A stretch of 64,000 bases of DNA from contig JBBEAN010000014.1 in assembly GCA_040882865.1 (NCBI GenBank), positions 26,565 through 90,564 on the forward strand, read 5' to 3'. Positions 1 to 64,000 of this stretch are shown here, piece after piece. The position numbers and the translations under genes were made by a program. Positions within the stretch are counted from its first letter, which is position 1, and the number at the start of each line of letters is the position of its first letter. Source of the DNA: Gammaproteobacteria bacterium (GTDB lineage: Bacteria > Pseudomonadota > Gammaproteobacteria > Natronospirales > JAIVGZ01). The notes under the pieces were generated by a model. That model was not told the origin of the DNA and did not search any database. It saw only the letters and a list, made by a program, of their open reading frames with translations.

Positions 1-2
1 AC

Positions 3-593
3 GCATTACGAGACGTCCTCACACGCGCACGCGACGCCGGCATCCAGGTCTGGACCCACGCCATCGGCGACCGCGCAAACCGCATGATCCTCGACCTCTA
101 CGAAGAAGTCCTAACCGACTCAAATGTAGGAGCGGCGCCTTCGCGCCGCGATCATAGATGGCGCATCGAACACGCCCAACACCTCACCGCCGAAGACATC
201 CCACGATTCGCAGAACTCGGCGTCATTGCATCTATGCAACCGAGCCATGCAATTGGCGACTTGCACTTCGCACCGGCGCGCCTTGGCTTGGAGCGGCTTC
301 AATATGCGTACGCGTGGCGGAGCCTGCTGAATGCTGGCGCGATTATCGCGGGTGGGAGCGATGCGCCGGTTGAGGTCGGTGACCCCTGCATCGAACTGCA
401 CGCGGCGACAACTCGTTCGGATCTTGATGGGCACGTTGCACCGGGTTGGCATCCGAAACAGGCCCTTGCATTAAGGCATGCCATAAAGATGTTCACGCAA
501 AATGCGGCACATGCCTCATTTCTCAAGCGTTCAAGGAGCATGATCAGATTAGGCACTCGCGCGAACAAATATGCGATTTCGACGAGGCACTAA
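3..593 (+). CDS. Amidohydrolase family-3 (YtcJ-like metal-dependent hydrolase); 5' end off-window, C-terminus apparently truncated and degenerate
   Basis: Open from the window start in the frame of ORF 84-593. Motifs THAIGDRA, DHRWRIEHAQ, GVIASMQPSH and GGSDAPVE fit the family. It ends about 30 aa short of family members, after a degenerate G-x-x-AD-like segment (LGTRANKYAIS). A REP2 copy lies in frame at 125-152. Confidence 0.8.
   Translation, partial: ALRDVLTRARDAGIQVWTHAIGDRANRMILDLYEEVLTDSNVGAAPSRRDHRWRIEHAQHLTAEDIPRFAELGVIASMQPSHAIGDLHFAPARLGLERLQYAYAWRSLLNAGAIIAGGSDAPVEVGDPCIELHAATTRSDLDGHVAPGWHPKQALALRHAIKMFTQNAAHASFLKRSRSMIRLGTRANKYAISTRH
125..152 (-). repeat. REP2 palindromic repeat unit (inverted orientation) embedded in frame in the amidohydrolase CDS
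   Basis: TGTAGGAGCGGCGCCTTCGCGCCGCGAT differs by 1 nt from the copies at 46731-46758 and from the reverse complements of 30215-, 34957- and 46677-. It is translated as NVGAAPSRRD. Confidence 0.8.
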
Positions 594-594
594 T

Positions 595-1653
595 ATGACG
601 GAGCGCCTAATTCTTCACTCTTCTGCGCGCACTGTCAGATACCGACAGGATATCCGTCGTGTAATAAGTATGCCGGCCGGGGCGCGACTCCGATTTCGAT
701 ACCGAAAGAAGCATATCGCTGCAGGAATATATGCAGAAATCGAAAAGGAACGTCTCAATAATGTAAATGCATTGGTGTGCTTCCTTGCAGATGAACCTGC
801 AGGGAGCGTTCTATCCGTTCCATGTAGATTCGTTCGGATTGAGCGAGCGTACGTGGTCGGCGGTGAAGTATGCGTGTTTGATCTGGCACTCGGTGCCTTC
901 GCAGATGCTCCCATGACATTCTCCAGAGATGTACAGTCGGCATGCCCTAGGTTTCCAGGATCGCTTCAGATACCTAAACCGGACGAATTATTCGTCGACA
1001 AACTGCCGGCGGAGATCGAGAACGTCGTAGAGGCGAGCGATGAAATAGAATCATGGATAGCAGTAGTGCGCCAACTAGCTGAACGTGTAGCGTTCCAAGA
1101 TGAGCAGGCCTTTTATTATGTACGCGGATTAAGATCTCCAGAAAAATCGGAACTTAAGCTGTGCAAGAACGACGCACTTGAAGTGATCGGGGGCGCGGAT
1201 TACGAACTTTCGATTATCCACTTTTCGCCGTCGACCAAGCCCGTCCGTTCGGACGATGTGGTATGGCTGATGTTTGAGGCACGGGATAGCGAGATCACCT
1301 TCATCTCTTATCCTCGCCTACGTCTCGATTCGGCGTATGACGAAAAGCTTGTGCGTTTCTGTGTGCCTCCGGTAGACGTTACTAAATCATCAGTAATTAC
1401 CTTACTTGAGGGGGCTGGTCCGCCGTCCAAGCCTGTGATCGCGGACGGTTTCCACCATTTTGACATTCGCGTGACTGTGAAGCCGCGCCAATTGCTAAGG
1501 TGGGTTAAGGTAATTTTGCTTGCCGGGCTTATCTCCGCTCAAAGCCTCGCTACAAGTGAGTGGGTTCCGGATACTTTAAGACTTGTCTCAATCTTTGCGT
1601 CCGCGGTCATAATCGCCGTTGTCGCAGTGTTCGGCATACGGAAGGCTGTTTAG
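595..1653 (+). CDS. Unknown protein with C-terminal double transmembrane anchor; first gene of the Druantia-like operon
   Basis: ATG 595 is preceded by GAGG (584-587). 352 aa with no domain I can assign. Two C-terminal hydrophobic helices (VKVILLAGLISAQSLA; LVSIFASAVIIAVVAVFGI). An 11-nt gap separates it from the next ORF. Confidence 0.75.
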   Translation: MTERLILHSSARTVRYRQDIRRVISMPAGARLRFRYRKKHIAAGIYAEIEKERLNNVNALVCFLADEPAGSVLSVPCRFVRIERAYVVGGEVCVFDLALGAFADAPMTFSRDVQSACPRFPGSLQIPKPDELFVDKLPAEIENVVEASDEIESWIAVVRQLAERVAFQDEQAFYYVRGLRSPEKSELKLCKNDALEVIGGADYELSIIHFSPSTKPVRSDDVVWLMFEARDSEITFISYPRLRLDSAYDEKLVRFCVPPVDVTKSSVITLLEGAGPPSKPVIADGFHHFDIRVTVKPRQLLRWVKVILLAGLISAQSLATSEWVPDTLRLVSIFASAVIIAVVAVFGIRKAV

Positions 1654-1664
1654 CTCAATAAATC

Positions 1665-2156
1665 GTGAAAACAGACAAAATACTCAGTGAATTGTGTGCG
1701 ATCAGGCGAAGACTAGATTCCGCGTTTAGTCAGGCATCCGCATATCCAACGGTGAACGCGCTTGCGGTCGGCAGTGCAGGCCAGTGCGGGGCCACCGCGT
1801 TACTCATCCAACATTTATTTGGGGGCGATCTCGTTAGTACAAATATCGGAAAGGATAGCCACTGGTATAACCGACTTAATGTGGAAGGAACGCAAATTGA
1901 TGTTGATATCACTGGGGATCAGTACGGTTACGAACCCGTAAGGGTGGGGCCGGTCGGGACCCTTTTTAGGCAAAGCCGGATCCGATCAACTTCGGAGGTT
2001 CAATCGGAAACTCGCATTCGAGCAGCCGTGCTTGCGAGGAATTCTGGCTTTCCCTTTCCAGACGGTAGCCATTCAACAGAGCGCGGGCTTGACGAAATGA
2101 CGGCCGGTCGAATCAACCAAACGGGGAGAGCCAATGGGCCGGAAAATGAAGGCTGA
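1665..2156 (+). CDS. Small Cys-His-Asp protein, YunG-like/papain-fold-like (tentative)
   Basis: GTG start, 163 aa. GQCGATALLIQHLFGG ... SHWYNRL ... IDVDITGDQYG recalls the YunG-type pattern, from memory and unverified. The 3' end overlaps the druA-like start by 23 nt. Confidence 0.6.
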   Translation: MKTDKILSELCAIRRRLDSAFSQASAYPTVNALAVGSAGQCGATALLIQHLFGGDLVSTNIGKDSHWYNRLNVEGTQIDVDITGDQYGYEPVRVGPVGTLFRQSRIRSTSEVQSETRIRAAVLARNSGFPFPDGSHSTERGLDEMTAGRINQTGRANGPENEG

Positions 2157-3345
2157 TATCGCGAAGGTTAATTTCCGAATTGCTTCGCTTAAACGCAAGC
2201 TCAGACGACACCTTAAGGCGCTGGGATTTACTAAATCTGATGATGGTTCGCTTCAGATAAATGGGAGTGGAAAAGAAATAATTCGTGCGCTGCATAGTGC
2301 GCAAAGAAATGAAAAACTCGACCAGGCGTCAGCGCTCATTTCAAAGCGCAGTTCCGAACTCGCGAAGTTTTTCGCCAATGGCAGCGACGTTGACCCTCAG
2401 AACATTCAACCGGTACTAGAGCGCGTGAAGTCGGGTACGGTGGAATCGGAACTCTTCCGACTAGCGTCGCTTACCTGGTCCGTTCCGGTATCGAATGGCT
2501 TCGGACGCCGCATGCGCTATCTTGTGTGGGACGGATACAATGAGAAACTCATTGGCCTCATCGCAATCGGTGATCCAGTTTTTAATCTTTCGGCGCGCGA
2601 CAAGCTTATTGGATGGAACCCACAGGCTCGCGCCGAACGCCTGGTCAATGTTATGGATGCGTACGTTTTGGGTGCCGTGCCCCCCTATAATTTTCTGCTG
2701 GGCGGAAAATTGGTCGCGTGTTTGGTGAGAAGCCGCGATGTATATGATGATTTTACTCGTGCCTACGGCAACACGACAGGGATTATCTCCGAGCAAAAAA
2801 AGAAAGCAAGATTGCTCGCGGTTATGACGTCATCTTCGATGGGGCGGTCATCAATTTATAACCGCCTGAAGTTGGGTGACACTCAATACTTCGAGAGCCT
2901 CGGGTATACCGGGGGATGGGGCCACTTCCATATTCCGGACAGAATTTTTATGGACCTACGTGATTTTCTGCGCGAAATCGACCATCCGTACGCAGACTTT
3001 CATCAGTTCGGGCAAGGGCCGAATTGGCGGATGCGCACAACCCGCGCCGCATTAGGTGCTCTGGGATTCAAGAGCGATATGCTACGACACGGCGTGAAGC
3101 GAGAGGTCTTTTATTGCAAATTGGCATCGAATGCCACCGAGATTCTCCGGACCGGCCGCGGGCGACCAAATTTGAAGACGTTGATGAGCGCCGAAGAGGT
3201 AGGGGCGCAGGCTGTAGCGCGCTGGATGTTGCCCCGGTCAGTCCGTAGACCAGAGTATCTAGAGTGGACACGCGAGGAAATGTTCTCGCTACTTGGTCGA
3301 CGACGCGTAGTGTCATTCACCCAGGCAGTCGCGTCGCACGAGTGA
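2134..3345 (+). CDS. druA: DruA-like protein (DUF4338-type)
   Basis: 403 aa. The motif string GFGRRMRYLVWD ... RDKLIGW ... PPYNFLLGGKL ... MTSSSMGRSSIYNRL ... GYTGGWGHF matches the DUF4338 pattern. GGAGAG lies upstream of ATG 2134; ATG 2146 is an alternative start. It sits in an operon with a DruE-like helicase. Confidence 0.8.
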   Translation: MGRKMKADIAKVNFRIASLKRKLRRHLKALGFTKSDDGSLQINGSGKEIIRALHSAQRNEKLDQASALISKRSSELAKFFANGSDVDPQNIQPVLERVKSGTVESELFRLASLTWSVPVSNGFGRRMRYLVWDGYNEKLIGLIAIGDPVFNLSARDKLIGWNPQARAERLVNVMDAYVLGAVPPYNFLLGGKLVACLVRSRDVYDDFTRAYGNTTGIISEQKKKARLLAVMTSSSMGRSSIYNRLKLGDTQYFESLGYTGGWGHFHIPDRIFMDLRDFLREIDHPYADFHQFGQGPNWRMRTTRAALGALGFKSDMLRHGVKREVFYCKLASNATEILRTGRGRPNLKTLMSAEEVGAQAVARWMLPRSVRRPEYLEWTREEMFSLLGRRRVVSFTQAVASHE

Positions 3346-6212
3346 GCGAAGTCCGTTCAAGCGGGCAGGAAGAAGCTGCGCGAGGGCGAACGCTCGCCGA
3401 CTGGTCGCAATATCTTGCGCAGCATTTCAGCACCCTAGCGCAATCGCGGGCCCAAATTGGTACGCCTATTTTTGTACTCGAGCACGGTCTCAACAACGAC
3501 GAATTAGTTGAGATAAGCGAGAAGCTTCTCCAAGGAATACGGCTTAGGCATCCGTTTGACCAAAACTGGTTACCGTGGATCGTGTACGCAACGGAAAGGG
3601 GATACAGCTACGAAGGGGACGAATACTGGCATTCGTTCGAGGAGAAGACCGTCGGGTGGGATAGCGCAGACAGATATAGAGTAACCCAGTGGTTCAGTAA
3701 GTTCTGCGATGAATATAACGGATTCATTCCATCGGGCCCTTGGGCCAGGCATTTCAGCATCATCGCGGGTCCGATCACACACGCAATTTTGCCGCGCTAT
3801 CTCCAGTTGCAGTTTGCGCGAGCACTTTACAATCTTCGATTTCGCCTCCCAACGGTTGCCGAGTCTGGAGCAACCGAGGTTGGCCAGTGGTTCGCTGCGA
3901 ACGTAGAGCATCCGACGACTAGATTCAGTCAGTTTCTCCAGCAAGAAGAGTTAACCGGGAGAATTATTCTTGCGTTACTCGGCGGGGAGCCGGTAGAGGG
4001 AGAGGAGCGAATATATCCCTCAACTTTACAACGGATAGTTTCCGATCTCGACCAAGTACAAAGTGCGCGGACATGGCTGAGCGAAACTAGACGCGTCGTT
4101 TCGAGTCGCGAACGAGCGACAAAACAATTAAACCCAACATCTCATCCCAGGCGGACGCCTTCCCAGTCGAGCCTACGCGAGGCGCTAGATATTCGTCCGC
4201 AGATTGTGCTGCGATACGCGGGTGACGATGCGTGGGATGCCATACTCCGCGTTCCGTCGTTTCATGCGCTCGCAGCTTTAGACGGCGAAGTGCAGTCGTT
4301 CTTGCGCCGTACTCGGTGCAAGTTGAATGGCGTCGACGGTTTGAAACCGGCAGGTTGGGTTTTGAGTGGCCCTCGACACGCCTTGCTCAAGGAGTGGCCG
4401 AACTCGAAGTTGCCACTGGTGGACTTTGAAAGCGGATTGACGTCTCTGGATTATCTTCTACAGTCAAAGTGCAGCTTTCAGCGGACCGAGCCCCTGCTTT
4501 TTCGCCTGAGCAAGGATGGCAACGCGCGACAGGTAAGTGGTACGTCGGTTCGAAGCGGCTCGGAGTATGTTGTGGTGAGTTCAAGCGAAGTGCCAGACGG
4601 CGAGCTGATATCGGACGCGCGGTTGAGCTGCACGGGAGTGAACGCCTTTAAAATCACAGTCCCCGATTTGGTTTCGGATGAGAGTCGCTTGCAGCTCGAA
4701 GCACTCGGTCTGACGGTGGCACGCACGGTGCAAATTTGGCCTGCAGGGCTTCCCTCCAGAAGTTGGTGTGAATCGGGTCGGAGCGAGTGGAGCACGACCG
4801 AAACGCCATGCTTTGGAGTGACGTCAAACTTCAATGTCAATCGATACTTGGTCAAGCTCGACGACGGCGAAGAGTCGAGCATCGTTCCTGAAGGGGATCG
4901 TAAAGCGACCTTCCTCATGTTACCCGCCCTTTCTTCCGGAGAATATGTCCTCTCGATTACTGCCCACGATGATCAAGCCAATGACTCGGTGACAGGAGAG
5001 ATTGCGGTTAACGTTTACGAGCCGGTTCATTGGTCGCCTGGCACGCTCCAGAGCCAAGCGCTATTGATAAGCGTGGAACCGGTAGATGCGGATCTTGATG
5101 CGCTTTGGCGAAACGAGCTTGAGGTGTCTGTGGTTGGCCCCCAAAGTCACACCGCAAGTTTTTCCGTTGCTTTGCAGAATGCCGCCGGCGCGGAGATCTT
5201 CTCCGAAGCTGTCGGGAAATCGGTATCGCTTCCAGTTGCTTCTGATACTTGGACAAGTATGTTTGAGAGATTTCTAAACCGTGAGGATTTTTGCTGGCGG
5301 TATTTGGAGGCGGCGACCGGCAGTCTTCGTGTGCAGGCGGATGAGTTAGGAACCTTTTACGCGCATTTCCAACATGACGTGTCCCCTGTTCGCTTTTCCT
5401 TACGGCGCCATAAGGACGGGATTATTTTGAGGCTAGTCGATGAGACGGGCATAGATGATCAGTTACCGAACGCGCGCGTATACCGAATGGAACAGCCGGC
5501 GGAGGCCGTTGAACTGGCGGTGAATGATCTTCGCCGCGGGCTCGTTGTCGACCCACCTGGCGGGCTTTTTACTGTAGAGCATGGCAATTATCGCGATTCA
5601 ATTTTAGTCAGTTCTGGTTTGGCCGGCAGTGGACTTCAAGGGCTAGGTATAACGCCGACCGTCGAACTGTCGGATGCGGCCTTGGCGCTGACCTTCAGTA
5701 ATGTTTCGTGCTGGCTCAACGCGAGGAGTGTGGGAATGCTTGCTGGCGTCCGCCGTCGGCAGATCACTCGCGAGTTACTCCGATACTTTTACGCTAGCAT
5801 TTGTGGGTCGAACTGGGAGCGTAGAGAGGATGCATTTCTACGCGACGTAAAGTCATCCAGGGTCAAAGATCAGCTGGAGCGGGCTGTATGCAAAACCTTA
5901 AGCTTCGCTATCATTCTAAGTCGGAATTTCGCAAAGATAGCAGCCGACCCGAAGTCTTCGGGGGGGTGGTATTCAGAGCTAGCGAGAAGCTTTGGGCTTG
6001 CCTCATCAGAAACGGATTGTGAGTTTGCACTGATGCTTGCTTCGAGTCCTCAGTTGATTGCGGATAAATACCGAAACGAGATCGACGCCCGATTGGATTG
6101 GCTTCAGAACAATCCAGCGATTTTCCGTGGAGCAAGGTTGGTCTCGTTACTCAGTGCTAACGCCGAAGTTAAGGACGGGGTGAAGTTTTTACCGGCGTGG
6201 AAATGGAAATAA
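3342..6212 (+). CDS. Large protein of unknown function at the DruB/DruC position
   Basis: GTG 3342 overlaps the druA stop (GTGA). 956 aa with no assignable motif. The track start at 3264 is probably an over-extension into druA. Confidence 0.7.
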   Translation: MSEVRSSGQEEAARGRTLADWSQYLAQHFSTLAQSRAQIGTPIFVLEHGLNNDELVEISEKLLQGIRLRHPFDQNWLPWIVYATERGYSYEGDEYWHSFEEKTVGWDSADRYRVTQWFSKFCDEYNGFIPSGPWARHFSIIAGPITHAILPRYLQLQFARALYNLRFRLPTVAESGATEVGQWFAANVEHPTTRFSQFLQQEELTGRIILALLGGEPVEGEERIYPSTLQRIVSDLDQVQSARTWLSETRRVVSSRERATKQLNPTSHPRRTPSQSSLREALDIRPQIVLRYAGDDAWDAILRVPSFHALAALDGEVQSFLRRTRCKLNGVDGLKPAGWVLSGPRHALLKEWPNSKLPLVDFESGLTSLDYLLQSKCSFQRTEPLLFRLSKDGNARQVSGTSVRSGSEYVVVSSSEVPDGELISDARLSCTGVNAFKITVPDLVSDESRLQLEALGLTVARTVQIWPAGLPSRSWCESGRSEWSTTETPCFGVTSNFNVNRYLVKLDDGEESSIVPEGDRKATFLMLPALSSGEYVLSITAHDDQANDSVTGEIAVNVYEPVHWSPGTLQSQALLISVEPVDADLDALWRNELEVSVVGPQSHTASFSVALQNAAGAEIFSEAVGKSVSLPVASDTWTSMFERFLNREDFCWRYLEAATGSLRVQADELGTFYAHFQHDVSPVRFSLRRHKDGIILRLVDETGIDDQLPNARVYRMEQPAEAVELAVNDLRRGLVVDPPGGLFTVEHGNYRDSILVSSGLAGSGLQGLGITPTVELSDAALALTFSNVSCWLNARSVGMLAGVRRRQITRELLRYFYASICGSNWERREDAFLRDVKSSRVKDQLERAVCKTLSFAIILSRNFAKIAADPKSSGGWYSELARSFGLASSETDCEFALMLASSPQLIADKYRNEIDARLDWLQNNPAIFRGARLVSLLSANAEVKDGVKFLPAWKWK

Positions 6213-7273
6213 AAAAAGCGCCGCCCAACGAAATCATCGCGGCGTGTAGGTCAGCGTTCGGCCTGTCACGCCGAGATGATGTGGATGACATACTTTTAAC
6301 CGAAATGGCAAGGCGCAGTGCTGGATTCCATTGTCCATGCTCCCGGACCACGTTGCGAGCCTCTCTTGAGGAATCTCTCCAGCTTCTCTGCGATATCGAC
6401 GTCGAACAAATCGACAGCGCTATTGAACGTCTTGTTGTCGGCGGTGATCTTCTAGAATTACGAGATGTAATCACCACAGACGGTGCCACGAATGGAACGT
6501 GGGTTTACTCTGCCCCACCTACGTTCGTAGTTCGCCCGAGCGGGAGTATCTTTCTTACAGGCGTTGTACCCAACCAATCAACATTTCTCCCGCCCCCCCT
6601 TTCAAGTCGAGTTGTTTCGGATGGTTACACACGTGTGCTCAAAGAAAACGACCGTGAAGATCTTTCCGAAGAGTTGCTCGCTCATGGATTTCAGGCGCTT
6701 CCGGAGAGTATTTGGTTACGCGCGCCTAAGGCCGTCCCTGCGCAGAAGCTAGTTGACGAGCACTTGGTTCACCTCGGCCTTCAAAATCCCTGCGGAGCTG
6801 TCGGTGATATAGAGCTCATCGATACAAGCCATCCAGTACGGTTTTATCGTGGTCGATGGGTGCAGCCAGTCGACCAGACAGGAATGTTCGTCGCCCGCAG
6901 AAAGCAACGATACGGTGCGGCGCTTTGGTGCGTCGTTGAGGTCATTAGAGGAGAGCCGTTGAAGCTGTTTGATTTGCCAAAGGGTCACAGTCGATGGCGC
7001 GGTTGCGACGAAGCATGGAGACTTCAAATGGCGATAGACAGTTGCGCTAATTCACCGCAGGAGTACCAATATCGGGAGATGACGGATGGGGTTCGGCTGG
7101 ATTTCTTTTCGCCATTGCCGCAATGGGCCGTACGACGACTCATGATCTTTGGCGAACCGATCGCTTCAAAAAATTCACTTTTCTCATACTTGTTGCCGCC
7201 ATCTGAAGCCTCTGCGGAACACAAATATTTGCAGGAACGACTTTGGTTGCGTGGAGTTTGTAATTCGAATTAG
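6197..7273 (+). CDS. Protein of unknown function at the DruD position
   Basis: GTG 6197 or ATG 6203 overlaps the upstream stop (6210-6212). 358 aa with no recognisable domain. Its TAG stop lies within the RBS of the next gene. Confidence 0.7.
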   Translation: MEMEIKKAPPNEIIAACRSAFGLSRRDDVDDILLTEMARRSAGFHCPCSRTTLRASLEESLQLLCDIDVEQIDSAIERLVVGGDLLELRDVITTDGATNGTWVYSAPPTFVVRPSGSIFLTGVVPNQSTFLPPPLSSRVVSDGYTRVLKENDREDLSEELLAHGFQALPESIWLRAPKAVPAQKLVDEHLVHLGLQNPCGAVGDIELIDTSHPVRFYRGRWVQPVDQTGMFVARRKQRYGAALWCVVEVIRGEPLKLFDLPKGHSRWRGCDEAWRLQMAIDSCANSPQEYQYREMTDGVRLDFFSPLPQWAVRRLMIFGEPIASKNSLFSYLLPPSEASAEHKYLQERLWLRGVCNSN

Positions 7274-7280
7274 GAGATAT

Positions 7281-10200
7281 ATGCAAACCATTCATATGGC
7301 GGTCAGGCAATTGCGACTCGCACTCATGGAGTATATAGAGGCGACCTATCACATCAGTTCACCAGCGCTGATTGCCCAGCGGAAGGCATTGCTTAACAGT
7401 CCAGGCGTAATCTTTCAAATTCCGTATCTTGAATCCACGCCTCGTTATAAGGCTGGCGCGACATTTTCTGAACTTGGTGGATTACCGCCAGCTGCTCTGA
7501 AAGTCTTTGAGGCCCTTTCGAGTACTACGGGCGGAGTACCGCGCCTCCTGTACGATCCACCATACCTGCATCAGGCGCAGACGTTACAACACAGCCTTTC
7601 CGAAAAATCCAACGTTGTAATAATGACCGGAACAGGATCTGGTAAAACCGAGTCATTTCTCATGCCTATACTAGGTAAACTTGCAAACGAGGCTGCCACT
7701 AAGCCGACGAGCTTTGCTGGTCAGCCGGCCGTTCGAGCTCTAGTTCTATATCCCATGAATGCTTTAGTTAACGACCAACTTGGTCGTCTTCGAGGGCTAT
7801 TCGGTGACGCGCGTGTCCGAGATCTTTTCATGGGCTGGGCAGGTAGGCCACCGCGATTCGCGAGGTATACAAGCCGGACTCCGTATGCCGGGGTCCGGGT
7901 AGCCTCGAAAGACACAACCAAGCTTGCGGCGTTCGAAAAATTCTATGCCGGCATTCAGAGATTAATTACGGATGGCGACGACGCTGAGAAGCAGCGAGCG
8001 AAACGACTCCTTGCCGAGCTTCAGCAACGTGGAAAGTGGCCGGCTAAACCAGACATCGCTGCTTGGTACGGCGAAAAAGGTAGTAGGTGGCAGGATCCGC
8101 AGACAGGTGATTTTCGTAGAGCGATAACGCTGCCGGACGACTCCGAGTTGGTGACTCGTCACGAAGTGCAGGCGGCACCGCCAGATCTACTGGTTACAAA
8201 CTATTCAATGCTTGAGTACATGTTGATGCGTCCCGTGGAACGTCCAATCTTTGATGCCACTTGTGATTGGCTTAGAAGTAATCCCGACGAGCGATTCTTA
8301 GTCGTACTTGACGAGGCGCATCTGTATCGTGGTGCGGCCGGAGCAGAAGTGGGCTTGCTGTTAAGACGACTTCGAGATCGACTTGGAGCAACGGACAGTC
8401 AGTTTCAAGTAATCTGCGCCACGGCGAGCTTTTCGAATCCAGAAAGTGCGCGCAGGTTCGGCGCTCAGCTCTCTGGATTGCCGGAGAATACATTTGTTTC
8501 AATAACTGGGACGTTACATCTCGCGAGCGAAGATGGAACAGGAGGGCAGTCAGATATCGATGCACTCAGAACCATAGAGCTAGAAAAGTTCTACGAAGCG
8601 AATACAGATAAGGAGAAACTTGGAGCTATCCGTGAGTTTCTTCAATATCGCGGAGTCGAGGTTATTGACGCGCCAGAGTCAACCCTGTTTCGTGCGCTCT
8701 GTGATTTTGCGCCACTGAAGCTGCTCATTAATTCAACCATGAAGGAAGCGATGCCCATTGCGTCGCTGGCAGAGATAATCTTCCCGGGCGCCTCTCAACC
8801 GGAAGCGGATCAAGCGCTGACCGCGCTACTCGCGTTGGGTAGTGTAGCGCGTCCAAACAAGCAATCCTCCGGACTATTGCCCTGCCGGATTCATAATTTC
8901 TTCAGAGGCCTACCAGGTCTTTGGATTTGTCTGGATACTGATTGCTCCGAAGTTTCCGCAGAGAATAAAAACGCAATTGGAGGTCAGCTATTTAGTCAGC
9001 CTCGTACACGATGTCGGTGCGGGGCACGCGTGTTCGAGTTGTTCACCTGTCGGAACTGCGGAACGGCGTATGCGCGAGCTTATACGGATGATGTCGACTC
9101 ACCTCGGGCACTATGGGCAGAGCCGGGTGAGCACCTCTTTATGGGCGACGATGATACACGCTCGTTGTTCCCGATTGACCTGCTGCTTGAGTCGCCATTG
9201 GATGAGTTGGCAGAACCGGTCGATCTGGATGTGGAGACCGGACGCCTCAATCCAAACGTTTTGGGTCCGAGAACGCGAACGGTCTTCCTTCGTGGCGTTC
9301 GTACATCCGACGTCAACGAGGACGGCCAGCCACGATCGAAATTTGAAGAGCGGGGGAAATTCAATCCTTGTGGCGTGTGCGGAAAGACCGCCGGCTATGG
9401 CCGATCCCCGGTCCAAGACCACCAAACTAAGGGCGATGAACCATTTCAAGCGCTAGTTGCACGGCAACTGCAAATTCAACCGCCTAGCTCCCCAAGACCT
9501 ACGCAATTTGCACCGCTGCAAGGCAGGAAAGTATTAGCATTCTCAGATTCGAGACAGGTGGCTGCGCGTCTTGCTCCAAAGCTTCAAACACTTTCCGTCC
9601 GTGATTCATTGCGTCCGTTAATCGCCTGGGGGTTTCGGAAGCTTCAAGGTTCGGAAAGGATCCTCCCCAACCTGAACCTGGATGATCTTTACCTTGCAGT
9701 GTTGCTGGCCTCCAACGAACTCGGTGTGCGGTTGCGTCCGGAGATGAAAGCGTCTGAGAGTTTCGAGGCGGAAGAGATGGTGGGTAAGGCCGTCCGCGAT
9801 GCCGTAACCAACACGCGCGAAGGATTACTGCAGGTTTGGATGGATGTACGTGGCGAAAGGCCACCTGAAGCGCTATTAGACAGTATCGTAACTGCGGTAC
9901 GAGATAAATATCTCGGATTCGAGGCGTTGGCACTCGGTTCTATTGTGGAGAGGCGGCGGCACTCTGAAGAAATCGCTGGGTTGCCGGACATAGTAGGGAT
10001 TGCGGAGAACCCATCCGAGAAAAGCGAACTTGTCCGCGCGTGGATTAGATGTTGGAGTAATAAAGGATTTTGGCTGAATGGCATGCCCGGCCAATGGTGG
10101 CGTGAAAAAGTTCAAGGCGATAGTGGGAAATTTCCGAAAGCTATGTCGCTTATCATCCGAGATACGAAGGCGCGCGCAGAGTTCGCTAAGGTGTGGCTAC

Positions 10201-12794
10201 CTATATTGCTCTCTCGATTTACGAAAGACATGAGCGGAATCCGGCAACTTAGCGGGAGCGAGCTATCACTGCAATTCGACGGCTATTGGGTCCAATGTGC
10301 AATCTGCAAGTCAGTGCATCGACCTATGAGGCGCGTTGCGCACTGTATCGATTGTGGACGTGACGCTATCCGCCAGCTTGATCCGGACGTGGATGCGGTG
10401 TTTCTGGCGCGAAAGGGGTTCTATAGGAATCCAGTCCTGGCTTCATTGGCGAATCCTCCAGCGAAGCCTATGGCGCTAATCGCCGCGGAGCACACCGCGC
10501 AGCTAAATGCCCCGCAAAGCGAGGACGTTTTTTCCAAGGCGGAGGAGAACGAACTCCTTTTCCAGGATGTCGATATAAGTGGAATATCAGACGGACGCGG
10601 GGCAACTGCAGTGGATGTCCTTTCGAGCACCACAACAATGGAAGTTGGTATCGATATCGGAGAGTTGTCGGGCGTTGCGCTTCGGAATATGCCGCCAGGT
10701 CGATCGAACTATCAACAACGAGCGGGCCGGGCGGGACGCCGAGGTAGCGCGGTAGCTACCGTTGTCGCATTCGGGAGCGCGGATAGCCACGACGAGCACT
10801 TCTTTTCCACCCCCGCGCTTATGATTACGGGACCGGTCATAGACCCCAAATTAACGCTATCTAATATTGAGATCGTGCGTCGTCATATTAGAGCGTTCCT
10901 GCTTCAGAATTATCACCAATCGAGGATACAAGGTACCGACAGGAACCTATCGCATGATCTCTTTTCGGTACTCGGAACCGTTTCCGGTTTTAGGGATCGA
11001 GAGTCGCTTTTGAATCGGCATGATTTTGCGGGTTGGCTGAGTGAAAATGAGAGCAGACTCCGACTGCGCGTCGACAGTTGGATACCGCACGAACTTGCAG
11101 CGGCGGATCGCGCAGGTCTATTGGATGAGATGCGTACTGACTGTCTAACCGCGATAGATCAAGCCATTGATTATGTAGAACCTGAAAACGTCGACACCCC
11201 TTCGGAGCCCCACGACAATGACGAACCAGATTCCGAAAACGAGGAGGACACTTCTGTAGCGGGGCGCGGGTCCGATCAACTGCTTGGCAGGCTGCTTTAC
11301 CGCGGTATTTTGCCCCGATACGCTTTCCCCACTGATGTTGCGACATTCCACGTTTTTGACGTTAACCGATCTTCGCGGTTCAAGGCAGTAATGCGTTTTG
11401 TGCCGTCGCAAGGCCTTCCAGTCGCCCTGTCTCAGTACGCCCCCGGAAAGCAGGTATGGATAGCGGGAAAGTGCTATACGTCCGGTGCGATTTATTCGAC
11501 TATGCCTAGTGACAGGTTTAGTGCATGGCAAGACCGACGAATATATATGGAATGTAGCGCCTGCGGGTTCGCTAGGACATATCTTGTCGAGGAGGCGAAT
11601 AGAGGTGAAATTAAGGACTGCGAGGCCTGCGGAGGGATGGGGACATTTGGACCAGCTCGTTATTGGCTTCGGCCTCCCGGCTTTGCGCATCCGGTCGATG
11701 TAGAGGAGGTTACATCACCAGAAACGATGCCCGATGTGAGCTACGCAACTCGTGCAAAGTTAACGATGCCGACGCCGGATGATGGTGGGAGGTGGACCAG
11801 GCTGAACGACCGCCTCCGCACGCTTAGTGTGAGACAGCATTTACTGGTTTCAAATACGGGCCCAGATGACGAAGGTTACACATACTGCGTGAAGTGCGGC
11901 CGGATCGAGTCGAGTGTCGAACGTGATCCGAAAATTCTTGGAGGTCACCGCAAACCGTATCCTTCTTCAGAGAGCGAAAGGGTTTGCGACGGAGTGACGC
12001 CTTCAAAACACCTAGTCCTCGGGACGGATTTTATAACCGATATCGCGTTGTTCTCCTTGCGTGTAGCTACACCCTTAAAGCTGAGACCAGGTCACTCGTC
12101 GACGATAGTGGCACTCCGCACGTTAAGTGAGGCAGTCGCGCAGGCCGCCTGTCTGCTTCTCGAAGTTGAGGCAGGCGAATTGCTGGCAGAGTTCCGACCT
12201 GCGCTGACGCCAGATGGAAAAGAGGGGCTAGAAGCCGAGATATTTCTGTACGACGCGTTACCCGGCGGTGCGGGATTTTCCACTCAAGTCGCCGCTCGTG
12301 GAATTGAGCTTCTCCAGGGGGCGTTACATCTAATGAAAACCTGCCCGGAAAATTGTGATGCATCCTGCTATCGATGTCTTAGAAGTTTCAAAAATAAGTT
12401 TGAGCATCGACTTCTGGATCGGCATGTGGGCGCTCAGCTACTCGAGTACCTCCTCGATGGCAATCCAACCGAGTTCAGCGAGGAGCGCGTTCAAGAGTCT
12501 ACTTCGTTACTTTTCGCAGATCTCCAACGCATGGGAGCGTCCATACAATTTTCGCGCGACGCTGGGATTTCGGAGTCCGGTGTCATAGCCCCCATCTTGG
12601 CTAAGCGCGCTGATGACGAAGTCTGCATTGTGGCACTTTCCGCCCCTCTCACCACCGATTACCCTGCCGACCGACTAATAGCGCGATATTCCGAGAATGG
12701 CGGTGCCATTCCGGTGCTCGTTGTCAATGAACTCACGGTCCGTGCGAACCTTCCGGCAGCAACTAGACAAGTCCTAGCGCAACTCGGTGAATAA
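7281..12794 (+). CDS. druE: DruE-like giant SF2 helicase with multiple zinc ribbons and a C-terminal DUF1998-type domain
   Basis: AGGAGA (7272-7277) precedes ATG 7281. 1837 aa. Motifs: GTGSGKT (7629-7649), DEAH (8310-8321), QQRAGRAGRRG (10713-10745), CPENCDASCYRC (12342-12377). The track start at 7149 lies inside the upstream gene. Confidence 0.85.
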   Translation: MQTIHMAVRQLRLALMEYIEATYHISSPALIAQRKALLNSPGVIFQIPYLESTPRYKAGATFSELGGLPPAALKVFEALSSTTGGVPRLLYDPPYLHQAQTLQHSLSEKSNVVIMTGTGSGKTESFLMPILGKLANEAATKPTSFAGQPAVRALVLYPMNALVNDQLGRLRGLFGDARVRDLFMGWAGRPPRFARYTSRTPYAGVRVASKDTTKLAAFEKFYAGIQRLITDGDDAEKQRAKRLLAELQQRGKWPAKPDIAAWYGEKGSRWQDPQTGDFRRAITLPDDSELVTRHEVQAAPPDLLVTNYSMLEYMLMRPVERPIFDATCDWLRSNPDERFLVVLDEAHLYRGAAGAEVGLLLRRLRDRLGATDSQFQVICATASFSNPESARRFGAQLSGLPENTFVSITGTLHLASEDGTGGQSDIDALRTIELEKFYEANTDKEKLGAIREFLQYRGVEVIDAPESTLFRALCDFAPLKLLINSTMKEAMPIASLAEIIFPGASQPEADQALTALLALGSVARPNKQSSGLLPCRIHNFFRGLPGLWICLDTDCSEVSAENKNAIGGQLFSQPRTRCRCGARVFELFTCRNCGTAYARAYTDDVDSPRALWAEPGEHLFMGDDDTRSLFPIDLLLESPLDELAEPVDLDVETGRLNPNVLGPRTRTVFLRGVRTSDVNEDGQPRSKFEERGKFNPCGVCGKTAGYGRSPVQDHQTKGDEPFQALVARQLQIQPPSSPRPTQFAPLQGRKVLAFSDSRQVAARLAPKLQTLSVRDSLRPLIAWGFRKLQGSERILPNLNLDDLYLAVLLASNELGVRLRPEMKASESFEAEEMVGKAVRDAVTNTREGLLQVWMDVRGERPPEALLDSIVTAVRDKYLGFEALALGSIVERRRHSEEIAGLPDIVGIAENPSEKSELVRAWIRCWSNKGFWLNGMPGQWWREKVQGDSGKFPKAMSLIIRDTKARAEFAKVWLPILLSRFTKDMSGIRQLSGSELSLQFDGYWVQCAICKSVHRPMRRVAHCIDCGRDAIRQLDPDVDAVFLARKGFYRNPVLASLANPPAKPMALIAAEHTAQLNAPQSEDVFSKAEENELLFQDVDISGISDGRGATAVDVLSSTTTMEVGIDIGELSGVALRNMPPGRSNYQQRAGRAGRRGSAVATVVAFGSADSHDEHFFSTPALMITGPVIDPKLTLSNIEIVRRHIRAFLLQNYHQSRIQGTDRNLSHDLFSVLGTVSGFRDRESLLNRHDFAGWLSENESRLRLRVDSWIPHELAAADRAGLLDEMRTDCLTAIDQAIDYVEPENVDTPSEPHDNDEPDSENEEDTSVAGRGSDQLLGRLLYRGILPRYAFPTDVATFHVFDVNRSSRFKAVMRFVPSQGLPVALSQYAPGKQVWIAGKCYTSGAIYSTMPSDRFSAWQDRRIYMECSACGFARTYLVEEANRGEIKDCEACGGMGTFGPARYWLRPPGFAHPVDVEEVTSPETMPDVSYATRAKLTMPTPDDGGRWTRLNDRLRTLSVRQHLLVSNTGPDDEGYTYCVKCGRIESSVERDPKILGGHRKPYPSSESERVCDGVTPSKHLVLGTDFITDIALFSLRVATPLKLRPGHSSTIVALRTLSEAVAQAACLLLEVEAGELLAEFRPALTPDGKEGLEAEIFLYDALPGGAGFSTQVAARGIELLQGALHLMKTCPENCDASCYRCLRSFKNKFEHRLLDRHVGAQLLEYLLDGNPTEFSEERVQESTSLLFADLQRMGASIQFSRDAGISESGVIAPILAKRADDEVCIVALSAPLTTDYPADRLIARYSENGGAIPVLVVNELTVRANLPAATRQVLAQLGE

Positions 12795-12873
12795 GAAAGG
12801 AGAACTTGATCGATTCTGGCGCGGTACCGATCCATAATCACAAATTATGAGTTCAATCACGGGACTCGTCGCG

Positions 12874-13815
12874 TTACTGCGCCAAAAATAGGGAGTAACG
12901 CTCTTCAAGCCGCTCTGTATTTGGTTGATGTTCTTTCAGCTTTGGAACTTCAATCGCCTTGCCATGCATTTCTTTCAAGGCATGCTGTAGGACTGGCCCG
13001 TCAAATTCAGTTAATAGATCTCGGCGAATATGCACGGTACAGTCCGGGCGAATTCCCAAGAAGAGTTTGTCGAATGCGGCATGGTGGATCTTGCATAACG
13101 CCAAGCCATTAGAAATCACCGGCTCTCCCGAAGCTTCTCTATCTTCCGTTATATGGGCGGCATCCAACAACTGAGGATGCCTAAGGCGACAAAGCGCGCA
13201 CTGCGTTCGATAGGCGCGAATTACTCGAAACCGAAATGCCTGTTGGTGGGCTCTAACCCTGACCTGTGCAGTTCGATATTGCCTCCTAATTTCACCATAC
13301 TCCGTAAAGTAGTCGGGAGGTAACTCTGTGTTGCTAGCCCAATAATCCGATACATTGCGATCTTCAGCGCGGACAGTGAAGCGGAGATTATTCGGCTCGT
13401 CGCCGATCACAAAGACGGGCCAGGTCGCCAGATACTGACCTGGAACGATGCCGTGGAGGTAAATTAGCGGTAGTTGTAGGCGCATGAGCTCACGCAAACC
13501 GCAGTTTTCACGATGGCTGGGGTCGGTACCCCGGTATCGATAAAGCAGGGTTTTATCGTCGATGAAGCCGTCGTCGTAAGGTCCGTTCGGAGACGTAGTA
13601 ATCGTTAGTGGCAAGTCGCTATCGGTCGCTGCAGGAATAAAGATTCCTTGTGGTCCGACAAGAGGTACCCGGGCGCCCTGTAGATCAAATCCTCGGGCTA
13701 GAACAGCTCGTGGAAGGACAAGCGCTTCGGCGTTATCGATCCCTGCAGTTAAACGCAAAGACTCAAGCCAAGCGAAGGCCTCTTTACGTACTACGTGGTC
13801 AGGTATTCGCGACAT
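12874..13815 (-). CDS. HNH endonuclease with N-terminal PUA/SRA-like domain; probable type IV (modification-dependent) restriction enzyme
   Basis: 313 aa. C-terminal CALCRLRHPQLLDAAHI ... NGLALCKIHHAAFD is an HNH motif. The N-terminal LLYRYRGTDPSHRENCGLRELM...PLIYLHG resembles the Y-x-Y-x-G ... N-x-x-L pattern of SRA-HNH enzymes (COG3440-like). No methyltransferase nearby. Confidence 0.65.
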   Translation of the reverse strand: MSRIPDHVVRKEAFAWLESLRLTAGIDNAEALVLPRAVLARGFDLQGARVPLVGPQGIFIPAATDSDLPLTITTSPNGPYDDGFIDDKTLLYRYRGTDPSHRENCGLRELMRLQLPLIYLHGIVPGQYLATWPVFVIGDEPNNLRFTVRAEDRNVSDYWASNTELPPDYFTEYGEIRRQYRTAQVRVRAHQQAFRFRVIRAYRTQCALCRLRHPQLLDAAHITEDREASGEPVISNGLALCKIHHAAFDKLFLGIRPDCTVHIRRDLLTEFDGPVLQHALKEMHGKAIEVPKLKEHQPNTERLEERYSLFLAQ

Positions 13816-13936
13816 GATTGAATCGCCCCCTCTCGATCAAGTCTAGACCAAATCTACATCTCGAGAGACACCTACCTATGGCGGGTAGGTATCAATTTGG
13901 CGCGTAGTGCGGGCTAGGGCTTAGGTTGAACTTAGA

Positions 13937-14845
13937 TCAACCTTGCCACGGCCCGCCGGGGGGCCACGTTCCAATCGCTTTTCCGTCGCGCACAGCATCG
14001 AATATCGGCATGGCGAATGCGCTAATCGAGCTGGTCACGTTTTCGAGAGATTGCTGAGGTAAGCGGTTTCGCGCCAAGAATGCGGTCCATTGCGTCTGCT
14101 TCGAGCGGTCGGACGCAAATCCATCCGTGAACGCGTCGGGCACCTCGGTCGGGACCGCGGTGTTCCGGCGTTTGAAGGTCGCGTGAACTTGGGCGACGAG
14201 CCGCTCACCGCTGAACTGATGGCACTGTGCGAGCATCGCAATGTCAAAAAAGTCCTTCATGCGGGTATTTGCCATGCCGAACGCTACGATGATCTGGAGT
14301 TTCTCGGCGACGCTCGTTTCTGGATGGTACGCGCGTAGTCGCGCTGTGGGCTGATCGAGTAGCGTCGGAATCTGCGCCCACTCGGGCTCCAAGGCGATAG
14401 CATCGCCAATTCCAACGTCGACCTGCAAATGTAGACGAGCGTTGCCGAGGAATCCGACAAACGTGACGCGCCGACCGCCGTACGTGTCGCTCTCACGAAT
14501 ATCGGCGACTTCAACCGTGTCGACGTCGTAGCGCATGCCATCCGGCTTGGCTTCGACCCCACACACTTCCCGGAACATCTTCACAATTGTGTCGTCGGTG
14601 AGGTCGCCATAGCCGAGCAAATCAGCGTCGCGGGTTGGGCGGGCCTCCTGCCCGAGCCAGACAAGCATCATCAATGCCCCCTTGAGAACGAACTGTTCGC
14701 GGAAGCGGGATTCGCTCAGTCGGTACAGGAATCGTTCAAGCGCATAGCGTCCGAGAAGGCGGTTATGCTCCTGGCCTGTGGCCTTCGCCAGGTTTAGTAA
14801 GCGCGCTTGAATCGATGCCGGCAGGCCGTCGTTTGGGTTCGTCAC
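13937..14845 (-). CDS. abiEii: AbiEii/AbiGii-family nucleotidyltransferase toxin (DUF1814)
   Basis: 302 aa. Typical family N-terminus (LLNLAK...ERFLYRL...FVLKGA...RPTRDADLL). The GTG start overlaps the abiEi stop (GTGA). Confidence 0.85.
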   Translation of the reverse strand: MTNPNDGLPASIQARLLNLAKATGQEHNRLLGRYALERFLYRLSESRFREQFVLKGALMMLVWLGQEARPTRDADLLGYGDLTDDTIVKMFREVCGVEAKPDGMRYDVDTVEVADIRESDTYGGRRVTFVGFLGNARLHLQVDVGIGDAIALEPEWAQIPTLLDQPTARLRAYHPETSVAEKLQIIVAFGMANTRMKDFFDIAMLAQCHQFSGERLVAQVHATFKRRNTAVPTEVPDAFTDGFASDRSKQTQWTAFLARNRLPQQSLENVTSSISAFAMPIFDAVRDGKAIGTWPPGGPWQG

Positions 14846-15447
14846 GCGACGAGCGCCTCGAGGTAGGGGCGCATCACGCGTGCCACACGGTTGATTCTCG
14901 CGTGCCGCTCGAGTTCATTCATCGCGAATAGGCGCTTCGTCCACGCCTCATTCAGCGCCTCGAGTGTGACGTCGAGACCGATCTTGTTGCGGTACTTGAA
15001 GCAGTCCGCGATCGTCTTCGCGACCCCATAAACTTGGATTGCGCGTCCGCCCACCACGTGGATTTCGACTCCGGTGGAGAATGCCGGCTCAGAGACAAAC
15101 ATCACCCGTAGTGGTGGGTAGGCGAGCTTCGGCCGGCGCCGGCCCCGTGGGAGGGCCAGCCAGACCTGGGATGGAAGCTGCGTCGTGAGCTGGTGGAATG
15201 CGAGGGCGGAAAGCAGGCAGATGACTCCGTCGGGCACCCCCGTCGCAACTTGGACAAGCGAGCCGTCGGCAGAAATCCGAGCCCCGGGCAGCGTATACAC
15301 GCCCCGGCCGTGCCGCTCCAGCAGACCGATCCGAGCCAGGCGCGAGAGGTACTCCCGGGGGAGTCCCCGAGCCTCCAGATCGGACGCGCGTAGCGCGCCG
15401 AACCGTCTGGCCAGATTGAGGATTTCTTGCGTCGATGGATGTTCCAT
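14842..15447 (-). CDS. abiEi: AbiEi-family antitoxin / transcriptional regulator (type IV TA)
   Basis: Start taken at ATG 15447 (MEHPSTQEILNLARR...). Has a wHTH-like N-terminus and an AbiEi C-terminal domain. Directly upstream of and overlapping abiEii. Confidence 0.8.
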   Translation of the reverse strand: MEHPSTQEILNLARRFGALRASDLEARGLPREYLSRLARIGLLERHGRGVYTLPGARISADGSLVQVATGVPDGVICLLSALAFHQLTTQLPSQVWLALPRGRRRPKLAYPPLRVMFVSEPAFSTGVEIHVVGGRAIQVYGVAKTIADCFKYRNKIGLDVTLEALNEAWTKRLFAMNELERHARINRVARVMRPYLEALVA

Positions 15448-15458
15448 AAAGGTGAATC

Positions 15459-15522
15459 TGTCACAAAATGCAATCATAAGTCAATATCTGTATGCGATAT
15501 GTGACAAAAGTCAACCGTGTAT
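15459..15522. promoter_or_regulatory. Repeat-containing divergent promoter/operator region upstream of abiEi
   Basis: TGTCACAAAA (15459-15468) and TGTGACAAAA (15500-15509). AAGTCAATATCTGTAT (15478-15493) and AAGTCAACCGTGTAT (15508-15522). On the abiEi strand these read as two TTGACTT boxes. AT-rich. Confidence 0.4.
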
Positions 15523-15558
15523 CGTTTCTACATCCTGACTAAAGCGGAGCTTCAATAT

Positions 15559-15738
15559 ATGAAGACTAAAGTCCTAACCGATCCGGCATGGGTGGAGCAG
15601 AAAGAGCGCCGACATGCGATGACACTGGAGGCCTTAGAGAGCATCGGTGCAGGCATGAGTGTGCCGCATGAAGCTGTCGTCAACTGGGCGAAGCGGTTGG
15701 GTACCGATGATGCGGTTCCGAGTACTGACCAGGGTTGA
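15559..15738 (+). CDS. Small protein resembling only the C-terminal half of CopG/ParD-type antitoxins (no RHH part, no toxin partner)
   Basis: GCGGAG RBS then ATG 15559. 59 aa. The segment ...GAGMSVPHEAVVNWAKRLGTDDAVP resembles the V-x-H-E-E-V-x-x-W-x-x-S-W-G-T tail of RHH antitoxins. Confidence 0.35.
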   Translation: MKTKVLTDPAWVEQKERRHAMTLEALESIGAGMSVPHEAVVNWAKRLGTDDAVPSTDQG

Positions 15739-15787
15739 CACACTTCGAAAAACCGGGAGATTAGGACCCATCAGGATGGGGGTCCCG

Positions 15788-16183
15788 ATGAACCAATCGA
15801 ACGTTATTCCGTTCCCGGTCAGGGTCGTGCCGGGGACGCGCTTCAAGGATGTTGATTTCGCGCACTGCGCTGAGCTGATCGACGAGTTGGTGGTTCGTGG
15901 TCGCTACCAGGCGTTCCATTGTCTGCTGCACTTCGGCTCACTTCGACGCGTCACCATCGAAGTGTCGGCCGGCCCGGCGTTGGGCCATCTTCCTTTCCAT
16001 GCTGGCGCAATGTGTGAGTTGGAGCGTGGGCTCAATCTTTATTGGAAGGCGATGCATGCGGGCGAAGAGCCGCATGACTGCCCCGTCATCGTGACGAGCT
16101 CGAAGAACGGGAAGGCCGCGTGGTGGGCGTTCGCGTCGCCGCTGGCGGTCAAGGCTGGCCTCGGCCAGCCGCTGGAATCCTGA
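15788..16183 (+). CDS. Hypothetical protein
   Basis: 131 aa from ATG 15788 (ATG 15776 also possible). No recognisable domain. The track ORF start at 15659 overlaps the preceding gene. Confidence 0.5.
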   Translation: MNQSNVIPFPVRVVPGTRFKDVDFAHCAELIDELVVRGRYQAFHCLLHFGSLRRVTIEVSAGPALGHLPFHAGAMCELERGLNLYWKAMHAGEEPHDCPVIVTSSKNGKAAWWAFASPLAVKAGLGQPLES

Positions 16184-16198
16184 CGCTCGTACGACGAA

Positions 16199-17416
16199 CT
16201 ACGCCTCCGGAAACAGACCAGGCATCCAACGCGATGCGAGTGCGGCGGGGAACGCGAGAACCCATGGAGCGCGGAGGTTCGCGGAGCGAATGACTCCTCG
16301 CTCGACCAATGCCCCAGTAATTCGCTGCGCATGTCGGGCCGTAACGCCAAGTCGCGTTGCAACCTCGCTCTTGGGGAGCTCACCCTGAAACAGCATGGCC
16401 TCGAGCACATCAGTTGCCTGACTGGGCAACGCGCCAATCCGGGTTTCCTCTTCTGCCCACATCCGAACGCGCGCGCGGAACCGATCTGGCTGCATCAGCT
16501 GTTCCATGAACTTAATCTGGTCGATGCAAATATTCAAAAAGAACTCTGTGAACTCCGCCAAGGCTTCTTCGCTGAGGTTGCCACGGCCGTCGGTATCATT
16601 CCGGCGTGGCAGATCGCAGTTCGATAGCAGCGTCTTGTACTCTGTGGCGTTGCGGGCGAGTCCCCGCGCGATAGACCAAATGCCGCCGGTGTCGAGGGCG
16701 TCGCGCAATGTCGCGTGCGACATTAGGCGCGCTACTCGACCATTTCCGTCGACGAAGGGGTGAATCCACAAGAGTCGATGATGGGCGGCAGCAGCAGAGA
16801 TAATCGTGTTCGCGCGACCCAAGCCGGAGTATGCGGACTCGAATCGGTCGAGGAAATTTGGTACCGCACTGGGGCGCACCGGAACGTGGCGTCCTACCTT
16901 AACGTCTCGCTTCCGCAGTTCGCCGGGCATGACACGCTCCCGTGAGGCTCGGTCGGGCGTGTCGACCCAACGAAGCTCATCGGGCAGCAGTTCAGTAAAG
17001 CGCCGATGAATCTCGCAGATGCCGACTGCGGACGTCGGGTTCGCAAGTTCGCCAGCGTCAATCCACGACTGCACGGCGATGTGCGCCTTCGCTTCCAGCT
17101 GCAAATCGCGCTTTTGAGGATCCTGCGAATAGTCGTTTTTCAGCGCGCGCTCGATATCGATGGGGTGTGTGTCATGCCCCTCGATGAGGTTGCTGTAGTA
17201 GCAGTTCATTGCCCGGACCAGATCTGCCAGAGCGACGCGAATACTCTCGGGTAGGCTGCGTCGAAATCCGGCAGCCCGGTCGGTCAGTGTTAAAGCGAGA
17301 TCCGTGAAACGCTCATGGTGGCGGGAGGTCGACCCGATGAGCATTGGCTCCATCAACGAAACCCGTTCGTTCCGGTCGAAAATGTCCGTGTTTTTGTCCG
17401 ATTTAATGTCAGTCAT
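16199..17416 (-). CDS. fic: Fic-family protein (class II, internal inhibitory motif) with C-terminal wHTH
   Basis: HPFVDGNGRVARL is the Fic core motif. SNLIEG matches the [S/T]xxxE[G/N] inhibitory helix N-terminal of the core. The C-terminal VATRLGVTARHAQRITGALVERGVI is HTH-like. Start taken at ATG 17416 (GTG at 17422 in the track). Confidence 0.9.
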   Translation of the reverse strand: MTDIKSDKNTDIFDRNERVSLMEPMLIGSTSRHHERFTDLALTLTDRAAGFRRSLPESIRVALADLVRAMNCYYSNLIEGHDTHPIDIERALKNDYSQDPQKRDLQLEAKAHIAVQSWIDAGELANPTSAVGICEIHRRFTELLPDELRWVDTPDRASRERVMPGELRKRDVKVGRHVPVRPSAVPNFLDRFESAYSGLGRANTIISAAAAHHRLLWIHPFVDGNGRVARLMSHATLRDALDTGGIWSIARGLARNATEYKTLLSNCDLPRRNDTDGRGNLSEEALAEFTEFFLNICIDQIKFMEQLMQPDRFRARVRMWAEEETRIGALPSQATDVLEAMLFQGELPKSEVATRLGVTARHAQRITGALVERGVIRSANLRAPWVLAFPAALASRWMPGLFPEA

Positions 17417-17423
17417 GACCACA

Positions 17424-17552
17424 ATAATATCAGGTAGTTATCATAGAAACAACTGGAATTATGTCCGGCGGAATGTCCGATTAAATGTCGTAGATGGCGA
17501 AGTATTAATAACAGGGTCAAGTGTGCCGCCGAGCCCGTCGGCGCTCAGGTAG
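17424..17552 (+). pseudogene. Possible displaced 3' fragment of the amidohydrolase gene at 3-593
   Basis: Translation IISGSYHRNNWNYVRRNVRLNVVDGEVLITGSS...* has the spacing and the terminal V-V-D-G-E-V-hydrophobic signature of the amidohydrolase-3 C-terminus, which is the part missing from the left copy. The match is weak and judged by eye only. Confidence 0.3.
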
Positions 17553-17585
17553 AATGGCGGCCCTCAGACATCCCGAGGGCCTGCA

Positions 17586-18728
17586 TTGCTTACCCTGATC
17601 AAGAACGCGCATGTCTTCGCGCCCGAAGACCGTGGAATCGTGCATCTTCTCGTCGGCGCCGGACGCATCCTCTGGATGGGCGCGGACCTTGCCGAGTTTG
17701 GGACTATGGCGGCTGCTTCGACGGTCGACCTGGAAGGCCGCCGCCTGATTCCGGGCATCATCGACGGCCATGCGCACGTCACCGGCGGTGGCGGTGAAGC
17801 GGGTTTCGCGACGCGCATTCCGCCGGTTCCGATCGAGCGGTTCATTCTGGCTGGCGTGACGGGCGTGGTGGGTGTGCTCGGGACGGACGACACGACGCGC
17901 GATACGCGCTCGCTGGTCGCACAGACGCTGTCGCTCCGCGAGCAGGGGATGGGCGCGTGGTGTCATACCGGCGGCTACCACGTACCACCGGTCACTTTTA
18001 CGGGCAGCGTGCGCGATGACATCGTGTTCATCGATCCGATCATCGGCGTCGGCGAGCTCGCGCTCAGCGACCATCGTTCGAGCCAGCCGACACTAGAAGA
18101 GCTGCTGCGCATCGCCAGCGATGTGTATGTGGCCGGCATGATCGGGGCGAAGGCGGGCATCGTGCACCTGCATATGGGCGACGGCGCGCGGGGGCTCGAC
18201 CTCGTCCGCCGCGCGCTCGAGACCTCCGAGCTGCCGGCGCGCGTGTTCAACCCGACCCATGTGAACCGTCGCACTTCGCTGTTCGATGAAGCGCTCGAGC
18301 TCGCGCGCAAAGGCTGCACCATCGACATCACCGCCTACCCGGACGCGGAGAAGGGCGACGGCTACGGCGCCGCCGATGCGTTGCAACGCTACCTGGGTTC
18401 TGGCGCGCCAGCCGCCCGCGTCACGCTCAGTTCGGATGGCGGCGGCTGCTTGCCGAACTTCGACGCCGAAGGGGTGATGCTCGACTGGGATGTCGGCAAT
18501 CCGGCGAGCCTGACCGACACGCTGCGGACTGTGCTGAACGATGGCGTTGACCTCGCCGAGGTGCTGCCGGCGTTCACCGCAAACGTCGCGGACTTATTGC
18601 GCCTGCGGAATCGCGGCCGTATTGCGGCCGGAATGATCGCCGACCTCGTCGTGCTCGATGCCGCGCACGGCGTCAGCGATGTGATGCTCGCCGGCAAGTG
18701 GCGACTGCGTGATGGGGTGATGAGCTGA
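17586..18728 (+). CDS. iadA: Isoaspartyl dipeptidase
   Basis: TTG start. MLTLIKNAHVFAPEDRGIVHLLV... parallels the E. coli IadA N-terminus. HAHVTGGGGE metal motif. 380 aa. Confidence 0.85.
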   Translation: MLTLIKNAHVFAPEDRGIVHLLVGAGRILWMGADLAEFGTMAAASTVDLEGRRLIPGIIDGHAHVTGGGGEAGFATRIPPVPIERFILAGVTGVVGVLGTDDTTRDTRSLVAQTLSLREQGMGAWCHTGGYHVPPVTFTGSVRDDIVFIDPIIGVGELALSDHRSSQPTLEELLRIASDVYVAGMIGAKAGIVHLHMGDGARGLDLVRRALETSELPARVFNPTHVNRRTSLFDEALELARKGCTIDITAYPDAEKGDGYGAADALQRYLGSGAPAARVTLSSDGGGCLPNFDAEGVMLDWDVGNPASLTDTLRTVLNDGVDLAEVLPAFTANVADLLRLRNRGRIAAGMIADLVVLDAAHGVSDVMLAGKWRLRDGVMS

Positions 18729-19546
18729 TGCCGTCCGGCGAGCGTGACAACGAAAAACGCGGTTACATCATTCCCATCGGGGGCGCCGAGGACAAGCTCA
18801 ACGACCCCGAGATCCTCGAACGCTTCATCGCCGAGTGTGGCGGCAAGTCGGCGCGCGTCGCGATTATCCCGACCGCGTCGGAGCTCGAGGAAACGGGGCG
18901 GACCTACGAGAAGCTGTTCCGAAAGTTCGGCATCAAGCACGCGGCGGTACTGCCGATCGTCACGCGCGACGACTGCAAGTCGCAGGAGAACGTCGACTAC
19001 ATCGGCAAATCCGATGGCGTGTTTTTGACCGGTGGCAACCAGATCCGCCTGTCGACGACACTCGGTGGCACGCCGGTCGCGCAGACCATTCGCCGCCGCA
19101 ATGCAGCGGGCATGCACGTCGCCGGCACCTCGGCCGGCGCCGCATTCCTCGCCGAGCACATGATTGCCGGCGGTAGCGAGGGCAGCACGCCGTCGCCGGA
19201 CAAAGTGACGATGGCGCCGGGCCTCGGGCTGACCAACAGCTTTATCATCGACCAGCACTTCCGCCAGCGCGACCGACTGGGGCGCCTCTTGACGGCGCTC
19301 GCGTACAACCCGTTCGCGCTCGGCATCGGCCTCGACGAGGACACCGCGGCGTTTATCCGTCCGGGCGACGACCTGGAAGTGGTCGGCAGCGGTGGCGTGA
19401 CGCTCATCGACCCCAGCGACTTGAAGTATTCTTCGATGGACCGGGCCCGCGACGGCGAGCCGGTGAGTTTGATTGGGGTCAAGCTACACATCCTTGTAGC
19501 CGGCGGTCGCTTCGAGGTCGTTTCGAGGACCGCCCACGCGGAGTGA
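18728..19546 (+). CDS. cphB: Cyanophycinase (S51 peptidase), no signal peptide
   Basis: GYIIPIGGAEDK, FLTGGNQ and GTSAGA motifs. Its start overlaps the iadA stop (TGATG). Confidence 0.85.
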   Translation: MPSGERDNEKRGYIIPIGGAEDKLNDPEILERFIAECGGKSARVAIIPTASELEETGRTYEKLFRKFGIKHAAVLPIVTRDDCKSQENVDYIGKSDGVFLTGGNQIRLSTTLGGTPVAQTIRRRNAAGMHVAGTSAGAAFLAEHMIAGGSEGSTPSPDKVTMAPGLGLTNSFIIDQHFRQRDRLGRLLTALAYNPFALGIGLDEDTAAFIRPGDDLEVVGSGGVTLIDPSDLKYSSMDRARDGEPVSLIGVKLHILVAGGRFEVVSRTAHAE

Positions 19547-19550
19547 GTCG

Positions 19551-22337
19551 ATGAAAATCGTGAGCACCAACATCTATGTTGGGCCCAACCTCTACGCACA
19601 CTTCCCGGTAATCCGGTATGTGCTGGACCTTGGGGAACTCGAGCAGTGGCCGACGAGCCGGCTCGGGGACGCTTACGTCGACGCATTGTTGGAGCGGCTC
19701 CCCGGGCTGCACGAGCACGGCTGCTCGTATCGGGAGCCCGGCGGCTTCGTACGTCGGTTGCGCGAAGGCGAGGGCACTTGGCTCGGCCATGTGATGGAAC
19801 ATGTCGCGATCGAGCTGCAGAATGTCGCCGGCTCGCAGGTGACTTTCGGCCGTACGCGCTCGATCGACGGCCAGCCCGGTCATTACACGATGGTGTTCCA
19901 GTACGAGGACGAGGAAGTCGGTCGATTAGCCGGCGAGCTCGCGCTCGCGCTGTTGCACCACCTTCTGCCCGCAACACTGAAACCTGAAGGCGCCCCCGGC
20001 GCTGATTGGGACTTCGCCGAAGAGCGCGACGCGTTCATCCGCTACGCGCAGCGGCGTGCGTTCGGACCGAGCACCGCGTCGCTGGTGCGCGCCGCCGAAG
20101 AGCGGGGCATCCCGTGGATCCGCCTGAACCGGCAAAGCCTCGTGCAGTTCGGCCATGGGCGCCACCAGCAGCGCATTCAGGCGACGACCACGAGCCGCAC
20201 CGGCAACATCGCGGTCGAACTTGCATCGGACAAGGAAGAAACCAACCACATCCTGCGCGACCTCGGCTTACCAGTCCCATCGCAGCGCATCGCGCAATCC
20301 GTACGCGACGCGGTACGAGCCGCGCAACGAATCGGATACCCGGTCGTACTGAAGCCGCTAGCCGGCAACCATGGTCGAGGCGTGTCGATCAACCTGCAGA
20401 CGCCCGAAGAGGTCGAGGTAGCGTTCAACAAGGCGGCAGAACACGGCCGCAATATCGTCGTCGAGTCGTACATCGAGGGCTTCGACCACCGGCTCCTGGT
20501 CATCAACGGCGAGCTCGTCGCCGCCGCGAAGCGCTTACCCGGCCATGTGGTCGGCGACGGCAAGCACACGGTTGAAGCGCTCGTCGACATCGTCAACCAA
20601 GACCCCCGCCGCGGCGTCGGCCACGAGAAAGTTCTCACGCGGATCGAGTTCGACCACCAGGCGGAGCGATTGCTCGCGCGGCTCGGCTATGACCGAACGA
20701 CCGTACCGCCGGCCGGTGAGACGGTGTACCTGCGCTCGACCGCGAACCTGTCGACCGGTGGCACGGCGATCGATGTCACCGACGAAATTCATCCGGACAA
20801 TCGCGAGATGGCGATCCGCGCGATCAAGGCAATCGGCCTCGACATCGGCGGCGTCGACTTTCTGACGACCGACATCTCGCTGTCGTACCGCGAGGCCGGC
20901 GGCGGCATTTGCGAAGTGAACGCCGGACCGGGATTCCGTATGCATGTCGCGCCGAGCGAGGGCACGCCGCGTGACGTCGCAGGCCCTGTGCTCGACATGC
21001 TGTTCCCGCCCGATGCGCCGAGCCGCATCCCCATTGCGGCGATCACCGGCACGAACGGCAAGACGACGACCTCGCGCATGCTCGCGCATATCCTGAAAAT
21101 GAACGGCTATACGGTTGGCCTGACTTCGACCGACGGCGTGTACATCGACGGTGAGCTCAGCGTCTCCGGCGACATGACCGGCCCAGTGTCGGCGCGCATC
21201 ATCCTGCGCGACCCGACGGTCAACGCCGCGGTGCTGGAGACCGCGCGGGGCGGCATGCTACGCAGCGGCATGGGTTACCCGAGCTGCAACGTCGCGTGCT
21301 GTCTGAATGTCACCGCCGATCACCTCGGGCTCGGCGGCATCGACACACTCGAGCAGCTCGCGCAGGTGAAGCGCATTCCGATCGAAGTCGCGACCGATGC
21401 GGCGGTGCTGAACGCGGACGATCCCTATTGCCTGCAGATGGCCGATTACACCGACGCGAAGCGGCTCAGCTATGTGACGATGAATCCCTCGCACCCGCTT
21501 GTTAAAGCGCACATCCGGGCAGGCGGCCAGGCGTTCGTGCTCGAGGAGGGGATGAACGGGCACATGGTGACGGTGTACGACCGCGAGAAGCATATGCCGC
21601 TATTGTGGACGCACCTGATCCCGGCGACGCTCGAGGGCCGCGCGCTACACAACGTACAGAACGCGATGTTCGCCGCGGCGCTTGCGTACAACATGGGCTT
21701 GTCACTCGAGGACATCCGGCAGGGGCTGCGTACTTTCGACGCGACCTTCTTCCAGACCCCGGGCCGGATGAACATGTATACCGAGCATCCGTTCCGCGTG
21801 ATCATGGACTACGCGCACAACCCGGCCGCAGTGCGCGCCATGTGCGCGTTGGTCGACCGCTTCGAGATCGAGGGCAAGCGCATCGTCGTGCTATCGGCGC
21901 CCGGTGACCGGCGCGACGAAGACATCAACGAGATTGCCGATATCGCCGCGCCGCACTTCGATCACTTCATCTGCCGCTGCGATGATCGTCGTCGTGGGCG
22001 TGGTCACGACGAGGTCGCGCAGATGATCAAGGCGCGGCTGCTGCACAACGGCATTACTGCTGACCGCATCGAGGTCGTTCCCGAAGAGCCTGACGCGGTC
22101 ACCCGCGCGCTTGAATTCGCAGAGCCGGGCGATTTGGTGCTGGTGCTCGCAGACATGGTCAAGCGAACCTGGAAGCAAATCATCTACTTCAACTCCGGCG
22201 GCAAGGCGAAGCCGGAGGTGCGCAATCGGGTTGAGCGTTCTGCGCCGAGCGAAGCCGATTCGTTCCGGCTGGACGAGAACGTCGAACTGATCAGCGACGA
22301 GCGCGGCGTGCGCATCGCCCGGGAGGCGGGCGACTAG
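19551..22337 (+). CDS. cphA: Cyanophycin synthetase (N domain, ATP-grasp and Mur-ligase-like domain)
   Basis: 928 aa. ATP-grasp region (VVLKPLAGNHGRGV) followed by the Mur-ligase P-loop ITGTNGKTTTSRM. Confidence 0.9.
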   Translation: MKIVSTNIYVGPNLYAHFPVIRYVLDLGELEQWPTSRLGDAYVDALLERLPGLHEHGCSYREPGGFVRRLREGEGTWLGHVMEHVAIELQNVAGSQVTFGRTRSIDGQPGHYTMVFQYEDEEVGRLAGELALALLHHLLPATLKPEGAPGADWDFAEERDAFIRYAQRRAFGPSTASLVRAAEERGIPWIRLNRQSLVQFGHGRHQQRIQATTTSRTGNIAVELASDKEETNHILRDLGLPVPSQRIAQSVRDAVRAAQRIGYPVVLKPLAGNHGRGVSINLQTPEEVEVAFNKAAEHGRNIVVESYIEGFDHRLLVINGELVAAAKRLPGHVVGDGKHTVEALVDIVNQDPRRGVGHEKVLTRIEFDHQAERLLARLGYDRTTVPPAGETVYLRSTANLSTGGTAIDVTDEIHPDNREMAIRAIKAIGLDIGGVDFLTTDISLSYREAGGGICEVNAGPGFRMHVAPSEGTPRDVAGPVLDMLFPPDAPSRIPIAAITGTNGKTTTSRMLAHILKMNGYTVGLTSTDGVYIDGELSVSGDMTGPVSARIILRDPTVNAAVLETARGGMLRSGMGYPSCNVACCLNVTADHLGLGGIDTLEQLAQVKRIPIEVATDAAVLNADDPYCLQMADYTDAKRLSYVTMNPSHPLVKAHIRAGGQAFVLEEGMNGHMVTVYDREKHMPLLWTHLIPATLEGRALHNVQNAMFAAALAYNMGLSLEDIRQGLRTFDATFFQTPGRMNMYTEHPFRVIMDYAHNPAAVRAMCALVDRFEIEGKRIVVLSAPGDRRDEDINEIADIAAPHFDHFICRCDDRRRGRGHDEVAQMIKARLLHNGITADRIEVVPEEPDAVTRALEFAEPGDLVLVLADMVKRTWKQIIYFNSGGKAKPEVRNRVERSAPSEADSFRLDENVELISDERGVRIAREAGD

Positions 22338-22340
22338 CGC

Positions 22341-23972
22341 ATGCAGTTCGTTGACTGCAGACGACTGACCGGCCCGAACTCGTTGTGGGACCGGCCCTCG
22401 GTGGTGCTCGATGTCGCCTGTTCCCCCGACGAAGCGCGCGCGTTCCAGCCGCAATGGGAAGCCGCGGTATTGCGCATGTACGCGGCGCTCGGGTGGGACG
22501 CCCCGGTCTTCCACGCGGCACCCTTTACGGCGGGAATCAGCGTCGCGTTCGATGCGCCAATCGACCGGCTATACGCCGGCATTGCCGTTGCCGAATGGGC
22601 GTGGGCCGAATGCACCGGCGAGGCAGTGGATTTCGACGAGACCGTGTCGGCCGTCGCGACGCGCGCGGACGACGATGCGAACCCTGCGCTGCTCGCGTTG
22701 CACGCGGCCGCCGTTGCCCACCGGGTCCCCTTCCTATGGGACGACGATTTAGTGTCGGTCGGGCATGGCGCGAGCGCGCTGACCTGGCTGCCGCGCGAGC
22801 TCCCTGCCCCGGAGGCCGTCGATTGGGCATCGCGCGGTCGGATCCGTGTTGCGCTGGTCACCGGCACCAACGGCAAGACCACCACCTCGCGCCTGATCGC
22901 ACACATTCTGCGCACCGCTGGGTATGCGACTGGCCTTACCTCGACCGAAGGCGCGTTTATCGACGCCCAAGTCCTCGACACCGGCGACTACGCGGGGCCC
23001 GGCGGCGCGAGGATGGTGTTGCGCGACCCCGGCGCGCAGGCGGCGGTGCTTGAGACGGCGCGCGGCGGTTTGCTGCGGCGCGGCCTCGGGGTCGAAACCG
23101 CCGACGTGGCGTTAATCACCAACATCGCTGAGGACCACCTCGGCGACTTTGGTTCCCAGACGATGCAGGAATTGCTCGACATCAAGTGGGTGGTGACGCG
23201 CGCGGTGCGCGATGCGGGTCTACTGGTGCTTAACGCCGACGACCCGGCGCTGGTCCAGCAGGCACGCGACTATCCCGGCCGCATCGCATGGTTCAGCCTA
23301 GACCCGGACAAGCCCGTCCATTGCCAACTACGGGGCGACGCGCTGTACCTCGGCGACGAGCGGCTCTGTGCGGCGGCCGAGATTCCGCTGTCCCTGGGTG
23401 GTCTTGCGACGCACAACATTGCGAACGCGTTGGCGGCCGCTGCGGTCTGCGACGGCCTCAAAATCTCCATCGCGCATATCCGTGAAGGGTTACTGACGAT
23501 GGCGCCCGACGCGAACATCGGTCGCGGCAATCTCTATTCGACCGGCGGTTGCCAAGTGCTCGTCGACTTCGCGCACAACCCGCACGCGATGCGCGCGATT
23601 GTGGCGACGGCGCGCGCGTTGCCCGCGCCGCGGCGGCTGCTAGCGTTCTCGCAACCCGGTGATCGCCCCGACGCGCTGATCCGCGAACTCGCGCGCGAAG
23701 CGTGGGCGCTTGACCCGGACTGCGTCGTTGTGTCGGAACTCGAGGTGTACGCGCGGGGGCGCGCACCCGGCGAGGTCGTGGGCATCATCCGCGACGAGTT
23801 GATGCGCTGCGGCGCGCGCGACGAGCAGGTCGTGCATACGCAAACCGAGATTGAGGCGCTCGAGCACGCGCTTGCTTGGGCGCAGCCCGGGGACCTTGTC
23901 GTCATGCTGGCGTTGGCGGAAGGCGCTGCGGTGCGGGCGCGGCTCACCTCGCAAATAGGCGGGGCGCAATAA
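22341..23972 (+). CDS. Cyanophycin-synthetase-like paralog lacking the ATP-grasp domain (N domain plus Mur-ligase-like domain)
   Basis: 543 aa. The N-terminus (RRLTGPNSLWDRPSVVLDV) parallels the CphA N domain, then runs directly into VTGTNGKTTTSRLIAHIL and a Mur-ligase-like body. Starts 3 nt after the cphA stop. Confidence 0.75.
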   Translation: MQFVDCRRLTGPNSLWDRPSVVLDVACSPDEARAFQPQWEAAVLRMYAALGWDAPVFHAAPFTAGISVAFDAPIDRLYAGIAVAEWAWAECTGEAVDFDETVSAVATRADDDANPALLALHAAAVAHRVPFLWDDDLVSVGHGASALTWLPRELPAPEAVDWASRGRIRVALVTGTNGKTTTSRLIAHILRTAGYATGLTSTEGAFIDAQVLDTGDYAGPGGARMVLRDPGAQAAVLETARGGLLRRGLGVETADVALITNIAEDHLGDFGSQTMQELLDIKWVVTRAVRDAGLLVLNADDPALVQQARDYPGRIAWFSLDPDKPVHCQLRGDALYLGDERLCAAAEIPLSLGGLATHNIANALAAAAVCDGLKISIAHIREGLLTMAPDANIGRGNLYSTGGCQVLVDFAHNPHAMRAIVATARALPAPRRLLAFSQPGDRPDALIRELAREAWALDPDCVVVSELEVYARGRAPGEVVGIIRDELMRCGARDEQVVHTQTEIEALEHALAWAQPGDLVVMLALAEGAAVRARLTSQIGGAQ

Positions 23973-24315
23973 ATACGTAAATTGGAACGGCAATCCAGAG
24001 ATCGCCGGCGGCAACGTTGTACTGCTGGAGCATCTCCTGCCAGGAAAGCCCGCCTAAGAGGCCAATGCCGAACTCAAATCCGACGGTGAGGAGCAGCCAG
24101 ACTGTACCGAGCGCCCAAGCTTGGCCCGTAGATTTCAGTGGCCAGCGCTTGAACAGCCACCAGAAGTAGGCCGTGAAGAGCACGAGCAGAAGAACTGTTG
24201 AGAGCTGGTAGGCGACACCAGTCGAGTAGCGCGTCTCGATGAAGAACTCGCGGATGAAGCCGTTGCCGATCGCGATGACCATCAGGCCGAACCACGCGAT
24301 GAGGTAGCGCCACAT
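23944..24315 (-). CDS. Small integral membrane protein
   Basis: 123 aa with 3-4 hydrophobic helices. Convergent 29-nt overlap with the preceding gene. Confidence 0.6.
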   Translation of the reverse strand: MWRYLIAWFGLMVIAIGNGFIREFFIETRYSTGVAYQLSTVLLLVLFTAYFWWLFKRWPLKSTGQAWALGTVWLLLTVGFEFGIGLLGGLSWQEMLQQYNVAAGDLWIAVPIYVFIAPRLFAR

Positions 24316-24683
24316 CAGAGGCGCTCCGGTGCGTCGACGGTGTAGGCGTGGCGCACGTTGCCGGTGTTCAGGGTGCCGGCGGGCTCGAACAGCAGCACGT
24401 GCACTTCGTCGTCGGCCACGGGCTGGTGTTCGACGCCGCGGGGGACAATTAAAAACTCGCCTTCGCTGATGAGTACTTCCTTATCGCGCAGCCGCATGCG
24501 CAGCGTCCCTTTGATGACCAGGAACAGTTCGTCCTCTTCGTCGTGCTGATGCCAGACGAACTCGCCCTTGAGCTTCGCGAGCTTCACGTGCTGGCCGTTG
24601 AGCTCGCCGACGATGCGGGGGCTCCAGTGCTCGCTAATCTGATTGAGCTTGTCGTCGAGATTGACGGAATCCACTTCGCTCAA
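24315..24683 (-). CDS. Cupin domain protein
   Basis: 122 aa. WHQHDEEDELFLVIKG ... VPRGVEHQP cupin motifs. TTG start overlaps the GST stop. Confidence 0.8.
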   Translation of the reverse strand: MSEVDSVNLDDKLNQISEHWSPRIVGELNGQHVKLAKLKGEFVWHQHDEEDELFLVIKGTLRMRLRDKEVLISEGEFLIVPRGVEHQPVADDEVHVLLFEPAGTLNTGNVRHAYTVDAPERL

Positions 24684-25279
24684 CCCATCGGTACGTAGCC
24701 CGGGGTCTCCCGGACGCGGGCGAGCCAGGCTTGCACGGCCATGTAGGGGGTGAGGTCGAAGCCGCCTTCGGCCGCGCAGTGCGTGTATGCGTACAGCGCG
24801 ATGTCGGCGATGGTGTAACGCTCCGCGACGAAGAATGGCTTGTCGGTTAGGTGCTGCTCCATCACGGCGAGCGCGTGGTGACCGCGCTCAAGGCAGTCCT
24901 CGATACGCTTTGCCGTGCCCGGCGGGCTGCCGAGGAATTTCACGAGATAGCGCGCGACGGCGATCGCGGGCTCGTGCGTGTACTGCTCGAAGAACATCCA
25001 CTGCAGCACGCGCGCACGGTCGAGGCGTGAGTCGGGAATCAGCGGTGAGCCTTCGGCGAGGTACCAGAGGCCGGCGTTGGATTCGGGGAGCAACGTGCCG
25101 TCGTCGAACTCGAGGACCGGCACCTTCATGTTCGGGTTCAGCTTGCGGAACTCGGGCGTGCGGGTCTCGCCCCTGACGGAGTTGACCTTGATCCATTCGT
25201 ACGGCAAATCAAGCTGCGTGAGTGCGAGCTTCAGCTTGTAGCAGTTGCCGGATAACGCCATGCCATGTACGCGATACAT
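24680..25279 (-). CDS. Glutathione S-transferase
   Basis: 199 aa from ATG 25279 (MYRVHGMALSGNCYK...). GST N- and C-domain pattern. The 433-aa track ORF is an over-extension. Confidence 0.85.
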   Translation of the reverse strand: MYRVHGMALSGNCYKLKLALTQLDLPYEWIKVNSVRGETRTPEFRKLNPNMKVPVLEFDDGTLLPESNAGLWYLAEGSPLIPDSRLDRARVLQWMFFEQYTHEPAIAVARYLVKFLGSPPGTAKRIEDCLERGHHALAVMEQHLTDKPFFVAERYTIADIALYAYTHCAAEGGFDLTPYMAVQAWLARVRETPGYVPMG

Positions 25280-25284
25280 TGTGG

Positions 25285-25998
25285 TCAGAAGCCCCCCACT
25301 AGCCAAACCCAAAGATACACGCCCGCCGCGGCGGTAGCGACCGTGGCTACGAGCGCGCCGAGTAGCGCGTAATAAAGTCGGACGTCGTAGAAGCGCGTCG
25401 TGGCGACCATGAAGTACACAAGGGGCACGAACATTGCGGCCATGCCGAGCACGAGCTGGGCGGTATCGCCGAGCGGCCCGAATATCCGCAGCGCGGTCGT
25501 CACTACCCGGTGCAGGAGGTAGAACAATGAGATGTGACCGAGCACGTACAGCACGAAGGCCCACGTCTCGACGGTATTGATTCGCGTTCGCGCAAAACAG
25601 ATTCGCAGGCTGGCGACGGCCACCGGCGTGACCAACAACAGGAATACGGGCAGGTTGACCGCGAGGGCATTGCGCCACGCGGGCAGGTCCGGGGCGGGGG
25701 CGGCGGCGCCGGGCCCCGTCGTCAATAGCGAGTACAGCAAGATCGTGTAGAACGCGTATTTCAGGGGATGGACGTAGGCGGACCGCCGACCGGCGACGAA
25801 GCGCCGGGGTAAGCCGCCGGGGTCCACGGTTAGTTCCCGAACCGTGCGAAGCCAGGGCAGGTTGCCGTCGAATAACTGGTCGCGGAGGTGGGTGACGATG
25901 TCGCGCCACCCGAGCCTGGCGACGGCACCGCTCTGGCCGCACTCCGCACAGAAGCGCCGCGTCTCGAGCGTCGACCCACAATTGAGGCAGTCCGCCAT
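25285..25998 (-). CDS. DUF3667-like zinc-ribbon membrane protein
   Basis: N-terminal CLNCGSTLETRRFCAECG zinc ribbon followed by several TM helices. Confidence 0.7.
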   Translation of the reverse strand: MADCLNCGSTLETRRFCAECGQSGAVARLGWRDIVTHLRDQLFDGNLPWLRTVRELTVDPGGLPRRFVAGRRSAYVHPLKYAFYTILLYSLLTTGPGAAAPAPDLPAWRNALAVNLPVFLLLVTPVAVASLRICFARTRINTVETWAFVLYVLGHISLFYLLHRVVTTALRIFGPLGDTAQLVLGMAAMFVPLVYFMVATTRFYDVRLYYALLGALVATVATAAAGVYLWVWLVGGF

Positions 25999-26042
25999 CG
26001 TGGATTAGATGCTAATCGCGGCACCGGCCCGTGTAAACTTCA

Positions 26043-26870
26043 ATGATGCAGTTCACTGAGCTTTTCTATCGACTCGCTGCGAGCGGCCTCGTCCCGCGGC
26101 GGTTGTTCGGGCCGCCGTTGCCGGCGTTCGCGCCGTTCCGCCCAGCGGGCGCCCAAACCCAAATCGAGATTGTCAGCCACTGCTGGCGGTACGCGACGCT
26201 GCTGACCTACCAGTTGTCGTCATTGGTGCTGCACTACCCGCGCGACGTCTCGGTGACGATGACCGTGTTCTACGCGGAAGAAGATGCGGCCACGCGTCGC
26301 GTGCTCGATTTCTTCACGAAGCAGGACGTGCCGAACGTGCGCTGGAACTGGTGGAAGCTGCCGAAAGAGCGCCTATTTCGGCGGTCGATCGGGCGCAATC
26401 TCGCCGCGCTGGCGTCGGAAGCGGACTGGGTGTTTTTCACGGACTGTGACGTACTGTTCCGGGACGACGCGCTCGATGCGCTCGGGCGCGCCGTGCTTGG
26501 CACGACCGCGCCGTTGGTGTTCCCGCGCGAGCACCTCGTGACGCCGTTGCTCCCCGACGACGACCCGCTGTTCAGGATTCCCGACGACACCGTGGTCGAC
26601 GTGCCGGTCCGCGAGTGGCTGCCCGACGTGCGCGATCGCGCGACCGGGCCGCTGCAGGTTACGCGCGGTGACGCCGCGCGCGCGATCGGCTACTGCGCGA
26701 CCACGCGGTATTTCCAACAGCCCGCGGATCGATTCCAGAAAGCGCGGGAGGACCGCGTGTTCCGGTGGCTGATGGGGACGCAGGGGACACCGATTGAGGT
26801 CGACGGAATTTATCGCATCCGCCACCAGGTGAAGGGGCGGAAGGGCGCGGCTATCGCCAGTCCAGATTGA
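26043..26870 (+). CDS. Glycosyltransferase-like protein (tentative)
   Basis: 275 aa. FFTDCDVLF is a DxD-like motif. No further support. Confidence 0.45.
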   Translation: MMQFTELFYRLAASGLVPRRLFGPPLPAFAPFRPAGAQTQIEIVSHCWRYATLLTYQLSSLVLHYPRDVSVTMTVFYAEEDAATRRVLDFFTKQDVPNVRWNWWKLPKERLFRRSIGRNLAALASEADWVFFTDCDVLFRDDALDALGRAVLGTTAPLVFPREHLVTPLLPDDDPLFRIPDDTVVDVPVREWLPDVRDRATGPLQVTRGDAARAIGYCATTRYFQQPADRFQKAREDRVFRWLMGTQGTPIEVDGIYRIRHQVKGRKGAAIASPD

Positions 26871-27498
26871 AGTGCGTCGCGCCGACCGCGGTCAAGCGGT
26901 CGCGTAGCGCGCGCGTCGGTTTACGCAACGATTTCACACGCCGGTCGTGCACCTCGACGAACGCTTGCCCGATGTCATCGTGCAGCCCCTCGTCGATGAG
27001 CCGGTTCAGGAGCGCGACTTCCGCGCCCTCGACGTCCATCTTCAGGAGTTTGATCTTGCCGCCGACGCTTCTGATGAACGCGACGATGTCGATGCCCTCG
27101 ACCGTCTCGTAGTCGCCGTGCGAGACGTTCGACTTGTCGGCGACGAGCGATGAGCTCACCGAGCGCAGTAACGGGTCGTCCTTCGCGCGCTTGTGCAGGT
27201 AGAGCTTCACCTCGCCGGGTTCGGTGGTGAGCGCGGCGTGGTGGCAGGTCACGTTCGGGAGGTCCTTGGTCGCTTTGACGAGCTCGGCGTACGCGACCGA
27301 GTTCGGCTCGAACGCGTGCACGGTCGCGCCGGTGCGCGCCATCGGCACGGTGAACTTGCCGACGTTCGCGCCGCAGTCGATCGCGACGTCGCCAGGCGCG
27401 AGCGCGGCGACCGCGGCCTCGAACGCTTCTTCCTGCGGGCGGTAACGGCGATTGCGGCGTGCGGTGTCCCACTCGCGTAACCAGGACAGGAGTTTCAT
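26851..27498 (-). CDS. FkbM-family methyltransferase
   Basis: 215 aa from ATG 27498. VAIDCGANVGKFT SAM motif and LLKMDVEGAE. The 403-aa track ORF is over-extended. Confidence 0.8.
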   Translation of the reverse strand: MKLLSWLREWDTARRNRRYRPQEEAFEAAVAALAPGDVAIDCGANVGKFTVPMARTGATVHAFEPNSVAYAELVKATKDLPNVTCHHAALTTEPGEVKLYLHKRAKDDPLLRSVSSSLVADKSNVSHGDYETVEGIDIVAFIRSVGGKIKLLKMDVEGAEVALLNRLIDEGLHDDIGQAFVEVHDRRVKSLRKPTRALRDRLTAVGATHFNLDWR

Positions 27499-28919
27499 AG
27501 CGCGATTATAGCGGTGATGGTGGCGATCGCGATGAGGTTCAGCCCGAATCCAGCGCGCATCATCTGTCGGATCGAGACCATCCCCGACGCGAACACGATG
27601 GCGTTTGGCGGCGTCGCAACGGGCAACATGAACGCACAGGTCGCAGCGAGTGCGGCCGCGAACAGGACCGGCATCGGATCGAGCCCGAGGCCGATTGCAG
27701 CAGCGGCCAGCACTGGGATGAATGTGTTCGCGACGGCGGTGTTGCTGGACAGCTCGGTCAGGAATACGACCAAGGTCGTCGCGGCGAGCAGCACCCAAAG
27801 CAGATGCACTCCGTCGAGCCCCGCGAACCCGGACGCGAGCCATGCGTCCACGCCGTTCGCGCTGATTGCGGCGGCGAGGCTCAGGCCACCGCCGAACAGC
27901 AGCAGGATGCCCCACGGCAGTTTTTGCGCCGTGTCCCAGTCGAGCGCACGCAGCAGGAACAGCGCGAGCGCGCCCGTCATCGCGATGATCGCGTCGGACA
28001 ATGCGGTAAGGCCGGTCAGCGCCGCGAGCTGCGGGCGGAATATCCACGCGAGCGCGGTGCATGCAAATACGATCGCGACGATGCGCTCGCCGCGGCTGAT
28101 TGGACCGAGCCCCGCAAACTCCGCGCGCATCTCTTCACGGGCGGCGGCCGGAACGACGAGCCGCAGCGGGTGCGCGACGCGCGTCAGGTACAGCCAGGCG
28201 GTCGGCAGTAGCACGACGACCACCGGAATACCGACTTTCATCCACGCGACCATGGTGACGTCGATGCCGAGTTCGGCGCGCGCGTAGTTCGCGAGCACGA
28301 GGTTCGGCGGCGAACCGATCAGCGTGCCGAGCCCGCCGATCGAGGCCGCGTACGCGATGCCGAGCATCAGGCAGGTCGAGAGGTTGTCGAGCGCGGGTCG
28401 GTCATCGGCCGTGACGTGGCGGCGCAGCAGCTCAATGACGCTGATGCCGACCGGTAGCAGCATCACTGTCGATGCAGTGTTCGAGATCCAAAGGCTTAGC
28501 GAAGCGGTCGCGAGCATGAAGCCGCCGACGAGGCGTGGGGGCGAGGTGCCGACGGCGCGCACGATGTTCAGCGCGATGCGGCGGTGCAGGCCCCAGCGCT
28601 GCATCGCGAGGCCAATCATGAAGCCGCCCATGAACAGGAACACGATCTCGGACGCGTAAGGGCGCATCGCGGCCGCCGCAGGCAGCGCGTCGGTCAGCGG
28701 GAACAGCACGACGGGCAGGAGCGAAGTTGCCGGCAGCGGAATGGCCTCGGTCATCCACCACACCGCCATCCAGATACCGATGGCCGCAGTGACGCGACCG
28801 CCGTGGTCGAGACCGCCGGCCGCACCATCCGGGATGAACGCGTAGGCGAGCGCGGCGAGCAGGGGGCCCGTGAGAAGACCGAACCCTGCGAATTGGTGAT
28901 TGGAGTGGGCAGCCGACAC
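27495..28919 (-). CDS. SLC13/DASS-family anion:sodium symporter
   Basis: 474 aa polytopic membrane protein with a typical DASS profile. GTG start. ATGA overlap with the downstream methyltransferase start. Confidence 0.8.
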   Translation of the reverse strand: MSAAHSNHQFAGFGLLTGPLLAALAYAFIPDGAAGGLDHGGRVTAAIGIWMAVWWMTEAIPLPATSLLPVVLFPLTDALPAAAAMRPYASEIVFLFMGGFMIGLAMQRWGLHRRIALNIVRAVGTSPPRLVGGFMLATASLSLWISNTASTVMLLPVGISVIELLRRHVTADDRPALDNLSTCLMLGIAYAASIGGLGTLIGSPPNLVLANYARAELGIDVTMVAWMKVGIPVVVVLLPTAWLYLTRVAHPLRLVVPAAAREEMRAEFAGLGPISRGERIVAIVFACTALAWIFRPQLAALTGLTALSDAIIAMTGALALFLLRALDWDTAQKLPWGILLLFGGGLSLAAAISANGVDAWLASGFAGLDGVHLLWVLLAATTLVVFLTELSSNTAVANTFIPVLAAAAIGLGLDPMPVLFAAALAATCAFMLPVATPPNAIVFASGMVSIRQMMRAGFGLNLIAIATITAIIAL

Positions 28920-28931
28920 ACCGGGAATATA

Positions 28932-29684
28932 TCAGTCCGGCAGGTGCAAGCCCTTGAGAATCTCCGAGGTGTCCATGACCAGGCGCGCATCGCCGTGGGT
29001 CAATGCGATTTCGGTCGGCGACGGTGTGAGTGGGAAAAATACGGTGATCTGGCGCGCTTCACCGGGTGCGAGCGTCAATGGAAGCTCGGTTTGACGGCGC
29101 TGGATTTCGTTGTTCACCTTCCGATTGTTGTTCGCACGCATGATGCCGCCGACCGCGAGCACCGGCGTGGCGATCACGGCGCCCATCGCGGCGACGCCGG
29201 TCGCCGCAGTTCCGCCCCACAGCGCGGCGGTGGCCAGTGGCGCTGCGACGCCGTACCAGACAACGGCGCCTGTCGCCGCCAGCGCGAGCCCACCCATTCC
29301 CGCTTTGACCTTTAGGCCCGACTCGCGATACCGGCGCACGGCCTGCTTACTGCCTTTGACAAGCGCCTTACGGTCGGTGGCTGGCACCACCCGGGTACCG
29401 AGCGAGTCCACGAGCGCGATGGAATCAACCTGGATCGGGGCGCTGGTCGGGTTGGTGACCGCAATCAAGTATTCGTCCCAGTCGGCGTTGCGCGCCCAGG
29501 TGCCCGGTCCGTCGCGCACGATCACCCACGCGAGCGTCGCGGCGACATCCTCGCTCTCGGCGAGCGCCAGCGGCTGCACGATTTCGATCGGCTGGGGGTC
29601 TTTGAGAATCTTGGTGCCGCCGCACGCTGCGAGGCCCGACCCGACGAGGCCGAGTACGAACACCAACACGATGCGCGAGGTCAC
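28932..29684 (-). CDS. Lipoprotein, unknown function
   Basis: GTG start. Lipobox LAAC after a hydrophobic signal, with internal hydrophobic segments. Confidence 0.6.
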   Translation of the reverse strand: MTSRIVLVFVLGLVGSGLAACGGTKILKDPQPIEIVQPLALAESEDVAATLAWVIVRDGPGTWARNADWDEYLIAVTNPTSAPIQVDSIALVDSLGTRVVPATDRKALVKGSKQAVRRYRESGLKVKAGMGGLALAATGAVVWYGVAAPLATAALWGGTAATGVAAMGAVIATPVLAVGGIMRANNNRKVNNEIQRRQTELPLTLAPGEARQITVFFPLTPSPTEIALTHGDARLVMDTSEILKGLHLPD

Positions 29685-29723
29685 GGTCGAATGCTAAACC
29701 CGTTGTGGTAGCGTAGCAATTCT

Positions 29724-30215
29724 ATGGTCGAAGAACCCCGTAAACCGGTGAATCCAGTCACACCGCCACGGCCGGTGGCGCCCCCGACGGACGTTCCGTC
29801 GCGGCCGGTGCCACCCGGCAATCCGGTCGGCATTGTCGCGGTCGTTGCAGTGTGCGTCGCGCTGGCTGCGTGCGGCCAGCAGGACTCATCAGCCGGCAGC
29901 CATCCGTCGGCGACGATGGCCCGTGCCGAGGTCACCGAAGCGGTGACGTTGCTGAACACGGCGCGCGGGCCTGTGCTGCAGCATTACCGTAGTACCGGCG
30001 CGTGGCCGACCGACGCCGAGCTCGCGCGGCTCGCGCCGATGCAGTCGGGCTCGTACTCGAGCAACCTGCGGGTCGGCAACGGCACCGAACTCTTGATCGA
30101 CTACAAAGGCGTCGCCGAAGGCTTGGTCTATATGACGTTCAATCCCGGGGACGGAAGCTGGACCTGCGGGACCGAGGGACTGGCAGACACGCAGGTGCCG
30201 CCGAACTGCCGGTAA
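29724..30215 (+). CDS. Pilin-headpiece-like protein with a lipoprotein signal instead of the class III pilin N-terminus
   Basis: The C-terminal part (EVTEAVTLLNTARGPVLQHYRSTGAWPT ... GDGSWTCGTEGLADTQVPPNCR) looks like a type IV pilin globular domain with the terminal disulfide loop. The N-terminus is Pro-rich followed by VAVVAVCVALAACGQQ (lipobox). The start codon is uncertain. Confidence 0.55.
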   Translation: MVEEPRKPVNPVTPPRPVAPPTDVPSRPVPPGNPVGIVAVVAVCVALAACGQQDSSAGSHPSATMARAEVTEAVTLLNTARGPVLQHYRSTGAWPTDAELARLAPMQSGSYSSNLRVGNGTELLIDYKGVAEGLVYMTFNPGDGSWTCGTEGLADTQVPPNCR

Positions 30216-30238
30216 TCGCGGCGCAAAGGCGCCGCTCC
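30215..30238 (+). repeat. REP2 unit immediately after the pilin-like stop; terminator-like hairpin
   Basis: ATCGCGGCGCAAAGGCGCCGCTCC with the internal hairpin GCGGCGC-AAAG-GCGCCGC, followed by TCCTTTG. Confidence 0.75.
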
Positions 30239-30277
30239 TTTGCGGCCGGTCAACAGCATGGTGGTAATCTTAAGCGC

Positions 30278-30739
30278 ATGAGAAACCCGCTGGCATTGGG
30301 TGTCTTCCTGCTTCTGGTCTTCATGGTCGCGCAGCTGGGTTGGTTGTTCCCGCCCGGCGAGTGGTACGCGGACCTCGCGCGACCCGCGTTCGCGCCGCCG
30401 AACTGGGTGTTCGGGCCGGTTTGGACCGTGCTGTACGTAATGATTGCGGTGGCGGGCTGGCTCATCTGGCAGGCCACAGGGACGCAGTCGAAGGCCATCA
30501 AGCTGTGGGGCGCGCAACTCGTGTTGAATGCGCTTTGGACGCCGCTGTTCTTTGGTCTGCACGCCCTGGGTCTCGCGCTCGTGGAAATGACGCTGCTCTG
30601 GCTCGTGATTGTCGCGTGCGTCGTGGTGTTTCGGCGCGTGTCGAAGCTTGCCGCGTGGTTGTTCGTGCCGTACGTCGCGTGGGTGAGTTTCGCGTGGGCG
30701 TTGAACGCAGGATTCTGGCTGCTCAATCGCTCGGCGTGA
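30278..30739 (+). CDS. tspO: TspO/MBR tryptophan-rich sensory protein
   Basis: 153 aa from ATG 30278. PPNWVFGPVWTVLY and LWTPLFF family motifs. Confidence 0.9.
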   Translation: MRNPLALGVFLLLVFMVAQLGWLFPPGEWYADLARPAFAPPNWVFGPVWTVLYVMIAVAGWLIWQATGTQSKAIKLWGAQLVLNALWTPLFFGLHALGLALVEMTLLWLVIVACVVVFRRVSKLAAWLFVPYVAWVSFAWALNAGFWLLNRSA

Positions 30740-31145
30740 ACGACTCCGACGCGACGCGCCAACCGCCGTCGTCCTCGCGCCGCCATTTGGCACTGTAATT
30801 TCCACTCCCCTCGACACGCGCACCCGTGTGCGTCCAATGCCCTGACCAAGTACCGTGCTCTTCGGCTTCACCGCCGCGGAGTTCGATCGTAGCGGGCTTG
30901 CGTACATACACGACTTCGGCGTCCTGTTTGAATTTAAGTGTCCAGTGATTGAGTAGTGCATCGTGGCCGGTGACAGTGGTGCCGGTACTCGCAAGTAGCG
31001 CGCAGTCGTGCGTCAAGCACGCCGCAATGGCTATGGGGTCGCGCGCAAGAATCGCGGCGTTGTAATGCGCGCGCGCGGCGCGGATGTCGGCCTCGTCGTC
31101 CACGCTCCGATTCTCACCCGCGGGCCATAACCTGACAATCGCCAC
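30723..31145 (-). CDS. SnoaL/DUF4440-like (NTF2 fold) protein
   Basis: DIRAARAHYNAAILARDPIAIAACL... and the C-terminal YSAKWRREDDGGWRV pattern. The GTG 31145 start is a guess. The upstream part of the track ORF overlaps the divergent gene. Confidence 0.55.
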   Translation of the reverse strand: MAIVRLWPAGENRSVDDEADIRAARAHYNAAILARDPIAIAACLTHDCALLASTGTTVTGHDALLNHWTLKFKQDAEVVYVRKPATIELRGGEAEEHGTWSGHWTHTGARVEGSGNYSAKWRREDDGGWRVASESFTPSD

Positions 31146-31218
31146 AGCGTGGCCTGCACGTCGTAACTGCGCGTGATAGCCCACAGAACAGCGTTCGGAA
31201 CCGCTCTCAAATCGAGTT

Positions 31219-31698
31219 ATGAAGCTCGGTTTGCAGGTGTTGGTGTGGGTGGCGGTCCTGTTCGGGGCCGTCGCGCACGCGCAATCGTCGTTGAGTTTCT
31301 CGGCCGGACAACTCGGCGTCACCGATGACCTGCGCGAGCCGCAGTGGTATGGGGTTGAACTGCGCTTCGCACCCGTCTTGCGATGGGCCATCGTGCCGGG
31401 AATCGGCTTTCACCGCGCGGGATGCGGCGCCAACTATGTCTACGCAGATTTTCGCAAGCCGATTTGGCTGTCCGACCGCTGGGCGCTGACGCCGCACTTC
31501 GGGCCGGGTCTATTCACGGACAGCGACCAGGTGAATCTCGGTCACGACATCCAGTTCCGCAGCGGCATCGAGCTCGTCTATCGCACGCGGAAGAATCTGC
31601 AGGTCGGCGTCGGCATCACTCATTTGTCGAATGGCAGCCTCAGCGAACGCAACCCCGGGACCGAAACCATCGGCGTGTCGTTCTCGATGCCGATATAG
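31219..31698 (+). CDS. PagL-like lipid A deacylase / acyloxyacyl hydrolase (outer membrane)
   Basis: Signal peptide. The C-terminal GVGITHLSNGSLSERNPGTETIGVSFSMPI matches the PagL H-x-S-N ... N-x-G-x-E tail. Confidence 0.8.
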   Translation: MKLGLQVLVWVAVLFGAVAHAQSSLSFSAGQLGVTDDLREPQWYGVELRFAPVLRWAIVPGIGFHRAGCGANYVYADFRKPIWLSDRWALTPHFGPGLFTDSDQVNLGHDIQFRSGIELVYRTRKNLQVGVGITHLSNGSLSERNPGTETIGVSFSMPI

Positions 31699-31744
31699 CA
31701 CGCCGCGTTCTATACTCGGGGAAATACCAACCCCGGGGATACCC

Positions 31745-33028
31745 ATGAAACACGTCATCACCGCGGTCGTCGCGACTCTGTCGCTGTTCGCCCAGACCGT
31801 TCTCGCCGATACGACCGTCATCCGCGCGGGTGCGTTGTTCGACGGCACCTCGGAGCGGGTGCAGCGCGACATGACCGTCATCGTCCGTGACGGTCGCATC
31901 ACCGAGGTCGGCCGCAACCTCGCGGTCCCCGATGGCGCGCAGGTGATCGACCTGTCGGGATACACGGTCATGCCGGGACTCATCGATCTGCACACGCATC
32001 TCATGGGGGATCCGTCGGAACTCGGCAAAGACCGGGGCGGCTTCCTGTTCCGCTATCCCGACCGCGCGATTCTGCTTGGCGCGGTCCATGCTGAGCGGAC
32101 CTTGCGCGCGGGGTTCACCACAGTGCGCGACGTCGGCGCACCGGGTACGACTGCGCTGGCGCTGCGAGATGCGATTGCCGAGGGGCTCGTGACCGGGCCG
32201 CGCATCGTCGCCGGTATCGCGATGGGCACCACAGGCAGCCATTGCGACCCGGCAACCGGCGTCCGCCCGGGTAATGTCGAGCTCGCCGGCGCCGAGGATT
32301 ACGTGTTCGATGGACCCGACGAGGCACGTGAGACCGTGCGCCGCGCGGTGCGCGCGGGTGCCGACGTGATAAAAATTTGTGCGACGGCGGGCGTGCTGTC
32401 GATGTCCGACGACATCGGCCCCGCCCAGATGACACCGGCCGAGCTCGAAGCTGTCATCGAGACTGCGCGCTCGCTGAACCGCCGGGTCGTCGCGCACGCA
32501 CACGGGCTGGAGGGTATCCGGAACGCGGTCGCCGCGGGTATCACGACCATCGACCATGGCAGCATCCTCGACGACGCCGTGCTGCGCGAGATGAAAAAGC
32601 GCGGCACCTGGCTCGTGCCGACGATGATGGCGTATAGCGCCGTGATGAAGATGGTCGACGAGGGCACGTTACCGCCGGGGCCGGCCGCGAAGGCCAGTGC
32701 GATCCGCGACGTCGTGCGTGATTCGCATCGACGCGCGTTTCGCTCGGGCGTGAAGGTCGCATTCGGCACCGACGCAGGCGTGTTCCCGCATGGCGACAAC
32801 GCGAGAGAATTCGAGCTGATGGTCGAGGCGGGCATGGCGCCGGCGCAGGCGTTGCTCGCCGCGACGCGCAATGCCGCAGACGCGCTCGGCCGACTCGACC
32901 AGTTCGGGACGATCGAAATCGGTAAGTCCGCCGACATCATCGCGGTCGAGGGCGACCCGCTCGACGACGTTCGCGTGATGGAGCGGGTCGGCTTTGTGAT
33001 GAAGGGTGGGGTGGTCTACAGCGACTGA
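31745..33028 (+). CDS. Secreted amidohydrolase (imidazolonepropionase/Xaa-Pro dipeptidase-like)
   Basis: ATG 31745 with a signal peptide. PGLIDLHTHL and HAHG metal motifs. Confidence 0.8.
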   Translation: MKHVITAVVATLSLFAQTVLADTTVIRAGALFDGTSERVQRDMTVIVRDGRITEVGRNLAVPDGAQVIDLSGYTVMPGLIDLHTHLMGDPSELGKDRGGFLFRYPDRAILLGAVHAERTLRAGFTTVRDVGAPGTTALALRDAIAEGLVTGPRIVAGIAMGTTGSHCDPATGVRPGNVELAGAEDYVFDGPDEARETVRRAVRAGADVIKICATAGVLSMSDDIGPAQMTPAELEAVIETARSLNRRVVAHAHGLEGIRNAVAAGITTIDHGSILDDAVLREMKKRGTWLVPTMMAYSAVMKMVDEGTLPPGPAAKASAIRDVVRDSHRRAFRSGVKVAFGTDAGVFPHGDNAREFELMVEAGMAPAQALLAATRNAADALGRLDQFGTIEIGKSADIIAVEGDPLDDVRVMERVGFVMKGGVVYSD

Positions 33029-34941
33029 AGCTGCTCGAGTTCCGCCCAGCGGTTAACGGCCTTCTCGAGTTCGGCACGCTGGTCGTCGAGCTCATCGAGC
33101 AGCGGCTGATAGCGCGTGTAGTCCTGCGTGTAGAACTCCGGATGGGTCGTCTCGACCTCGAGCTGTTCAATACGCACCTCGAGCGCCTCGATGCGCGCGG
33201 GCAATTGATTGAGCTCGCGCTGCAGCTTGTAGCTGAGCTTCCTCGCCTTGCCAACAAAGGGGTCAGAACAAGGTACCGGATCCCCTGATCCGGTACTTTG
33301 TTCTGACCCCTTCCGTTGGGTGCGCGGGTCTTCGGCTTCGGTGAGGCGCTGGCCCTTGCGCTCCCAGTCGCTGAAGCCGCCCGCGTACGCGCGCACGCGG
33401 AAGCCTTCCTCAAACACGAGCGTGCTGGTCACGACGTTGTCGAGGAACTCGCGGTCGTGGCTGACGACAATCAGCGTGCCCTGATAATCGACGAGTTGGT
33501 CTTCCAGCACCTCGAGCGTCTCGACATCGAGGTCGTTCGTCGGCTCGTCGAGCACCAGCAGGTTTGTCGGGCGTGTGAACAGACGCGCGAGAATCACGCG
33601 GTTGCGCTCGCCGCCCGAGATCGACTTGATCGGCGTCATCGCGCGCTTCGGCGGGAACAGGAAGCCCTTCAGGTACCCGATCACGTGGCGTTGCTTGCCG
33701 TTGAGCATCACGTAGTCGCGCCCGTCGCCGACGATTTCGGCGATGGTCTTCTCCGGGTCGAGGTCGCGGCGCATCTGGTCGAAATAGCCGATCTCGAGGT
33801 TCGTGCCGAGTTTCACGACGCCGGAGTTGGGCTTGAGCTCGCCGAGCATGATTTTTAAAAGTGTCGACTTGCCGACGCCGTTGTTGCCGATGAGCCCGAT
33901 GCGGTCGCCGCGCATGACCTTCAGCGACAGCTTGTCGATCAGCTGGTGGTCGTCGTAGCCGTGCGCGACGTTCTTGAGTTCGATGACCTTGCGGCCTGAC
34001 TCTGCGTCCGTCTGCTCGATGTGGATGCGGGCTTTCTGCTGCGGCTTGAACTTCTGCCGCTCAGTGTACTCTTCGCGCATCGCCTGCAGCGCACGCACGC
34101 GGCCTTCGTTGCGCGTGCGCCGCGCTTTGATGCCTTGGCGCACCCACACCTCTTCCTCGGCCAAACGCTTCTCGAACTCGGCCTTGTCCTTTGCTTCCGC
34201 GTGCAACGCCTCGTCCTTGCGGCGCAGGAAATTCTTGTAGTTGCCCGGCCAGCTCGTGAGCTTCGCGCGGTCGAGTTCGACGATGCGCGTCGCGAGGCGC
34301 TGCAGGAACGCGCGGTCGTGCGTAATGAACAGCACCGACCCGGGGTAGCCACGGATGCGGTCTTCGAGCCACTGGATCGCCGCGAGGTCCAAGTGGTTCG
34401 TCGGCTCATCGAGTAGCAGGAGTTCGGGATTCGAGACGAGCGCGCGCGCGAGGCCGATGCGACGCTGCCAGCCGCCCGACAGATCACGAAGTTTCTTTTC
34501 GCCCGGCAGGTCGAGTTCTGTGAGCACCGTCTCGACGCGCTTGTCGAGATTCCAACCGCCTTCTGCATCGATGCGGTGCTGCAAGTCCTGCAGCTCACGC
34601 ATGCCGGCTTTGTCCATCTCGCGTTGCGACTGGGCGCGGTATTCGCGGATCAACTGGTCGAGGTGGGCGAGGCCGGTCGTCACGTATTCGGTGACCGTGA
34701 GGTCGAGCTCGCTCGGCAGCGCCTGCTCGAGCTGGCTGATGCGCAGCGCCTGTTTGTAGCGGATCTCGCCCGAGTCGGCGGGCAGCATGCCCATGATGAG
34801 TTTCAGCAACGTGGACTTGCCGGCGCCGTTGCGACCGATCAGGCAGATGCGCTCACCGGCCTCGATGGTGAGGTCTGCATGGCGCAGGATCGGCTGGTCA
34901 CCGAATTCGAGGGATAGGTCGTCGCAGGTCAGCAGCGTCAT
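33016..34941 (-). CDS. uup: ABC-F ATPase Uup-type, with a REP1 palindrome in frame in the linker
   Basis: Two ABC cassettes (GRNGAGKST, GNNGVGKST) and a C-terminal coiled coil (KLSYKLQRELNQLPARIEALE). Start taken at ATG 34941. Confidence 0.9.
   Translation of the reverse strand: MTLLTCDDLSLEFGDQPILRHADLTIEAGERICLIGRNGAGKSTLLKLIMGMLPADSGEIRYKQALRISQLEQALPSELDLTVTEYVTTGLAHLDQLIREYRAQSQREMDKAGMRELQDLQHRIDAEGGWNLDKRVETVLTELDLPGEKKLRDLSGGWQRRIGLARALVSNPELLLLDEPTNHLDLAAIQWLEDRIRGYPGSVLFITHDRAFLQRLATRIVELDRAKLTSWPGNYKNFLRRKDEALHAEAKDKAEFEKRLAEEEVWVRQGIKARRTRNEGRVRALQAMREEYTERQKFKPQQKARIHIEQTDAESGRKVIELKNVAHGYDDHQLIDKLSLKVMRGDRIGLIGNNGVGKSTLLKIMLGELKPNSGVVKLGTNLEIGYFDQMRRDLDPEKTIAEIVGDGRDYVMLNGKQRHVIGYLKGFLFPPKRAMTPIKSISGGERNRVILARLFTRPTNLLVLDEPTNDLDVETLEVLEDQLVDYQGTLIVVSHDREFLDNVVTSTLVFEEGFRVRAYAGGFSDWERKGQRLTEAEDPRTQRKGSEQSTGSGDPVPCSDPFVGKARKLSYKLQRELNQLPARIEALEVRIEQLEVETTHPEFYTQDYTRYQPLLDELDDQRAELEKAVNRWAELEQLQSL
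33259..33310. repeat. REP1 inverted-repeat element inside the uup CDS
   Basis: GGGGTCAGAACAAGGTACCGGA-tcccctga-TCCGGTACTTTGTTCTGACCCC. Read on the minus strand it gives GSEQSTGSGDPVPCSDP, without a stop. Confidence 0.85.
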
Positions 34942-34956
34942 GGGGCCGCTAAGTAT

Positions 34957-34984
34957 ATCGCGGCGCAAAGGCGCCGCTCCTACA
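34957..34984 (+). repeat. REP2 unit, intergenic (DUF885 gene / uup)
   Basis: ATCGCGGCGCAAAGGCGCCGCTCCTACA, identical to 46677-46704. Confidence 0.85.
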
Positions 34985-34995
34985 CAGCGCGCGCC

Positions 34996-36825
34996 TTACG
35001 TTTTGGTCGCGATCCAGTCGTCGACGACGCGCTCGAGCAGATTGAGCGGTAGCGCGCCGTTCGTGAGCACCGTGTTGTGGAACTCCCGGATGTCGAAGCG
35101 GTCGCCGAGCGCTGTCTGCGCGCGTGCGCGCAGCTCGAGAAACTTCAACATGCCGACCTTGTACGACAGCGCCTGGCCGGGAATCACGAGGTAGCGCTCG
35201 ATTTCGGCGATGACCTCGGTCTCGCCCATGCCGGTGTGTTCGGTCATGTATTCAATGGCTTGTTCCCTGGTCCAGCGCTTCGCGTGCATACCCGTATCGA
35301 CGACGAGTCGCACCGCGCGGAACATTTCGCCCTGCAGCCGACCAAGATTGTCGAGCGGGTCGTCCTGAAAGCCGGCCTCCCATGCGACCTGTTCGGAATA
35401 CAGCGCCCAACCCTCGATGTACGCACCCATCGGCGCCATGCGCCGGAACACTGGCAAGCCCTTCAGTTCCTGCGCGAGCGCAATCTGGAAATGATGACCG
35501 GGGATGCCCTCGTGGTAGGCGAGCGTGCGCATTCCAAAGCGCGGCAGGTCGGCCATCGTTCGCAGGTTGATGTAGAACACGCCGGGCCGCGTGCCGTCGA
35601 GCGCCGGTTGTTGGTAATACGCGAGTGCGGAGCCATCCTCCCGGAATTCCGGCACGCGTTCGACGTCGAGCGCCGCTTTGGGGCGCACGTCGAAGTAATC
35701 ATCCAGCCCGCCTTCGATCTCCGCGATGATGGCCTTGTAGTCGGTGATGACCTGCGCGCGGCCATCGTCGGAGTCCTCATAAAGCTGCGCGGGGTCCGCA
35801 CGCAGGGCGAGCAGACGCTCACCGATCGATCCGTCGCTGAATCCCTGCGCCACGAGGATCGCGTCCATCTCAGCACCGATGCGGGCGACTTCGGCGAGAC
35901 CGATGCGGTGAATCTCGTCCGGGTCCATGTCCGTCGTCGTCATGAGGCGCGCTGCGAATCGGTAAAACTCGTCGCCGTCGGGCAGCGCCCACACGCCGTG
36001 GTTTCCGGTCGTGCGCGGCAGCAGGTCCTCGTAGTACGCAATCAACTTGCCGTACGCGGGGTACACCGTGCCAGTAATCTCATCTTCGGCGCGCTGCGCG
36101 AATGATTCGCGCTCGTCGGCCATGATTTCCGCACTCTCTTCGAGCTTCGCGAGGTGTTCGTCGAACTTGGTGAACAGGATGTTCTCGCGCGCCGGCGCCT
36201 CGACGAACCCGCGCATCTCATTGAGGACTTTCTCGACGACGAACGTCGGCGGAATAACGCCCGCTGCCTCGCGGATGCGCACCGAGTCGAGCGCCTGGTC
36301 GAGCCGGCGCTCGAACTGTGACAATCGCGAGATGTAATGCTCCGCGCCCTTGGTGTCGGGCACCCGATGCATGGTCGCCATGAAGTTCGGCAGGCCGTTC
36401 TGGATGCCGAACATCTGGTTCATCGGGTACGTATGCAATCGCCAGCGCTCACCTTCGATGATCATCGATACAAAGCCGTCGAACATGTCGTAGCTGATTG
36501 CGTCCTGACCGGTCATCGCCTCACGGTCATAGTTGTGCAGGGTCTCGAGGTCTTCGCGCAGCGTCACGAACAGCTGCTGCGCCTTCTCGTCGGAGCCGTC
36601 CGATAAATGTGCGTTGTGGCCGCGGATGCCGAATTGTTCGATGAAGCCGAGGCTTGTCAGCATCTGCGGATCGTCGAGCGCGTACTGCAGCATCGCGCGG
36701 TCGTAGAACCAGTTCGGTTTCAGCGGCGTGCCGTACCAAGTGTGCGCAGCGAGTGCGCCCGCAAGCACGATGATGACGCCCACGGCGATGCCGGCCCACT
36801 TCAGGATGCCCAAGAGAATTTTCAT
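34996..36825 (-). CDS. DUF885-family protein (secreted or membrane-anchored)
   Basis: 609 aa with an N-terminal TM/signal segment. YHEGIPGHHFQ motif typical of DUF885. Confidence 0.8.
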   Translation of the reverse strand: MKILLGILKWAGIAVGVIIVLAGALAAHTWYGTPLKPNWFYDRAMLQYALDDPQMLTSLGFIEQFGIRGHNAHLSDGSDEKAQQLFVTLREDLETLHNYDREAMTGQDAISYDMFDGFVSMIIEGERWRLHTYPMNQMFGIQNGLPNFMATMHRVPDTKGAEHYISRLSQFERRLDQALDSVRIREAAGVIPPTFVVEKVLNEMRGFVEAPARENILFTKFDEHLAKLEESAEIMADERESFAQRAEDEITGTVYPAYGKLIAYYEDLLPRTTGNHGVWALPDGDEFYRFAARLMTTTDMDPDEIHRIGLAEVARIGAEMDAILVAQGFSDGSIGERLLALRADPAQLYEDSDDGRAQVITDYKAIIAEIEGGLDDYFDVRPKAALDVERVPEFREDGSALAYYQQPALDGTRPGVFYINLRTMADLPRFGMRTLAYHEGIPGHHFQIALAQELKGLPVFRRMAPMGAYIEGWALYSEQVAWEAGFQDDPLDNLGRLQGEMFRAVRLVVDTGMHAKRWTREQAIEYMTEHTGMGETEVIAEIERYLVIPGQALSYKVGMLKFLELRARAQTALGDRFDIREFHNTVLTNGALPLNLLERVVDDWIATKT

Positions 36826-36848
36826 GGACCGTAGTCTATAGTCCGCCC

Positions 36849-37496
36849 ATGAATCACGGCAACGTCATCGCTCCTTTCTTGGTTTCCTTCCTGCTTGTAG
36901 CGTGTGGCCGCGGTCCCGACGAGCCGCCGCCGATTGAGGATTCGCGCGCATTCTGGGCGTGCGACGGTTATGAATTCGCACTGCGTCGCGGCGAGAACAC
37001 CGTCGCGTTGACGCTCCCGGGACGCGACGTCGAACTCGCCGCCGTCGGCGAGACGCGTGAGCGTCGTTACGCGCGCAATGAAATCGCACTCGAGTACACC
37101 GCCAAAGATGCGTTGCGCCTCTCAGTCGGGCTCGAGGAGCACGTCTGCACGCCGAAGTCTTGGGGTGGCCCTTGGCAGCGCGCGGAAGACGCCGGCGCCG
37201 CGTTTCGCGCGGTCGGTCAGGAACCCGGCTGGTTCGTGGAAGTGACACCGGGCGGTAACCTCGTCGCGGTGCTCGACTACGGAGAGCGGACGATCACGTT
37301 GCCCGCGCCCGAGGTCACGCCGCTCGACGGGGGCGCCCGTGGCTACCAGGTCGAGGGGGACGGTCAGGTCATCCAATTGGTCATCGAGCCCTTGACCTGT
37401 TTTGACGGCATGAGCGGCCAGATCCACCCAGAAACGGCGACCTTGGCCGTGGATGGCCAGCGTTATCAGGGCTGCGGAGTTCCGCTCAACCCGTAG
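36849..37496 (+). CDS. Lipoprotein (MliC/COG3650-like, tentative)
   Basis: Lipobox LVAC. The VGQEPGWFVEV segment resembles the GNEPFW motif of COG3650 proteins. Confidence 0.5.
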   Translation: MNHGNVIAPFLVSFLLVACGRGPDEPPPIEDSRAFWACDGYEFALRRGENTVALTLPGRDVELAAVGETRERRYARNEIALEYTAKDALRLSVGLEEHVCTPKSWGGPWQRAEDAGAAFRAVGQEPGWFVEVTPGGNLVAVLDYGERTITLPAPEVTPLDGGARGYQVEGDGQVIQLVIEPLTCFDGMSGQIHPETATLAVDGQRYQGCGVPLNP

Positions 37497-37524
37497 TTGC
37501 AAAATGATATCAAGGTGATATCAT
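37497..37524 (+). promoter_or_regulatory. Sigma70-like promoter overlapped by a perfect 9-3-9 palindromic operator
   Basis: TTGCAA (37497-37502), 16-nt spacer, TATCAT (37519-37524). Palindrome ATGATATCA-agg-TGATATCAT spans 37504-37524. GGAGG RBS at 37541, then ATG 37553. Confidence 0.55.
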
Positions 37525-37552
37525 ACCCTCCAGACTCACTGGAGGCATTGCC

Positions 37553-38416
37553 ATGAAAGAACAACCTATCAAGTCGTTGCCCGGCATCCCGATGCTGGTC
37601 ATGCTGTTCGCGCTCAGCGTCCTGCTCATCTGGGGCGTCCTTGAGGGCGCGGCCGGCGACCAGCGCTCACTGATGGTCGGCTGCCTGCTCGGCTTTATCG
37701 TCACGCAGGTGCTCTGGTTCGGCCTGTACATGGTGGAGCCGAACCAGGCGGCCGTGCTCAGCCTGTTCGGGAAGTACGTCGGCACCGTGAAAGAGCAGGG
37801 CCTGCGCTACAACAACCCGTTCTACTCGACGAAGAAGATCAGCCTGCGCGTGCGCAACTTTGAGTCGGGCAAACTCAAGGTCAACGAACTCGAGGGCAGC
37901 CCGATCGAGATTGCTGCAGTCGTCGTGTGGCGTGTCGTGGATTCGGCGGAAGCGGTTTTCAACGTCGACGACTTCGAGAGCTTCATGCACATCCAGTCCG
38001 AGGCCGCATTGCGTGCGATGGCGACGAGCTATCCGTACGACCAGGAAACCGAGGGCACGATTTCGCTGCGCAGCCACGCGAATGAGATATCCGCGCACAT
38101 CGCCGAGCAGCTCGCGGAGCGCCTCGACCGGGCGGGCATCGAAGTCCTAGAGGCGCGCATCAGCCATCTCGCCTACGCGCCGGAAATAGCGGGTGCGATG
38201 CTGCAGCGGCAGCAGGCCGCTGCCGTGATCGCTGCGCGCACACGCATCGTCGCGGGCGCGGTCGGTATGGTCGAGATGGCGCTCGAGGAACTCAAGAAGA
38301 ATGAGCTCATCGACCTCGACCCGGAACGCCGCGCCCAGATGGTGAGCAACCTATTGGTCGTTCTCTGTTCCGACCGCGCGACACAGCCCATCGTGAACGC
38401 GGGGTCGATGTACTAG
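37553..38416 (+). CDS. SPFH/band-7 domain membrane protein
   Basis: 287 aa with N-terminal TM helices then an SPFH body ([18 protein letters not shown]...[11 protein letters not shown]). Confidence 0.85.
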
Positions 38417-38420
38417 CGAT

Positions 38421-38591
38421 ATGGCAGCGAAGAAGGCATTCCCGCTACGCATCAACCCGCGAATCATCGCGGGCATGCAGCGCTGGGCGGACGACGACCT
38501 GCGCTCGCTGAACGCGCAGATCGAGTTCGTGCTGCGGGAAGCGCTCAGGAAAGCGGGGCGGTTGAAGAGCGAGGAGGAAGGGGATGGCTAA
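38421..38591 (+). CDS. Arc/MetJ-type ribbon-helix-helix DNA-binding protein (56 aa, absent from the ORF track)
   Basis: MAAKKAFPLRINPRIIAGMQRWADDDLRSLNAQIEFVLREAL is a typical Arc-like RHH pattern. Its stop overlaps the next start (ATGGCTAA). Confidence 0.7.
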   Translation: MAAKKAFPLRINPRIIAGMQRWADDDLRSLNAQIEFVLREALRKAGRLKSEEEGDG

Positions 38592-38766
38592 CGAACGGTG
38601 GCAGTACAACGTGGTGGATTTCAAGGGCAGCCCGTGGACGACGAAAATCGATCCCGAGGCGCTGAAGACCGAGCTCAACAAACTCGGGCAAATCGGCTGG
38701 GAGTTGATTGAGACGCGGCTGATGTCCGGCGGCACACTGCAACTTGTATTGAAGCGGCCCGCTTGA
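38584..38766 (+). CDS. DUF4177-like small protein
   Basis: WQYNVVDFKG ... LNKLGQIGWELI pattern. 60 aa. Confidence 0.7.
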   Translation: MANERWQYNVVDFKGSPWTTKIDPEALKTELNKLGQIGWELIETRLMSGGTLQLVLKRPA

Positions 38767-39326
38767 GCACGCGAACTTACCCGGTCGCGCCGCTACGCAA
38801 GGTGAGTCTCGCGACGTTCGCCGTGATTCTCGCGCTGCTGCCGTTGGGAGTTCTAGTGGCGTTCTCGACCGGGCGCATCGAGCCGGACGGGCTGCGCATC
38901 GCGCAGGCGTTTTTCTTGACGCTCATGCCGTTCGCCATCCTGATTCCTGCACTGCGGCGCCGCGAAGTCATTTTTGACGGCGAGACCCTCACGGTCAAGG
39001 CCGCCTTCCACACCCGACGTCGCAGGGTGCCCGATCTCGATGTCACCGCGGCGCGCATCGTCGACCTCAACGAGGAAAAAGCGCTTCGCCCAATTTTCCG
39101 GAGATTCGGCTTCTCACTGATCGGTTTCCATGCCGGGCATTACCGATTGTGGGGACTGAAGAAGGCATTCGCGCTGATCACCACATGCGAGCGGGTGCTG
39201 GCGCTTCCGGAGCGGGACGGGACCCTGCTGCTAATGAGCCTCGAGCGGCCGCAGCAACTCATCGACGCCCTGCAGACAGAAGGGGTCAGAACAAAGTACC
39301 GGATACGGCAAGTGACGGACGCATAG
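38763..39326 (+). CDS. Membrane protein with bacterial PH-like domain (tentative); C-terminal tail encoded by a REP1 half-site
   Basis: TTG start overlaps the upstream stop. Two N-terminal TM helices. The last ~15 codons run through GGGGTCAGAACAAAGTACCGG (39282-39302). Confidence 0.55.
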   Translation: MSTRTYPVAPLRKVSLATFAVILALLPLGVLVAFSTGRIEPDGLRIAQAFFLTLMPFAILIPALRRREVIFDGETLTVKAAFHTRRRRVPDLDVTAARIVDLNEEKALRPIFRRFGFSLIGFHAGHYRLWGLKKAFALITTCERVLALPERDGTLLLMSLERPQQLIDALQTEGVRTKYRIRQVTDA

Positions 39327-40011
39327 CTCTACGATTAAGACCTAACCATCATCGGAGAGCCAAGGATGGCACGACCACCACGCACGCTCATCGCCGGCAT
39401 CCCCCAGCATGCCATTCAGCGCGGAAACAACAAGCAGCCGGTATTCATGGAGTTCCAGGACTACCATCTCTTTTTGAAATTTCTGCAGGAAGGCGCGGAA
39501 CTCGGTCAGTGCGACGTTCATGCCTACGTGCTGATGACAAATCATGTTCACCTGCTGCTCACGCCGGGCACTGAACGTGGCGTCATAGACCTGATGCAAC
39601 ATATCGGACGTCGATACGTCCGTTATTTCAATGCACGTCATCATCGAACGGGGACACTATGGGAAGGGCGCTACCGGAGTTCGTTGGTGAAATCTCCGGA
39701 CTATTTTCTGAAATGCATGCGCTACATCGAACTCAATCCCGTAAGAGCCGGAATGGTCAATCATCCGCGAGAGTATCGATGGTCGAGCTATCGCGCGAAC
39801 GTGGGAGAATTGACTGATGCACTGGTGACACCCCACGCAATATACGATGAGCTCTCGTCAGATCCGTTCGCGCGGGGTGCGATTTACGCAGCCGCCGTCG
39901 ATTGCGGGCTGGACGACGAATCAATCCAGGTGCTCCGTAACGCCGCCAATCGCTCCAGACCCATCGAAGAGAAGGGGTCAGAACAAAGTACCGGTACATT
40001 GCTCTGACCCC
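39282..40011 (+). mobile_element. RAYT locus: IS200-like Y1 transposase gene flanked by REP1 sequences
   Basis: Left REP1 half-site at 39282-39302. Right imperfect REP1 palindrome at 39974-40011, which contains the gene's stop codon. Confidence 0.75.
39366..40007 (+). CDS. REP-associated tyrosine transposase (RAYT, IS200/Y1_Tnp family)
   Basis: 213 aa. HUH motif NHVHLLL. Catalytic-Tyr region REYRWSSYRAN. GGAGAG RBS. Confidence 0.85.
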   Translation: MARPPRTLIAGIPQHAIQRGNNKQPVFMEFQDYHLFLKFLQEGAELGQCDVHAYVLMTNHVHLLLTPGTERGVIDLMQHIGRRYVRYFNARHHRTGTLWEGRYRSSLVKSPDYFLKCMRYIELNPVRAGMVNHPREYRWSSYRANVGELTDALVTPHAIYDELSSDPFARGAIYAAAVDCGLDDESIQVLRNAANRSRPIEEKGSEQSTGTLL

Positions 40012-40012
40012 T

Positions 40013-40216
40013 TCAGTCGGGCTCCCAGGCGAAGACTTCGTCGACGGCGACCTCGAACACTGCCGCGATCCGGAACGCGACCTCGAGCGACGGCGAGTAT
40101 TTGTCGCCTTCGATTGCATTGATGGTCTGCCGGGTCACGCCGACTTCGTCGGCGAGCGCCTGCTGCGACATCTGGTCTGCGGCGAAGCGCAACGTCTTGA
40201 TGCGGTTGGTGATCAT
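40013..40216 (-). CDS. XRE-family HTH transcriptional regulator
   Basis: 67 aa. QQALADEVGVTRQTINAIEGDKYSPSLEVAFRIA is a classic Cro/C1 HTH. Start overlaps the upstream stop. Confidence 0.9.
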   Translation of the reverse strand: MITNRIKTLRFAADQMSQQALADEVGVTRQTINAIEGDKYSPSLEVAFRIAAVFEVAVDEVFAWEPD

Positions 40217-40665
40217 CAGACGCCGCGGCGGTAGTACACGAGTTTGCTGACGAGGTGGCTGGACTCGGCGACGATGAGCAGCGTCACAATCGCGACAATG
40301 CCGAAACTCAGGTTCATCGCAGGGTCTGCGCCAATCAGCTGCCAAATGGCGAGGTGGACACCCAGTCCGATGAGCCCGCCACCCAGCACGTAATAGCCGT
40401 TGCGACCCGCCTTCGCCTCAATCAACGTGTCGCGCTCATCGCGACGGTCTCGGCGCGCGCAGAACGACAGCGTCACGTGGTACGCGAGCTCAATCGCCAG
40501 CACCATGAGAAAGATGGCGAAGACCCAGGGCGCGAGGCGCTCCGGTGCCGGCGGCGTTCCCGCGATAAAGGCTGGTATTGCATCGCTAAGTAACCAGTAC
40601 GCGCCCATGAACAGCGCGACGAGCGAACCCCAGATGTTCCTTTCCATATACGACAGATTGGTCAT
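40216..40665 (-). CDS. Membrane protein (DUF2178-like partner of the XRE regulator)
   Basis: Four predicted TM helices. Start ambiguous (TTG 40677, ATG 40665, ATG 40647). Confidence 0.6.
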   Translation of the reverse strand: MTNLSYMERNIWGSLVALFMGAYWLLSDAIPAFIAGTPPAPERLAPWVFAIFLMVLAIELAYHVTLSFCARRDRRDERDTLIEAKAGRNGYYVLGGGLIGLGVHLAIWQLIGADPAMNLSFGIVAIVTLLIVAESSHLVSKLVYYRRGV

Positions 40666-40695
40666 GACACGCTCCAAATGTATGATGGCGGGAGA

Positions 40696-40732
40696 GTAAA
40701 AGATTATTTACACAATGTCAAAGATTCTTTAC
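40696..40732. promoter_or_regulatory. Direct-repeat operator candidate in a divergent promoter region
   Basis: GTAAAAGATTATTTAC (40696-40711) and GTCAAAGATTCTTTAC (40717-40732). Offset 21 nt, 14/16 identical, AT-rich. Confidence 0.4.
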
Positions 40733-40780
40733 TATCGAAATCCCCGGCCTTGCTACACTGCCGAAAACCAAGGGGGTGCC

Positions 40781-40981
40781 ATGTCGAATGCAAAGTTACA
40801 GCGGTCCCGAACCGACCGGATCCTCGGGGGCGTGCTCGGGGGCATTGCGCAACACTATGGCTGGGACTCGACCGTCGTTCGCGTCGTGTACGTAATCGTC
40901 TCGATCCTGTCCGTCGGGTTCCCCGGCATTCTGATTTACCTTGCACTGTGGGTGATCATGCCGGAACGCGGGGACGCCTAA
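40781..40981 (+). CDS. PspC-domain protein
   Basis: AAGGGGG RBS. RILGGVLGGIAQHYGWDSTVVRVVYVI motif. 66 aa. Confidence 0.85.
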   Translation: MSNAKLQRSRTDRILGGVLGGIAQHYGWDSTVVRVVYVIVSILSVGFPGILIYLALWVIMPERGDA

Positions 40982-40990
40982 CCGCGCCCG

Positions 40991-43165
40991 ATGGGCCTCT
41001 TCACGGAGTTGAAGCGCCGTAACGTATTCCGCGTCGCCGCGGCGTATGCGGCGGTTGCGTGGTTGTCCCTCGAGCTGTTGTCGATCGTCTTACCGGAATT
41101 CGGCGCACCCGCGTGGGCATTACGCGCCCTCATCATCGTGCTCGTCGTCGGCTTCATCCCTGCGCTGATTTTTGCGTGGGCGTTCGAGGTCACGCCCGAT
41201 GGCATCAAGCGCGAGAAGCATGTCGATCGCAGCGAGCCCGCGCTGCAACAGTCCGCGAGGAAGCTGGACCAGGTCGTCATCGTCTTGGTGGTCGCAGCGG
41301 TCGGGGTGCTCGCGCTCGACCGATTCGTACTGGACCCGCGCGCCCCGCGCGCACCGGCGCTCGCAACCGACCGCATCGATTCCATCGCGGTGTTGCCGTT
41401 CCAGGACTTCAGCGCTGGCGGGGGCCATGCTTATCTAGGCACCGGCATCGCCGATACCATCCTGCATTCGTTGACGCAATTGCCGGGACTCAAGGTTGCG
41501 GCCCGGACCAGTTCGTTCCAACTCGCCGAACAGAAAGCGGACATCGCCGCGATCGGCGCCGCGCTCGGCGTCGGCGCAGTACTCGAAGGCAGCGTGCAGG
41601 TGGTGGGGAACCAGCTTCGCATCATCGCTCAGCTCGTGCGCACGAGTGACCAAGCGCATATCTGGTCGCGCACGTTCGATGGCTCTACCGAGGATATTTT
41701 CGCAACGCAGGACACGATTGCGGCCGAAGTCGCGAAATCGCTTCGCGGCGACGACGCACCGGCGCTGGCGCGTCAGCACCGAACTTCGAGCGAAGTCTTT
41801 GAGCTCGTTGCCAAAGGTCGAGACCTTTGGCAACAACGCAATCCGCTCGATCTGGCCGAGGCCGTGCGGGCACTCGAGCGCGCCGTCGAACTCGATCCGG
41901 ATTACGCGCCTGCCCGCTCTGAGTTCGCCGCGGCGATTTGGTTCAGCTCGCTTTACGGCGGCGTTGATGAGGCGACGGCCCGTCCGCGCGCCGAAGCGCA
42001 AATCGAGCACGCACTGCGGCTCGATCCGAAGAACGCACAGGCTTGGTCGATCCGGGGACTGATCCTGAGCCGGGGCAGCCAGCCGGCCGCGACGATCGCC
42101 GCGTACGAGCGCGCGCTCGAACTGAACCCGAACGACGCGAACACCATGATCTGGCTCGCCCAAGAACTTGTGGCCGCAGGGTTGTTCAACGACAGCCGGC
42201 GCCGCATCGAACAGGCCTTCCAGCTCGACCCGCGCAACTTTTACGTGCGCGGACGCTATGCGAGCGCGCTCGCCCAGACGGGCGAAGCCGCGAACATCCG
42301 CCGCGCGCTCGCGATTGTCGACGAGAGCCTGCGCCTCGAGCCCGATAATGCCCGTGCGCTGAACGACGCGACGGAAGTCGAGAATCTGGTGGGCGACATT
42401 GTGAAATCGGTACGACACGCGGTGACCGCGCTCGAGCTCCGGCCGGGCTCGTACAACTTGATGGGACATTTCATACAGACGTTTGCGATGGCCGGCGATC
42501 GCGAAACCGCGCGTGCCTGGGGCGGCCACATTGACTCGCTCGTGCCCGACCGTGTTCCGGGCGGGTGGGCGATCGTGGTCGCTGATTTCGAGTTGTTCCT
42601 GCGCTTCGCGACGACGCACCTGGAGCGCCACCCCGAGGATATGTATGCGTTGAACAATTACGCGTTCGCGCTTGCCCTGAACGGCCGCTATGACGACGCG
42701 ATCAAGTGGACCCTTCGCGACCTCGAGGTGTGGCGCGGCCAGCGCTACCAGGGCAATCCGAGAGGCGAGGAATTGTTCGACCTGCAGATGCTGATCTGGC
42801 TTTACGACGAAACAGGGGATTCAGAGCGTGCTGCCGCGATGCGCGCCGAGATGACGCCGATGTATCGACAGCTCGTCGCGCAAGGCCGTCCGCCGGGCAT
42901 CAACGGCATGCTGATGGAGACCGGCTATCACATCGCGATGGGCGACCACGACGCGGCGGTGAAAGCGCTGCGTGAGCGAAGCACGACAAACGAGCGCTTG
43001 CTGTTCCCGGTGTGGGCGGCGTTCCCGTGGGTGAAGGATTTTGTGCCGCGCGACGACGTGCAGCAGATGTTGAAGGAATGGTCGGCTGAGCAACGTGAAC
43101 TCGCCGCGCGACTACGCGCCGAGGCGCCGCGCGAGGCGTACAACCCGGCACTACTTCCCGACTAA
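40991..43165 (+). CDS. Membrane-anchored TPR-repeat protein
   Basis: N-terminal ELKRRNVFRVAAAYAAVAWL TM module, then multiple TPR-like repeats (ALELNPNDA, AFQLDPRN, etc.). Confidence 0.75.
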   Translation: MGLFTELKRRNVFRVAAAYAAVAWLSLELLSIVLPEFGAPAWALRALIIVLVVGFIPALIFAWAFEVTPDGIKREKHVDRSEPALQQSARKLDQVVIVLVVAAVGVLALDRFVLDPRAPRAPALATDRIDSIAVLPFQDFSAGGGHAYLGTGIADTILHSLTQLPGLKVAARTSSFQLAEQKADIAAIGAALGVGAVLEGSVQVVGNQLRIIAQLVRTSDQAHIWSRTFDGSTEDIFATQDTIAAEVAKSLRGDDAPALARQHRTSSEVFELVAKGRDLWQQRNPLDLAEAVRALERAVELDPDYAPARSEFAAAIWFSSLYGGVDEATARPRAEAQIEHALRLDPKNAQAWSIRGLILSRGSQPAATIAAYERALELNPNDANTMIWLAQELVAAGLFNDSRRRIEQAFQLDPRNFYVRGRYASALAQTGEAANIRRALAIVDESLRLEPDNARALNDATEVENLVGDIVKSVRHAVTALELRPGSYNLMGHFIQTFAMAGDRETARAWGGHIDSLVPDRVPGGWAIVVADFELFLRFATTHLERHPEDMYALNNYAFALALNGRYDDAIKWTLRDLEVWRGQRYQGNPRGEELFDLQMLIWLYDETGDSERAAAMRAEMTPMYRQLVAQGRPPGINGMLMETGYHIAMGDHDAAVKALRERSTTNERLLFPVWAAFPWVKDFVPRDDVQQMLKEWSAEQRELAARLRAEAPREAYNPALLPD

Positions 43166-43524
43166 GGCAGTTGGATGCCGCCGGGGCCGCTCTGGCCGCC
43201 TTGGCCTGGCACCACGATCGAGCCCGCCTGCTGGCGACGCATTTCGCGTAATTGCTCCATCGTTTCCTCGACCGCCTTGTTGGCCTCGGCCGCAAACTGT
43301 GTGCACGCATCCGACAGCGTCGGGCCGTCGAGCTCGAAGGTGATGGGCAGCGCTCCGGCCGGCGTGTAGATACTTGCCTGGCCGACATACTGCACCTTGC
43401 GCGTCGCGTCGGGACCGCCGTCGCGTGTCACCGGTGTGAGCACGCGGATGCTGCCGATTTTCTGGTCGGTGAACGATTCTTCGCGCCACAGCGCGTCCGG
43501 ATCCATCTTCATTTCGTCTGGCAT
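43162..43524 (-). CDS. Small conserved hypothetical cytoplasmic protein
   Basis: 120 aa from ATG 43524. The rest of the 434-aa track ORF is antisense to murB. Confidence 0.5.
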   Translation of the reverse strand: MPDEMKMDPDALWREESFTDQKIGSIRVLTPVTRDGGPDATRKVQYVGQASIYTPAGALPITFELDGPTLSDACTQFAAEANKAVEETMEQLREMRRQQAGSIVVPGQGGQSGPGGIQLP

Positions 43525-43560
43525 GGCGCGAAGTTTACCAGCTTGGGAGATAATCGCGGC

Positions 43561-44571
43561 ATGGCCCCGGGCTACACATTGACGGAGCGCGCGCCGCTCG
43601 CCGCGCTGAATACCCTGCGCATTGCGGTCCACGCCGAGTGCCTCGTGCAGCTCCACGACCCCGATGCATTGCCCGGTGTGCTCGCCTTGCCTGCGGTCCG
43701 CGACGGGCTGCTCGTCCTTGGGGATGGCAGCAATGTGCTGCTCACGCGCGACGTGCCGGGCGTCGTCCTCACCATCCGGCACGACGCGGTCGAGCCGCTC
43801 GCCGACGGACACGTACGCGTGGGTGCCGGCGTGAACTGGCATCGCTTCGTGCACTGGTCGATCGCGCACGGATTCACGGGCCTCGAGAACCTCGCACTGA
43901 TTCCAGGAACCGTCGGCGCGGCGCCCATCCAGAACATCGGCGCGTATGGCACGGAGCTCGCGGAGTTCGTGCACACGGTCCGTGCGTTCGACCGTGAGCG
44001 CCGTGCATGGACGATTTTGTCGGCCACCGACTGCGCGTTCGCGTATCGAGATTCCGTCTTCAAGCGGGTGCCGGAGCGGTTCGTCGTCGCCGCAGTCGAA
44101 TTCGTGCTGCCGCGCGACCGGCCGCTGCAACTCGACTACGCGGGGCTGCGCGACGAGCTCACGACGATGGCGATCGACGCGCCGACTGCGGCCGACGTCG
44201 CCCAAGCGGTGGAGCGCATTCGGCGGCGTAAGCTGCCCGACCCCGCGCACATCGGCAACGCAGGCAGCTTCTTCAAGAACCCGACGGTGTCCGGCGTGCG
44301 CGCGCAGAGCCTGCTCACCAACCACCCGGCGATGCCTCATTGGCCTGGCGCCGACGGCAAGGTGAAGCTCTCGGCCGCGTGGCTCATCGAGCGCTGTGGC
44401 TACAAGGGCGCGCGAGACGGCGATGCCGGCATCGCGGACACACACGCGCTCGTGCTCGTGAACCACGGTCGCGCGAGCGGTGCGCAGCTTTGGGCGTTCG
44501 CGCAGCGGGTGCAGCGCGGAGTCGAGAAGGAATTCGGGGTCAGGCTCGAGCCGGAGCCCCGGGTGGTCTAG
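43561..44571 (+). CDS. murB: UDP-N-acetylenolpyruvoylglucosamine reductase
   Basis: 336 aa. LGDGSNVL, GLENLALIPGTVGAAPIQNIGAYG and GNAGSFFKNP align with E. coli MurB. Confidence 0.92.
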   Translation: MAPGYTLTERAPLAALNTLRIAVHAECLVQLHDPDALPGVLALPAVRDGLLVLGDGSNVLLTRDVPGVVLTIRHDAVEPLADGHVRVGAGVNWHRFVHWSIAHGFTGLENLALIPGTVGAAPIQNIGAYGTELAEFVHTVRAFDRERRAWTILSATDCAFAYRDSVFKRVPERFVVAAVEFVLPRDRPLQLDYAGLRDELTTMAIDAPTAADVAQAVERIRRRKLPDPAHIGNAGSFFKNPTVSGVRAQSLLTNHPAMPHWPGADGKVKLSAAWLIERCGYKGARDGDAGIADTHALVLVNHGRASGAQLWAFAQRVQRGVEKEFGVRLEPEPRVV

Positions 44572-46877
44572 CGCGCGGCGGACCGTGCGGCTTCCAGCAC
44601 GCGCTCGTCACTCGGCAACACAAGATTGGCGGCGCCCGCGAGCGGGATATAACTGTCTTCCCCGCAAATTCGGGAAAGGTGGCGAAGCGGCTTGCGGCAG
44701 TGCTCCTTAAGGCTGGTGAATATTTGCTCACTGAGGCCGCCGGTCCGCCGTCCCTCATCAACGACCAGTACCTTGCCGACCGCATCGGCATGTTCGGCGA
44801 GCCAAGCGTCATTCAGCGGCTTCAGCCAGCGCAGATCGAGAACACGGGTGTGTTTGCCGCTCTCTGCTTCAAGCTTCTTGGCCGCGCGCAACGCCATCAA
44901 CACCCCATTACCGTACGTGATGATGAGGAGGTCGGTCGCGTCGGGGTGGTAGACACGACCTTCGCCGAGCGGTATCGCGCGGTCGGGCGTCGGGTAGTCG
45001 AACAGCCACGCCCCGTCTTTTGGCTCGTGCAGGTCCTTCGTCATGTACAGCGCGATGGGTTCCATGAACGCTGCGACGCGTCCGTCGACGCGCGCGAGTG
45101 CCGCGCAGGTACGCAGCATCATCGCCGCATCATCACCGCGCGATGGGCACGCGACGACCAGGCCCGGGATGTCACGCAGCGCGGTGAAGCTGTTGTCATT
45201 GTGGAAGTGACCGCCGAACCCTTTCTGGTAACCGAGCGACGCGATGCGCATCACCATCGGGTTCGAGAACTGGCCATTCGAGAAAAACTGCAGCGACGCG
45301 GCCTCGCCACGAATCTGGTCGCACGCATTGTGAAAATACGCGAGGTACTGGATCTCCGGAAACGGCAGCAGACCTGCGTACGCGGCACCCTGCGCGATGC
45401 CGAGGATGGTCTGCTCGTCAAGCAGCGTGTTGAACACGCGCCCGCCGCGGAACTGGTTCATCAATCCGGTGGTCACTGTGTACACGCCACCCTTGCGCGC
45501 GACATCCTCGCCGAACAGCGTCATCTCCGGGTACTTGACCATCAGGTCAGCGAGCGCGCGGTTGATCTGCAGCGCAAGGTGACGCGGTGGGGCATTCTCA
45601 GGGAGCTGTGCATCGCCGCCGAACTGCGCGATGCGTGCCGCCTGGTCATCGGCGCGCGTTGCTTCGGCGTTCACCGCGGTCGCGTGGTACGGCGCGAGCG
45701 GTGCCATGACCTGCTCGGCCGTCGCGATTTTCGGCTGCGCCGCAGCCTTGCGCGCTGCCGCTCGAACGCGCTCACGCGTCGCCTCGTACATCGCCAATAT
45801 CTGTTCACGCGTGTGGATACCGTTCGCGAGCGCATACGCGGCTGAGCGCAGCAAAGGGTCCTGTGCCTCGTCGGATTCCACCTCATCGACCGGGCGGTAC
45901 TCGATCTCGACGTCGGTACCGGCGTGGCCCATCAGCCGCTTCAGTTGCAGATGCAGGAACACCGGCATGCGGCGCTCTCGGCACACACGTACAGCGTCGG
46001 TGGTCGCGCGCCACGTATCGGCGAGGTCGAGCCCATCCGCCCCGATGTAATGCAAGCCGACGCGGTTCGAGAAATTCGCACCGACCCAACCGCCGGGCGA
46101 GCGGACCGAAATCCCGATGCCGTTGTCCTCGCACACGAACAGCACGGGGCAGGGTAGACGCTGGTACGCGGTATGCGCGGCTGCGTTGAACGCACCCGCG
46201 GCGGTGGAGTGGTTCGTGCTCGCGTCGCCGAAGCTGCACACCACAATGGCGTCGGGCGGAAACTTCGGCGCGGCTTTCAGGCGCTTGGCCTGTTCGATTG
46301 AAATCGCGGTACCGACGGCTTTCGGCAGATGCGACGCAATCGTCGACGTCTGCGGCAGCACCCACAGCGGCACGCTGCCCCAGACCTTGTGGCGGCCGCC
46401 GGAAATCGGGTCATCGGCGCTCGCGGCGAGCGACAACGCCGTGTCGTACACGAGGTCGATGCCATCGACCTTGCGCGCGCGCTCCATCATGAACGCGCCC
46501 GAACGGTAATGGAGGAACGCCGGATCGGTGTGGCGAGTCAGCCGGCCGACGACAGCGTTGCCCTCGTGGCCCGAGCTGCCGATTGTGTAGAAGCCCTCGT
46601 TGCGGATGCGCATCTCGCGCGCTTCGAGGTCGATGTGGCGGGATAAGATCTGGGACTCGAACAGCTCGATGAAGTCATCGCGGCGCAAAGGCGCCGCTCC
46701 TACATTGGGCGCAACTGTGTGAGCGGCGCCTGTAGGAGCGGCGCCTTTGCGCCGCGATTCACTTGGCACCCACGCTTGAACAAAAGCCGTGAAATTCCGG
46801 TCGATGATTTCTGCACGATTGAAGCCGCGCGTGGCGGCTTTCGCGAGGCTGGGCGCGTGGCGCGGCGTCGGGGCCAT
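44568..46877 (-). CDS. TPP-dependent 2-oxoacid dehydrogenase E1 component, fused alpha/beta subunits; REP2 pair within the 5' coding region
   Basis: 769 aa. E1-alpha-like region (GSSGHEGN, FGDASTN, VCEDNGIGIS) then a transketolase-like beta region. ATG 46877 overlaps the gcdH stop (TGATG), which supports this start. Confidence 0.8.
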   Translation of the reverse strand: MAPTPRHAPSLAKAATRGFNRAEIIDRNFTAFVQAWVPSESRRKGAAPTGAAHTVAPNVGAAPLRRDDFIELFESQILSRHIDLEAREMRIRNEGFYTIGSSGHEGNAVVGRLTRHTDPAFLHYRSGAFMMERARKVDGIDLVYDTALSLAASADDPISGGRHKVWGSVPLWVLPQTSTIASHLPKAVGTAISIEQAKRLKAAPKFPPDAIVVCSFGDASTNHSTAAGAFNAAAHTAYQRLPCPVLFVCEDNGIGISVRSPGGWVGANFSNRVGLHYIGADGLDLADTWRATTDAVRVCRERRMPVFLHLQLKRLMGHAGTDVEIEYRPVDEVESDEAQDPLLRSAAYALANGIHTREQILAMYEATRERVRAAARKAAAQPKIATAEQVMAPLAPYHATAVNAEATRADDQAARIAQFGGDAQLPENAPPRHLALQINRALADLMVKYPEMTLFGEDVARKGGVYTVTTGLMNQFRGGRVFNTLLDEQTILGIAQGAAYAGLLPFPEIQYLAYFHNACDQIRGEAASLQFFSNGQFSNPMVMRIASLGYQKGFGGHFHNDNSFTALRDIPGLVVACPSRGDDAAMMLRTCAALARVDGRVAAFMEPIALYMTKDLHEPKDGAWLFDYPTPDRAIPLGEGRVYHPDATDLLIITYGNGVLMALRAAKKLEAESGKHTRVLDLRWLKPLNDAWLAEHADAVGKVLVVDEGRRTGGLSEQIFTSLKEHCRKPLRHLSRICGEDSYIPLAGAANLVLPSDERVLEAARSAAR
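46677..46758. repeat. Inverted pair of REP2 units
   Basis: ATCGCGGCGCAAAGGCGCCGCTCCTACA (46677-46704) and its exact reverse complement (46731-46758). Confidence 0.9.
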
Positions 46878-48037
46878 CAGAATGCGTTGTGGCCGGTCAA
46901 CGCCTTGCCGACCACCAGCTCATGCACGGTCTCGGTCCCCTCGTAGGTAATCACGCTCTCGAGATTCAGCGCGTGGCGGATCGGCGAGTATTCGACACTG
47001 ATGCCTGCGCCGCCGAGGATGTCGCGCGCGTCGCGCGCGATGTCGATCGCCATGCGCACGTTGTTCCACTTCGCCATCGACACCTGATCGGGCTTCAGCT
47101 TACCGGCGTCCTTCAGGCGACCGAGCTGGAGAGACATCAGCTGCGCGCTGGTGATACGCCGCGACATGTCCGCCATGCGCCGCTGTACGGTCTGTGTGCG
47201 GTTCAGCGGGCGTCCGAACAGCTCGCGCGTCTCGGTGTAGTCGAGCACTTCCTTCAGGCACGCTTGCGCGGCGCCGATCGCACCCCACGTGATGCCGTAG
47301 CGCGCCTGCGTGAGGCACGACAGCGGGCCCTTGAGGCCGGTCACGTCCGGCAACACGCCCGACGCTGGAATCCGCACGTTGTCGAAAAACAGCGATGAGG
47401 TGACCGACGCGCGCAGCGACATCTTGTGCTTGATTTCCGGCGCCGAGAATCCGTCCATTCCCTTCTCGACGAGAAAGCCCTTCACGCCATCGTCGGTCTG
47501 CGCCCAGACAACGGCGACATCAGCGATCGTGCCGTTCGTGATCCACATTTTCGCGCCGTTGAGAATCCAATCGTCACCGTCCTTCTTCGCGAAGGTTTTC
47601 ATGTTCGACGGATCGGAGCCGCCGTGCGGCTCGGTCAGCCCGAAGCAGCCGATCGCCTCGCCGCGCGCCATCGCCGGCAACCAGCGCTGCTTCTGTTCGT
47701 CTGAGCCGAACGCGTGGATCGGATACATCACGAGGCTTGACTGGACCGACACGAAGCTGCGGATACCGCTGTCGCCGCGCTCGAGCTCCTGGCAGATGAG
47801 GCCGTAGCTGACGCCGTTCAGACCAGCGCACTCGTAACCGTCGATAGACGAGCCGAGCAGGCCGAGGGCCGCGATTTCGGGCACCAGTTCGGCCGGGAAG
47901 CGACCGTGTTCGAAGCATTCCCCGATGATCGGCAGCACCTTGTCGTCGACGAAGCGCGCAACCGTGTCCTGCACCATCTGCTCATCGTCGGACAGCAGAC
48001 CGCGAACGTCGTAAAAGTCCATCGGGTTGATCGTCAT
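46877..48037 (-). CDS. gcdH: Glutaryl-CoA dehydrogenase-type acyl-CoA dehydrogenase
   Basis: 386 aa. GCFGLTEPHGGSDP, WITNG and the terminal YEGTETVHELVVGKALTG pattern. Confidence 0.85.
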   Translation of the reverse strand: MTINPMDFYDVRGLLSDDEQMVQDTVARFVDDKVLPIIGECFEHGRFPAELVPEIAALGLLGSSIDGYECAGLNGVSYGLICQELERGDSGIRSFVSVQSSLVMYPIHAFGSDEQKQRWLPAMARGEAIGCFGLTEPHGGSDPSNMKTFAKKDGDDWILNGAKMWITNGTIADVAVVWAQTDDGVKGFLVEKGMDGFSAPEIKHKMSLRASVTSSLFFDNVRIPASGVLPDVTGLKGPLSCLTQARYGITWGAIGAAQACLKEVLDYTETRELFGRPLNRTQTVQRRMADMSRRITSAQLMSLQLGRLKDAGKLKPDQVSMAKWNNVRMAIDIARDARDILGGAGISVEYSPIRHALNLESVITYEGTETVHELVVGKALTGHNAF

Positions 48038-48077
48038 GGCGGGCGATTATACCTCGGGTTGGTGTATCGTTTGGGGC

Positions 48078-49370
48078 GTGAAAGTTCCTGAAATACTTGT
48101 CATCGAATCGCAGCACCGGACGGGCAGCCTCGCGAAAATCTGCCAGGCCTGCGCGGACGCGGGCCTCGTCATCGAAAACCTGGTCGCTATCCGGCGCGAC
48201 CAGGACAAGACCATCTGGGAGTTGACGCTCGAACTCGACGAAGACGTCGCGAGCGACGTCGTCGAACGTATCAACGCGCTGCCGACTGCGCAGGTGCTGG
48301 GTACGTCCGACCGCGTGTTCAATCGGCACCGAGGAGGGAAGATCAAAACGGTCGCGCGGCACTCCGTCGAGACGCTGCAAGAACTACGCGACCTTTACAC
48401 ACCCGGCGTCGCGCGCGTGTGCCTTGCGATCAAAGCCGACCAGGCGAAGGCGTGGGAGTTCACGAACTTGCCCAACACGGTCGCGATCATCACGAATGGA
48501 ACCGCGGTGCTCGGGCTCGGGGACATCGGGCCGCTCGCCGGATTGCCGGTGATGGAGGGTAAAGCGGCGCTGATGGCGAACTTGGCCGGGCTCTCCGGCG
48601 TGCCAATCCTGATTGACGAGGACGATCCTCAGAAAATCATCGAGACCGTCATGGCGATCGCGCCGAGTTTCGGCGCGATCCAGCTCGAGGATTTCCGAGC
48701 GCCCGAGTGCTTCGAAATAGAGCGCGAACTCGTCGCACGTTTGAAAATGCCGGTGATGCACGACGACCAGCACGGGACCGCCGTCGTCGCATTGGCCGCA
48801 GTGCTGTCCGCGATGCGGCGTGGCGACCGCGAGCTCGGCGACTGCGTCGTCGGGCAGATTGGGCTCGGCGCGGCTGGCATCGGCATCACGCGGCTGCTGC
48901 TTCAGCGCGGCGTGAAGCGCGTGCTTGGCACCGACCTGAGCGCCGGTGCGGTCGCGCGCCTTGAGGCGCTCGGCGGTCGCGGCCGCACGCTCGATGAACT
49001 GATGGCCGAAGCGGACGTCGTGATCGCAACGACCGGTGTGCGCGGGCTGATCAAGCCGGAGATGGTGCGTCCCGGCCAGATGATTTTTGCGCTGTCGAAC
49101 CCGGAGCCCGAGATCGAGCCGCGCATCGCGCTCGCACAGGGCGCTGCGTTCGCGGCCGACGGGCGCGCGATCAACAACATCCTCGGGTTTCCTGGCATTT
49201 TCCGCGGCGCGCTCGACGCGCACGCGACACGGATCACGGACGCGATGCTGTTTGCGGCCGTGCAGGCGCTCGTGGACGCGGTGGAGGGCGAGGAACTGGT
49301 GCCGGATTGCCTGAATCCGGCCGTGCATCGGCGGGTGGCCGACGCCGTCAAACTGGCCGCGGCGACTTAA
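48078..49370 (+). CDS. NAD(P)-dependent malic enzyme with N-terminal ACT-like domain
   Basis: LYTPGVA, VAIITNGTAVLGLGDIGP.AG.PVMEGKA and GLGAAGIG motifs. GTG 48078 chosen to avoid overlapping the divergent gcdH start (track start 48027). Confidence 0.85.
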   Translation: MKVPEILVIESQHRTGSLAKICQACADAGLVIENLVAIRRDQDKTIWELTLELDEDVASDVVERINALPTAQVLGTSDRVFNRHRGGKIKTVARHSVETLQELRDLYTPGVARVCLAIKADQAKAWEFTNLPNTVAIITNGTAVLGLGDIGPLAGLPVMEGKAALMANLAGLSGVPILIDEDDPQKIIETVMAIAPSFGAIQLEDFRAPECFEIERELVARLKMPVMHDDQHGTAVVALAAVLSAMRRGDRELGDCVVGQIGLGAAGIGITRLLLQRGVKRVLGTDLSAGAVARLEALGGRGRTLDELMAEADVVIATTGVRGLIKPEMVRPGQMIFALSNPEPEIEPRIALAQGAAFAADGRAINNILGFPGIFRGALDAHATRITDAMLFAAVQALVDAVEGEELVPDCLNPAVHRRVADAVKLAAAT

Positions 49371-49408
49371 GGGGTCAGAACAAAGTACCGGTACTTTGTT
49401 CTGACCCC
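49371..49408. repeat. Perfect 38-nt REP1 palindrome between convergent genes
   Basis: GGGGTCAGAACAAAGTACCGGTACTTTGTTCTGACCCC starts 1 nt after the malic enzyme stop and ends 5 nt before the DUF962 gene stop. Confidence 0.9.
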
Positions 49409-49413
49409 TGCTG

Positions 49414-49878
49414 TTAAATGCCGAGACGTTTGTAGGCGTCGTCGAGCAGCCAGGCGGGGCCGATGAGCAGGAACTGCAGGTCTTTGAAAAACGACGGCTT
49501 TTTGCCTTCGACCTGATGGCCGACAAATTGTCCAATCCAAGCGCCGACGAACACGACGAGCGCGATCGCCCAGACCGGCACCGGTGCCGCGCGGTGGAGC
49601 CAGTCAATCACCAGGAACATCGCGAGCGCAATCAGTGCCATACCGAGCGCGTGCTTCGGCGAAAGCACGACGTAGTATGCGAACGCGGCGGCCATGAGCA
49701 GGGTTGCCCAGTTCAGCCAGGTTCCAACTGCCGCAAATACCCCGGGCACCGGCACCACCCAGAGCAACGCGAGCACGCTGAACAGGATCAGCGGTACGCA
49801 AATCCAGTGGATGGCCTTGTTGGTCGGATTTCGGTGGCTGTCGCCGTACTCCGCCAGCCATTGGTCCATGGTCTTCAT
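49414..49878 (-). CDS. DUF962 (Mpo1/YGL010w-like) membrane protein
   Basis: MDQWLAEYGDSHRNPTNKAIHWICVP motif. 154 aa. Confidence 0.8.
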   Translation of the reverse strand: MKTMDQWLAEYGDSHRNPTNKAIHWICVPLILFSVLALLWVVPVPGVFAAVGTWLNWATLLMAAAFAYYVVLSPKHALGMALIALAMFLVIDWLHRAAPVPVWAIALVVFVGAWIGQFVGHQVEGKKPSFFKDLQFLLIGPAWLLDDAYKRLGI

Positions 49879-49898
49879 GGCTCGAATTTAGCACGGCG

Positions 49899-50432
49899 GT
49901 GGCGCTTGCTACACTCCGGGCGGTGAGCCTGATTACCCGACTGTCGCGCCTCAAGTTCATCCCGCAGAACAAGCGGCTCGAGTGGTATCCGCCGTTCCTG
50001 GTCATGCGGATCACGGTCCTCGAACTCACGCCGGACTGGCGGACGGTTCGAATCCGGCTGCCGCTCAACACGTTCTCGACCAATCCCGGCGGGGTGATGT
50101 TCGGCGGTTACCAGGCGTCGCTCGCCGACCCAATCGCCGCAATCGCCTGCGCGCGGGTGTTCCCGGGCCACTCGGTCTGGACGCGGGGGCTGACGCTCGA
50201 GTTCCTGAGGGGCGGCTCGACCGATCTGGAGCTCCGGTTCACGTTCCCGGCCGAGCAGGAAGCCGCGATCCGGCAGGAGCTCGACGAGCGCGGCCGTGCG
50301 ACCCCGGTGTTCGAATATGGCTACTACCTTGCCGACGGCACGCAGTGCACCCACATCCTGAATACGGTCGCCATCCGGCCGAAGGGCTATCGCAAGGCGA
50401 CGACGCCGCCTGCGGATCCGAAAGATCTCTGA
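49899..50432 (+). CDS. Hotdog-fold thioesterase-like protein (tentative)
   Basis: NPGGVMFGGYQASLADP core. GTG start. Confidence 0.55.
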   Translation: MALATLRAVSLITRLSRLKFIPQNKRLEWYPPFLVMRITVLELTPDWRTVRIRLPLNTFSTNPGGVMFGGYQASLADPIAAIACARVFPGHSVWTRGLTLEFLRGGSTDLELRFTFPAEQEAAIRQELDERGRATPVFEYGYYLADGTQCTHILNTVAIRPKGYRKATTPPADPKDL

Positions 50433-50484
50433 GCGTGCGGCACCGCACGGAGCCGGCCCACCGCGGGCAGGCACAATCCAGCCC

Positions 50485-51147
50485 ATGAAAAAACAACTGA
50501 TTACCTTATTGAGTGCGTCTGCGTTGCTCGCGGCGTGCACCACGTTCGACCCGTACACCGGTGAGCGTCAAACCTCGACCGCAATCAAAGGCAGCGCGAT
50601 CGGCGGCATCATCGGCGCAATTGCCGGTGCGGCGACCGGCGATGACGCGACCGAGCGACGCCAGCGCGCGTTGATCGGCCTTGGCGTGGGCGCCCTGAGT
50701 GGCGCGGCGGTCGGCGCGTATATGGACCGACAGGAAGCGGCGCTGCGCGCCGAGTTGCAGGGCACCGGCGTCAGCGTGACGCGTGAGGGTGACAATGTGA
50801 CCCTGAACATGCCGGGTAACGTGACGTTCCAGACCGACAACGCCGACCTGCAATCGCAGTTCTTCGGCGTGCTCGACTCGGTCGCCAAGGTGCTGAAGGA
50901 ATACGAGAGCACCGTCGTCCGCGTTGAGGGCCATACCGACAGTACCGGCACGCGCGCGCACAACCAGGCGCTGTCCGAACGTCGTGCGAGCACCGTCGCG
51001 ACCTACCTTTTCAACCGCGGCGTGAAGCAGGACCGGTTCCTCGCCATCGGCTACGGCCCGGACCAGCCGATTGCCTCGAACTCGACCGAAGACGGTCGTC
51101 AGGCTAACCGGCGCGTCGAAATCACGCTGGTACCCGTCACGCGGTAA
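50485..51147 (+). CDS. OmpA-family lipoprotein with glycine-zipper region
   Basis: Lipobox LAAC, glycine zipper GSAIGGIIGAIAGAATG, and an OmpA_C body (VEGHTDSTG...NQALSERRA...NRRVEI). Confidence 0.9.
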   Translation: MKKQLITLLSASALLAACTTFDPYTGERQTSTAIKGSAIGGIIGAIAGAATGDDATERRQRALIGLGVGALSGAAVGAYMDRQEAALRAELQGTGVSVTREGDNVTLNMPGNVTFQTDNADLQSQFFGVLDSVAKVLKEYESTVVRVEGHTDSTGTRAHNQALSERRASTVATYLFNRGVKQDRFLAIGYGPDQPIASNSTEDGRQANRRVEITLVPVTR

Positions 51148-51162
51148 GCCGCCAGGGGCCGC

Positions 51163-52161
51163 GTGCTTAACACCGGTCAATTTGTCCGCCGCACGCTGAT
51201 CGTCTTCGCGATTGCAGTCGCGTTACTCGCGCTGTGGCAGTTGTCCGGGTTCCTTGTGATGGTGTTCGGCGGCCTCGTGGTCGCCGTCATCATTCGTGCC
51301 GGCGGCGACCTCGTCGCCCGGTATCTTCCGTTCATGCAACCCCGCTGGGGCGCGATGCTGTTCGTCGTGATCGCATTCGCATTGCTCGGGGCGCTGTCGA
51401 TGTTCACGGGCGACGAAATCGCCAAGCAGTTCGGCGAACTGCGGGAACGCCTACCAGAGGCGATCGCGACCGTGCGCACCTGGCTCGAATCGAGTGAATT
51501 CGGTCGCTTCTTCATGCAGGCATTCGAGGGGGCGAAGGACGAGGGTGTCTCCGCGAGCGATGCGGTGAAGACCGCCTCGGCGACGGTCGGCGCCGTATCG
51601 CATGCCTTCATCGTGTTCCTCATTGCGCTGTACCTGAGCTTCGGCCCCGCGCCGTACATCAACGGCTTCGTCGCGCTGGTTCCGGATTCCCTGCAGGCCG
51701 ACGCGCGCGCCGCATTCGAGGTGTCGGGCCAGGCGCTGCGCGGTTGGCTGCTCGGCCAGGGCGTCGCGATGCTCGCCGTGGGCGTACTCACCTATATAGG
51801 CCTCTGGATTGCCGGCGTCCCGCTCGCGTTCATCCTTGGCATCATCGCCGGCCTGCTCGAATTCATTCCGGTGCTTGGCCCGTTTCTCGCCGCGATCCCA
51901 GGCCTGCTCCTCGCGTTCACCGTCGGCCCGACGACTGCGCTCTATGCGTTGATTGTCTACCTGACCGTGCAGCAGCTCGAGAGCATCGCCATCACTCCGC
52001 TCGCCCAGAAATGGTCGGTCGAGTTGCCGCCTGCGCTGTGTCTGTTCGCGATTGTCGTGTTCGGGGTTCTGTTCGGCATCCCCGGGATGGTGTTTGCGAC
52101 ACCGCTTACGGTGGTCCTCATGGCGCTCGTGAAGCGGTTCCACACCGACCGGCCGGTCTGA
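51163..52161 (+). CDS. AI-2E family transporter (PerM/UPF0118)
   Basis: 332 aa polytopic protein with the LEFIPVLGP family motif. GTG start. Confidence 0.8.
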   Translation: MLNTGQFVRRTLIVFAIAVALLALWQLSGFLVMVFGGLVVAVIIRAGGDLVARYLPFMQPRWGAMLFVVIAFALLGALSMFTGDEIAKQFGELRERLPEAIATVRTWLESSEFGRFFMQAFEGAKDEGVSASDAVKTASATVGAVSHAFIVFLIALYLSFGPAPYINGFVALVPDSLQADARAAFEVSGQALRGWLLGQGVAMLAVGVLTYIGLWIAGVPLAFILGIIAGLLEFIPVLGPFLAAIPGLLLAFTVGPTTALYALIVYLTVQQLESIAITPLAQKWSVELPPALCLFAIVVFGVLFGIPGMVFATPLTVVLMALVKRFHTDRPV

Positions 52162-52249
52162 GTCCGCGCAGGACCATAATCAATCTGGGCAGGGCCATAA
52201 GTCGGCTCGCGGCTGAGAAACAGTCTAATGGTGTAATATCGCCAAGCTC

Positions 52250-53308
52250 ATGCGCAGACTTATCGTTGTTATCGCCCTCGCCCTGATCGTTGCACTCACC
52301 TGGTGGTGGACCGGTCGCGATGATGAGCCCGTGACCGCCGGCCCGAGCCAAGGCGCGGCGCCCGTTGTGCTCGTGCAACCGCTCACCCGACGCGAATTTG
52401 CCGATGAAACGCAGGCGCTCGGCACGACCCGGGCGGCGGAGTCGGTCGACATCACGGCGCGGGTCACGAACGTAATCACGGAGATCCATTTCGGCGAGGG
52501 TCAGTTCGTCCAGGCGGGCGCGGTGCTCGCCGACCTCGAGAGCAGTGAGGCGCGAGCGGATTACGCGGCGGCCCAGGCGGCATTGGTCGAGAGCCGAGGC
52601 CAATACACGCGTTCACGGGAGCTGTTTCGCACAAGTGCCGTGTCCGAATCCCAGGTGGAGCAGCTGCAAGCGCAAATGCGTGCCAACGAGGCCGCGCTCG
52701 CGGCCGCGGAAGCACGGGTCGCCGACCACCGCATCCGCGCGCCGTTTGCGGGCCGCGTCGGTCTCCGCCGCGTCAGCCTCGGGGCGCTGGTCAGCCCCGG
52801 CACGGTAATCACGACGCTCGACGACCTCAGCACCATCCTGCTCGATTTTGACGTACCGGAAACGCACATGGCCGCCATCGAAGCGCGTCAGACGCTGACG
52901 GCGCGCAGCGCCGCTTATCCGGACGTCGCGTTCGAGGGTGTTGTCGAGACCGTCGACTCGCGCGTGGATCCGCAGACACGCGCCGTGCGCGTGCGCGCGC
53001 GGCTGCCGAACGAGCTTGGGCTGCTGCGGCCCGGCATGTTCATGACGGTACGCGTGTTGCGCGCGTCGACGCCGTTGCTCTTGGTGCCGGAGCAGGCGCT
53101 CGTGCCGCGCCAGGATCGCCAATACCTGTTCGTCGTCGAAGACGGCGTCGTGCGGGAAGTCGAAGTCGAAGTCGGGCGGCGTGTGCCGGGCTATGCCGAG
53201 ATTGTCGCAGGCGCGGACGAAGGCGACGCCGTAATCATCGAGGGCACCCAACACGTGCGTGACGGGGCCGCGGTCCAAGCGCGACCGTGGCAGGAACCGC
53301 GTCGGTGA
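52250..53308 (+). CDS. RND efflux periplasmic adaptor (MFP)
   Basis: 352 aa with TM/signal, coiled-coil hairpin and RAPFAGRVG lipoyl-like motif. Confidence 0.88.
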   Translation: MRRLIVVIALALIVALTWWWTGRDDEPVTAGPSQGAAPVVLVQPLTRREFADETQALGTTRAAESVDITARVTNVITEIHFGEGQFVQAGAVLADLESSEARADYAAAQAALVESRGQYTRSRELFRTSAVSESQVEQLQAQMRANEAALAAAEARVADHRIRAPFAGRVGLRRVSLGALVSPGTVITTLDDLSTILLDFDVPETHMAAIEARQTLTARSAAYPDVAFEGVVETVDSRVDPQTRAVRVRARLPNELGLLRPGMFMTVRVLRASTPLLLVPEQALVPRQDRQYLFVVEDGVVREVEVEVGRRVPGYAEIVAGADEGDAVIIEGTQHVRDGAAVQARPWQEPRR

Positions 53309-56300
53309 TTCTCTCCGACATCTCGGTCAAGCGGCCGGTTTTCGCGGCCGTCATCAGCCTCATGCTGGTGATTCTCGGGGTCATGAGTTTCCAGCGTCTC
53401 GCGGTCCGCGAATACCCCGACATCGATCCGCCGATCGTGTCCGTCGAGGTCGGTTACCGTGGCGCGTCCGCCGATGTGATCGAGACCCAGATCACCCAGG
53501 TCATCGAGGACCAGGTCGCGGGTATCGAAGGGATCGCCAAGCTGACGTCGACGAGTGAGGACGAAGAGGCAAACATCCGTCTCGAGTTCAACCTTGGTCG
53601 CGACATCGACTCGGCGGCGAACGACGTGCGCGACCGGGTGAGCCGCGTGGTCGACAACCTTCCACCCGAAGCCAGCATGCCGGAGGTCCAGAAGGCCGAC
53701 TCGAGCGTGCAGTCGGTGATGTGGCTGGTGTTGACGTCTGACTCGATGAACCAGCTTGACCTCACGGACTATGCGGAACGCGTGATCGTCGATCAGCTGT
53801 CCGTGGTCGACGGCGTCGCGCGCGTGCGCGTGGGCGGACAGCGGCGCTACGCGATGCGAATATGGCTCGACCGCGAGCGACTCGCCGCGCACGGTGTCAC
53901 TGTCGGCGACATCGAGGATGCGTTGCGCCGCGAGAACGTGCAACTCCCCGCAGGCCGCCTGCAATCGACCCAGCGCGAATTTTCGTTACGCACAGAAACC
54001 GGCTACGCGACCGTCGACGATTTCCAGCGGCTCGCTATCGGCAGCGGCCCTGACGAATATGTCGTGCGGCTCGCCGACGTGGCCGACATCGAGATCGGCG
54101 CGCAGGATATTCGAAATGCCGCGCGCGCGAACATGATTCCTGCGGTGAGCATCGGCATCGAGCAGCAATCGCGCGCGAATACCGTGGCAGTTTCGCAGGG
54201 TGTGCTCGCGGCGCTGGACCGGATCCGGCCGATGCTGCCGGAGGGCATCGCGCTCGAAGTGAATTTCGACCGCGCGCAATTCATCAACGCGTCGATCACC
54301 GAGGTCTTCCGTGCGCTGGGCATCGCGTTGGTCCTCGTGTTGGTCGTGATCTACTGCTTCCTTGGTACGGTCCGCGCGACGCTGATTCCTGCGGTCGTCG
54401 TGCCGGTGTCGCTGATCGCGGCGTTCACGGTGATGGCGGCGCTCGGCTTCTCCATCAACGTATTGCTGCTGCTGGGCCTCGTTCTCGCAATCGGGCTCGT
54501 CGTCGATGACGCGATCATCGTGCTCGAGAACATCTATCGGCGCATCGAAGAGGGCCAGACGCCGTTGCTTGCGTCGATCGATGGTGCGCGCGAGATCGGC
54601 TTCGCGGTCATCGCGACGACGCTCGTGCTCGTATCGGTGTTCCTGCCCGTGTCGTTCATCCCGGGAAACCTCGGACGATTGTTCGGTGAATTCGGCATTG
54701 CGCTGGCGGCGGCGGTCGCGTTCTCGAGTATCGTTGCACTGACGCTCACGCCGATGATGTGTTCGAAGATATTCACCGGTGCGTCGAATCGCCGCTGGTT
54801 TGCGCGCAAGATCGACCAGTTTTTCCGCTGGCTGTCACAAACCTATGGTCGCGCGCTCAATTGGTCGCTCGCGCACAATTGGGTCGTAATGCTCATCGCT
54901 GCGGTCGTGACCGCGTTTGCGTACACGCTGTTCTCCGGATTGCCGAAGGAGTATTCCCCGAAGGAAGACCGCGGCGTGTTCTTCGTGATCGTGGCTGCGC
55001 CCGAGGGCGCGAGTTTCGACTACACGGATCGTTACACGCGTGAGGTCGAAGAGATCCTGATGGGCCTCGTTGAGCGCGGCGACGCGCGCCGACTCCTAAC
55101 GCGCGTGCCCGCGGGATGGGGTGGAGGCGGTGTCAACACGGGCCGCGTGCTCGTGTTGCTCGAGGCGTGGGAAAATCGCGAGCTGACCGCCGAGCAGCTC
55201 GCCGATGAAGTTCGCAAACAAGTCGACGGCCTGCCGGGCGTGGAGGTGCGCGTGACGACGCCGCAGGGGCTCGGAGTGCGTGGTGGCGACCGGCCGCTGC
55301 GGGTCGTCCTCAGCGGCGGCGATTACGCGGAGATCGCCGAGTGGCGCGACCTGCTGCTCGAGCGTGCCGAACAGAACCCGGGGCTGGTCGATCTCGACTC
55401 CGATTACGAGGAGCGCACGCCGCAGATCCGGATTTCCGTCGACCGTGACCGCGCCGCGACGCTCGGCATCTCCCTGCAGAACATCGGCCGCACGCTGGAA
55501 ACGATGCTCGGCTCGCGCATCGTGACGCGCTATCTCGATCGTGGGCTCGAGTACAACGTGATTCTGCAGAGTCGCGAGTCTGACCGCGCAACGCCGACCG
55601 ACCTGCGTAACATCTATGTACGGTCGGATGCGACCGGCGAAATGATTCCGCTCGCGAACATCGTCACGCTGCGGGAAGTGGCGGGACCCTCGGAACTGCG
55701 GCGTTTCGACCGCCTGCGCGCGATCACGGTCGCGGGCGGCCTCGCGCCCGACTACTCGCTCGGCGAAGCGATTGACTGGGTCCAGGACTTCGCGCGCGCC
55801 GAATTGCCGCCGTATGCCGTGATCAACTGGGATGGCGAAGCGCGCGAGTTCATCCAATCCGGCGGTTCCTTGTATTGGACCTTCCTGCTCGCGCTCGTCA
55901 TCGTTTTCCTGGTGCTCGCGGCGCAGTTCGAGAGCTTCCGACACCCGCTCATCATCATGACCACCGTGCCGCTCGCGGTCACCGGCGCGCTCGCCGGCCT
56001 CGCGATTCAGGGGTTCTCGATCAACGTCTATAGCCAGATCGGCATCATCCTGCTCGTCGGGCTGTCTGCGAAGAACGGTGTGCTGATTGCCGAATTCGCG
56101 AATCAGCTGCGTGACCGCGGCGTGGAGTTCACACAAGCAATCATCGACGCAGCGCGCGTCCGGCTGCGCCCGGTGCTCATGACCAGCCTGTGTACGACCT
56201 TCGGCGCCGTCCCGCTGCTGCTGGCGACGGGCGCGGGTGCCGAGAGCCGCCAGCCAATCGGCGTCGTCGTGGTCTACGGCGTACTATTCTCGATGATGCT

Positions 56301-56408
56301 GACATTGTTCGTGGTACCGACGTTCTACTCGCTGCTCGCGCGCAATACGCGCTCGCCGCAAGCGGTGGCACGCATGGTCCAGTCGCTACGCACCGAAGGG
56401 GAAACGGG

Positions 56409-56412
<4 letters not shown>
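53305..56412 (+). CDS. RND efflux permease (AcrB/HAE1-like)
   Basis: About 1035 aa. SVKRPVFAAVISLML N-terminus and a 12-TM pattern. GTG 53305 overlaps the MFP stop (GTGA). Confidence 0.9.
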
Positions 56413-57952
<1,540 letters not shown>

Positions 57953-57956
<4 letters not shown>

Positions 57957-58870
57957 TGGCCCTGTCGCTCAACGGACTCGCTAAGACCTACAGCAACGGG
58001 GTCGAGGCGCTGCGAGGCATCGACCTGCACGTCGCCGAGGGCGACTTTTTCGGCCTGCTCGGACCGAATGGCGCGGGGAAGACAACGGCCATCGGCATTG
58101 TGACGTCGTTGGTGCGCAAGACCGAGGGCGTCGTCACCGTTTTCGGCCACGACATCGACCACGAGTTGGAGGCCGCAAAAGCGTGCATCGGGCTCGTTCC
58201 GCAGGAAATCAACTTCAACCAGTTCGAGAAGGTCACGGATATCCTCGTGAACCAAGCGGGTTTTTATGGCGTGCCGCGTGCGCTCGCGTTGGAACGCGCA
58301 GAGAAATATCTGCGCCAACTCGGTCTTTGGGAGAAGCGCAACGAGCAGAGCCGCAACCTGTCCGGAGGCATGAAACGGCGGCTGATGATTGCTCGCTCGC
58401 TCGTCCACGAGCCCCGGTTGTTGATTCTCGACGAGCCGACCGCGGGCGTGGACATCGAGATCCGGCGCTCGATGTGGGACTTCCTGCGGCGCATCAACCG
58501 CGAAGGCACAACCATCATCCTCACGACGCACTACCTTGAGGAGGCCGAGATCCTGTGCCGTGAGATTGCGATCATCAACGGCGGGCGCATCGTCGAGCAA
58601 GGGCGCACGCGCGACCTGCTCGCGAAGCTGCAGACCGAGACGTTCGAGTTCAACCTGCGGGCTGCCCAGACCGTCGCGCCTTCTGTCGCCGGTTATGAAA
58701 TCCGCCAGCTCGACCCGACCACGATTGAGGTCGACGTGGACAAGCAGCAGAACGTCAACGATCTGTTCGCCGCGCTCGGTACCCAGGGCGTCGAGGTCAT
58801 CAGCATGCGGAACAAGGTCAATCGCCTCGAGGAGTTGTTCGTGCGGATGGTCGGGCGGGACGACGCCTGA
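57953..58870 (+). CDS. ABC transporter ATP-binding protein (ABC-2 type, YadG-like)
   Basis: GPNGAGKTT, LSGGMKRRL and ILDEPT motifs. ATGA overlap with the abgT-like stop. Confidence 0.9.
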
Positions 58871-59646
58871 TGTCGCGCGCACGCGAAAACTGGATTGGTT
58901 ACGAGACCATCGTGCGCCGTGAGATGCGCCGCGTACTTCGTATCTGGACCCAGACCCTGTTGCCGCCGGTCATCACGATGTCCTTGTACTTCATCATATT
59001 CGGCGCGCTGATTGGCCGTCGCATCGGCGAGATGGGTGGACACGATTACATGTTGTACATCGCGCCGGGCCTGATCATCATGTCCGTGCTCACGAATGCG
59101 TACTCGAATGTGAGCTCAAGCTTCTTCGGGGCGAAATTCGGCAAACACGTCGAAGAGCTTCTCGTATCGCCGCTGCCCAACATCCTGATATTGGCCGGCT
59201 ACGTCACTGGAGGTGTGGTGCGCGGCCTTTTGACCGGCGCTCTCGTGACGGTGGTCGCGATGTTTTTCACGCCGGTCAGTGTCGAGAACTGGCCGCTGTT
59301 CATCGCGGTCGCGGTACTGACCGCCGTGGTGTTTTCGCTCGGCGGATTCATCAATGCCGTCTATGCGAAGAGCTTCGACGACATCTCCATCGTGCCGACA
59401 TTCGTGCTGACACCGCTGACTTACCTCGGTGGGGTGTTCTACACGGTCGATATGCTGCCCGGCTTCTGGCGCGAACTGTCGATGACGAACCCAATCCTCT
59501 ACATGGTGAATGCATTCCGTTATGCGATGCTCGGTGTCAGCGATGTCGGCATCGGTGTGGCGTTCGCGATGATCTTCGCATTCCTGGCCGCGCTGTTCGC
59601 TGGTGCGCTGTGGCTGCTGGAGCGCGGGCACGGCCTGAGGACCTGA
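58870..59646 (+). CDS. ABC-2 type transporter permease (YadH-like)
   Basis: 258 aa, 6 TM. Start overlaps the ATPase stop (TGATG). Confidence 0.85.
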   Translation: MSRARENWIGYETIVRREMRRVLRIWTQTLLPPVITMSLYFIIFGALIGRRIGEMGGHDYMLYIAPGLIIMSVLTNAYSNVSSSFFGAKFGKHVEELLVSPLPNILILAGYVTGGVVRGLLTGALVTVVAMFFTPVSVENWPLFIAVAVLTAVVFSLGGFINAVYAKSFDDISIVPTFVLTPLTYLGGVFYTVDMLPGFWRELSMTNPILYMVNAFRYAMLGVSDVGIGVAFAMIFAFLAALFAGALWLLERGHGLRT

Positions 59647-59647
59647 C

Positions 59648-61723
59648 GTGCGCGCCGCACTCATCGCCGGACTTCTGGCTTTGGCGCTCACCGCCGTCGC
59701 GGGCGCGATGACCTGGAGCGTCCAACTTGCGCGTGCGCAGAATCAATTCGATTTTCGCGTCGAGGAGATCACCGAGAAAATCCGTGCGCGAATGTTGTCG
59801 TACGAGCAGGTGCTGCGCGGCGGGGTTGCGCTGTTTGCAGCGTCGGACGACGTATCGCGCGAGGACTGGGCCACGTATGTCGAGACACTTTCGCTCGCCA
59901 AGTCGTTTCCGGGATTCCAGGGGGTCGGCTTTTCCGAGCGAATCGTCCCCGAGGCGCTGGAGACGCATGTCGCGCGGGTTCGTGCTGAGGGGTTCCCCGA
60001 TTACGAAGTCCACCCGGCCGGCGCACGCGATGAATATCACTCAATCGTGTATCTGGAACCGTTCGACTGGCGTAACCAGCGCGCGTTCGGCTACGACATG
60101 GCCACCGAGCCGACCCGGCGCGCGGCGATGGTACGCGCACGCGACACCGGTCAGGCCGTGTTGTCCGGCGCCGTGACGCTGGTCCAGGAGACCGGCGAGG
60201 AAGTGCAAGCGGGATTCAATCTCTATTTGCCGGTTTATCAGGACGGTCTCCCGACCGCCACCGTCGAGCAACGCCGCGATGCTCTGGTGGGCTTCGTATA
60301 CAGCCCGTTCCGCATCAACGACCTATTGCGCGGCATACTCGGCGCGGAACCAGAACTCATTCACCTTGAGATTTTCGACGGCCGCAATGCCGGGGATGAC
60401 ACCCGGATGTATTCGAGCGGAGCGGTTTCGGACATCGAGAGCGGATTCCATACGACCACGACACTCGAAATCGCAGACCACGCATGGACCCTGGCGTTTT
60501 CGTCCGACGCGACGTTCGGTGACCGCTTGGAGCGGTGGCGCGCGCGCGTGGTAATGTTGGCCGGACTCGTCATCAGTGCACTGTTGTTCCTCTTCATGTG
60601 GGCAATCGCTGGTCGCCGGCGCCGTGCCGAGGAGTTTTCAGGCGTGGTCGCGTCCGCATTGGATGCAGTGATCATCATTGATTCAGACGACCGAATCATC
60701 GAATTCAATCCGTCGGCGGAGGCGATGTTCGGCTATAGCCGCACTGAAGCGGTCGGCCGGAGGATGGCGGAGTTGATTGTGCCGCCGCACCTCAGGGAGC
60801 GACATCTCGCCGGGGTGCGCGCTTTCGTTCAGACCGGAAAGGGCAAGCTCGGAAACCGGGCCGTCGAGCTGGAGGCGATGCGACGCGATGGTTCCACCTT
60901 CCCCGTCGAGGTATCGATTACGCGCATCGGCACCAAGAATCCGCCGCATTTCAGCGGTTTCGTGCGCGACATCTCAGAGCGCAAGGATCGCCAGCAGGAA
61001 CTGCTGCGCATGAACACCGAGCTCGAACAGCGCGTGGCCGAGCGCACCCACGAACTTGAGGCTTTTGCGTATTCGGTCTCGCACGATTTGCGCGGACCAC
61101 TGCGCGCGATGGACGGTTTCAGCGCGGAGCTGCAGCGGCTGTATGGCGACCGACTGGACGAGTCCGGGCAACATTTCGTCGAGCGGATACGCGCGGGCGC
61201 GATGCGGATGGGCCAACTCATCGACGACCTGCTCCAGCTGTCCCGGGTTTCACAGCGGCCGATACACCGAAGCGATGTCGACCTCAGCGAGGTCGCCATG
61301 GGCGTGTTGGCCCAACTCCGCAGTGAGGATCCCGCGCGCGATGTCAGTACGGAGGTCGAATCCACCGAGCCCGTCTTCGGCGATCCGCGTTTGCTCCAAA
61401 TCGTGCTCGACAATCTGCTCCGGAACGCATGGAAATTCTCGTCCAAGACGCGCGACGCGCGCATCGTGTTCGGTTGCCGGACGCAGGAGCCCGAAACGGT
61501 ATACTTTGTCCAGGACAATGGCGCGGGCTTCGACGCGACCTACGCCGATTCGTTGTTCGTTCCATTCCAACGGTTGCATTCGGAGCAGGAGTTTCCCGGT
61601 ACCGGTATCGGTCTTGCAACCGTGCAGCGCGTCGTACAGAGGCACGGCGGTCGCGTTTGGGCAGAGAGTGCGGAGGGCCACGGTGCGACTTTTTGGTTCA
61701 CGATTGGTGAGGGGCATGGCTAA
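59648..61723 (+). CDS. Sensor histidine kinase: CHASE, TM, PAS, HisKA, HATPase
   Basis: CHASE-like periplasmic region (YLEPFDWRNQRAFGYDM), PAS (IIEFNPSAEAMFGY), H-box SHDLRGPL, and G-boxes DNGAGF / GTGIGL. The GTG start lies 1 nt after the upstream stop. Confidence 0.88.
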   Translation: MRAALIAGLLALALTAVAGAMTWSVQLARAQNQFDFRVEEITEKIRARMLSYEQVLRGGVALFAASDDVSREDWATYVETLSLAKSFPGFQGVGFSERIVPEALETHVARVRAEGFPDYEVHPAGARDEYHSIVYLEPFDWRNQRAFGYDMATEPTRRAAMVRARDTGQAVLSGAVTLVQETGEEVQAGFNLYLPVYQDGLPTATVEQRRDALVGFVYSPFRINDLLRGILGAEPELIHLEIFDGRNAGDDTRMYSSGAVSDIESGFHTTTTLEIADHAWTLAFSSDATFGDRLERWRARVVMLAGLVISALLFLFMWAIAGRRRRAEEFSGVVASALDAVIIIDSDDRIIEFNPSAEAMFGYSRTEAVGRRMAELIVPPHLRERHLAGVRAFVQTGKGKLGNRAVELEAMRRDGSTFPVEVSITRIGTKNPPHFSGFVRDISERKDRQQELLRMNTELEQRVAERTHELEAFAYSVSHDLRGPLRAMDGFSAELQRLYGDRLDESGQHFVERIRAGAMRMGQLIDDLLQLSRVSQRPIHRSDVDLSEVAMGVLAQLRSEDPARDVSTEVESTEPVFGDPRLLQIVLDNLLRNAWKFSSKTRDARIVFGCRTQEPETVYFVQDNGAGFDATYADSLFVPFQRLHSEQEFPGTGIGLATVQRVVQRHGGRVWAESAEGHGATFWFTIGEGHG

Positions 61724-62117
61724 GCGAATCTTATTGGTCGAGGATGATCCCGATGACGTGGAGCTTGCATTGATGGCGCTGCGTCGCTTGGACATCGATG
61801 CCGTGGATGTCGCGCGCGATGGCGTCGAAGCGTTGTCCATGCTCTTCGACCATGAGGACGCCGAACTGCCTGCGCTGATACTGCTCGACTTGAAACTTCC
61901 GCGCATCGGCGGGCTCCAAGTACTGGAGCGGATCAAGCGCGACCCACGCTCACAGAAAATTCCTGTGGTCATACTCTCATCGTCTGGCGAGGAGCGTGAC
62001 ATCGATGCAAGCTACCGACTCGGTGCGAACAGCTACATCCGCAAGCAGGTCGACTTCGAGGAACACGCGGCAGCGATGCGCCAGGTCGGCAATTACTGGT
62101 TGTCTTTGAATGAGTGA
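61716..62117 (+). CDS. Single-domain response regulator (CheY-like)
   Basis: ILLVEDDPDD ... LILLDLKLP ... ILSSS ... K motif set. 133 aa. Overlaps both neighbours. Confidence 0.9.
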   Translation: MAKRILLVEDDPDDVELALMALRRLDIDAVDVARDGVEALSMLFDHEDAELPALILLDLKLPRIGGLQVLERIKRDPRSQKIPVVILSSSGEERDIDASYRLGANSYIRKQVDFEEHAAAMRQVGNYWLSLNE

Positions 62118-63210
62118 CACGAAACGTCTGAGAATATTGATTGTCGACGATGACCCCGATGACGCGGGGCTGATCAAGTTGCGTCTTCAGAAAGTGGGAT
62201 ACACGGTACACTGGGCGGAAAACGAGCACGGCTTCAATAACGAGATAAAGAACACGCCAGACCTCATCATCGCGGACTACAGGATGCCGAGCTTCGGCGC
62301 GATGCGCATCCTCGAGATCGTCGAGCAAGTGAGCCCCGGAATACCGGTGATCGTCGTGTCGGGCGCCGTCGGCGAGGACCGCGTCAGCGAAGTGATGAAG
62401 CGCGGCGCTGCGGATTACCTGCTCAAGGACCGGCTCGCGCGCCTCGAGGGCGCCATCGAGCAGGCACTCATCCAGCGTGACCTTAGGCAAGATCGCATTG
62501 AAGCGGAACGCGCGCTCGAAGACCGCGAGGCACGGCTCGCGGCGCTGTTCGCCGGGCAGCCGGACTGTGTCATGGTCGTCGACCGAAACGGAGAAATCCG
62601 GGATGTGAACCCTGCCGGCGTCGCGCTGTTCGAGGCCGCGTCGAGCGACGAGCTCGCGGGCGAACCATTGACGAGCTACCTGCACCCGTCGGATCGTTTC
62701 AGTTATTGGCAGCTGCACCGCGCTGCGCTACAGGGTGAGCGCGGCAAGGTGAAGTTCCGACTGGTGGCGCCCAGTGGCACGGAGCGGTGGATGGAGGCGC
62801 ATTCTGCGCCGCTCGGTGAGGACGACGCGGACATCGAGCCTGCTGTTCTCAGTATCGTGCGCGATATCACCGCGAACCAACGCGCGGAAATGCGCACGCG
62901 CGAGGGCGAGAGCGTGCTCCGCGAAATCGGCACGGCGATGCCGTTCGGGTTCTGGTTCGCCGAGCTCCAGCCGTACCGCATATTGTTCGTGACGGAGGCG
63001 CTCGCACAATTGCTCGGTCGGACGCGCGAAGAGATTTACGCGGACCCCGCGGCATTGGGCCGCCCCGATCCGCGCAAGATCGGCGTACGCCGGTTCGAGG
63101 TCACGCGCCCCGATGGTGTCACCGTACAACTCGTCGAGCGCACCCAGGCGATTCGTGACGAGGCCGGGGATGTGTACCGGATTGCCGGCACTGTGGAAAA
63201 AGCCGGATAG
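62110..63210 (+). CDS. Response regulator with REC and two PAS-like domains, no recognisable output domain
   Basis: ILIVDDDPDD ... IIADYRMP receiver, then PAS-like segments (VMVVDRNGEIRDVNPAG; ILFVTEALAQLLGRTREE). Confidence 0.8.
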   Translation: MSDTKRLRILIVDDDPDDAGLIKLRLQKVGYTVHWAENEHGFNNEIKNTPDLIIADYRMPSFGAMRILEIVEQVSPGIPVIVVSGAVGEDRVSEVMKRGAADYLLKDRLARLEGAIEQALIQRDLRQDRIEAERALEDREARLAALFAGQPDCVMVVDRNGEIRDVNPAGVALFEAASSDELAGEPLTSYLHPSDRFSYWQLHRAALQGERGKVKFRLVAPSGTERWMEAHSAPLGEDDADIEPAVLSIVRDITANQRAEMRTREGESVLREIGTAMPFGFWFAELQPYRILFVTEALAQLLGRTREEIYADPAALGRPDPRKIGVRRFEVTRPDGVTVQLVERTQAIRDEAGDVYRIAGTVEKAG

Positions 63211-63212
63211 CG

Positions 63213-64000
63213 ATGGGCCGCCCGCAGCGCATCGTGTATCCGGATGCCTGGTATCACGTATCCGCACGCGGGAAAGCCGACTCCACGGTGTTCGCCGACG
63301 GCGCGAGCGGCGCGACGTTCCTTGAGGTGCTCGCCGAAGTCTCGGCGGCGGTCGGGGTCGAGGTGCATGCGTATTGTCTGCTGGCCGACGGCTATCACTT
63401 GCTCTTGCGCACGCCGCGCGCGAACCTGCCGCAAATGATGCGGCAACTGAACGGCCAGTACGCGCATTGGTGCCGTCGCGATGGACGCCGCGACGGACCG
63501 TTGTTCAGCCGGCGCTACCGGTCGGTCCTGCTCGACCCCGACGAATGGCCGCTGCGCCTCAGCCGCTACATCCACCTGCAGCCTGCACATCGCCACCTCG
63601 TCGCCGATTCGCTGTTATATCGGTGGTCGAGCTTGCGCGCGTACTGCGCGCGGGCCGAGACGCCCCCATGGCTGGAGACCGCCGGATTGTTGCGGTTGGT
63701 AGGTGGCGCGGAGCAGTATCTCGCGTACGTCAATTATGGCGTCGACGCGGAAACCCGCGCGTTCTACGCACGCAAGCGGCTCGCACCGACGCTTGGCCAG
63801 CCGAGACAGGAGTCCGCGACCGGTGTGGACGGAGGGTCCGGCATCGAGATCGCGGACATCGTCCGCTGCGTTGCGGAAGCATACGCGCTCCCCACATCGC
63901 GACTTTACGAGCCGCGCCGCGGGCGGGGCGCGCAGGCGACGCCGCGCGCGGTCGCAATGTTGCTTGCGCGCAGCCCGGGCGGGCATTCTCTGGAAGCCAT
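63213..64000 (+). CDS. IS200/Y1-transposase-like protein with degenerate HUH motif and DnaA-domain-IV-like C-terminal HTH; 3' end off-window (not in the ORF track)
   Basis: My own translation from ATG 63213 is open to the window end: MGRPQRIVYPDAWYHVSARG ... YCLLADGYHLLLRTP ... YRWSSLRAY ... IADIVRCVAEAYALPTSRLYEPRRGRGAQATPRAVAMLLAR. Confidence 0.7.
   Translation, partial: MGRPQRIVYPDAWYHVSARGKADSTVFADGASGATFLEVLAEVSAAVGVEVHAYCLLADGYHLLLRTPRANLPQMMRQLNGQYAHWCRRDGRRDGPLFSRRYRSVLLDPDEWPLRLSRYIHLQPAHRHLVADSLLYRWSSLRAYCARAETPPWLETAGLLRLVGGAEQYLAYVNYGVDAETRAFYARKRLAPTLGQPRQESATGVDGGSGIEIADIVRCVAEAYALPTSRLYEPRRGRGAQATPRAVAMLLARSPGGHSLEA

What the first reader, a model, noticed from the sequence alone, without database searches (positions are those of the whole stretch)
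595..2156. Two extra upstream genes coupled to the Druantia-like operon: a membrane-anchored unknown protein and a small Cys-His-Asp (YunG-like) protein
Seen: ORF1 (352 aa) has no recognisable domain but ends in two hydrophobic helices. ORF2 (163 aa) has GQCGATAL ... SHWYN ... DVDITGDQYG, that is Cys, His and Asp in the order used by papain/transglutaminase-fold enzymes. From memory this resembles the uncharacterised YunG family. ORF2 overlaps the druA-like start and ORF1 ends 11 nt before ORF2. Both share the low G+C of the block. Inference: they may be an added membrane effector plus thiol-enzyme module of the Druantia-like system, or an independent two-gene defence system fused into the same transcript. 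I know of neither in a described defence system.
Basis: partly seen in the sequence, partly recalled or inferred. Interest (0 to 1): 0.65.

Follow-up and report, generated by a model that had tools for sequence, protein, structure and literature searches.

The report
DruA-linked membrane protein and thiol enzyme
Two unannotated genes at the head of this Druantia type I anti-phage operon, a membrane-anchored protein of an unclassified family and a small YunG-family Cys-His-Asp protein, form a gene pair that recurs next to the DruA gene in several kinds of defence operon, so they are probably an optional, undescribed accessory module.

Summary
ORF1 (595-1653, 352 aa) and ORF2 (1665-2156, 163 aa) are real genes. 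They sit 11 nt apart, and ORF2 overlaps the DruA start.

- **ORF2:** a YunG-family protein (Pfam PF24585, E 4e-15). Cys41, His66 and Asp81 are essentially invariant.
- **ORF1:** founds a family of at least 347 clusters with no Pfam, NCBIfam or PADLOC model. The confident AlphaFold model (pLDDT 93) shows an alpha/beta domain, an Ig-like sandwich and a conserved C-terminal two-helix membrane hairpin.
- **Pairing:** the two genes are adjacent in 19 of 27 evaluable loci found from the YunG side.
- **Link to DruA:** 20 of 25 ORF1-positive loci with enough flank also carry DruA or its partner genes. The partners are Druantia I, DndFGH/SspFGH-like systems with DruA fused to DndF, and DruA with paired GHKL ATPases.
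- **Optional:** the closest DruA operons on plasmids lack the pair.

I read ORF1 and ORF2 as an optional accessory arm tied to DruA, most likely a membrane-acting effector controlled by a thiol enzyme. That mechanism is inferred, not shown. I found no description of the pair in the searched literature or in PADLOC.

The parts
595..1653 (+). ORF1, 352 aa: founding member of an unclassified family of DruA-associated, C-terminally membrane-anchored proteins
   Evidence: ORF. It has 347 representative clusters at E<=1e-3, mostly about 350 aa and full length. No Pfam, NCBIfam or PADLOC hit for it, for the 52 aligned homologues or for 7 further members. AlphaFold2 model: pLDDT 93.3, pTM 0.89.
595..1104 (+). 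ORF1 N-terminal alpha/beta domain (residues 1-170) with the most conserved polar residues: S9, S10, Y16, D19, R22, F34, R35, Y36, D65, P76, R78
   Evidence: Secondary structure. Conserved columns over 53 sequences. Foldseek found no match for this domain in the PDB or BFVD.
1111..1482 (+). ORF1 Ig-like beta-sandwich (residues 173-296) carrying the motif D245-S246-x-Y248-D249-x-K251
   Evidence: All-beta segment. The only Foldseek matches are generic Ig-like sandwiches such as pilus chaperones, MSP and RhoGDI, with query TM-score about 0.2. Conserved columns.
1489..1632 (+). ORF1 C-terminal membrane hairpin: helix 299-320, short loop, helix 327-346, then a conserved basic tail F-G-[LI]-[RK]-[KR]
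   Evidence: Helices. Two hydrophobic 19-residue stretches lie in the last 75 residues of 50 of 53 family members. Conserved G310, Q/P316-Q317 and small residues at 337, 341 and 344. Basic residues flank both ends, so I infer that the N-terminal domains and the C-terminus both face the cytoplasm.
1665..2156 (+). ORF2, 163 aa: YunG-family protein (PF24585), a putative Cys-His-Asp thiol enzyme. The conserved core is residues 1-130 and the tail 131-163 is low-confidence
   Evidence: Pfam E 4.2e-15. All 66 aligned homologues hit PF24585. AlphaFold2 model pLDDT 89. The gene is not called in the NCBI record.
1785..1907 (+). Codons of the putative catalytic triad: Cys41 (1785-1787, TGC), His66 (1860-1862, CAC), Asp81 (1905-1907, GAT)
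   Evidence: Codons read. C41, H66, D81, T83 and Q86 are invariant in 66 sequences. In 101 non-redundant homologues, Cys is present in 54 of 54 linked to ORF1, and His, Asp81, Thr83, Asp85 and Gln86 are present in all. Cys41 sits at the first residue of helix 41-52, and His66 and Asp81 lie on the next two strands.
2134..3345 (+). DruA (DUF4338), whose start overlaps the end of ORF2. It is the gene with which the ORF1/ORF2 pair co-occurs across system types
   Evidence: PADLOC DruA1 E 1e-200. Pfam PF14236 E 1e-83. DUF4338 is described as a GNAT-like acetyltransferase domain in PMC10853773.
3264..12794 (+). Rest of the Druantia type I operon: a 982-aa protein in the DruB/DruC position (3264-6212), DruD (6197-7273) and DruE1 helicase (7149-12794)
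   Evidence: PADLOC DruD1 E 5e-120 and DruE1 E 0, with no PADLOC hit for the 982-aa protein. The same four-gene layout is on Nitrosococcus watsonii pNWAT01.

Best explanation
ORF1 and ORF2 are a conserved but optional two-gene cassette that works with DruA, the DUF4338/GNAT-like protein of Druantia type I. The same cassette is attached to other DruA-containing defence operons.

**Shown**
- ORF1 has two soluble domains and a conserved C-terminal two-helix membrane hairpin.
- ORF2 is a soluble YunG-family protein with invariant Cys, His and Asp.
- The three genes are packed as one translationally coupled unit at the head of the operon.

**Inferred**
- Both soluble domains of ORF1 face the cytoplasm.
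- The Cys/His/Asp arrangement of ORF2 is that of a thiol hydrolase or transferase.
- Together with DruA, the pair forms a membrane-linked arm of the system.

**Mechanism I commit to (inferred)**
- ORF1 is a membrane-acting effector that disturbs the membrane by oligomerising through its hairpin.
- Its cytoplasmic domains receive the activating signal.
- YunG controls ORF1, or a DruA-made acyl mark, by thiol-dependent cleavage or deacylation.
- The helicase or ATPase core (DruE, DndH-like or GHKL) does the DNA sensing.

**Probabilities**
- Functional link to DruA: about 0.7.
- ORF1 as an effector rather than an anchor or sensor: about 0.4.
- YunG as an active thiol enzyme: about 0.6.
For: **The pair is conserved.**
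- Among 96 non-redundant YunG loci found from the YunG side, 72 belong to the close subfamily. Of the 27 close loci with at least 1.2 kb on both sides, 19 have an ORF1-family gene within 100 bp. In 39 of 45 pairs ORF1 lies upstream on the same strand.
- All five ORF1-side loci closest to the window protein carry YunG next door.
- One protein, P0063, is an ORF1::YunG fusion.

**The pair is linked to DruA.**
- 20 of 25 ORF1-positive loci with at least 5 kb on one side hold DruA or Druantia/DndGH-like genes, against 1 of 7 ORF1-negative loci (Fisher p 0.003).
- All five ORF1-side loci with at least 3 kb of flank hold DruA or a DruA-like gene. Two of them have no YunG.
- Gene order and orientation vary while the association persists. 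ORF1-YunG-DruA is co-directional in the window and in L003. DruA-ORF1 is followed by a convergent YunG in L009 and L033. The pair is convergent with a DruA::DndF-G-H operon in L007 and L020. It lies downstream of DruE in L021, L039 and L128.
- Partner systems were identified by PADLOC and Pfam.
- Hosts span Gamma- and Betaproteobacteria, Myxococcota, Acidobacteriota, Verrucomicrobiota and Gemmatimonadota.

**Operon packing in the window.** The gap is 11 nt, ORF2 overlaps the DruA start, and no terminator-like site lies between the genes.

**Protein features.**
- Both AlphaFold models are confident.
- The hairpin is conserved in sequence, not only in hydrophobicity: G310, Q/P-Q at 316-317, small residues at 337, 341 and 344, and the tail FG[LI][RK][KR].
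- The Cys/His/Asp columns are invariant.

**Context.** The genes lie in a low-G+C defence island that also holds an HNH gene, AbiE and a Fic gene.
Against: - **No functional data** exist for ORF1, YunG or DruA.
- **The pair is dispensable.** The closest DruA operon, on Nitrosococcus watsonii pNWAT01 (65% DruA identity, same layout), and the DruA-E operon of P. putida pKF715A have neither gene. None of the 11 plasmid records with DruA has an ORF1 or a close YunG match.
- **DruA is sometimes absent.** Five of 25 pairs show no DruA or partner gene in the DNA fetched. L090 is an example, with more than 9 kb on both sides.
- **YunG occurs in other contexts.** These include actinobacterial chromosomes, viral contigs and loci next to an HNH gene.
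- **The YunG fold is not confirmed.** The best Foldseek match in the PDB is E 0.1 (HRASLS2), and profile searches of PDB sequences found nothing.
- **ORF1 matches no known membrane effector**. A C-terminal hairpin could equally be a plain anchor.
- **The fusion protein is a singleton** seen on one contig.
- **The GNAT assignment of DruA** comes from one paper and was not re-tested here.
Confidence: 0.55

Rival explanations
1. ORF1 and YunG form a self-contained two-gene defence or abortive-infection system, a membrane toxin with a thiol-enzyme partner. It merely tends to land beside DruA-containing systems in defence islands and is co-transcribed here by accident of insertion.
For: - Pairs occur with no DruA in the fetched DNA: L090 with more than 9 kb on each side, and L018, L062 and L095 with more than 7 kb on one side.
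- Closely related Druantia I operons lack the pair.
- The pair keeps its own internal order, ORF1 then YunG in 39 of 45 cases, whatever its orientation to DruA.
- An ORF1::YunG fusion exists.
Against: - An 80% co-occurrence with a rare gene family, across three or more unrelated core machineries and several phyla, is much more than island clustering would give.
- ORF1 can sit directly against DruA without YunG: the gap is 10 nt in L122. In L009 the gap between DruA and ORF1 is 22 nt.
- In the window, ORF2 overlaps the DruA start.
Confidence: 0.2
2. The pair is linked to DruA, but ORF1 is not an effector. ORF1 tethers or sequesters the DruA-containing complex at the inner membrane, for example near the site of phage DNA entry, or acts as a membrane-bound regulator. 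YunG matures ORF1, releases it, or erases a DruA-made modification.
For: - It rests on the same co-occurrence data as the best explanation.
- The hairpin lies at the extreme C-terminus with only a 3-8 residue outer loop, as in tail-anchored proteins.
- In the GHKL-type loci a sigma-70 region 4/LuxR-type protein is transcribed divergently from ORF1. That would fit a membrane-tethered regulator released by proteolysis.
- Pairs of a modifying enzyme and the enzyme that removes the mark are common in conflict systems (general knowledge).
Against: - The membrane helices carry conserved polar and small-residue motifs that a plain anchor does not need.
- The window has no sigma-like gene.
- If YunG were an obligatory antidote to DruA it should accompany every DruA, and it does not.
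Confidence: 0.2
3. The two ORFs have nothing to do with defence. They are housekeeping or decaying passenger genes, or mis-called ORFs.
For: - The NCBI annotation omits ORF2 and shortens ORF1.
- Distant YunG genes in actinobacterial chromosomes have no defence neighbours.
Against: - Both families are large, and their members align over nearly full length.
- Both give high-confidence models.
- The motifs are invariant.
- The neighbours are consistently defence genes.
Confidence: 0.03

Closest known systems
Druantia type I (DruA-DruB-DruC-DruD-DruE)
   Same: DruA, DruD and DruE1 are recognised by PADLOC directly downstream in the same orientation, with overlapping or abutting reading frames.
   Different: - The described system has no ORF1 or YunG gene, and PADLOC has no model for either.
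- Close relatives on plasmids lack them.
- One unrecognised 982-aa protein stands where DruB and DruC would be.
DndFGH/SspFGH-type restriction modules whose DndF carries an N-terminal DUF4338 (GNAT-like) domain (Aravind laboratory, PMC10853773)
   Same: Related loci L003, L007, L020, L025, L045, L086 and L088 carry the ORF1-YunG pair next to such operons. Examples are a DruA::SspF-like protein of about 1240 aa, an SspG-like protein and a DndH-like HerA/FtsK ATPase. The paper reads the fused N-terminal domains as co-effectors.
   Different: - The passages I retrieved by term search in that paper do not mention a YunG-like or two-helix membrane partner, and terms such as '2TM', 'transglutaminase' and 'papain' do not occur in it.
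- The window itself has DruE, not DndFGH.
YunG of Bacillus subtilis and the Pfam family PF24585
   Same: ORF2 passes the family threshold and shares the conserved G-x-C, H-W-x-N-R and D-x-T-x-D-Q motifs.
   Different: - The family has no known function, and I found no paper on it.
- The subfamily linked to ORF1 and DruA is distinct from the actinobacterial and phage-borne members, which stand alone.
Two-helix membrane effectors of abortive-infection systems (CBASS Cap14/Cap15, Pycsar PycTM, SLATT-domain proteins)
   Same: The general plan is the same: a soluble cytoplasmic domain joined to two membrane helices, encoded in a defence operon. This comparison is from my own knowledge and was not tested.
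   Different: - There is no sequence or fold match to any of them.
- The helices here are at the C-terminus.
- The operon contains no enzyme that would make a signalling nucleotide.
Papain/transglutaminase-like thiol enzymes (Cys-His-Asp)
   Same: - The order Cys, then His, then Asp, with spacings of 25 and 15 residues.
- Cys lies at the start of a helix, and His and Asp lie on the following strands of the model.
- Among the weak Foldseek matches are papain-like enzymes: HRASLS2, USP7, USP28, Josephin-2 and the CPR-C4 protease.
   Different: - None of those matches is significant: the best has E 0.1 and TM-score 0.24-0.33.
- No Pfam peptidase or transglutaminase family is hit by any of 66 members.

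Membership tests
YunG (Pfam PF24585) | Score above the Pfam gathering threshold | tested here: met
   56.4 bits against a cut-off of 27, E 4.2e-15, residues 12-98 on profile positions 4-89 of 116.
YunG (Pfam PF24585) | Family-wide conserved motifs present in ORF2 | tested here: met
   G39, C41, H66, D81, T83, Q86 and T116 are invariant in 66 sequences. The same columns hold in 101 non-redundant homologues.
Papain/transglutaminase-like thiol enzymes | Conserved Cys, His and Asp in that order, with Cys at the N-terminus of a helix and His and Asp on adjacent strands | tested here: met
   In the model, helix 41-52 starts at C41, strand 64-73 holds H66 and strand 76-81 holds D81. Conservation is shown.
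Papain/transglutaminase-like thiol enzymes | Significant structural or profile similarity to a solved member | tested here: inconclusive
   - The best Foldseek match in the PDB is E 0.1 (HRASLS2).
- Other papain-like proteins appear only at E of about 1.
- The profile search of PDB sequences found nothing.
Papain/transglutaminase-like thiol enzymes | Thiol-dependent catalytic activity | not testable with these tools
   This needs biochemistry, such as the C41A and H66A mutants and a search for the substrate.
Druantia type I | DruA, DruD and DruE present in one operon | tested here: met
   PADLOC DruA1 E 1e-200, DruD1 E 5e-120 and DruE1 E 0.
Druantia type I | DruB and DruC present | tested here: not met
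   The single 982-aa protein in that position hits no PADLOC or Pfam family. The same single gene is found on pNWAT01 and in L033, L060, L082 and L129.
Druantia type I | ORF1 and ORF2 are among the genes that define the system | tested here: not met
   PADLOC has no model for either. The related operons on pNWAT01 and pKF715A lack both. They are additions to the defined system, not members of it.
Known two-helix membrane effectors of defence systems (CBASS, Pycsar, SLATT and others in PADLOC) | Sequence-profile match to a described effector family | tested here: not met
   No PADLOC hit at E<=0.01. No consistent Pfam hit in 53 aligned members plus 7 further members.
Known two-helix membrane effectors of defence systems (CBASS, Pycsar, SLATT and others in PADLOC) | Two membrane helices joined to a soluble domain | tested here: met
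   Unlike most described examples, the helices here are C-terminal.
Known two-helix membrane effectors of defence systems (CBASS, Pycsar, SLATT and others in PADLOC) | Membrane disruption on activation | not testable with these tools
   This needs toxicity and membrane-potential assays.

The most novel reading that the evidence does not exclude
DruA, the ORF1-family protein and YunG would together be a portable three-part module that plugs into unrelated DNA-tracking machines: the DruE helicase, DndH-like HerA/FtsK ATPases and paired GHKL ATPases.

In this reading DruA places an acyl-type mark on a protein or on DNA. A 2024 preprint reports a methylation-like PacBio signal in cells carrying type I Druantia, a system with no methylase domain. 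YunG reads or removes that mark. In one locus a uracil-DNA-glycosylase-superfamily protein sits in YunG's place. ORF1 then couples the outcome to the membrane.

If true, this would give the first mechanistic handle on DruA and on type I Druantia. It would also define a new kind of accessory module shared between defence systems.
Probability: 0.15. Interest if true: 0.85.

Novelty: new variant of a known kind. Interest (0 to 1): 0.62.

Why it matters
- **An open question becomes testable.** Type I Druantia is experimentally active, but its mechanism is unexplained and DruA has no known role. I found no paper on DruA's function.
- **Two candidate partners for DruA.** The conserved pair of a membrane protein and a thiol enzyme follows DruA across at least three different defence machineries. 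That points to a membrane-linked step. It also suggests that DruA works as a module shared between Druantia, Dnd/Ssp-type and GHKL-type systems.
- **Annotation gaps.** The ORF1 family has at least 347 clusters and no Pfam, NCBIfam or PADLOC model. ORF2 was missed altogether in the public annotation of this genome. Defence-system finders therefore overlook both genes.

Tried and rejected
- **ORF1-side locus search failed.** The search for related loci with ORF1 alignments of 53 and 9 sequences had no stretch conserved enough to search with. The census was therefore run from the YunG side, with eight ORF1-side look-ups as a cross-check.
- **The word-index search for ORF1 found only itself**. The exhaustive representative search was needed.
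- **Fold searches**
  - The PDB and BFVD gave only generic Ig-like matches for ORF1.
  - Nothing significant came up for YunG.
  - The N-terminal domain of ORF1 and the YunG fold therefore remain unclassified.
- **Profile searches of PDB sequences** found nothing for ORF1, YunG or DruA.
- **Searches with nothing useful**
  - NCBIfam gave no meaningful hit.
  - PHROGs gave one weak hit, phrog_30351, to ORF1 residues 9-49 at E 4e-4, not followed up.
  - The promoter scan found no sigma-70-like site upstream of ORF1 on the + strand.
- **Literature searches** for 'YunG' alone returned only the surname, and 'yunG' with 'yunF' returned nothing.
- **Domain fusions of YunG.** I looked for them in long actinobacterial ORFs. 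Those are stop-free stretches of high-G+C DNA, not fusions.
- **ORF1 as a PD-(D/E)xK nuclease.** I considered this because of the D-S-x-Y-D-x-K motif. I rejected it because the motif lies in a beta-sandwich.
- **YunG as an obligatory antidote to a toxic DruA.** I rejected this because many DruA operons lack it.
Full report
**1. What is in the sequence**

The window comes from a metagenome-assembled gammaproteobacterial genome, GCA_040903365.1, contig JBBDVN010000015.1. Positions from about 595 to 17,400 form a low-G+C block: 0.54 against 0.64 for the rest of the window. It lies between two amidohydrolase genes.

The block carries these genes:

| Coordinates | Strand | Gene |
|---|---|---|
| 595-1653 | + | ORF1 |
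| 1665-2156 | + | ORF2 |
| 2134-3345 | + | DruA |
| 3264-6212 | + | unrecognised 982-aa protein |
| 6197-7273 | + | DruD |
| 7149-12794 | + | DruE1 |
| 12874-13815 | - | HNH protein |
| 13937-15477 | - | AbiEii/AbiEi |
| 16199-17422 | - | Fic protein |

- ORF1 is 352 aa and ORF2 is 163 aa, with the quoted motifs.
- The gap between them is 11 nt.
- ORF2 overlaps the DruA start by 23 nt or 11 nt, depending on which ATG DruA uses.
- Both share the low G+C of the block.

ORF1 starts at ATG 595. A GAGG lies 8 nt upstream, and homologues align from residue 5-8 onward. The public annotation starts it at V94, giving 259 aa, and does not call ORF2 at all.

**2. ORF2 is a YunG-family protein**

Pfam PF24585 matches at E 4.2e-15. 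A profile of five homologues finds 616 proteins, and all 66 that I aligned hit PF24585 and no other family.

G39, C41, H66, D81, T83, Q86 and T116 are invariant in those 66 sequences. In 101 non-redundant homologues recovered with their DNA:
- Cys41 is present in all 54 that sit next to an ORF1-family gene;
- His66, Asp81, Thr83, Asp85 and Gln86 never vary;
- two unlinked homologues have Ser in place of Cys.

The AlphaFold2 model has pLDDT 89, and above 95 over most of residues 1-130. It puts Cys41 at the first residue of a helix and His66 and Asp81 on the next two strands. That is the arrangement used by papain- and transglutaminase-like enzymes.

Membership of that fold is not established. 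The best Foldseek match in the PDB is HRASLS2 at E 0.1, and USP7, USP28, Josephin-2 and the CPR-C4 protease appear only at E of about 1. A profile search of PDB sequences is empty. The more sensitive structure libraries were unavailable.

**3. ORF1 founds an unclassified family**

No Pfam, NCBIfam or PADLOC model matches it, its 52 aligned homologues, or seven further members. The exhaustive search of 1.84 billion representatives finds 347 clusters at E<=1e-3, mostly about 350 aa and aligned end to end.

The model is very confident, with pLDDT 93.3 and pTM 0.89. It shows three parts.
- **N-terminal alpha/beta domain, residues 1-170.** It carries most of the invariant polar residues: S9, S10, Y16, D19, R22, R35, Y36, D65 and R78.
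- **Ig-like beta-sandwich, residues 173-296.** It carries the motif D245-S246-x-Y248-D249-x-K251.
- **Two C-terminal helices, 299-320 and 327-346.** They are separated by a few residues and flanked by basic residues.

I infer from the basic flanks that both ends face the cytoplasm. The single ORF1::YunG fusion protein agrees with that.

The hairpin is present in 50 of 53 members. It is conserved in sequence as well as in hydrophobicity:
- Gly or Ala at 310;
- Gln or Pro at 316, followed by Gln at 317;
- small residues at 337, 341 and 344;
- the tail F-G-[LI]-[RK]-[KR].

Foldseek against the PDB and BFVD matches only the generic sandwich.

**4. The two genes are a conserved pair**

A 1.9-kb contig carries a YunG homologue (38% identity) convergent with an ORF1 homologue (28% identity). 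The four ORF1-family representatives closest to the window protein that I looked up (P0005, P0008, P0011, P0069) all have YunG next door. In one of these loci YunG is visible only after correcting a wrong-strand gene call.

I then collected loci from the YunG side, which is unbiased with respect to ORF1: 26 from genomes, 80 from metagenomes and 6 from viral contigs. I scanned their six-frame ORFs with my own profiles.

| Measure | Result |
|---|---|
| Non-redundant YunG loci | 96 |
| In the close YunG subfamily | 72 |
| Close loci with at least 1.2 kb on both sides | 27 |
| Of those, with an ORF1-family gene within 100 bp | 19 |
| Pairs with ORF1 upstream on the same strand | 39 of 45 |
| Distant YunG loci (actinobacteria, Candidate Phyla Radiation bacteria, viral contigs) with ORF1 | 2 of 24 |

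**5. The pair follows DruA**

Of 25 ORF1-positive loci with at least 5 kb on one side, 20 also hold DruA or Druantia/DndGH-like genes. Only 1 of 7 ORF1-negative loci does (Fisher p 0.003).

The five ORF1-side loci with at least 3 kb of flank all contain DruA or a DruA-like gene. Two of them lack YunG:
- L122 has ORF1, then DruA after 10 nt, then a kinase/ORC-like ATPase;
- L124 has an ORF1-like gene, a UDG-superfamily protein, a GHKL ATPase and a DruA-like gene.

The partner machinery differs between loci.
- **(i) Druantia type I:** the window, L033, L060, L082 and L129. In L021, L039, L074 and L128 the pair lies downstream of DruE.
- **(ii) DndFGH/SspFGH-like:** a protein of about 1240 aa that is DruA fused to a DndF/SspF-like core, then an SspG-like protein, then a DndH-like HerA/FtsK ATPase. 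Examples are L003, L007, L020, L025, L045, L086 and L088 (PADLOC).
- **(iii) Long DruA with GHKL ATPases:** a DruA of about 680 aa, two GHKL (HATPase_c_3) ATPases and a sigma-70 region 4/LuxR protein, with no DruE or DndH within 10 kb. Examples are L015, L024 and L042.

Orientation relative to DruA varies between co-directional, convergent and divergent, while the association persists. Hosts span at least six phyla or classes. Persistence of this kind is what one expects of a functional link rather than simple co-inheritance.

DUF4338 is described as a GNAT-like acetyltransferase domain, and its fusion to DndF is read there as a co-effector (PMC10853773). I did not re-test the GNAT assignment.

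**6. The pair is optional**

The closest DruA found in an annotated record is on Nitrosococcus watsonii plasmid pNWAT01, at 65% identity. It heads the same four-gene operon, of 410, 955, 360 and 1849 aa, with no ORF1 or YunG. P. putida pKF715A has a DruA-E operon with separate genes in the DruB and DruC positions and also lacks both.

None of the 11 plasmid records with DruA has an ORF1 match or a close YunG match. One group of YunG loci sits next to an HNH gene, and in one of them a decayed ORF1 remnant is still visible.

**7. How it most likely works**

Shown:
- a translationally coupled ORF1-ORF2-DruA unit at the head of a Druantia I operon;
- a conserved gene pair;
- a strong, orientation-independent association with DruA in different systems;
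- a conserved membrane hairpin;
- an invariant Cys/His/Asp set.

Inferred: the pair is an accessory arm that acts with DruA. I commit to the following mechanism. ORF1 is a membrane-acting effector. Its cytoplasmic domains receive a signal, and its hairpin oligomerises through the conserved small-residue and Gln positions. YunG is a thiol hydrolase or transferase that controls ORF1, or a DruA-made acyl mark, by cleavage or deacylation. The helicase or ATPase core senses foreign DNA.

I put the DruA link at about 0.7, the effector reading at about 0.4 and YunG catalysis at about 0.6.

Rivals, with my probability for each:
- an independent two-gene system that merely co-locates with DruA (0.2);
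- a tether, sensor or regulator role for ORF1 rather than an effector role (0.2);
- no defence role at all (0.03).

**8. Comparison with what is known, and novelty**

The window carries a Druantia type I operon of a variant with a single gene in the DruB/DruC position. ORF1 and ORF2 are not part of the defined system: PADLOC has no model for either. I found no paper describing them with DruA, and none on DruA's mechanism.

A 2024 preprint reports a methylation-like PacBio signal in cells carrying type I Druantia, a system with no methylase domain. That leaves room for DruA-dependent chemistry.

I rate the finding as a new variant of a known kind: a known system with an undescribed, recurrent accessory cassette that is shared with other DruA-containing systems. 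The interest is real but rests on comparative genomics only.

Noticed in passing
window 3264-6212: The 982-aa protein between DruA and DruD hits no PADLOC DruB or DruC model and no Pfam family. The same single gene of about 950-990 aa recurs on Nitrosococcus watsonii pNWAT01 and in L033, L060, L082 and L129. P. putida pKF715A instead has two genes there (558 and 625 aa). This looks like a distinct subtype of Druantia I.
   Followed up: partly
window 595-2156, and L002 10001-11273: The public NCBI annotation of this contig starts ORF1 at V94, giving 259 aa, and does not call ORF2 at all. In L007 and L008 the gene caller chose a spurious ORF on the opposite strand over the YunG gene.
   Followed up: yes
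window 84-593 and 17586-18728: The low-G+C island lies between two amidohydrolase genes. The left one ends 1 nt before the ORF1 ATG, and its Pfam match stops at profile position 440 of 472. The island may therefore have replaced its last codons. There is no tRNA anywhere in the window.
   Followed up: partly
window 12874-17422: The rest of the island holds an HNH protein (12874-13815, -), AbiEii/AbiEi (13937-15477, -), small unknown ORFs and a Fic/DOC protein (16199-17422, -). In the source contig, ParE/PhdYeFM and PIN/BrnA toxin-antitoxin pairs lie just upstream of the window.
   Followed up: partly
L015 1972-8562, L024 1859-8257, L042 6118-11319: A recurring set consists of a DruA of about 680 aa, two GHKL (HATPase_c_3) ATPases and a sigma-70 region 4/LuxR-type protein, next to ORF1-YunG and with no DruE or DndH within 10 kb. 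It may be an undescribed DruA-based system type.
   Followed up: partly
P0063 (513 aa, one Logan contig of 6.1 kb): A single protein joins an ORF1-family part (residues 3-344, 26% identity) to a YunG part (residues 382-501, 40% identity to ORF2). It is either a true fusion or a lost stop codon. It was seen only once.
   Followed up: yes
L124 2628-7270: A distant ORF1-family gene is followed by a uracil-DNA-glycosylase-superfamily protein in the position YunG usually holds, then a GHKL ATPase and a DruA-like ORF.
   Followed up: partly
L116-L121 and L130 10001-10453: YunG homologues also occur without ORF1 or DruA on six IMG/VR viral contigs. Another lies in a phage-like stretch of many small genes that includes an Acb2/Tad1-hairpin hit. 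No match was found in the GenBank phage collection.
   Followed up: no
L010, L011, L022, L053: One group of closely related YunG genes sits next to an HNH-type protein of about 280-335 aa instead of ORF1. In L053, a remnant of the ORF1 N-terminal domain (the 'IPCRYGRL' region) is still readable in frame upstream of YunG.
   Followed up: partly
L035 and L079: Two YunG homologues not linked to ORF1 have Ser in place of the conserved Cys. In L079 the stop-free ORF that contains the YunG domain extends upstream over a hydrophobic N-terminal segment.
   Followed up: no
L003 7168-7800, L047, L062, L072, L088: A RadC/JAB-like gene lies close to the ORF1-YunG pair in several loci, directly upstream of ORF1 in L003 and L088.
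   Followed up: no
L129 10001-12494: In this Druantia I locus a HAD-family hydrolase gene is inserted between YunG and the ORF1-family gene.
   Followed up: no
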